From: Rhizodiscina lignyota | Taxonomy: Eukaryota | DNA length: 41,512 nucleotides | NCBI GenBank assembly: GCA_010015805.1 | Contig: ML978148.1 | Coordinates: forward strand, 1 to 41,512 | Direction: 5' to 3' | In this document: positions 1 to 41,512 of the stretch, in pieces | Numbering within the stretch: position 1 is the first letter of the stretch | Layout of the letters: each line of letters begins with the position of its first letter | Notes under the pieces: generated by a model | The model's database searches: none | The model's input: the letters and a program-made list of their open reading frames with translations, nothing else | What the model was told of the DNA's origin: nothing | Program-made: the position numbers and the translations under genes

Positions 1-1208
1 CTAGTTCTTTATATAGAAAGCCTTTTTTAACTATTTACTAATTTTAGATAGCCCTTAAACTTCGTAATACGATTAATATTTACTACTAGCACGCTCTTTA
101 AGATAAGTTTAAGAAGTAAGATAAGTATAATCTTACTCTTAATATACTCTTATAAGATAAGTAGTACGACTTTACTATTATTAAAACCCTTTTAGAACCC
201 TTTACCTTCGCTACTAAATATACTAAAGGAAATTATACTAATATAAGCCTAATAGCGTAACTACTAACTATAGAGTATATACTTAAGAGACTAAAGAAGA
301 AGAAAGAGTAGATATAGCGCGATAAGGGCTTTAGGTTCGCTATAAAAGTAGTAGAGATAATATAAAAGAAACTCGATAAGTACTATACTCTCTCTAATTA
401 AATACTAGTATACTACCTTACTACCTTCCTAGACCCTTACTTTAGTATATAGTAGTTTAAATAGTACTAAAAAGAGAAGAGTATTTAGATAACTACTATT
501 AGAAGCTTTATTAATAAGGAGTACGTAAAGTACTATATAGTATTTAGGCTAGAGTCTTAAGTATCTAATAATACTAATAACTCGTAACTTCCTCTAGTAC
601 TAGCTAGTATAGGTATATAGTAGCGCGAGAGTTACTACTTTATAAAATATACTAAGCTAGAGTATAATAATCTTAATATACTCGCGCCTAATTAACCTAC
701 TATTTATAGTAAGCTAGAACGCTATAAATAACGCCTTATTCCTGTAAAGAATATTGATATTCTTAAGTAGTAGCTATCTAATAAGGACGAATACCTAATC
801 CTATGTAAAATAGCTATTAACTACCTTAGAATCCTAGTATAGTTATTAGATATTAAGCGTTATTTTAGTATAGCTAGTAGAATAGTAACTAAGGCGAGAT
901 CTAAGCTTAAATAATATATAGTTAAGGCGATTGAATACCTTCGAAGTTAGGAGTAAGCTAGCCTTAAACCTTTCGAGAACTAGTATCTAAAGGAAGAAGA
1001 ATTAGAGAGTACTAAAGGCGAAGGCGAAGATAACGGCGATAACCTAGATTAATATACTAATCAGTATAAATTCGTACTATCTAATTGCTATAGATAATAT
1101 CTAATTTATAATGTTTAAACTTAACTATTCGCTTTTAGATTTATAGTAAATTTACAGCAATTTCGTCGAATTTCGCTCGCTGGCGCGCTCAAAGCGCGCT
1201 TAACACTA
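1..1208 (+). mobile_element. 3' part of a RIP-mutated hAT-superfamily DNA transposon, including the probable right terminus
   Basis: TpA-rich, CpA/TpG-poor sequence. + strand translation ~708-950 reads SKLERYK*RLIPVKNIDILK**LSNKDEYLILCKIAINYLRILV*LLDIKRYFSIASRIVTKARSKLK*YIVKAIEYLRS*, which matches the hAT C-terminal dimerisation domain (WW..n...yP.L..mA.dyL.iP....ER.FS....R..L....ea..cLrsW) with W/Q codons turned to TAG/TAA. A TFLDP motif lies at ~423-437. The element ends ...GCGCGCTTAACACTA at 1208 (reverse complement TAGTGTT..., a typical hAT TIR start). Confidence 0.85.
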
Positions 1209-1314
1209 TATAAATCTGTTATCAGTGGCAAATCTATTCAATATATATTAATCTCGATGCAATTCGATGATTTATAAGCCGACGCTATTTAGATGCGACC
1301 CCCGCCGACGCGGT

Positions 1315-2685
1315 TTAGATGCGTTTGGATGCGTCGAAGCGCCACGCTGCCATGAGTTGATGCAAAATGGCAGAGTTTTCGTCTGTAGACATTCCCGGGA
1401 CTTCTGCCGCGTAGTTCGAGGGCCTCTTTGACATTTGGCTGTTGGCAAGCGCGTTGAAATCGCCATATTTCACAGATGGCGTCAGAGGTGGCTTCGAGGG
1501 TGAGTCGTAACTGTCCCCTTCAGGACCACCGTGGTCCGCCTTCTTGGAAGAGTTAGCAGTTTGATGCGGCGACTTTATATTTTCCAGTTTTGCAGCTTGC
1601 TGAACTACCAAGGTACCATGGACTCTTAGTTGGTTGTACTCTCTGTCATCGACCACGCCAATCGCGCTCAAATGCATAAAAAGCAATTGTTCTCCCTGGG
1701 ATGCTGTCTGCCCGTCCAGAGTGACCTCACCATCACGATGGTGGTCAGCTACGTGCTGCATGCGAAACGCCCAAGCATCGGGACCGATACTGGAATTGGA
1801 TGGCAATCCAGTGCAATGAGGAAACGGACAAGCCACTCGCTTTGGTAGTGCACGGTCATAGAAATGGCCTATTGCGTGATTGGCCCAATCAGATTCTGTT
1901 TCGAATGTTTCAAAACAGTGGAGGAAAAAGAATGGACACGGGTATCTGACATTCTCGGTAGACTTGACGGTATCGTTGATTGTGTATGACTGAGTGGGAT
2001 GCATTGACCTCCGTGCATTGGGGCTCTGGTGCTGCCGTGTTCGGTCAGTTGTCAGTTGTACATCGATGTCGTTTAACTGTGTGACCGTGTCTCTATCATA
2101 TATCGAGATCGTATCGATTGAGCTCCGTTGGTATACAGCACCAGAAGCCGGAGGCCTCTGGAGCTGATTGTTACCAGCAGCGAAGGAGCGACTGAGTTCG
2201 CTCGTAGTGGTTTCGCTTGAATAGCTTCGATCTAAAGATGGTTCACAGTCGATGGAGCTGCCCTGGTCCGCAAGCCTTGAAGCTCCAGATCCTTGCGATC
2301 TCAGACCACTGGGCGCTGTGAGGTTTGGATCCAGTACCTGAATCTCATATCCTTTAGCGGCCGGGAGTGATTTGAACTCGTTATCGTTCCCCCTTTCTGA
2401 TTTGGGGGGGATATTGTCTGTTTGACTGGGAGAAAGTTCGAAGCCTGCAAATATTGCCGAAAGGCGGTTGCTCTGATCATTGAGCCATTGGCCGAGGCCC
2501 CAGCTGATCGTCTGAGACATAAGGTGACTGATCTGTGGAAACGAGTCTGTAGTGGAATCCCAATAATGAATTGCTACGGAAAGCGGCGAGGATTTCAATG
2601 AAGAATATCGACAGGAGTCATTGGCGACGAAATGCGTACCAACAATAATGAGATTGTGCGCAGCTGCGCACAGAGCGTCCACCAA
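1315..2685 (-). CDS. Fungal protein with C-terminal C2H2-like zinc-finger region; 5' exon structure uncertain
   Basis: Long ORF containing CPFFFLHC-x12-H-x3-H and CPFPHC...HVADHH motifs after an S/T/P-rich region. A probable minus-strand intron GTACGC...CCGTAG at ~2639-2575 implies the true start is upstream of the ORF-track start. Confidence 0.7.
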   Translation of the reverse strand: MVDALCAAAHNLIIVGTHFVANDSCRYSSLKSSPLSVAIHYWDSTTDSFPQISHLMSQTISWGLGQWLNDQSNRLSAIFAGFELSPSQTDNIPPKSERGNDNEFKSLPAAKGYEIQVLDPNLTAPSGLRSQGSGASRLADQGSSIDCEPSLDRSYSSETTTSELSRSFAAGNNQLQRPPASGAVYQRSSIDTISIYDRDTVTQLNDIDVQLTTDRTRQHQSPNARRSMHPTQSYTINDTVKSTENVRYPCPFFFLHCFETFETESDWANHAIGHFYDRALPKRVACPFPHCTGLPSNSSIGPDAWAFRMQHVADHHRDGEVTLDGQTASQGEQLLFMHLSAIGVVDDREYNQLRVHGTLVVQQAAKLENIKSPHQTANSSKKADHGGPEGDSYDSPSKPPLTPSVKYGDFNALANSQMSKRPSNYAAEVPGMSTDENSAILHQLMAAWRFDASKRI

Positions 2686-3895
2686 TCACTCTCCAGTCTC
2701 CGCAAGGCCTCCTCCTACTTACTTACATACAGAGTTTCAAGTTACAGCACTACTAATGCATCGCCTGGTTGGAATCTCTTTCTGTCTGCCCATCCGTACG
2801 CGAGATTTGTGAGGCCATATCCAGAACGAGACAATGAAGGAGACGGAAGGCGGTGCGACTTGGTGTCGCGTGGATATGAGCTCGGGAGGTGGCGCTAAGC
2901 CGAACGCGGCTCGTGCATTAGCAGGATCGCTGGACCGTGCTAGCGCATTGCGGGGACATGGGGAAGGCACGATGGACGATTCAGGGCAGCGCTCGGTCAG
3001 CTCGTCTGCTGCCCCTCCATCCATCGTTCCATTTGATGTCGACTTCAGCTTCAGAAATTGCGTCGAGACGCGAAGTCCATACGCTTTGTTGTGCCTTGAG
3101 TCAGGCTGTGCTGATCACCAAAGTGTCGACTTTGTTTTGCCTGTCTTGGCGAGCCAGGGCTGTAAAGTGACGTCGGTTCTGCTGCACGCGCGCTTTTGCG
3201 GAAATAGAGGAGATGCAGCAGTCATCGAATCATCTAGAAACAGTGCAACGACCCGGGCTCTGAGCACGTCTGAGCGACCATCACGGCCCATCTCACCTCA
3301 CGAGACCTTTGCAAATGACAACTTGCGGCTCTTGAGTGCATGTGGGGCTTTTCAATCACCTCACGCGGATCAGCCCAGCTCCCCTAGCGTCAGGTACGAG
3401 TACACGAGACCATCTGAACAGCTTGCAAAACCTCAATGGCCGCGAAAAGGAGCGTGCTTAGAATTGGAAAATGCAAGAAATTGACTTGATGAATGTACTT
3501 TTGCAACAGTGTGATTCGCCGCTGGCAAGCTCTGAAGCTGCTTTGTCGCCGGCTTTCACAGCTGTCTGTGTATATGGCGGTCGTCGGAACAGCAGTGCCG
3601 TCAGCGTCGGAGCTGTATAGACCACCCAATGGAAATTGGCAATTGAACACGTCGCTGCAAGGTACAGAATCGCGTGCAAATGGTGGCTTTAGGGTCGCTC
3701 CAGATGCGGCAGTGGTGCCATCAGATCACCCACGTCACGCGACTCTGCTGCAAGCCAGACCTCTAAGAGAGCTTCGATGCCGAGACAACCACCTCCTCTC
3801 CTCTACACCTCACCTCTACTGCTTATAACCTCGAACAACAACCAATCTCGCTCTATCACCCATTTTCTTCACCGTTGACCTCGAATTTCGCCAGA

Positions 3896-4701
3896 AGTGA
3901 GTATCTGTTCTTTGTTTCTGCGTCCCCACTCGCTCCATCCCTTATCCCCAGTATCCGAGTGGGTACACGTCACGCATCATTCAACCTTACCCCTTGGTTC
4001 AATTTATAATCTCAATCTAACTGGAATCTCAATCGCAGTGACCCGCTCCCACAAATTCAACGATCGTGACCATTCTGGCGGTGAGTTTATCTGATATCAA
4101 CCCCATTAGCGCTAGTTCAGCTCGTGCTGACGCATCACCAGAGCAAGTCCTCGACGACGGAACTCACCATCTTCCCAAGTTCTTTGCTAAGAGTGGCTTT
4201 GTCGATACCGACCCAAAGAAAGTCAAGAAAAACGGTGGTGGTCGTGGCAATTGGTACGTCATATTCTTCTCACATTTACCGTCAACCCCGCGGACCCTTC
4301 TAGCCTTCTATTCACACATAATGCAAACAAACACCTCGTAACTAAAGCAACGTTAAACACCACAATGCTACTCCATCTATGTCTCAAGACAATCGATTCG
4401 CTGACTTGTCACCACTTCCAGGGGCCATGAAGGTGACGAGATTGAGGATGTAGGCTTCAACATGGCCAACCCCCGTCGCCGCTCCAACTCTTCCTCCCAC
4501 ACCGCTACCATAGCCTCCTTCAAGACCAAGTTCGAGACCGTCGAGCCGGAGCCCGTCTTCGAGGAGGAGATCCACGGCGCACCACGTGGCGTGACTCACA
4601 ACGATGAGGAGGGTAGTGTTGACTTGGAGAAGACCTCTACCGGCAGCACTGGCACCAGCGGCAGTGTCGAAGAAGAGGAGATGGCCGAGAAGAAGATGTA
4701 A
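3896..4701 (+). CDS. STF2-like (ATPase-stabilising factor 15 kDa family) small hydrophilic protein, 4 exons
   Basis: Spliced translation MTRSHKFNDRDHSGEQVLDDGTHHLPKFFAKSGFVDTDPKKVKKNGGGRGNWGHEGDEIEDVGFNMANPRRRSNSSSH... Canonical introns at 3897-4038, 4081-4141 and 4254-4421, each with a CTAAC/CTGAC branch site. The DPKKVKKNGGGRGNWG and RRRSNS motifs are typical of the STF2/TMA10 family. Confidence 0.85.
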
Positions 4702-5033
4702 TGTTCCTTCTTCGGAAGCTACATTGGCGCTGTGAGACCGTCAGGCAACTATGCTCGGCCCTTTCCACAGGCAGCCCTTTTGCGGACTGGCGTTTGTGCG
4801 ACTGGGGAATCTGTGATAACAGCAACTTTTTTTCCTCTCCTTTGAAGAATGAACTTAGGGGATCAAGCGAAATGGTGTGGATGGTTTCATCAATCTGCAC
4901 TTGTTTCGACATGATCTGACGAGACCAATGACGACTTTCTTCTTCTCTCCCCAGTCGGAGCTTCAGGAAATGCAGAATACATGAAATGTAACAATAGCAA
5001 ATTCACTCATGCTATCTGCAGTTGGTGCTCGTG

Positions 5034-5987
5034 TCATTGAGTCTCGTGCATCGTCTGCTTCGCGTCGTTTATTGTCTTGCGTGTGATCCGGTATCTTTCT
5101 CGCGGTCAGCAGCTCACATTCCACAAGCTGGAAGCTCTTGCTTACAGATGAATGTTCTCCCTTCTCCACTCGTCCGCCTCGCGCTTCACTTCCGCGCCAT
5201 CAACGTCATCTGCACCCACTTCCGCCACCTCGAACCGCTTCCGCAGCTCCCGTGCGAACCCCATATCCGCACGCCGTCTTCGCTTAAAGCAGAACCAGCA
5301 CACAGTGTTTGACCCAAGCAGATCAGACAATGTGCTCTGAAGCAGCGGGAATGCTGGCTCAAAGTACACGCAGTCTGCTGCGAGAATAACATCTGGTGGA
5401 ACGGGGAGATTGGATGGCGGAGGAGAGCCCCATGAATACACGGCTGGAGTGATGGAAGGTGACTGAGATGAGAAGTTGAGAGCGATGTTTTGCTGCATCA
5501 GTGGCAGCATTTGTGGGAGATCCGTAATGTGGATTTGGGTTGAGGGATTGTGCTTCAACGCGAGGGTGAGTGCTAGACTTGAAGGCGTTTAGAGATCATC
5601 CTCCTTCGAAAATGGCCTCAAGCCAGACGTACCCAACGAGACCGCCACCAGCTCCCAATTCAATCCTACAGTCACATTAGTCAAAGTCACATGCTAGACT
5701 TGTGTGGTGTCTGTGCAGGAGCGTACAAACATTGATCGGCCCTCTATATCTTTTCGTTGATGCCTCAGTAAGTACTTTGCCAGAACCATACCGGCCGGCC
5801 ATGCTTGACCGCCATTGCCTTCTTTCAGGTCTTCTTGAAGGCGTAATGGTGGATCGAGAAGGCCGTCGAAATCGACGGTGAGAATACCGGCGGCTTTGTG
5901 GGTGCGAGAGGGGACGAAGTCTTCTGAGATGTTGAATGGGTTTGTTTCTGCACTCTCAGGATCAGATATATGAGCTGGATCTGCCAT
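5034..5987 (-). CDS. EFM6: Protein-lysine N-methyltransferase, EFM6/METTL21-like (Methyltransf_16 family)
   Basis: Exons carry EDLKEGNGGQAWPAGMVLAKYLL, IELGAGGGLVG (SAM-binding motif I), DVILAADCVYFEPAFPLL and CFKRRRRAD. The last exon, after a GTAAGC...AAAG intron, reads YRITRKTINDAKQTMHETQ* with the stop at 5034-5036. Confidence 0.85.
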
Positions 5988-6433
5988 TTCGGGGGTTTTG
6001 TTGAAAGGACAAGATGAAGTTGAGATACGGATGGGGCTTGGTGTGAGAATTTTCGGGGAATTGTTATAATGTCGAGGTGGTAGTGCACTTTGCGGAAGAA
6101 AATCCCAAGTGGTCCGCAGTTCAATTTCGTAACTAATGCAGAAGGCTCATGTCTCTTTAAACCGTTCGTGGTTACCAGTGAACCAGAGCTGGAGTCTCTT
6201 TAATTGGGAGTCTCGCAAAAGCAACTCGTTGTCGTCTCGTACTTGTCAGCTTACTTAATAGCCTCGACATTATAACTGGGCTAGATTACTAGTTATCAGA
6301 CGCGTCGCGTCCGCCTCACCTGTATCACCGCACTACTTTCAGTCCACCCTCCATCTCTTCAAGGGAGCTTTATGCATCTCACAGCTTCTCACATTGATCT
6401 CCCACACCGCTTCAACCATGATTCACACCTCCA

Positions 6434-6901
6434 ATGGACTTGCTTGGTCCTCGAATACGCCAAGTCGCAGAGTGCGATTCGGGAATGGTCTCCAAGGTGA
6501 AGTCGATTGAGAAGCGGTCATTCCCACGAAGTGAGGCTCTAGACTTTGACGCAGAACTTAAAAAGTGTAATACCACATTACTCGTGGCAACGCTCAATCG
6601 AGAATCACGCGAAAAACTTGGCGGCTACTGTGTGTTCGCACGCGTAAGGAGAGATGTCCTTCTCCACAAAATCTGCGTTGAGGAGGATGTCAGGCGTCAA
6701 GGCATAGCTTACGCAATGATCCAACATGTTCGGCAGACCGTAGGACAAAAGTCAGACAAGATCATCCTTTGGGTCGATGAAGCAAGACTACCAGCGAGGA
6801 AGCTCTATGAGAGATGTGGTTTCGCGGAGTTGGAGACTTGTCTGGATTACTATGGTCCCGGAAGGCATGGGCTGAAAATGATCCTCAAATTGGCGACTTG
6901 A
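6434..6901 (+). CDS. GNAT-family (RimI-like) N-acetyltransferase
   Basis: 155-aa ORF with the acetyl-CoA motif LHKICVEEDVRRQGIA, ARKLYERCGF and C-terminal DYYGPGRHGLKM. Confidence 0.85.
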   Translation: MDLLGPRIRQVAECDSGMVSKVKSIEKRSFPRSEALDFDAELKKCNTTLLVATLNRESREKLGGYCVFARVRRDVLLHKICVEEDVRRQGIAYAMIQHVRQTVGQKSDKIILWVDEARLPARKLYERCGFAELETCLDYYGPGRHGLKMILKLAT

Positions 6902-7309
6902 GTCTATTTCTCCTGAAGATTGTCTTTTATGGGCACCAATCTTTTCTTGCATGGCGCACAGAATGGGTCGCGCGACAGCCGAGCATCTGGCCCATCCCTT
7001 GCCAGCGTCCTGATATCGGACCACCACTAATATCTCTCATTCTTCTGTCGCGCATTTTCCATTCTTCTCTAGCCATCCTAAATTAACGGAGCAAGGGAAT
7101 CTTCGTGGATGCTCACTGTCCATCTCTTCCCATTCTGTCATCTTTGTAGTACCCGCACACTTGAGACAGTCTGGATGTCTCGACCATCGCAGGAAACCTT
7201 TCGTATACGGCGGAGACGGGTCTGCTTCGAGCCTTGAGGCGGCATGGTCAGCACTCAGGCCATTATGAGTGCACCACTGCTGTTCATCCTGTTCATCAGG
7301 CGAAATACG

Positions 7310-10300
7310 ATGGCACTTCTTGTCCTCTCCGCTCTCCTCTCCTTCGCCGTCGCGGCTCCACAGCTCGCCCTTCCCTTCAACTCGCAAGTCCCGCCTGTTG
7401 CTCGGGTCGGAAACTCATTTAGTTTTACTTTCTCGCCGACCACCTTCAAACCAAACAGCTCCAAGTTTCAGTACAGCATTTCGGGTGGGCCCGCGTGGCT
7501 TCAATTTGATGCGCCGTACCGCACACTATGGGGAACGCCAGGAGCCGCCGATGCCGGCACGACGAAATTCACTATAACAGCATCGGATGGGAGTGGCTCG
7601 ACGCAGATGTCCTGTATACTCATCGTGTCGACAAGTCAGGCGCCAATGAGCCGTACAGACGTATCGGGTGTCTTGCGAGGAGCGGGGAATATGACCGGAC
7701 CGACGACTTTACTCACACATCCATCTCAGAAGTTTGAAGTCGACTTCTTTCCAAATAGTTTCGACGGCCACGGCAAGAAATTGTCCTTTTACGCGACACT
7801 TGCCGATCATACTCCTCTGCCATCGTGGCTCTCTTTCAATTCCCAGACGTTACACTTCTCCGGGGTGCCACCAAAGTTATCGTCCTCCCCGCAAGACTTC
7901 AACGTGCTACTCATCGCCTCTGATGTAGCTGGATTTGCTGGCGTCTCAGAACAGTATACGATTACTGTTAGCACCCATACCTGGGCCTTTGACCCCCAAG
8001 ATCAAACGTTTGACATCCCTTCTGGATCATCCGTCAATATTGGCAACTTACAGTCTCTGCTGCTGTCAGACCATGGAAAGAGCCAGGGGTCGGTTATGGA
8101 ACAAGCGGATGCAAATGTACCTTCTTGGCTGAATTTTGACTCTCAGTCACTTGCCATTACGGGCACGCCTCCAGCGGGACTCAAGCAGCAGGACGTTAAC
8201 ATTACGGCCTATGATCATTATGGTGACGTCGCGAACCTTACGTTGCACCTCCGATTTGATTCGCTCTTCAATGGGGAGATTGGACCGCTCGATGTGCAAA
8301 TTGGCAAGAAATTTCAGTACACTATTAGTAGATCCGTGCTTGTGAATCCAGACTCAACAGTCAGCGTTGAATTGGGCCAAGCCTCATCCTGGTTACATTT
8401 CGACTCTCAAAATCTGGAATTAGAAGGCACGGTGCCAGAAGGTGCACAGACCGGACTTATCGCTGCAAATATCACCATCACTACTGCAGACCATTCAGGT
8501 AGTGATACAAAGCCATTAGAAATTTATATCAGAAAGCCAGCCGTCTCACCGAGCAGCTCGGGGCTTGGATCGCCTGGCGCTTCCCCTACATCAACCACCA
8601 ATAGCACAGTGGAGACCTCTACCCCGGAATATTCTTCACAGAGGCCCTCAAGCAAGGCCAAGGGAATTATCGCAGCTATTGTCATCTGCTCACTTCTCGG
8701 ATTTGTCGCATTCATTCTCATTGTGCTATATTGTCGTTGTCCGAAATCTTGGAGGAAGCCTCACAAGCCGCCTTCCAAGACGGACATCTCGCGGCCATTG
8801 CCTAATGAGAAAAGTGATTCGGCTATAGATCTAGAGATAGGAACTTCCGATGTCAGGACTCCAGAACTCCTTCCGCAGCTTCCATTCAACCTCTCTCCGG
8901 TAAAGACTGCCAGAACTCCGAGGCGTCCACTACCAACTTCTTCGAAACGAATGACAAGTCGTTCGAGATTCCGTCGGTCTCTTGCAAGCTCAATTATTGA
9001 AGAGGGTGATGCGGAGATACTCACCAACTTTGATCGTTCCTCGTGGGGCTACGGTGGGAACGCAGCAGGATCACACAACCCTCACGATTCAATGAAGATC
9101 CCAACAGCGATTGCACGTGAGTCCCATAATTCAACCATACTCCATGGACGCCACTCCGATACTCGTTCCAGCGCCTTTGGCCAACTTAAAGATCGGCGCA
9201 GCAACGGATATCGACGAATCACTGGCCGTGGGCATGGCCGGGACTCCTTCTTTTGCACTCATTGCGGAAGCATCACCTACGGTTATGAGGTGGGGAACTG
9301 CATCTACTGCAAGAATAGAGATAGCTTGCAACCGCCCAGGCCACAGGAGGACATCAGCGAAAGCTCGTACGGCACCAATTCTACGAGTATGATTTCCACG
9401 ACACCGAGCGCATTCCCCATCCCTCCAACATGGAAGTCCAACTCGGTAAGCAAAATGCCGAGATTGTTGCGTGTTTCTGGCACACTCAGGTCAGACAGGG
9501 CAGAGACAGGGAAGGGCTCGGAGGCCTCGGATGTTGCGAGCGAGTTGCCGGATAGAAGGAGCATCTACGACAAGCGGCAGAGCTATGTTCGGCGTCGTAC
9601 ATTGAATCCTTCACCATTCTTTTCTTCGAGGCGAGAAAGCTCTGGGAGTAGCAAAGCCGTCGCACAGATGTCTGGAGCAAATGGAAGCGGGAATCCTAAT
9701 GCGGGCTCAAGTGCGTCGCTTCGCCATATTGGATCGCACCGCCCGGTGGTGCGCACGTATTCTGGCAGTTCTAGCTTGGAGCCGGCACCGCTTTCGAAGA
9801 GAACAGAAGAGAAGGGAAAAGGCATTCGGGCCCGATGGGCGGAGGGGTTCCCAAGAGCTGTCGGTTTTTCAAGGGTGGCGAGTAAAGTCAGGAACAGCAT
9901 CTCGAGCACGCAGCGATTCGAGGACGCGAGTGAACCTGAGACCTTGAGTGTCTACTCGCAAGATCCGCAAGGTGATACGGAAGCCAGTGTCAGCCGCTCG
10001 ATTGATTCCCTCCGGGCAAGAGACAGCGCTTATTTGGGACACGCCATTACCACTAGTGAGCCAGCAACACATCCTCCATTAGGGCCGTTGCCCATTCCGC
10101 CAAAATCGCCGCTGAGGAAACGAAGTCAAACGCAGCCAACTCTGGGTGAGGACGATGGTATTCTGGAATATCCCCCGGAGGAGACGCCGACGATCGAAGA
10201 GCCAAGTGTTGCCGTAGCAATACGGAAGGCTAGGCTGCAGCAGACACGGCGGAGGAACAAAACAGCGGGCGGGAAGGTGAAGATCTATCCGGATCTGAAG

Positions 10301-10504
10301 AGAGCGTCAATTATCGATCGACCAAAGTCTAGTTATCGAGCTCCATTGGAAGAGAAGAGGGACTCGAATTTGTCGCTGAGGAGCAGAACTGATGATGCGG
10401 GAGACGGTAAGCGAAGTGAGGCTGCGGCGGAGCAAGCAAAGAGCGGTGGGAAGGGCAAGCAAAGAGCGGAAACGCCTCTCAGAGGAAATGAGGCGTTCCT
10501 TTGA
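7310..10504 (+). CDS. AXL2: Axl2-like type I membrane protein with cadherin-like/putative Ig (He_PIG) repeats
   Basis: Signal peptide MALLVLSALLSFAVAA from ATG 7310, then PFNSQVPPVARVG, four P-S/A-WL-x-F-D/N...GTP Ig-like repeats, an S/T-rich stalk, TM helix IIAAIVICSLLGFVAFILIVLY, the SKTDISRP motif and a long disordered cytoplasmic tail. Confidence 0.8.
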   Translation: MALLVLSALLSFAVAAPQLALPFNSQVPPVARVGNSFSFTFSPTTFKPNSSKFQYSISGGPAWLQFDAPYRTLWGTPGAADAGTTKFTITASDGSGSTQMSCILIVSTSQAPMSRTDVSGVLRGAGNMTGPTTLLTHPSQKFEVDFFPNSFDGHGKKLSFYATLADHTPLPSWLSFNSQTLHFSGVPPKLSSSPQDFNVLLIASDVAGFAGVSEQYTITVSTHTWAFDPQDQTFDIPSGSSVNIGNLQSLLLSDHGKSQGSVMEQADANVPSWLNFDSQSLAITGTPPAGLKQQDVNITAYDHYGDVANLTLHLRFDSLFNGEIGPLDVQIGKKFQYTISRSVLVNPDSTVSVELGQASSWLHFDSQNLELEGTVPEGAQTGLIAANITITTADHSGSDTKPLEIYIRKPAVSPSSSGLGSPGASPTSTTNSTVETSTPEYSSQRPSSKAKGIIAAIVICSLLGFVAFILIVLYCRCPKSWRKPHKPPSKTDISRPLPNEKSDSAIDLEIGTSDVRTPELLPQLPFNLSPVKTARTPRRPLPTSSKRMTSRSRFRRSLASSIIEEGDAEILTNFDRSSWGYGGNAAGSHNPHDSMKIPTAIARESHNSTILHGRHSDTRSSAFGQLKDRRSNGYRRITGRGHGRDSFFCTHCGSITYGYEVGNCIYCKNRDSLQPPRPQEDISESSYGTNSTSMISTTPSAFPIPPTWKSNSVSKMPRLLRVSGTLRSDRAETGKGSEASDVASELPDRRSIYDKRQSYVRRRTLNPSPFFSSRRESSGSSKAVAQMSGANGSGNPNAGSSASLRHIGSHRPVVRTYSGSSSLEPAPLSKRTEEKGKGIRARWAEGFPRAVGFSRVASKVRNSISSTQRFEDASEPETLSVYSQDPQGDTEASVSRSIDSLRARDSAYLGHAITTSEPATHPPLGPLPIPPKSPLRKRSQTQPTLGEDDGILEYPPEETPTIEEPSVAVAIRKARLQQTRRRNKTAGGKVKIYPDLKRASIIDRPKSSYRAPLEEKRDSNLSLRSRTDDAGDGKRSEAAAEQAKSGGKGKQRAETPLRGNEAFL

Positions 10505-11059
10505 GGTGCGGCAAGCTTCGAGTCAGCCTACCGGGAATCACGCTGTGACGAAGAGTGTTCCAGAACAGCTCAGCGGCAACGTTTGACACTCTGTCCTGCA
10601 GTCTGCGACAATGCTCAGAGCTCCAATTTAGCGAAGTTCTGCTTTCCTCCTTGATTGAAGTCAAGGTAGTCTGTGATCGTCCTGATTTCGTCTTGGAATC
10701 TGTCATTGCTGCCGCTAATCCCTTGGGTCCAGCTCGAGAACAAAGAAATTCTTGATATTTGAAGATAACCCTGTCCATTTGAAGCGTATGAAATATCAAA
10801 TCCACTTGCAACCTATTGGCCATCAGTTGTCCGTGAGAATAACATGCTTCTTCCTGTACAATTGGGACAACATGTCTCCTCTAACAACGTCATGTTCATA
10901 TAAGACCCTGCAACGCCCATTTGTAATTTTCTACTGTATCCGATCATGTCCAGCACTAATTCAACTGGAAGACTCCCCTTCCCTCAGCCGCATGGCTTCA
11001 CGTTGTAGCTTCTCACATCTGTGATGCGTTTACATGGCGCGCTCGCATACAAGAGATAC

Positions 11060-14000
11060 TTAATTTGATACCGGCCAACAGCCAACAACAGCGCCTTCGT
11101 CACCATCAATGACGATTGCTGGAGCAGCGCCATATTCCAAAGGATTGCCCTCCCACACAACAATATCCCCTTTACCCCTCTTTTCTAGACCAAGGATATT
11201 CTCAATATTAACAGAGACCAAATCTACAGCCGCTTGGTCCGAAAGCCCTGCATACTTTGCCGCCCAGCTGGCTTCAAGCGGAAGGAAATGTATCTTGGAA
11301 TCACCCTCTGGCACTGAGTAAGTAAGCGCTCAACAAATTCAGGTGACCTGGAAGCCCTGCGTACCTGTACTGGGAATTGCTATCCCAAAAGTCACATTCG
11401 CCTCTGCTAGCACGGACGCTGCAGAACGTGTGAGCGGTGGGCCGATCAGGATATCTTTCTTCTCGAAAACATCAGGGCCTCCCCGGTTTCGAGTCAGGAT
11501 AATTGGTATATCCGCAGCGGCGAGTTCATGAGCAACAAGTGGTGCTTCAGCACCGCCCATAATGATGAGGTTTACCGATGAGTACTCTTTCTTCACTTCT
11601 ATCATTTGCATGATATCGTACTGCAAAGGTCAGCGTTATCATTTGATGAATTCGCAGCAAACGAACCTTGTTCTCCACATGAATGATGAGCGGGATGCTA
11701 CCATTCACCACCTTCCCATACATGTTGTCTTCTGCAGAATTATCTTTCAAGATCTTTCGGAGCTTTGCCACAGCAGTTGAAACAGTTGCAATATCCCCAT
11801 CTGTATCGCGTTAGTTCCAAGTAACATGAGACACTACTGCCGATGAACCTTTCGCATCTTGCCCAATAACAAGGTGGACTGCAACATCTGATTGAAAAAT
11901 GCCTCCATCCAACACAGTCTTCTTCCCGCTGGTCTTGATACCGACACTCACACCGCCGCCAAAGCCGCCATTCATGAGTGGCGTAGTAACAGCCCTGGTC
12001 ACGCCACCGATGCGCGCACGCTGAAAACCCCGGCCTTCGAGATGGATACCGTACTTGGCGTATACTAGTTTCTCCGGATCTGTCACGTCTGTCTTCGCAT
12101 TGACCACCCCATCGGCTGTGCTCTTCTCGGCGAAGATCTCAGCAAGTCCCAGGCTCTGTGAGACTGCTGTCAATCCAGGCAGGGCATGACCATTATTGAG
12201 TTGGACGGTAGGCAAACCTCTGTTTGTGGACATGCATTTGTCTGAAACGTCGAAGCATGCAATGCGGCCAGATTCCAGGACGAGCGTCAAATTTCTATCG
12301 GCAGTATCGAACGACTGATAGTCCTGGAGGAAGGACGTCCTAATGCCTGTGATAACAATATCCGAGCCACCGTTCAGCTTTGAGCAAATATCATCTCTGA
12401 TAGACTCATCCAAAAGGGGTCGCACAGCCGGCTGCATTGACTTCCGATTTAGCACTGAACCCGAGGATGGCATACTGTCCTTTGTTTTCTTTGGGTCCAA
12501 AGTCACCTTCCCATCGACGAAAACCTGAAGTGGAGTAGCTCCAACAGAAAGTGGATGCGAATCCCAAACAACAAGATCGGCGTCGTACCCGACCTTGACA
12601 TATCCAATGCGATGATCTTGCTCTAGTGACTTGGCAGGCACGCTGGTTACGGACTGCATGGCTTTGATTTCCGACATGCCAAACGAATGGGCCATTGCAG
12701 CTTGAGACATGACATATTTCGCGTTTGTCGTCTCCTCTCCATGATCAGACTTGTATGCGACAGGAACACCATGCTCCTCGAGAATCTTACCGGCGTACAA
12801 GCTTGCGCCATACCCTTCATGTTTATATAGCGCAAAATCGGAGAAGGTCGCAATCGTAATGTTGTATCCACTGTCTTTGATCATCTCCGGCACTTTCCAA
12901 GCTTCGAGCGCATGGTGGAATGCCTGGATGCGGAAGCCGAATTCTTTCGTATGGAGCAGCATGTCCTCAAAGTCTTCCGGCTCGTAACAGTGCGTATTGA
13001 CGCCGACTTTCCCTCGTAAAATTGCCACTGAAGATTCAAGCTCTAGCTGCTCCGGAAGTCCGCCTTTGCTAGATTCGTTCGGCATTGTCAATGTATGAAT
13101 TGCATTCTTGTCTCCCTTGTCCTGCGCAACTGCCGCTGCAAGACACCATGCATCCTGCTTTTCGCGCAGTTCTACTGCTCGTTCCATGTGCTTGCGGAAG
13201 ACCCACGCGTTGCCCATTCTCGTGTGTTTATACACACGGCGCGGGTTTTCGCCGCACGCCATTTTCATATAGCGGCGGCGGTCTTCTTTCGGGATGCCAT
13301 GCTCGAGCAACATCTCCTCTACAGTCTCTTCGCCGTCCTTGCCTGCCCGCAGCACGTTCTTCACGATGAATGCCTCGCCCCCCATGACGTTGGCTGAGCC
13401 AGGAAGAATGAGGGACGTCGTGACTCCGCCAGACCTGATGATGGTGGTGCCCTCATCATAAGGCTTAATCCCATCCAGAGATCGCACGAATGGAGTGAGC
13501 GTGCCAAACTCATCGTTGACCTCGTTCGTATCCTCTGTAGCGGAGAATGCAGGCCACGTCCCGACCAAATGATGTGAATGCAAGTCAACAAGGCCAGGCG
13601 TGACATATTTACCGCCGACGTCGAAGACTTCAGCATCATCATCAAACCATTCGGCTGTCTTTGCGTCCGCAGCAACAGCTGTGATCATGCCCTTGGCAAA
13701 GAGCACGTCGACGGTGCCGTCAAACCATTTGTCACCGTCGAACAGTGTGACATTCTTGAGGATTACGGTGTGGTTCTGGCCGCTGTATTTGTTCCATCTT
13801 GAGTTGGTCCCCGTAGAAGTCGGTGGGATGGCGTATTCAATTGGTGGCGTATTGAACTCTGTACATTTCCGCAGACCCTCTTCGAGGCGGTTGATAGCAT
13901 ACTCATTCAGCTTGAGTTCGCTTGGAGAGGAAGAAATACGAGAAGGAATGAGCCAAAATTGAACATAGAATAATGAAGCTACGAGAAAAACAGTGACGAT

Positions 14001-14078
14001 AGGAAGATGGAGTCGGCGTCTTCCGCGGTCATCTGAGGGTCTGAGAAATGCCACCCCAGGCACGTTGAGGGTGCCCAT
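11060..14078 (-). CDS. Membrane-anchored two-domain metallo-dependent amidohydrolase (CE9-like composite), 4 exons
   Basis: N-terminal hydrophobic anchor; VTPGLVDLHSHH, GGVTTSLILPGSAN, KMACGENP, NTHC, FHHA, KSDH and IGYVKVGYDADLVVWDSHPL motifs. A second degenerate amidohydrolase repeat ends GDIVVWEGNPLEYG. Three GT-AG introns join ORF-track pieces 11811.., 11547.., 11339.. and 11060... Confidence 0.88.
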
Positions 14079-14453
14079 TGTCAACTAAAAGTGGTTTCGA
14101 GATTGCGAAGAAGAAGAGAAGGCATCGACTCGCACCAATGGCTTGAATCATGGAGATATACTGATAGTTTCTCTCTGCTTGGGGTGGCATGGATGTAAGT
14201 TGACGATCACGGATGCTCTAGCCGCGAACCCGCCCTTGATAAGCACGAGCGAAGAAATATGCGATTACTCTATCTGGAAGGTCTTTTACAGAATTTGACC
14301 AATCAACAATATCGGCCTCGCAATGCAGCAATCATGTTCCAACGATGGCTTTCCAGCGCTTTCGTGCCTTCATTTCAAGTAACAAAGTTGTCAACCGTCC
14401 CATGTCATTTACAACGCCATTTTCCAGGCCATAACACCGTATCCAATACCACT

Positions 14454-15771
14454 CTATCGTAGTTCCTGTCTCTCGCGCCATATCTCAAGGTCCAAGCCAC
14501 ATGTATCCTGCCGTCGCGCCCTAAAGTTCTCATACACCCTCTCCCACACCTTTCGCGCACCTTCATTCTGTGGCCGCGCAGCCGCCCGGATGGCGTATGG
14601 AACGTCGTACTCCGGTCCTGGCAACGACGGATCGTAGACGCGAATAAATGCAGTCTCTCGCATGAACGCCGTCGCGTTGAATGTAGGTATCACCGGCTCA
14701 TCGGGATTGGTTGACTCTGGCTCGGGTGGCCAAAGTGTGAGCGCCTCAGTTGTTGTGGAGAGGATGGCTTCATTGCTGTCTTCTTGTATAGATGGTGAGA
14801 TGGAGTGGAATGTAGGTATGTCGGGAAATGAGGTACGGAGGAAATCGGAATCGGATGGCGCTGTACTTGACTCTGAGAGAGTGGTGGTGAGACGACTATA
14901 TTCTTGTCTCGAAGGACGGATGAGTAATGTTGAGCTCAGAACATTGGCGTTCTTTTCGATTGTTTCAAGCGCTGTGAGTGCAGATTTTGGCTCTGAAAAT
15001 GCAAGTAGGGTATCTAGCGGCATCGAATTGAGGATCAGTCCGGGTTTGGGAAGTAAGACGACTCGATCGTAATCGATAAGAGAGAATGGGGTTGCAATTG
15101 AGTATGAAGAAGACGATGACTCTATGTAGCTGAATTAGCTCGCAATTCAAGTTCTTCTTGGGTTAGTATGCACCACTCACCGTCCATGTCCGCCTTCACA
15201 GGTCCCATTGGCACTAGAATCACCCTGAACTTCCTTGCTGCCTTCCTTAGCAGCCTTCTGGTAGTGTACACCTCTGGATCTTCTTCCTCTCCCGGGGCTG
15301 CCTTGTCGATTGCCCAGCTGCGAGGGAACAGCAACACGCGGTGCGCTGGACTTCGAGTTCTGTACAGCTCCCCGAAGAGCATCACTGCATTGCACACCTC
15401 TTCGTGAGTTCGGACCATCTGCGCATACGCCAAGCGATTCCAATTCACGTCCACCATTTCTTGTGGTTTGGAGAAGAACATTTGTGAGGAGCCATGCCTA
15501 ATACCGAAGAGATTCCTTGACGATTTCGAGCGAGGGTCGAGTATTGGGGTTGATTTGGCGGAGGAGGCGCGAGGTGAAGGAAGACGAGGCTTGATGACAT
15601 TTTCAAGAGAGTGGAGGGTTTGCTGTTGGAGGACATATCCTGATAGGAACAGAGCTATTGTGAAAAAGACCACTTTGCGGAGTTAGCTGCTGATTACGAC
15701 GTTCGCTAGGAAAAGAGCGTACCTATGGCGGAGGACAGGGCCATCGACACCTGTCCGCTTGTGAGCAGCAT
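14454..15771 (-). CDS. Type II membrane glycosyltransferase family 8-like protein, 3 exons
   Basis: Exon 1 MLLTSGQVSMALSSAI (ATG 15771), intron GTACGC...GCTAAC...AAAG, then VVFFTIALFLSGYVLQQQT, RLAYAQMV...CNAVMLFGEL...HRVLLFP and downstream LLIRPS and LPGPEYDVP...W..VYE.F...R..CGLDL. This resembles fungal GT8-like proteins, but no clear DxD motif was seen. Confidence 0.65.
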
Positions 15772-16803
15772 CTTGAGACTCCTGAATTATGGAACATCTG
15801 CTGTAAAGATTGAATATGTGTGCAAGTTGTATTGCTGAGTGATAAAAGTTCGTCTCGATTTCCTGTCTCGAATGACGTGTGTTGTTCCGCCGTTGCGACG
15901 GGCAACAGCACCAAAGAGAAACATCGCCCCAGTCTCGCCATGCATTGCATAAATTCTGGCAACACCGAATAAACATTAATAGCACCGCACCATGAATTAT
16001 TAAACACGATATAGTTATAAACATGAATTTCTGAAACGCGTCCTAGGTCAAGGTACTTGACTTGTGCACACCCCGACAGATCTCAAGAGTGACCAAACTG
16101 CAGGAAGACACAGAGATTCCCGAAAATTTCTTAGCGATGAGAGTGATTTAGCAACAGTTAGTGCAAGGTGACGCTATCAATGCCCTAACAACTGCATTGT
16201 ACATGCTGCACAAGGCCGCTTGCAGTGGCACAGTGTAAACACCCGAGAGGCAAGGTAAGGATAGAGATTGCATCGTTTGACCTCCAAGAATAATCGAATT
16301 GGCGAATCAAGCTAACCTGGAAGACGGGCTTAGAAGCCTTTGCGCATCGCAAACTCTTCGGCGCATGATCAGAGCAAGGGGGTTACTGACTGCTGCATCT
16401 CTGGGACATTGCTTCTTCCCCACTGTGTGCGAACGAGTGCGGAAACGTCAGGATAGTCTCTCGCGCGACGCTCGCGACGGCCAGCCAAAGATGGGAGAAG
16501 CTATAGAACTGGACTTGGTAAATTTAAATCCATCTTCATTCGCGCTACCCTTTCCCGCATGCACCGCCATCATCAGGCAGATATCGTGCATAACGGCTAC
16601 TGTTATACGAGGCTTCGAATAGTCAGACTCATGCAGAAGAACTTCACTTTACTCTTCCCAGCTACCTCCAGGTTTCCGGCAAAATAGCAAGTACTCCGTA
16701 CTCTCATCCGTGCTGTCTTCAAAGTCCTGTGCTGATATTCCGGCGCCTCAAGGAATCCAACCCCCGTGATAAGTAAAATCCTGTACCCATATACTAGCAC
16801 ACT

Positions 16804-18945
16804 TCAACCTTTCTTCTCGAAATAAGACTCCACCCTCTCCACCAGATCCTTCTTTTTGCCACTGATACTCTCATTCTTCTCCGAGAGCCAGCTCTTCAGC
16901 TGCGGCATCGTGAAACTGTTGAGGGACTGTTTCTCAAAGGCACTCCGCATTGTAGCATCGGTGATTCCATCCCCATCGCCATTCGCAGCACCACCGCTTT
17001 TCTTCGTTCGTTTCGTTGTGGCATCGGTCGTGGCATCGGCGCCACGTTTGCTGCTGGATCGGTTCTCCTCCTCCCATGCTCTATGCTGGGTGTCGAGCTC
17101 TTCCGCGAAGTCTAGTACGTACGGACCAGTGCGCTGTAGGCCATCGTTAGACTGTGATGAAAATTAAGGAATGTTGTGAACGCACTTTATCAATCTGCCT
17201 GTACTTTGGAATTGTCTTGTCCTCAGGCAGTTGGGGCAGGTCTTCCTCCAAAGCCATGGCTTGAAGACACTTGTAAAACCATTGCAGTGCTACCCGACCG
17301 TCAATGCTGGCTCAATTGTTGAATTTTACGAAGAACTCACATGGATTCGGATACCGTGAAGGATTAAACACTCCTCCTGGTAGCTGCAACTGTTGAACAA
17401 CCGGCCTCATCTTGTCAACTACAGAATCTGGAGCAACAATTGGTCTGTCTGGGCCAAGGTCCGGATTCTGTCTGACGTCGTCTGCGTATGGCAACGGGAT
17501 TGCCCATAGCCCTGGAGGCGCTACTTGCTCTTTCGTAATTTCGTCAATCTGCTCAGCACCCGGAGTGAGAGCTGCCAATACGGGAGAAGCGTTACGGCGT
17601 GGAATGAACCAGCAGAGAGCGAATTTCGATTTCTGCAGTAGTGATGCATGGAGAGCAGCAAACGTGCGTGTGGAACCAATGTAGTCTTCTTCAGAAGGGT
17701 AGACGAAAATTGGCGCCCGTTCATTTGCCCACGGCGGAAGAAGGTCGAGGTTTTTGAAACCAATGATGCGAATGGTGGGATCGCCGAATACGCTGCGGAG
17801 ACCGGTCGCCTCATCCTTTGAGAATGAAACGGTCTCGCCGCCAAATTTGTACGCCTTGCGAATCTCAGTCGGTTCCACACTGCGTGCAGTGTCATCGGCG
17901 AGGCGCGAAGTAGTGAGAGTCGCAATCTGAGGTACTTCGCCATTGAGCCACACATAGCAGCTTCGGACACGTTCTTGGCGCTTGATGATGATGTACCCTT
18001 TGACAGAAATTTTCAGGTCTGGTCCAATCTCGAACGGCAGATTGAAGAGAGCACGGCGAGGTGTTGCCTTGGAGTTGATTGCTGAAAGTAGAGATTGCAG
18101 GAGCGTAATGCCATCAGAGGAGCCGATTGTTGATGTTTTCGTGGCTTCCAAAGTGGGTACCGGAGCCTCAGGATCGGATAACGGAGGTCGGTAGACGATG
18201 TCGTCGTAGAATTTCGAGCGATCAAACTGTCCATCGGGCTTGGAGATGGGGAAGAGCTCGATGATAACCCCAAGGTCATAGAGGTCCTTTGAGCGCACAG
18301 TCGCAGATCGTCGAAGCTCCTTTTCTCCGGGCGAAGAATGAGGACTGTCGTTATCCGTGACGAAGAAGAGTCGACGAGAGCTGAAGTTTGGAGCTTTGTT
18401 AGTGAATATTTGGTTGGCACAAAACAAGACACTGCCCATGGCGACACCTGGATCCTCTTTCGTAGGGCTGGACGGGATAAGCAGCTTTGATGCTTCTTCT
18501 TCATTTTCAACCAAGTTTCGTAGTCGCTTAACATCGCTCGCTTCTGGGACATCAAGGTCGCTCAGCAGATAGCAGTGCGGAAATGCAGGGGGACCGCGAG
18601 CCTCTCCTTCTTCGAACTTGGACTCCTTTGTGCCGAAGAGCAGTATGCCCATCATATCCTTTGGATTGGAGATGATGCGCTGCTGCATCAGCTGGTATGC
18701 ACATTTCAGGGCGGCGGACGTTGCAGAATCGCGATCGAGTTTCTTGTCCTTGGTCTCTGGCGGCCTCTCTAGCATTGACGGGCTAACATCAATGGCAAAG
18801 AGAACTGCATCCTTTACAGTTCTGTAGCCCTAGAATTATAGTTAGCGTGAGATGTGTTGATTGCGAAGATCCAACGAACGCTCTCTCCAATCTCTTCTTC
18901 TTCCTCTTCATCACCTTCCTCGTGTTTCTCTTCTGGTTCTGCCAT
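16804..18945 (-). CDS. KU70: Ku70, ATP-dependent DNA helicase II 70 kDa subunit (NHEJ)
   Basis: Exon 1 [22 protein letters not shown], intron, then [20 protein letters not shown] and [28 protein letters not shown] (vWA domain), [44 protein letters not shown]-terminal SAP domain ([12 protein letters not shown]...[18 protein letters not shown]) closes the protein. Confidence 0.96.
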
Positions 18946-19232
18946 TTTGATGAAGGAATTGGTAGAGATTTGCTGGTGTGGTGGTCAGCTGTGGGGTTGA
19001 AGTTGGAGGAGCGCAAACGCGCCAGAGTGACGTCGGCTTCTAGGCAGACGCGACGCCATCGCGAAGTCACGTGCAGATAAGATTTGCCTCTTGGAGCTAG
19101 AGTTGCATCATGGACTCTCTCATTTGCTGACACAAGAGCAAAGTCTAGACATCAATTACAGAGTCTTCAAAGCTCCACGCCGCCCAAAGACGATGATTCC
19201 AAGATAGTAATTCCTTTATACAGTACTCAACC
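18946..19232. promoter_or_regulatory. Compact bidirectional promoter between KU70 and HEM15
   Basis: 287 bp separate the divergent ATGs. The interval contains GTGACGTC (19027-19034), ACGCG (19048-19052), GTCACGTG (19066-19073) and GATAA (19076-19080). Function of these motifs is inferred only. Confidence 0.55.
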
Positions 19233-20662
<1,430 letters not shown>

Positions 20663-20922
20663 TTAGGAGGGAATGTTTGGAACAGATAAAATTGATGTTA
20701 GGTTATGTACTAATAAAGGCATTAGCGGTCCAAAGGCTTGCGCCATCCCGCTTCGCGCCTCTGGAAATCTAAAGCCCGATGGCTATGTATAATTACAAGC
20801 AAAAAGTACAAGGAATGTACAGTCTAAGCTATGGTATCATGTAATGTCATCAACCAAGATCCACCGCTCAAAAATCCTTGCTCGACTCTTCACCGTGGAC
20901 TCTTCATGCTCTTCTGCCTTGC

Positions 20923-22971
20923 TTATCCTCCACCACCAATGACAAACGACCAAGCTGCAATAAGGCCCAGGAACACGCTTGTCGAGAGTTTCGTGAAAAA
21001 GCCAGTGACAACTGTGCTCGCTCTTCTCCCGTAGCCGCGTTGAGGCTCATCCTCATCAGAGTCAGGCGTGCCGTCTTCACCGCTCTCGCCGGTGTCATCC
21101 GGAACAGCGTCGTCGAGGTGGACTAATCGCGTTTCTCAGTATCTGACACCAACGGCTCATCTAGAATATCAAATGTGTTGGAAAATTGAACCGCACAACC
21201 CAAACGCCGGGGAGGGTGGGAGGAGAACATACCGTGTGGTCTGACGAACCACGAACACACGAACGCGACGCCGAATGTAGCTGCTAGACAGACGAATACT
21301 GTTTGATCAAACTTTCCTACTGTGGCGGAGTAGATGCCATTGAAGATGGTTGGTGCGACGACACGAGCGAGTGCGTGCAGAAGACCGCTTGCACCGAGGA
21401 GTTGGCCGACTCGATCGTGCGGTACGTGCTTCGTGAGAGCCGCTTGCATTGTTGGTGATCCGATGCCACCAGCTGAAGCAATAGCACCTGAAATGATGAA
21501 AAGTGTGCCGTCGCGCGCAATAGAGTATCCAACGAAGCCCATCATGTCGAAGACTATTGCCAGGCGGATAACGCTGAGGTCAAACAAATCAGAGCCGGTG
21601 TTTCGTTGTCGTGGTCGTGTAGCAGCTGGACCACGAACTATGCGAGTGAGCAGAGGCATGAGGATAAGTAGGCAGGCTACGCGGCAGCTGTTGACGATTG
21701 AAACGAAGCGAGAGGACTCAAAATTGCCCCAGCCGAACTTGTAGTTGGTGTAGATGACGATGATGCTCATTGCACCCATGGCTACGCCGAACATGATGGT
21801 GTCCACCGCCGCCAGTAGGACCAGATTCCGCCTCAGCGCCACGTTCGTGCCGGGACCAGTCGGATACAGAATCTTGAGCGGGGCGAGTAAGTTGAAGCTG
21901 CGGAGTTGATTGATCCAATCGGCAGCCGGACCCAACTCCTCCATTTCGAGTCGGTGCTTTTCCTGAGCTGCAAGTTGGCGACGCACAGAAAGTGATTCGG
22001 GTATCACAAATATGAGGACTATAATGAAGAAAATGTGAACGCCAAGAGCGACATAGAAAACGGTGACGACGGTGCCAGTGAGCTCAATGAGATATGCCGC
22101 AAGAATTGGTCCGAGAGCAATACCCGTGAACAAGCAGCCGTGGAAGAACCCAAACACAACATTGCGTTTGTGTGGGGGTGTGCAATCGGCCGCATAAGAG
22201 TTTGATATGGCCATGCTCGCAATGAATGAGCCGCAAAGACCCTCGGCCAGAAATCCAAGCAGCAAGTATGGGCTAGGAAAGGTGTCTGGTCTGGTCGCTG
22301 CAGCGATGGTGATGAGTTCGGTGACAAACATGCCAGCGCTGCAGTAGATGAGTATCCGCTTGCGTCCATATCTGTCGCTGAGCGCGCCAAGTTTGGGTGA
22401 CACGATAGCGGACAGGATTCCGGATATCAATTGTCCCGCCAAAGTAAACTGCGCGACTCGTGCTGAGACTTCAGGTATCCTGCATTGTGGATTGTCGTCG
22501 CCATATATTACGGGCAGAAAGGTGAACGAAGGGTCGTTGATCGCTTTGTCGGACATGTACTCGCGGCAGATGAGGGTGACGTAGAGATTAAGCTTTGGGA
22601 CGATAATGCCGCCAAATGCAAGCGCATAGACGAGGAAACATGGTAGTAGCCAGTATATCTTAATTCAAGTCAGCGACAGTCTAGATCATAAGGTACGGTG
22701 GACAAACTGAGGGCCTCTTATGCCAGGGAACATCAACGAAGTCCCTGTCGCCCGGCCAATCGTCATCTGAACCACCAAAATTGCTGCCGACTGGAGATGA
22801 ATATCCCTCGCCCAGCAAGGGACTCTCCTCTCCTTCTCGATCACGTCTACGAGAGTCTATGTCTCCCGTTGCTACTGTGATCGCCTTCTTTCCAAGCTCT
22901 TGCTGTCCCTTGGAGTTGTGCTCTGCGTTCTCAATCTCCGCCTCTGCTTCGAATATTTCTTCGTTCTGCAT
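20923..22971 (-). CDS. MFS transporter (tetracycline-efflux/DHA1-like), 3 exons
   Basis: Exon 1 ends ...VPWHKRPS; MFS motif A LGALSDRYGRK; ~12 hydrophobic segments. After intron GTATGT...GATTAG the frame continues RPHVHLDD... to a stop at 20923-20925. Confidence 0.9.
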
Positions 22972-25012
22972 TGTTATCGATTCGGAGGGCTGATGCGACT
23001 CGGTCTGAATATTTATTTTATCCTATCATCCCACGGGGGCCACGGAGGTGCTGTATAGAGACAGGACGATAAGGTACAACTTCAAGGTACCATTGTCGCG
23101 TGCGCTGCTCCGCCCTTGCTCAGCGCGCCCGTGCAGTTTCGTCAGAAGATGTGAGGAAGTTTTTCAAAAAATTAAGGACGTTCGACGAAGGTGAGGTGGT
23201 GGTGTCGTCAATCTGCGCAAATCGTATCTATGACGGGGATGCTTCGGCCTGCTAGAAAAAGCGATGCTTGATAATCGCCTGCGATATGCGGAATCTAAAA
23301 GGATAGCTCGAGAAGATATGCACAGAGGAAGAAAGCCAGCAAATCCAGTAAGCCGGGGTCAGAGGCAGCCCAAGTAGGACTTGTGAGAGCCTAGAGTAGG
23401 GTAGGGTCAGATTGATATCAGGCAACGGAGGTAAACGTGTCGTTGTGTGTGACGGTAAGCTGTGAAACTTGTGTGGATAACGCATCTACGATCATCGCCA
23501 GCAGTTTCAAGGCAAGCTTATGGGGCCTCCACGCGTTCCAGCTCGGCCAGTAAGAGCAGCGTGGCTCCTTGCGGACCCGGATACCCATGCTTCCGAGGCG
23601 CGCGTGGGATGGCGGAGGTGTGGCAGTTCTCTCGCACCCGCTCGACTTTTGCCCACCTTTCTTTTGAAGCGGTTTGGGCGACTGATGACGTTGCTACATT
23701 AAAATAACATTTAATTCCCCCGAACTCCGACCAACGGACCAATTTTGCGACCCAGAATCACAACTGGGCAATACCTCCAGAGGGAGCCGTTGCTCGGGGA
23801 GTCACGCATTGTGATCAACGAGAATGAGATACAAAGCTCGAACGGCTGCGGACTGCATCAGAAATGTATCTCCAATTTTCACTACATAACTCAACACTGA
23901 TACGTCTGGAGCCAAATTCATGCTCAGCGGAATTTATGAGGTAGCCGACGGACGCCGCGACTATGCTCTGAGTTGATTATATCCTTGCAACTGCCGTGTC
24001 TTCACATGGACTCCGAGAGAGGAAGACAATCATGCAGCTCGTTTGCCTTTCTCGACCTCTCTGCAATGTGAGAGAACAGACTTTTGCGGGTACTCTACTG
24101 CGCGCCAGGAATGGTCCCACTCGAAGATGGACCGCACTCAGGCACCTTCGGCTCAGGCGGAAGACTCTTCCCATGCTTGACCAGGACACTGCGACTGCAA
24201 TTATTTGCATCTCTCCCAGCCATTACTGGTACGTCTTCATGGAGCATCTGTACTGACCGTCGTACACGATGACATGACCTGGCTCATCGGTTACTCTCGA
24301 ATGGCATCCCCTGTTTATTCGCTTTGATTGATATTCGCACCCAGAGCGCAATCAGCAAACCTCGAAATAGTCAGAACAGTGATTGCAGGGGACTGGTAGA
24401 AGCGGAATTATGAGACGGACAAGTGTGAGATGCAGAAAGACGTTGAACCTGAGAATGGTATATTCACCCGAAAAGATTTGCTACCACGGTATTCCAGCTT
24501 TCTGACATTACGACAACTTCTCTGGCATTGGAGTGTGCCCCTCTGACAGATGAGCTTCGGATTGAGTCGTTCATCTCGCGGAATGAACCACTTTCCATAG
24601 TGTAGGCGACAAGCGCCAGGCTCCCATATTTTGCTCGCACCAGTCGAGGGTACATTCAATCTACCGAAATCTAAAAGTGAGTGCGTTATTTCACTTTCTA
24701 CTGGGCGAACAGAAGTAAAAGTGCAGAAAGACTTTGAAAGAAAGCTGGTGGAGTGTGACGTTCGCAGCCAAGCTGACAGGGATAGGTAGCTTTGTCTCGG
24801 ATCTTTGCCGGTAGCGGAAATCCCAAACGTGCCAAACTTGAAATTTTGAACGCACACCGTCCATTATTTCGACGACTTCTGTGTCTATTTTCCACTTGAC
24901 AGCTATTTCCTTTGATTTTCAAAGTGGCTGGGCAGCTTGTTATGGTCCATTGAGTTCATTGGCCACATTCTCAGACATAGTCTCTGCGTTCCCAGTGGTA
25001 TTCAATACAGAC

Positions 25013-26038
25013 ATGGACGACCAAGGAGGCGTGCCACTTCCACGCTCCCGGGCGTCCATGAACTGGCGAAGGAGAGACGAAACACCACGAGCCGAACATG
25101 TATCGCAACCTGACGGCGATTTCCAAAACGGACGAGGCCAGAATGGCAGCCGCAAATCCCAACGCACTGACGACTCGCCTGACTCTGTCGGCTCTGGTAC
25201 TCGTCTCTACGTTGGAAACCTCCTATACAAAGTCCAGCGTGAAGATGTTGAATCATTTTTCACCTCAAATGGCTTCAACATCTGTGGCATGTCGATGAGC
25301 ATCGATCCTTTTACCGGGCGTAACCCAAGCTATGCCTTTGTCGACTTTGAGACGCAGGATGAGGCGAACAATGCCAAGGAGGCTTTGAACGGAGCGGAAC
25401 TTTTGGGCAGACCAGTGAAGATAAACGATGGGGTGAAGAAATCTGAGGGAGGAGATAGGTTTCAGAGTCGGGTGAAGAATTGGGGTCGAGGAGGAGGTTG
25501 GGGCAAGAATCAAGAACATGCCGAAGGCAAGTTGTACTGCCTTGAACTTGTTACCTTGTTCCCCGTCGCGCTTGGTCCATGTTGCATACGATACTGATTC
25601 GTCCTACGCACAGTGAATGATTATAAACCCACCTTTGACCGTTGGACTCGAGACGATGCTCCTTCGCATTATGTCAAACCCCTTGAGCAGGGCTGTCGCG
25701 CGTTCATTGGAAATCTTCCACGCATTGAACCCCAAGCCGCTGTGGATGCCGAAATGCAGCAAGTTTTCTCCGGCTTTGAGTTGGCTGCGGTGTCTAAGAT
25801 AATCAACCCTCTACGAGACCAGCCCGAGAGAGCCAGCGAAAAAGGGAATCACTACTTTTGCTTTGTGGATTTCCAGACTCCTGAGGAAGCTGAACGAGCG
25901 ATTGCGGAATGTGATCAGAAAACAGGCAGTTGGGGCGGGGCGGTTAGAGTTGCTAAGGCAAAAGATAATCGAGATCGCAAGGTTATCCGGGAGCAATTTG
26001 GTGGTGATAGGAGATCTTCGGCTCCAAAGTCGCAGTAA
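25013..26038 (+). CDS. RNA-binding protein with two RRM domains, 2 exons (GC-AG intron 25527-25613)
   Basis: RNP2 LYVGNL and RNP1 PSYAFVDF (SIDPFTGRNPSYAFVDF). Second RRM AFIGNLP...HYFCFVDF. Start ATG at 25013. Confidence 0.88.
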
Positions 26039-26316
26039 GTTATCGTCCACTCTTCTGATAACCTGGTTTCTAACAAGTTTCAGAACTTATAGTGATCCGA
26101 CCTTGGCAAAGTAATCGGATGTCTTTCAAGAACCGTTGCGCATTCAAGATACAGCTCTATGTCAAACTCTTCGACTCTTACTTTCTTCAACACTCTTCCA
26201 CATAATCTCCGTCTGAGATTCGCCTTTAGCGCCGCCTTGGCCGTGATCCTCTTCAGAGGTCACAATGCTTTAAGAATTTAGAAGGCCATTACCGATCCGC
26301 GCAGCAGACTGAATGC

Positions 26317-28424
26317 TTAGTCTTTCTTGTCTGCAGTATCGACCTGTGTCTCGACATGGACAGCGTCAGTCTTTTCGATATCAGCCAACTTTCCGATTTC
26401 ATGAGCTCCACGAATGAGGTTGGAATGCTCCAGACTAAGCTCTCGGAATCGTTTTTCCTCGTCCCAGACGAATGGCGACTTGCTTGCAAACAACAGGTCG
26501 ATCTATCACCGCAGGGATTAGCTTCAGCTTCAAACCAGACGTTAATCGGACTCACCTCTTCCAATGTGCGGCAAGCCGTCTCTGGGTAGAAGAAATACAC
26601 ACAGGCCATTGCAAAGAGATTGAAGACGGCGTGTATGTAGAATCCATTTGGACCAAGTTTGCCAAACATGCTTGGTGCCGCAAGAGACACGGATCCACAT
26701 CCGAGGCTCCATCCTTTAGTCAAGTCAGATTCTCAGTGCATTGCGAAAAGCCGGGGCGGAATTAGACGTACCGACAATGCCAAATGCATTTCCTTTTGCT
26801 CTGATCGCCAATGGGAATATCTCAGTCGGATCTTGAGGGAGTCAGCAAACTATCATACGATGTGAGGTTGTGGAATACGTACAAACCCATGGCACGACCA
26901 ACCAGGTCGTCGCGAAGACGAAGTCGTACACAAACACGAACGATCCGGCAGCTGCACCGATTGATGAACTATGCTTGTCCGCGGCGACCTTTGAAAGTGC
27001 TCCAAGAATGAAGAATGAAATGCTTTGTCCGACACTGCCGACCAACAGCAAAGGACGTCTGCCAAATCTGTCGACTGTAAAGATTGTGATGATGGTGGAG
27101 AATGTGGTGACAAGGTTCTGAAAGCCCGTCAAGAGGTCCGCCTGGCAGCCAATTGAGTCAGTTTTGAAGCTGCCCAGACGAGGAGGCTTACTTTGTGCGG
27201 GCTGAATCCAGCAAGTCTAAACAGAGTCGGAGCGTACACCACAACGCTTGTCACTCCAGTCCTGTGCAGATATCAGATTATGCGTTCGAGGGGGGTCCAG
27301 CATACCATGCCTGCATGATTTGCAACCAGCAAGCCAGAAACGTGCGTCGCCCGAGATGGAGGTCACCACTCTTTGAGCCGGTAACCATATGGAAGTACGT
27401 CCGGGCTGGATATTCCGCTTCCAGTTCTGTGGACCGTTAGCATGCCCGAACCAAGTCCTTCGAGGCCATTCAGCTTACCGACTGCAGCAATGATCTCCTC
27501 ATACTCTGCAATGACGTCTGGATGATTGATGTCACCACGGGATCTGAAGACCGCCAGTGTCTTTCGTCCTCGTTCACGATGTCCATTTCCGATGTCCCAT
27601 CTGCTATCGTCAGCGCAGTTCACAGTCGAGAACGGATGTTATCCAAACCTCGGGCTTTCCGGCATAAACGGGATTGTGACCATCAGCAACAGAAGGAAGA
27701 CCATCTGGAAGCCGAGTGGAAATCGCCATCGAACTTGTGTATGGCCGTCGTTGATCATGGCCAGCAAATATTCGAGCCAGTAACTGACCGAGATTCCGAC
27801 GAAGTTGATGGTCATCTCGAACGCCATCACACCACCCCGAACATCATGCGCCACCAACTCGGAACCCCAGACAGGAATAACAGCAGTGATGCTACCGGTA
27901 CCGATGCCGCCAAGAACGCGAGCGCAGAGCATCCAGTTTGCGTTCTGGGCAGCAGCTTGCAACGAGAATCCGAAAAGACCCCAAAGGCCGCCGAAAAGGA
28001 TTGCCTTCTTTCGTCCAATCTTGTCGGAGACGGCGCCGCCCATCAGGCAGCCGAACAATGTTCCCAGATAGTAAATGGAAACCAGTCCGCCTTGTTTGAG
28101 AGGCTTGGTGATTTCTCCTGTTGCGCCATTGCCGATTTTCATCAGATCCTGCAAGATGATGAGCTTCTTCCTCTGTGGTGTCTTTGTACTGCGCATACAA
28201 TGTAAGAAGGGCTGATGTTGACCCCGGACATGACTTGGTTTCTCAGAGTCAGTTATTCTTTCTTGCACATAAGACTTCTCACTACATACCGCCTTGGTCG
28301 TAGCCTTCAAACACAATTCCAAGGCCGGCCACCAGGCACACGCTTCAATTGGTCAGACTATTGCATTTCAATCTGCATTGCGAAATACTCACGCGTATAC
28401 CATCGATCGTCCATAGAGAGGCAT
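26317..28424 (-). CDS. MFS sugar porter (Sugar_tr family), multi-exon
   Basis: Spliced N-terminus MPLYGRSMVYAVCLVAGLGIVFEGYDQGVMSGVNISPSYIDLMKIG; SDKIGRK, RVLGGIGTG, WRFPLGFQ, PESPR, VDRFGRRPLL, YPETACRTLEE|IDLLFAS; stop at 26317-26319. Confidence 0.92.
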
Positions 28425-29106
28425 CTTGACTGTCAATGTTTCCCAATGCGCAAAAGAAGCGAGAAATGGACTGGGGCATTTGCATCATAAGTATCGAATA
28501 CAGTTCAATTACCCTCCAATCGCGGAGAGTAATGAACCGCTACAAATGGGCATCATGGCGGATAAATGGGCAAAATGGAAAGATTGCCGAAATCCACAAG
28601 GAGAAGCAATATCCTATGAAGCTCACCGCGATGTGTTACCTTGTTTGATGCGCTGTTTCTCCTCATGAGGGCGTGATCAGGTTGGATAGCGAGACTTGTT
28701 GACTTCGGATCGTTGTCCGCTCGGAGCCCCTGTCCTGCAGATTTGCGGCTCCCGACAATCTCTCAACCCACGTCTGTTCGTTCTTGTCCTTGGATCCTCC
28801 GCATTCTTTTCATGAATCATGTTTCGAGTTGTCGATGTGCAACTCCACAATAAATCGGGGAGATACTGCGAAGGGAAACGATCTTCGCAATCGGAGCAAT
28901 CCCCGTGTTATCCCCATCCGTGCGTCAGTCTTCAGGTCTCATGTTCATGCGATGTGAGAATCAGGCAAAATTCTTCAACGTCAAGACGTTCTACTAGTTG
29001 ATTTACGATTTAACGCGAGCTGATTTTCGACTGTGGCGTGGTTGGATTGGAGAAAATGGCTCAGACTTGGCGAGCTTGACGATGGCTTGACGATGACTCG
29101 ACGGCC

Positions 29107-29790
29107 TCATTCCTTCGCCTTCAACGCTTGCTCGGGGTTCGCCAGCATATCTCTGTTCCATCTGGGGTCCTTGCTCTCCTTCACAGGCGCCCATCCGAGT
29201 TGGATCTGTTGACGTGAGTAACGCATCCGAAACGTCTTTGGCCTTCTCACCTGCATAATCTTCTGGTCCCAATCTTTCGTGAAGCTCTTCACTTTCCCAT
29301 CTTCAATCTCAAAGATGGCCGCAGCCCACCATCTTGCCTGTTTCGGTGGATCTGACTTTTCGATTCCCTTGTACGGCTTTCCAGAGTGCGATCCTTCGGC
29401 GGTATACCGCAGCAATACGTGGCCGTCTTTTGCCCATGCCTGATCGAACCGCACAATGTGAAGGTCATTGACGGACGCCATGACAGTTGCGTGGGAGTCG
29501 GCGTAGTCCATGGGCGTCGTGCATCCTGGGAATGTTGACGGACTGTAGAACCAGCTGTCTGAGGTACAGAGATGACGAACAGATTCGGCGCCTTTATTCT
29601 CGGTCGGCGAATATGAAATGCGCATGTACTCTTTTGCCACATCAATGTTTTTCTGTGTCCAGTGAGCTTGGATCTACAAAACCAAACATGATGGAGGTGG
29701 GGAGGAGATCTGCCAACGTGAAATACATACCACCTCCTCGGGGGTCTGCTCTGCTGATATCGCCGTTGGCGGATACTCTTTTGATGCCAT
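29107..29790 (-). CDS. SnoaL/NTF2-like fold protein (polyketide cyclase-like), 3 exons
   Basis: MASKEYPPTAISAEQTPEEV|IQAHWTQKNIDVAKEYMR...DGHVLLRYTAEGSHSGKPYKGI...AIFEIEDGKVKSFTKDWD...MQ|IQLGW. The G-x-H-x-G...G-I and F..dGKi....D...QLG pattern is typical of SnoaL-like proteins. Confidence 0.75.
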
Positions 29791-30807
29791 GGCTCTCTGC
29801 TCGGTTTCCAAGAGCATTTGAGTGGTTTAAATCATGTGAGATATTGAAGATGGCCTTTCTTGAGGATTTCATTGTTGTGTTGCGGCGGAAGGGACGTCAT
29901 CCCATCACCATGACATCAACACCTTTTGTATGTCAATCGTTGACAAAGCTTTCATGCGAAGGGCGAATTCTCATCAATTACACATGTGCTTCCAGCAGGC
30001 AGCTTTGCGATGAGGTTAATATGAAATTGTATCGAAACAGTTTCTTGCCGGCGCCGTTGATGTTTCACAAGGCGCGCCGCCCGACGCTGTATGCCGTGCA
30101 AGAGCGTGGCGATGACGCTTAGCACATATAATAATTTGCGCAGATACCTGATCCGGCATACCATCTTTACTAAGATTACTAGTAAAAGCCATGTCTAGGA
30201 GAAATTGCTGCGTAAAATTAAGGGTTACACCACAATTTTGTTCGGTATTTTGTCCGGCCTTAAATAGTCTTCTCTTCTCTTTATACATGCCTGCCTGCTC
30301 TGAAACGTGCTAATTTAGCTTTAAAGAGCGGGAATAACACAAATGTAAGCTATAAGTGATCTGATCTCTTGAGAGCTGTAAGAAAGATAAGTAAGGCCCG
30401 CTGGTGCTTTGTGAGAATGCCTAATTTGTAATATACCCTACGAGCAACTTTGGGTGAGTACCGAGAGAGCTATAGAGTAGTGCCCGGATTAATAGACTAA
30501 GCTGTAGTAAGCGCGTTAGCGAGTACTAGCTGAGCCGTTCGTAGTATCTAGGAGAGCTGTGGGTGAGCTGTAGGTAAGCCCTCGAGTTAAGAGGTTAAAT
30601 GTAGATAGAGAAATAAGGATTCCTAATAGGCTCCTAATAAGCTCCTAAACGAGCTCTAAAGAGCCGGATCAGGCTCTTTAATGTAAACTCCTAGTGGCCC
30701 CCTGCCTTATCGTCACTAATTCTCGCATAATTTGCATTTCTACCGTCGGAATTCTTGTCGAATCCCTCTTATTAACAAGAGACCTTGTATACTTATACTA
30801 ATAAGTC

Positions 30808-31500
30808 TTAGATAAGCCGTAAAGTTTGAAGTAAAACCCTTCTATATTATACTTCTTTTATAGCTTTACTATACATTATCCCGTACACGTAGCACGGACT
30901 AACTAGCGTATATTACTCGTCTTATTATCTAACGACAAGAGGTAATTAATAACTAAGAATAATATATATTTAATCTCCTTTTATAGTCCTAGGGGGGCCT
31001 ATACCTATATAACCCTCTTTTATAATGAAAAAGGCTCTATTCTTACACGCGTTACCTATGGCATCCGTAAATATAATACAATAATTCCGCCCCTTTTACT
31101 TGTCGGTTATTACTAGCCATTAAAGTCGATATACCGATTATCGTAGGCTAAGGAAAGACTTAAGAATGCCCTCTTCTGATAAAGGATTAGGAATAGTCCT
31201 TTCCTAGTTTATATATACTTTAATATAGTCGTTAAAATAGGCTAGCCCACCTACTTCCGTCGGAGATATAGAAGGTATCTTACGTCTAGCTTTACTCTAC
31301 TTAGGCAGTAATAAACCTAAAATGTATAGAAATCTAGCGGCTAAGTTGTAAAAGTGTTTAGCCTCTCTAGAGTCCGGAAAATCGTCGATAGAGAGGGCAT
31401 AGTTAGAAGAGTCGCAGATTAAGGTTCTGAAATAAGCTTGTATTACTGTTATCCCCGTTAGATGAAGAGCTCGGCCTTAAGACAAAACGAGATCTACTTA
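30808..31500 (-). pseudogene. RIP-inactivated C-terminal part of a HET-domain-type (het-6-like) gene
   Basis: Minus-strand frame reads ...HLTGITVIQAYFRTLICD...CKNRAFFIIKEGYIGIGPPRTIKGD*IYIILSY*LPLVVR**DE*YTLVSPCYVYGIMYSKAI...LRLI*. This is the R.FF.T..GY.G.GP....GD.I.I..G...P.V.R......L.G.CYV.G.M.GEA signature of the C-terminus of HET-domain proteins. The HET domain itself was not recognised upstream. Confidence 0.75.
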
Positions 31501-33644
31501 GTTAGTCCTTCTTATAGAAATGCGAAGCACTAACTACTAAGTTTTCTCAACAACAAATGTCCTAAAATCTCGTTGGTTAAGGCAAGGCTGCGAAGGCTAC
31601 GAAGGCTGCGATACGGCAGCTGGGATACCCTCTCTAAATTAAGAAAGTCGAATCTCTTAAGGCCTAAATCTAAGGACTCTAGTTCTGTCTAATAATTAGA
31701 CTCTCCTATAAGAATCTACTCGCTTAAATACGTTTCAATTCGAGTACTTCCTATTTATTTCAGAATATTATCGCCTGTACACTAAGTCGAGCTCCGCTTA
31801 GCGTTCTAAGAGTATTACTATTAAGCAAGCAGGTGAACGCGCCGTACAATAGCTAGAGTATCTCGCTAGCGGAGACGAAGCCTTCCTATTATAATATCCG
31901 CTCTACTGTTTCTAGTAACGCAATTATAAAAGCTTAGATAATGTTTAGAGGCGCTTAGGACACGAAGCGAGAGCAGCCTATTTTAACGCACTCGTAGCCT
32001 GTCTATTAGCAAGGAATGTAGGCATTACGAGCCATCCGTTTAGAAATTAAGACTTGCTCGCAGAGTAGCAAGATCTTTAGCTGTCGTTTCTGTAAGCTCT
32101 TACTTCAAGTTGTAGAGCTCGTTCTAGAAGCTCCTGCATACAAATTTTCATAATCATTTCTTGAAAAAATCCGGGGCGAAGTAATCTCTAACAAAATGGG
32201 CCGCAAGGTCGATAACACTACTAAGCTAAGGCTATTCGGACAGATGCCTGTTAATGCTTATCTGCCTATAGTACATATCTACCTTACCGCCTAGGGCTTA
32301 ACGCTAACTAGCTACTAGTTGTCACTATTACGAGTTAGTCGCATAGTAAGGTTGCTAGCGTTATGCTTTATATCCTTTATAGACCCCGAAGTACTACGCT
32401 TATCTTAAGATCTAAGTAGAGCGAGTACGGATAACTTCTATATTAGCAGATCGCGGCGCGTAGTAAGTAGTATTGTCGTAAAGAGGAATATCGTCGTTAA
32501 AAGCTAGAGTCCGATAGGGGCAATTAGCTACTGAATGTCGACACGGAAATAGGGCGAAGTTATCCAGGCTATCCTAAGGGCTGTTTAGTTCCTACCCTAG
32601 TCAGGCTAACTTCGTAGCCTATAGTCGTACAATCGTTAGCTAATATTAGCCTCGTAAAGGACCTGTAGTCTACGTACGTATTAGTCATACTATTAGTAAA
32701 GCTACTTATTAAGTTGCTAAATCCCTCGAAAGCTAGACGGGAATTAGGAGGCTTTAATAAGTCTACCTATATGGCTAATCCAAATATAGCGGTAGAAGTA
32801 GACGCTATAACGTCGAAGTAGCTAGCATTAAGCTAGCGTAATATGCCGCTCCTAACTAATGCGGTACCTTGTAACACACTATTACTAAGGTAATACGTAG
32901 TAGAGTCGAAGCCCTCCTAATCTAATGTATAATTAGTACCTTCGTTGTCTAGCTAGAACTAGAAAAGTCCTTAGTAAGTAAATAAATTGTGCTTATCGCC
33001 AAACTATCCTGCCTAGGGTAGGCTTCGTTGCACATTTCGTACGCTAGTCGATGTCGTCCTATTTAAGATAGTTGTTTCTAGAGTAGCTAGGCATAGGCTA
33101 ATACTCGCCTTAAAAGCATGGACTTGTACTAGCCTATATTGTTCGATGTAACCCGAACCTTTAAGTGATTCGTTTACCTGTTGCTATAAGTAGATGACAA
33201 AAACATCCGCCAATTTGAATTCGAATGGCGAGCCGTAAAGTGAATAATATAGGCGGCTTTGGTTCGCTGAAGGCAGTCTGTCAATAGCAAATATTCTAAT
33301 GTTATAACCGGGCGAACTAAGCCTACTTAAGCATTCTACTCTAGAACGCGTCGCCTTCCTGCAACTTGCCCTATTTCACCCCCTTGTTAACACCTAGGAA
33401 CGCGTCGCCTTCCCAATTTCACCCGCCTGCCCCTTATATTACGTGTACGGATCGTGTCGCGATTTACTGCCCTCTAGGAACCCGTCGCGAATCCCTCTCC
33501 CCCTAAATCTAGGCTTGTATAGCCTGTACGCTACACGCCCGTCCGCACTTAATAATAACTACTTTAACTACTATTATACTATTAATCTAATCGTACTAAT
33601 CTCTTTTTTAATCTCTCTCGCGCTCGCTTACTCGCTCGCTCTCT

Positions 33645-33650
<6 letters not shown>

Positions 33651-33676
<26 letters not shown>
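33651..33676 (+). repeat. (CT)13 microsatellite
   Basis: Perfect CT run inside a pyrimidine-rich tract just upstream of ATG 33702. Confidence 0.9.
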
Positions 33677-33701
33677 TTAAGCTTATTATCTCTTAAGAAT
33701 A

Positions 33702-34930
33702 ATGTTTTAAGCCCTTGTCGATAAAACTAAGCTATCTAGCTGCTAGGACTCTCTTACGAGCGTAGACTAAGACCGGAGGCTTACTATATTAGGGCTGTAT
33801 CTAGACCGAACTAAGCGCGTCGTTATCTGCATAGAGTGTAAGTACGCGCTTAAGCCGTCCGCTAAGGCCGTGTCTAAGCACCTTTAGGAGAAGTACTAAG
33901 TGCCTACTAAAGCCCGCCGCGGCCTTAATACCTTTATTAACTCGCTAAACCTACCGCATCCTAATAAGCTTAGTCTCTAGCCTAATAGCTTTATACTATA
34001 CCTACACCTTGCCGTCTAATCTAGCGCGGCTTGCAAGTACTACTAGTACCGGTCTACTAGCCTCGACCTCGTACGGCGCTACCTAGCGAAAGGGTACAGT
34101 TAAAAGGGCAGCCGTAAGACCTAGCTTCGCGATAACCTCCGTACTAGTCTAAGCCTATAGAGCTAGAGTTAGAACGGCGCGTAAGGATACTAGATAGTAG
34201 TAGCGGTAGTAGCGGCGGTAGTAGATAGTTAACACGCTTCTACGCTAGAGGTAGTAAGCGGCTCGCCGCGCCGCGAGAGAAGGGTTCTACTACTATACAA
34301 GGAAGAGGAGCATTAGGCTATAGAAAAGATGCGGGACTACTTAGCGGTAATAGATACTAGTATAAACGACCCGGCCTTTACGAGTACCTAGATACGTAGG
34401 ACTAGCTAGGCTAACACGTTTACTAGTACTAATTACTACTTACTCCGGCGCCTTACTAACCCTCCTACTCCGTACGGCTATAGCCTACTACTTAGCCGCC
34501 CCGGCACGGACGAGATTTATAGTAGCGCTAAGGACGAGTAGGCCCTTACTATAATTAGTCGTACTATCGACTGCTTCTTCGATTGGTACGAGGATACTAC
34601 GCGGAATACAGGCTACTCGGCCCGCTACTAGCTTTAAAGCCAGGTCTCTAGGAGGCCGTATAAGGCGCTATTTAAGCTACTAGCACGGGAGAGTACTAGA
34701 AGAAGGTACTAAGGGCTATAGAAGAGGCTTATATACTTCTTAGCCCGCCTATATCGCCTTAACAGCAGAGTACGCGGAGAGCTACTTAGCGTACAGCTTT
34801 TAGACGGCTAGTAAAGGGCTATAGAGCTAGTATAGGTAGCCGCCTCGCGACTTAAGCTAGACAGCCTAGCGGGTTAGCTACTACAGACGACAATAGGAGG
34901 TTAAGGCCTATACTTTCTAACTTATACTAT
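33702..34930 (+). pseudogene. RIP-mutated, 3'-truncated DUF3505-type (OrsD-like) zinc-finger ORF of a helicase-associated element (copy A)
   Basis: A single frame from ATG 33702 reads LGLYLDRTKRVVICIECKYALKPSAKAVSKHL*EKY..., ACKYY*YRSTSLDLVRRYLAKGY (CxxC...H...H after de-RIP), T*IRRTS*ANTF (WMRRTGW) and YKALFKL...TRRRY*GL*KRLIYFL. Recognisable coding pattern stops at ~34930. Confidence 0.72.
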
Positions 34931-35615
34931 ACGACTAGTTCGAGTCGAACCGATTTAAGCCTGCTAACAAATTTAGCGCCGGCAGGATAAGGAGGGGGTC
35001 GGACCGATTTAGGGTTTAGAGTCGAACCCGATTTGCGAGAAAGTAGTAAAGTAGCGCCTAGGGGCGGGTTTTAAGCGTATAGAAATATAGTCCTAGCCGC
35101 GCCTGACCCGGCCATGCAGTTAGAACTATTAGGGTTATAGTACGTTGTTGCGTTGTAGCCGTAGTCCGCGGTATACAGGAGTTTTCGTATTCGCGGTTAC
35201 ATAATCTAAGCAGGATTAGCAGTTTAGTATAGTACATAGCGAGTAAAACAAGTCGCGGTCGGACGTAGTAGGCAGGTAGGATAGTAGGTAGTATATTGTA
35301 GTTAAAGGCGGGTAAGCTATAGTTGAATATAGTAGGTTAATAGGGTAGTACACGCCTGTTTCCGTAGTACGAAAGTAGTTTCATAGTTATGTGTTTTAAG
35401 TAGGGCGGGCGGGTAGGCATGCGCGCGTAGCGCGGCTAGGGGCTGAAGCGTCGAAGCTACGAAATAAGAAAAGGGGGAAAAGATTAGGGATTTAAGTAGA
35501 TAATAAGACGTATTATTGAGTTCAGAAGGCCATTTAATAGTTGCCCTAGTCATTAGTTAAGGAAGAACCTATAGTAGAACTAAGGAGGGAGGGAGATTAA
35601 AAGATTAGGGGAGAG

Positions 35616-38600
35616 ATAGCAGGTTTTAGCGATTATTTCGAGCATTTACCGCAGTACAAGGCGATTATTTACAGGAGGTACAGGTACGCTGTCATTAGGA
35701 GTAGTATAGGTTTACATTTAAGCTAGAAGTATAAGAGCGAGTTAACGGTAGACGCGCGTAGGGCGATTGTAGCGGAGGCGAGTAGTATTATAGTAGAAGA
35801 CATTATAGTCACGCGCGAGGAGGTCTAGTATCTAGAGCCTACGTTAGCGCTATTAGCTAGTTTGTAGTTATAGGACGATAGTTATTAGTATGACGAGTAT
35901 AGACATATACGCCGTACGCGGGAGGACATATAGAAGTATTATAGGCGAGAGTATAGGTAGGCGAATAGGCATAGCCGTAGTAGGGCGACGAGGTTAGCTA
36001 TTATAGAGGCGTGAGAGTATAAGATGTAGACGGCGGGCGTGTATTACTAGCAGTTTTTCAGGATAGGAGGGTAGTAGCGGTTGTTTAAGGTAATAGTAAG
36101 GCTAGGGGGTAAGGGTAAGGGTAAAGGAGATAAAGGAGAAAGTACAGTTAATAGGGATAAGTAGATACAGCGCGTTACAAGGCGGTAGATAGAGAGGGTT
36201 TTCATGTTAGTAGACAAGTAGTTAAAGCGAGAGGCTAAGGAGGAGAGGGCGATAGTCTAGGCTAACACGAATAGATACGTACTATAGACGTAGTTAAGGA
36301 GGGCGGGATAGGCGAGGTATTTAGAGGGGTTTAACTATAGGTAGTTAGTCGAGATAGCGGAGATACTAGTAGACAGAGATAGGAGCGACAGCGATAGTAA
36401 TAGTAGTAGTAGCGACGATAGCAGCGACGATAGTAGTAGCGAAAGTAGTAACAGCGAAAGTAATAGTAAAAGTAATAGCGAAAGTAGTAGTATAATAGAT
36501 ACGAGAAGAGAGTAGGAGTTAGTTAGGGTGTATAATATAGTATAGATAGTTATTTAGGAGGCGTAAAAGGCAGCATAGCCAGAAGTTGTAGGTTTTACAG
36601 CTACATGTTATATAAATAGGAGAGAGACGGGCGAGATATCGAATAAGAAGCCGTTAAACGTAAGGTAGTAGGGTAAGACGATTAAGAGATACGCTAAGGT
36701 TTAGTATAAGGTAGTTTGTTATATTTAGAGGACGTAGGGTTTGTTAGAGGCGATAAAAGGGGGGAGGGGGAGAAGGAGTAGTAGGAGTAGTAGTAGTAGT
36801 AACGGTAATAGCAGGTCGGGGGACGCGTCGACAGGGCTAGTAGAAGAGGATTTAGAGAAAGATTTAGAAAGGGATTTAGGGTTAGATAAAGAGATGTGTA
36901 TAGAGATTAAAAGGGCTAGGCGAGAGGGAAGAAGGTAAGGAGGGAGGGATAGGAGAGAAGAGGCAGAAAATAGTATTAGGTAGAAAAGACCGCCGTATAG
37001 ATTAACTAGTAGATAGGTTAGAGTATTAATACAGGTTAGACAGGCTATTAGGCGTAAAGAGGAGCAGGGTAAGAAGGTATAGGGGCGGGGGTAAGAGTAG
37101 GAGTAAGAGTAGGAGTAAGGAGAGGAAGAGAAGGGAGGAGATAAAGAAGATAGTAAGGTAGAAGCGGTAATATTAGAGTTTTTAATCGTATTATTAGACT
37201 ATAACGTGTAGGACGACGTATATATAAATAGCATTATTAGCGGATTGGCGGTTTTAGGGTTGGATGAGGATTGCGCGTGGAAAGGGCCGTCCAGGGCGAC
37301 GCGAGCATTGTCAGCGGTCGTCACAGTCGCCAGGATGTTGGTTTTATACCGCGCGAAGTTGATGAGGGAAGCAGCAATTAAAGAGATGAGGGAAGAGCAA
37401 GGTTTCAGCCGGGCAGAGGCATCAAAGAAGGCGCCGACCCATTTCCAGTTAGCGTAGGAGATAGTATACAGGTTTATAACATTAACCGTATTTAGTAGTA
37501 AGCTAACGCTAATAAATTAGGTTTTAATGTTAAGGATGTACGGGTTAAAGGTACATTATAGCACAGTAGCAGACAGAGTAGTAGATTAGGTCAGCGACAG
37601 GTTGTTGTACAGCTATATTAGTTTTAGCATACCGGATTTACAGGCGATAATCTATAGGTTAGTATACGCGTCGTAGTTAAGGTTTAAGAGGAGGTTATTA
37701 TTATTGCATGTCAACGATAAGGGCCGGCCTAATAGCGCGGATACGACGATGTAGTTACTACTAGTAAAGATAGACTAGATAGTAGATAATATAGTAGAGA
37801 TAAGGGTTAGGTAGAGTTTCGTAGACGACGGGCGGAATAGAGAGGCGTTTAGTAGCGTCGATAGTAGTAAGTAGATAGTAGACAGAGTTATAGGGGAGCG
37901 GTAGTTACGTAAGGAGTTTGTCGATGCTAAGGCTACGCACGATATAATCTATAGAAGCTAGTAGTAGTAGCAGCGGCGGCGGTAGCAGAATAGTAGCGAT
38001 CTAGTTGTATAGAAGAAAGATAGGATCTAGTAGTATAAGAAGGATTTAGACGCGTATAGGCAGGATTTATTGGTATTAATACATATAACGGGAGGACAGC
38101 CGGCTAAGGGCATAGAGATTGTTATAGTATAGTATAAGAACGGCGCGGACGGCGCGGGCAGAGGTATTTTCGTAGAGGATAGGATGGTAGTATACGTAGT
38201 ATAGTACTACAAGGGCGTAGGGTTTAGTAGTAGGGAGAAGGTAATCTACCGGTATTTGCTACACGAGGTCGGGTCGTTATTATTATACGATTTATAGTTA
38301 GTAAGGCTGTTTTAGGATAGGTTAGAGAGTATTTCCACCGTTATATCGATAGCGGCGGCGGTAGCGGCGGCGGTAGAGGTTAAAAGAGATGGTAGCAGCA
38401 ATATTACTAGCAACAATAGTAGAAATATCGCTAGTAGTAGTAGAAGCGGCTATAGCCCGTTTTTATAGGAGCTAAAGCTAGAATAGGCGTAGTAGGGCCT
38501 AAAGATAAGAGGGAGAAGACAGTAAGGAGGAGGAGGAGGAGGAGGAGAAAGGGATAATAGAAAGGATAGATAGTAGCTACTATTGATAAAGACAGTGTAT

Positions 38601-41315
38601 TAGGATACAGATAGGGTTAGAAAGGCGATCTAGAAGGCTAGCATAATATATTTAGGGGTAAGGATAAACATTATATGTTAGAGGCATAGTAGCAAGGCGA
38701 TTTATAGGCAGTATATTAATAATAAGGCTATTATCCAAGCTATTACGAGAGGAGATAAGGACGGTAGGTAGTAAGAAGAGGACGAGGAGGGGGAGGGGCA
38801 GCATATTAACGGGTTTAATTAGAGAGAGGTCGGATTCTATTTATAGACAGGCTATAGCGCGTAAATAGGGGAGGGCATATATAGTAGGGGCGTCGATAAG
38901 TCGCTGTTCTATACTATAGCGCAGCAGGTCATATTTTAAAAGGTTAGTAAGGAGTAGTATAAGTTTTTAATATTCGAATCGGCGTTATAAGAGCCGGCTA
39001 AGCAGGGTTTAGTAGCGGCCCGTAAGAGGTAGTAGGTAGAGGAAGAAGAGTTTAGAAGGTAAGTAGTAATACGGAAGATAGATATAAGGAAGTAGTTGCG
39101 GAAGTTAGTCGGGCTAGACGTAGAGTTTAGAGGGTTGTAGGAGCTAGCGATTAAGGCGATTATATAGTAGAGAAGCCCGGTAGTAGCGATTATAGCGATA
39201 GGAGAGGGTAAGAGTTTGTTATTTATATTACTAGCGTTTTATTCTACAGGTATAATAGTAGTAGTAGTACTATTAATCATATTAAGGCAGGATATAGCGG
39301 CTAGATATAAGGTAGTAGGGATAGAGTGCATAGAGTAGAGTAGCGTGAGGCTATATAAGTAGGCGTCGATCGTATTCGTAACGCCGGAGTCGGTAGTAGG
39401 CGTAGCGTTTAGCCAGTTTTTAAACAGGCAGAGGGCGATAGGCTAGTTAGATTAGGTAGTAATTAACAAGTGCTACGTAGTATTAGATTCGAGCGAGGGG
39501 GGCGGGTAGAAGAGTCGGGTTTTACGGTTAAGGGAGTTAATCGGGGTAGAGACACAGATAGTATTTTTAAAGGCGATATTACTACTAGTAGACAAGCTAG
39601 AGTTTAAAAGATTAATAGGGTTTAGCGGTAGTAATAGTAAGAAGAGAGGCGGTAGTAGTAGTAGTAGTAGTAGGGAGAGTAATAGTAGTAGTAATAGAGA
39701 GAGTAGTAGTAGTAGTAAAAGAGAGAGTATAGAGGGAGAGGGAGAGGGAGAGGGAGAGGAAGAGGGAGAGTATTAGTTTAGGGCGCCGACTACAAAGAAG
39801 AATATTAAATACTAGGTAATTTTTTATAGCCAGGCGGAAGAGGAGAAGACAGTAGTTAGATTAGTAGAGGAGAAGAGGGCGTAGTATACGATACTAGGCT
39901 AGATTATAGTATATTATAACACAGTTAAGAAGACAGAGAGGTTAGTAAAAGTTTTAGGGTATAAGTATTTCTATAGAGTAGTAGGCGGTAAAGAAGAAAA
40001 GGCGAAGTTGTTATAGGTATTAAAAGAAGGCACAGAGTAGGTTTTCACGGCGATAAACGCGTTAGGATTAGGAGTTAATGCGCTGACGATTAGGGTAGTT
40101 ATATACGTAGGCAGGGTAAGGAAGTTAAGGAGTTTCATATAGGAGAGTAGTAGGGTAGGTAGGGATAGGAGGGCGTGCGAGTCGATCGTATTACAGGCGG
40201 TTAAGGTCGATTAGAGGACGGGCGAGGTTATATAGGAGGATAGGAGCTAGTAGGGGATAGAGGATAATATAATAGAGTTTATAGATTCGTAGGGCAATAG
40301 CTAGTATAGGAGGGTAGTATTAGACAGGGTAATAGACGGTAGGAGGGACAGGGAGAGGTATAAGGAGGGAGAGAAGGTGTGTAATATATATTACAGGAGG
40401 CGATTATAGAAGGGAGAAGGGTAGTTATAGGGGGAGAGATTATAGTAGCAGACGAGATTGTAGCAGGCGGAGGGATTATAGTAGCAAAAGGGATTATAGT
40501 AGGCAGAGGGATTGTAGCAGGCGGAATTGCAGTAGGTAGAATTATAGCAGGCGTATATACACAGCTAGAGCAGGTAGAGTAAGGGGAGAGGGAGAAAAAG
40601 GGTTATTAATAAGAATAGCGATAATAGTAGGGATAGAAGTAAGGACAAGAGGGAAAGGTAAGAGTTAAGAATAGAGTTTAATAGGGAGATAACAAGGCGT
40701 AGGGCTAGAGCAAAGGGTAAGAGGGTATTATAACAAGAATAGATAATTATAGAGTAGAGGTTAGAGGATATATTAGAGGAGTAGCGCGCGGGTTATATAT
40801 ATTATTATGCGATAGGTAATAGGGCGTACGTAGGGCACGAGTTCGAGGAGTGTTTAAGGGTAGGAAGTAAGGTTAACGTAGAGATGTTTAGAGAGGTAGT
40901 TAGGGAGGTTAAGGAGGGCGTTAAGTAGTAGAGGTTTACGGGTTGTTAGGGTTACAGGGTACTATAGGGGGTTTATAGGACGTAGGAGTTAAATAAGGCG
41001 AATAGTAGGTAGAAGTAGCGAAGGCAAGGGGTTTTCTAGTACTAGCATAAGAAAAGAGTATTAATCGAGGCGGTAGTAGCGTTGTAGTACGTAAAAGAGG
41101 AGGAGTTTAAGGGGTAGGTAAGAGGGGAGAGGGGGTAGGAGCGGGAGTTTTTTAACAATAAAGGTAGGAGGGGTAAGGATATAGATGTTAAGGTTAGTAA
41201 TAACGACGATTTAAGGGGGTTTAAGAGGTCGTTAGTTAAGTGGTTAGGGTTTAAGGAGATAGTAGGCGGGTTTAAGAGCAACAACGCGTGTAAGGTGTTA
41301 ATTCGATTTAGGTAG
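35616..41315 (+). pseudogene. ~1,900-codon DUF3505-YR-like-RecQ helicase polyprotein, RIP-inactivated
   Basis: All motifs sit in one frame (codon start mod 3 = 0): AIIYRRYRYAV (CxxC-YAV, ~35662); GLAVLG...LSAVVTVARMLV (37242-37345); TGGQPAKGIEI (38088-38120); Walker A IGEGKSLLFILL (39198-39233); NKCY = DECH (39465-39476); AINALGLGVN (motif V, ~40050-40079); *ESSRVGRD = QESGRAGRD (40140-40166); RecQ Zn-site YRRVVLDRVID...CNIYY; C-terminal WLGFKEIVGGFKSNNACKVL. Confidence 0.85.
40437..40553 (+). repeat. Imperfect 18-bp coding tandem repeat, (G/R)LQQ(A/Q)E after de-RIP, 5 full + 2 partial units
   Basis: Units AGATTATAGTAGCAGACG / AGATTGTAGCAGGCGGAG / GGATTATAGTAGCAAAAG / GGATTATAGTAGGCAGAG / GGATTGTAGCAGGCGGAA, in frame with the large ORF. 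Confidence 0.8.
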
Positions 41316-41429
41316 CAGCGTTTGTTTGTTTATTAATTGTTAGATTAAGCAGGCGAATTTAAGGCGATTCTAGGGCAGTTTTCGAGCATGAATTCGAGAT
41401 AGCGCTAGTTACGTAGGGAGTGTCGGCGG

Positions 41430-41512
41430 TAGGAGAGAAGGGGGCGATCTAATAGGTATTTGCCGCGCGAGGTAGGCGAGTTATTATAGTACGATTTGAG
41501 GTTAGTAAGGCT
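41430..41512 (+). pseudogene. Fragment of a second recombinase-like domain homologous to 38235-38310
   Basis: 41454-41510 translates RYLPREVGELL*YDLRLVR, compared with RYLLHEVGSLLLYDL*LVR at 38250-38306. Confidence 0.65.

Follow-up and report, generated by a model that had tools for sequence, protein, structure and literature searches.

The 41,512-nucleotide stretch of Rhizodiscina lignyota DNA analysed here (contig ML978148.1 of assembly GCA_010015805.1; hereafter the window) raises the question of why a reading frame riddled with stop codons should carry four short motifs resembling the active site of a tyrosine recombinase. A preliminary description had taken these for a tyrosine-recombinase catalytic signature hidden under repeat-induced point mutation (RIP). 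On the evidence below, they are probably the mutated active-site remains of a tyrosine-recombinase-like domain located ahead of the RecQ helicase in a fungal telomere-linked helicase (TLH) gene, of which this copy is dead. Direct reading and translation bear out the four motifs, all of which share one frame of the + strand:

38088..38120, + strand: box I, T-G-G-Q-P-A-K-G-I-E-I, with AAG (Lys) at 38106-38108 in the position of the homologues' first catalytic Arg, and Glu at 38115-38117
38205..38216, + strand: Y-Y-K-G (Y-H-K-G in homologues), beta-hairpin, with the candidate catalytic Lys at 38211-38213
38679..38687, + strand: TAG-AGG-CAT, a Trp that is now a stop, the second catalytic Arg (AGG at 38682-38684, intact) and His
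38847..38882, + strand: G-H-S...Y box, T-G-Y-S-A-stop-I-G-E-G-I-Y, with TAT at 38853-38855 for His and the candidate nucleophile Tyr (TAT) at 38880-38882

The motifs do not belong to a stand-alone integrase but to a telomere-linked RecQ-helicase gene, where they lie in the 'TLH domain'. The gene is a single reading frame of 1903 codons with 136 in-frame stops and zero frameshifts. In a tblastn comparison the homologue P0005 (1737 aa) matches it colinearly in frame 3 in two stretches, with aa 35-1472 falling on 35601-40385 and aa 1568-1736 falling on 40758-41309. It has the layout of a TLH-type gene, running from zinc fingers through a helical region and the tyrosine-recombinase-like domain to the RecQ helicase and a C-terminal region, and the following were located around the motifs:

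35601..41309, + strand: full-length TLH-type gene, inactivated by RIP (tblastn with P0005)
35655..35693, + strand: putative N-terminal C2H2/OrsD zinc-finger remnant, Y-K-A-I-I-Y-R-R-Y-R-Y-A-V, colinear with OrsD (PF12013) of P0005
37203..38087, + strand: mostly helical conserved region 5' of box I (phmmer coverage and P0008 model)
39201..39215, + strand: RecQ helicase motif I, G-E-G-K-S (G-x-G-K-S in homologues)
39459..39476, + strand: helicase motif II remnant, V-I-N-K-C-Y (V-x-D-E-C-H in homologues, consensus LDRIVxDECH)
39897..40163, + strand: Helicase C-terminal domain remnant (Pfam Helicase_C, below cut-off)

The putative zinc-finger remnant aligns to aa 46-151 of P0005, the OrsD region, and its Cys codons have apparently been turned into Tyr; Pfam finds OrsD in 6/10 full-length homologues and gives no match to it in the copy damaged by RIP. 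Upstream of box I, query residues 1-386 are covered by phmmer matches in many homologues, and the part of the P0008 model matching 37203..38087 is built of helices with pLDDT of about 76-97. The Helicase_C match (aa 1466-1554 of the window's own translation of 35502-41309, with stops read as X) has an E-value of 4.7e-4 and 20.8 bits, below the 23.5 cut-off, and both DEAD (PF00270) and Helicase_C are present in 10/10 full-length homologues. A profile was made from alignment A1, which spans the full length of 145 homologues, and its hits include RecQ5, RecQ1, BLM and WRN, with E-values of about 1e-70 to 1e-58. At E<=1e-3 there are 957 homologues, and named relatives include a Neolecta 'ATP-dependent DNA helicase tlh1' and RecQ or 'Bloom-like' proteins in Fusarium, Colletotrichum, Alternaria and Trichoderma. 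The architecture is that of a preprint (10.1101/2024.02.27.582403) which, in the portion available, places a 'TLH domain' of ~250 residues and of unknown function directly 5' of the helicase. In the accessible parts of published descriptions, telomere-linked helicases (S. pombe Tlh1/2, Magnaporthe TLH1, Ustilago UTASa, Fusarium TLH) likewise have C2H2 fingers, TLH domain and RecQ helicase, their genes are multi-copy and vary in presence or absence between strains, and the TLH domain is given no fold or function. A full-text literature search returned no paper connecting TLH with tyrosine recombinases.

Unlike these genes, the copy in the window is a RIP pseudogene near housekeeping genes, including Ku and ferrochelatase within 15-20 kb, and no TTAGGG-type repeat occurs anywhere in the window, within which a telomere-adjacent position is thus not seen. 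The window stops 200 bases past the 3' end of the gene, and TLH-derived fragments also flank the gene on both sides. That the motif region had suffered RIP, as was originally proposed, is supported by the dinucleotide indices, with TpA/ApT of 1.5-2.5 and (CpA+TpG)/(ApC+GpT) of 0.25-0.66 over 30001-41512 vs 0.3-0.7 and 1.2-1.5 over the gene block at 1501-30000. One RIP-type reversal explains 355 of the 920 mismatches to P0005, compared with 81 for the opposite direction, and a single C>T or G>A change separates each deviation within the motifs (Lys for Arg, Tyr for His twice, stop for Trp) from what the homologues have there. RIP killed this TLH copy.

The motif pattern goes beyond chance because the same positions are invariant in 58 intact homologues. 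The filter by which homologues were chosen demanded R/K/X and E/D at box I, so the counts for the box I Arg (58/58) and for the Glu three residues past it (58/58) are partly selected; in a further set of 205 homologues, for which the aligned totals vary by column, they are 183/185 and 185/185. Free of this selection are the hairpin Lys (58/58; 183/183 of the further homologues), the second Arg (58/58; 161/162), the His of the G-H-S box (58/58; 135/158, with Arg in 21) and the candidate nucleophile Tyr (58/58; 156/157). These counts fit the proposal that TAT at 38853 is the RIP product of a CAT, as well as the remark that the box I Lys codon is one G>A change from an Arg codon. The invariance foreseen for the signature was also found in a second alignment, which overlaps the set of 58 and in which the R of G-x-P-A-R-x-x-E, the hairpin K, the second R and H-x8-Y are the same in 56/56 sequences. 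Of the RH pair, for which invariance was likewise expected, the Arg is invariant but the His directly after it is found in only 36/58; the residue preceding this Arg is W in 40 and Y in 17 of 58, and the His before the hairpin Lys (Y-H-K-G) is present in 55/58. The 263 homologues share only about 25-50% identity, and of the 11 invariant columns in the 372-residue P0117, six are the predicted signature residues R70, E73, K105, R227, H272 and Y281.

Two elements of the preliminary description hold in part. The spacing, which it called canonical, agrees with XerD from His to Tyr (9 residues, as H270 to Y279; 8 in one tlh1-named relative), but Arg-I to Lys is 35 residues vs 24 in XerD (R148, K172) and the others are not canonical either (192 codons from Arg-I to Arg-II and 57 from Arg-II to His in the window). 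The His of HxxR, which it reported as absent, is indeed replaced in most of the family (Ser 28, Ala 11 and Gln 9 of 58), but a canonical H-x-x-R is present in 23/263 homologues.

Whether these residues sit in a recombinase fold was addressed with two AlphaFold2 models from different homologues, P0008 (pLDDT 81.4) and P0117 (pLDDT 80.0), and for both the tyrosine recombinases are the best and nearly the sole structural matches. With P0008, tyrosine recombinases and topoisomerase IB take all of the first 12 places among 48,161 chains, and archaeal Xer (4a8e_A) is matched at Z 10.6 and rmsd 3.4 over 175 residues. With P0117 the same chain is matched at Z 12.5 and rmsd 3.6 over 156 residues, and rows 1-32 (Z 12.5 to 4.1) all belong to the tyrosine recombinase/topoisomerase IB superfamily or its derivatives, the next row having Z 3.2. 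In Foldseek, tyrosine recombinases fill ranks 1-28, led by XerH (E 3.7e-3, probability 1.00); every E-value lies above 1e-3, and TM-scores are 0.25-0.30. Protein-language-model neighbours (0.77-0.80), taken as a lead only, are NDC10_II, Phage_integrase, protelomerase and Integrase_2. The domain of the intact relatives is thus modelled with the catalytic-domain fold of tyrosine recombinases and type IB topoisomerases, which, together with residue invariance, supports the original tyrosine-recombinase reading. In the P0117 model, K105 sits between strands 96-103 and 114-119, in keeping with the beta2-beta3 hairpin that carries the catalytic Lys in the superfamily, and residues 46..275 align on Cre 151..318, range ends that would be compatible with a common pocket. 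The Tyr-bearing segment (residues 273-289) has a pLDDT <50; in the P0008 model this segment is at about 60-65.

Sequence-only methods miss the relationship altogether. Pfam finds recombinase families in 0/10 full-length and 0/20 fragment proteins even at E<=10, a PDB hmmsearch with a helicase-free profile matched no recombinase, and hhalign against 13 E. coli recombinases is non-significant (E 0.41, probability 0.14%). The TLH domain has in common with the Xer/Cre-type recombinases (archaeal XerA 4a8e/5hxy, XerH 5jjv/5jk0, XerD 1a0p, Cre 1kbu) the catalytic-domain fold (Z 12.5-9.2, 137-156 residues aligned) and the order box I Arg/Glu, hairpin Lys, second Arg, His and Tyr. Unlike them, it mostly lacks the HxxR His and is invisible to Pfam Phage_integrase and profile comparison, its motif spacings, His-Tyr excepted, exceed those of Xer, Cre and lambda Int and hold disordered inserts, and it is fused to zinc fingers and a RecQ helicase within a eukaryotic protein of about 1400-1800 aa.

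The negative sequence searches, the mostly missing HxxR His, the longer spacings and the weak confidence in the Tyr segment all count against the preferred explanation, and several other readings must be weighed. Chance short motifs in a RIP-scrambled sequence, within a domain unrelated to tyrosine recombinases, would accord with the non-significance of every sequence-only comparison, but this is very improbable given that two independent models agree on the superfamily as the sole strong match, its rows ending at Z 4.1 and unrelated folds starting only at Z 3.2, and that the motif residues are invariant among intact homologues. A common fold is no proof of function, as Ndc10 and phage repressors with the same fold are not enzymes, and the domain might only bind DNA or act as a scaffold that loads the RecQ helicase on DNA without cleaving it, like the exapted Ndc10 or the SroF/MrpR repressors. 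These are among the structural matches (Ndc10 at Z 5.6-5.8, SroF/MrpR at Z 6.8 and 5.9), and the general absence of the HxxR His and the low confidence of the Tyr segment in the P0117 model point the same way. Exapted folds such as Ndc10 have lost their catalytic residues, however, and type IB topoisomerases function without a His at the HxxR position, which is Lys in topoisomerase IB. The Arg-Lys-Arg-His-Tyr set is invariant or nearly so over the 263 homologues, and because its retention as a whole is otherwise hard to explain at such divergence, selection on chemistry is indicated and a purely structural role appears distinctly unlikely.

Two further readings are narrower versions of the preferred explanation and compatible with it. 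The domain could be a type IB topoisomerase-like swivel that relaxes supercoils, or resolves intermediates, arising from its own RecQ helicase, and would then be a one-chain analogue of reverse gyrase or of the pair formed by RecQ and topoisomerase III. The residues R-K-R-H-Y, with no HxxR His among them, make up the pentad of type IB topoisomerases (R130, K167, R223, H265 and Y274 in vaccinia topoisomerase), and the superfamily fold is matched in bacterial, poxviral, Leishmania and human topoisomerase I at Z 7.9-5.3. Recombinases nevertheless outscore topoisomerases in both models and no topoisomerase-type N-terminal clamp was identified, and a swivel is unlikely. Alternatively, the TLH gene could be the transposase of a selfish mobile element that combines tyrosine recombinase and helicase, targets chromosome ends, and is excised and integrated site-specifically by this domain. 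RIP targets repeated DNA and has struck this gene, the flanking TLH fragments and the multi-copy, strain-variable nature of TLH genes in the sources available are in line with such an element, and site-specific recombinases score above topoisomerases (Z 12.5-8.3 vs 7.9). On the other hand, the window, which ends 200 bases after the gene, yielded neither terminal repeats nor conserved junctions, and subtelomeric duplication by ordinary recombination accounts for the copy number too, which leaves a transposase somewhat unlikely.

Other systems also join a DNA-cleaving and rejoining module to a helicase in one chain, namely Helitron Rep-Hel and reverse gyrase, but the likeness is an analogy that implies no homology, as Helitron is an HUH nuclease with Pif1 and reverse gyrase a topoisomerase IA with an SF2 helicase, and their folds and chemistry are unlike those proposed for TLH. 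Crypton, DIRS/Ngaro and Starship 'captains' are likewise eukaryotic, repeated and RIP-exposed elements with a tyrosine recombinase; none of them is known to carry a RecQ helicase. In a term search, the accessible part of PMC13465315, a 2026 paper about recombinase elements of fungi, does not mention helicase, RecQ or telomere.

If the tyrosine-recombinase-like domain is what its residues and modelled fold indicate, intact TLH proteins would couple a RecQ helicase with a module that breaks and rejoins DNA. The conserved Tyr would attack a DNA phosphate to give a covalent 3'-phosphotyrosyl intermediate, which would then undergo religation or exchange. Its direct fusion to a RecQ (3'-5') helicase would let the domain combine strand cleavage and rejoining with unwinding in a single polypeptide, and the site of action may be subtelomeric or telomeric DNA, home of the multi-copy TLH genes. 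It is possible, if doubtful at present, that TLH proteins are active tyrosine-recombinase-plus-RecQ enzymes of an unrecognised eukaryotic class, which cut, unwind and rejoin DNA and in this way copy subtelomeric elements, or move them, from one chromosome end to another. Were this true, their role could be that of a selfish transposon or of a telomerase-independent device for end maintenance, and the 'TLH-specific domain', for which no explanation has been offered since it was described, would form the catalytic heart of the TLH proteins.

The gene at 35601-41309 (+) was placed in its family by a phmmer search with the X-read translation of 37203-39101 against 1.84 billion representative proteins, which returned 957 proteins at E ≤ 1e-3 (best E 4.5e-168, 52% identity). 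Pfam finds DEAD and Helicase_C in all ten full-length homologues and, in six of them, an N-terminal OrsD pair of C2H2 fingers, and the ~900 residues between fingers and helicase contain no Pfam family in any of the ten. A PDB search (hmmsearch) with the profile of a whole-length alignment (A1) of 145 homologues was dominated by RecQ helicases, with RecQ5, RecQ1, BLM, and WRN hit at about E 1e-70 to 1e-58. One relative is named “ATP-dependent DNA helicase tlh1” (Neolecta), and relatives termed “RecQ” or “Bloom-like” occur in Alternaria, Gaeumannomyces, Colletotrichum, Fusarium, Trichoderma, Penicillium, and Hortaea. Telomere-linked helicases (TLHs) are described in two preprints, 10.1101/2024.02.27.582403 and one on Botrytis, as having C2H2 motifs, a “TLH domain” of ~250 residues just upstream of the helicase, and RecQ motifs, with no determined function according to the authors. 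The homologues of the window gene have this telomere-linked helicase architecture, the C2H2 fingers being recognized in six of the ten.

The preliminary description had read a tyrosine-recombinase catalytic signature with canonical spacing within the region corresponding to this domain, and translation places its four motifs where they were claimed to lie, in a single frame of the + strand:

38088-38120, + strand, box I, T-G-G-Q-P-A-K-G-I-E-I
38205-38216, + strand, Y-Y-K-G
38679-38687, + strand, stop-R-H (TAG AGG CAT)
38847-38882, + strand, T-G-Y-S-A-stop-I-G-E-G-I-Y, with the final Tyr nine residues past TAT 38853

The predicted catalytic residues are the Arg and Glu of box I (Arg-I, Glu), a hairpin Lys, a second Arg (Arg-II), and the His and Tyr of H-x8-Y. 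Their spacing is canonical between His and Tyr but not elsewhere, as Arg-I and Lys are 35 residues apart vs 24 in XerD, and Arg-I to Arg-II (144-192 residues) and Arg-II to His (45-57) are separated by stretches with disordered acidic inserts. Each deviation in the window from the family residue (K for R, Y for H twice, and a stop for W) is one step away of the type made by repeat-induced point mutation (RIP).

Conservation was assessed in 58 intact homologues, obtained from the 150 matches listed by requiring a box-I-like pattern followed 200-700 residues on by helicase motif I, which left 61 sequences, of which three mispicked ones were dropped. All 58 have Arg-I and Glu, both of which were partly selected by this filter, and the Lys of Y-H-K, Arg-II, His, and the Tyr nine residues after it are likewise invariant (each 58/58). 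Arg-II is preceded by W (40/58) or Y (17/58) and followed by His in 36/58. The missing His of HxxR, remarked on in the window, is mostly missing from the homologues as well, the position three before Arg-II being Ser in 28, Ala in 11, and Gln in 9 of the 58. In another alignment, whose 56 sequences partly overlap with these, 11 columns are invariant across the 372 residues of the homologue P0117, and six of these are R70, E73, K105, R227, H272, and Y281. When 205 further homologues, none used in building the profile, were aligned to it and only non-gap cells were counted, Arg-I was found in 183/185, Glu in 185/185, Lys in 183/183, Arg-II in 161/162, His in 135/158 (with Arg in 21), and Tyr in 156/157. 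The sequences in which Arg replaces the later His form a sub-group (P0243, P0245-P0261, P0263, P0266, P0267; A-G-R-G-G-E-x-G-x-x-R-Y), 19/21 of which have a canonical H-x-x-R-H, with Leu there in P0243 and P0267. Both histidines, and so the full recombinase hexad, are present in P0073, P0118, P0134, and P0201.

The copy in the window is a dead, RIP-killed pseudogene, and the biology of the window itself is modest. P0005, a 1737-residue homologue used as tblastn reference, is colinear with it in one frame (aa 35-1472 at 35601-40385 and aa 1568-1736 at 40758-41309), hence this was a full-length gene and it contains no frameshifts, although 136 of its 1903 codons are stops. The TpA/ApT index is 1.5-2.5 and (CpA+TpG)/(ApC+GpT) is 0.25-0.66 across 30-41.5 kb, compared with 0.3-0.7 and 1.2-1.5, respectively, in the gene-bearing 1.5-30 kb. 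A single T>C or A>G reversal accounts for 355 of the 920 mismatches with P0005, changes in the opposite direction for 81, and the eight transversion types combined for 196; 36 of the 121 aligned stops fall on a Trp and 33 on a Gln. Where a mismatch has only one RIP-type explanation, the inferred C>T lies at CpA in 102/119 cases, and the inferred G>A lies at TpG in 158/236 and at ApG in 38, so that the AGG>AAG change of box I, described as outside the classic TpG context, is in a minority context that is not rare. Pfam recovers DEAD alone (E 0.12) from translated 37500-39500 and Helicase_C alone, below cut-off, from the whole gene. GC skew across 35000-41512 is +0.38 to +0.68, an extreme strand asymmetry (77-248 C vs 355-506 G per block; blocks span up to 1.5 kb, the final one 1012 bases), which contrasts with the excess of inferred G>A (236) over inferred C>T (119) and may go back either to the ancestral gene's composition or to successive rounds of RIP on one strand.

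A relationship to recombinases is invisible to every sequence-only method that was tried. Pfam reports a recombinase family in none of the ten full-length homologues and, even at E ≤ 10, in none of 20 helicase-poor homologue fragments. A helicase-free TLH profile searched against PDB sequences (hmmsearch) gave a single chance match, to eIF1A (E 0.5), and hhalign of the 58-sequence TLH alignment with 13 recombinases of E. coli K-12 gave E 0.41 and a probability of 0.14%. A forced, low-confidence hhalign alignment that paired Arg, Arg, His, and Tyr with R148, R247, H270, and Y279 of XerD was discounted as evidence.

The fold was instead predicted with two template-free AlphaFold2 models of different homologues, P0008 (719 aa, 59-row alignment, pLDDT 81.4, pTM 0.76) and P0117 (372 aa, little more than the domain itself, 56 rows, pLDDT 80.0, pTM 0.74), and the best matches of both belong to the tyrosine recombinase/topoisomerase IB superfamily. 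Compared with 48,161 chains, the top 12 matches of P0008 are all tyrosine recombinases or type IB topoisomerases, led by an archaeal Xer (Z 10.6, rmsd 3.4, 175 aligned), with XerA, XerH, Brujita integrase, Cre, XerD, and an integrase of Staphylococcus aureus (MRSA strain) at ranks 2-7 and bacterial TopIB, the XerD C-terminal domain, integron integrase, Leishmania topoisomerase I, and variola topoisomerase at ranks 8-12. The archaeal Xer is also the best match of P0117 (Z 12.5, rmsd 3.6, 156 aligned, chain residues 119-279), whose rows 1-32 (to Z 4.1) are recombinases, topoisomerases IB, protelomerases, Ndc10, and integrase-like repressors with one exception, a Zincore/QRICH1 chain; the first unrelated row has Z 3.2. 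QRICH1 carries a Crypton-derived domain. With Foldseek, ranks 1-28 of P0117 are all tyrosine recombinases (best XerH, E 3.7e-3, probability 1.00), with every E-value above 1e-3 and TM-scores of 0.25-0.30; the 719-residue P0008 model gave weak Cre rows (E about 0.9), and the domain-only model was needed. Neighbors from a protein language model agree with a recombinase fold, with scores of 0.77-0.80 that serve as leads only. The elements of P0117 follow the recombinase order (helix, box I Arg, three strands, helices, loop, helix, His, Tyr), with Lys in the hairpin that joins strands 96-103 and 114-119 and Arg-II at the start of a helix. The Tyr-bearing segment, which is mobile in real recombinases too, is poorly modeled (pLDDT <50 in P0117 and about 60-65 in P0008), hence the models cannot vouch for the catalytic pocket.

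The observation of the preliminary description is thus confirmed and its interpretation supported. In this multi-copy fungal gene family, a domain with a predicted recombinase/topoisomerase-IB fold, in which the R-K-R-H-Y set is invariant, is fused to the N-terminal side of a RecQ helicase. In such an enzyme the Tyr would cleave DNA to give a 3′-phosphotyrosyl intermediate, and cleavage would be coupled to 3′-5′ unwinding. The TLH protein could then serve a selfish subtelomeric element as its site-specific recombinase, or it could be a topoisomerase-like swivel or a junction resolvase that serves the helicase. The TLH domain could also be a DNA-binding module only, but the invariant catalytic set speaks against this.

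Around the dead gene, a second TLH-derived fragment in the same orientation lies downstream at 41401-41512, and the window ends within it. Its 41455-41512 resembles 38251-38308 (79% over 58 bases, E 2.6e-9), 41401-41421 matches 37897-37917, and it reads N-R-Y-L-P-R-E-V-G-E-L-L, which departs less from the family consensus than the main copy does. Upstream, in RIP-affected DNA, an OrsD-like zinc-finger remnant at 33816-33926 (+) (Pfam E 0.0011, below cut-off; tblastn to P0005 aa 54-90, E 0.092) may be another truncated TLH N-terminus; nothing else was recognized in six frames of 29.7-35.6 kb. At the opposite end, 1-1500 is another RIP-like AT-rich stretch (GC 0.33, TpA/ApT 1.68) that resembles neither the TLH copy nor 30-35.6 kb, and 1500-30000 is ordinary fungal gene space, including:

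7244-10504, + strand, He_PIG repeat protein
11811-14078, - strand, amidohydrolase
17312-18775, - strand, Ku70/80-type protein
19964-20662, + strand, ferrochelatase
21123-22556, - strand, MFS transporter

A search throughout the window found no telomere repeat that would mark this TLH copy as subtelomeric.

In the full-text literature that could be searched, no paper was found that ties TLH genes to the tyrosine recombinase/topoisomerase IB superfamily or assigns a fold to the TLH domain. A term search of a 2026 paper on fungal recombinase elements found none of the words helicase, RecQ, and telomere (PMC13465315). The novelty of the link holds within that searchable literature. Many fungi, among them fission yeast, smuts, rice blast, and Fusarium, have TLH genes at chromosome ends, and the tlh genes of fission yeast feature in many of the heterochromatin and subtelomere papers retrieved. 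The interest of the dead copy is what it reveals about this whole family. If the TLH domain does break and rejoin DNA as an active enzyme, the family would be a recombinase-helicase fusion rather than just another RecQ, and this would bear directly on how subtelomeres duplicate and move, on how cells survive without telomerase, and on how tyrosine-recombinase mobile elements are defined in eukaryotes.
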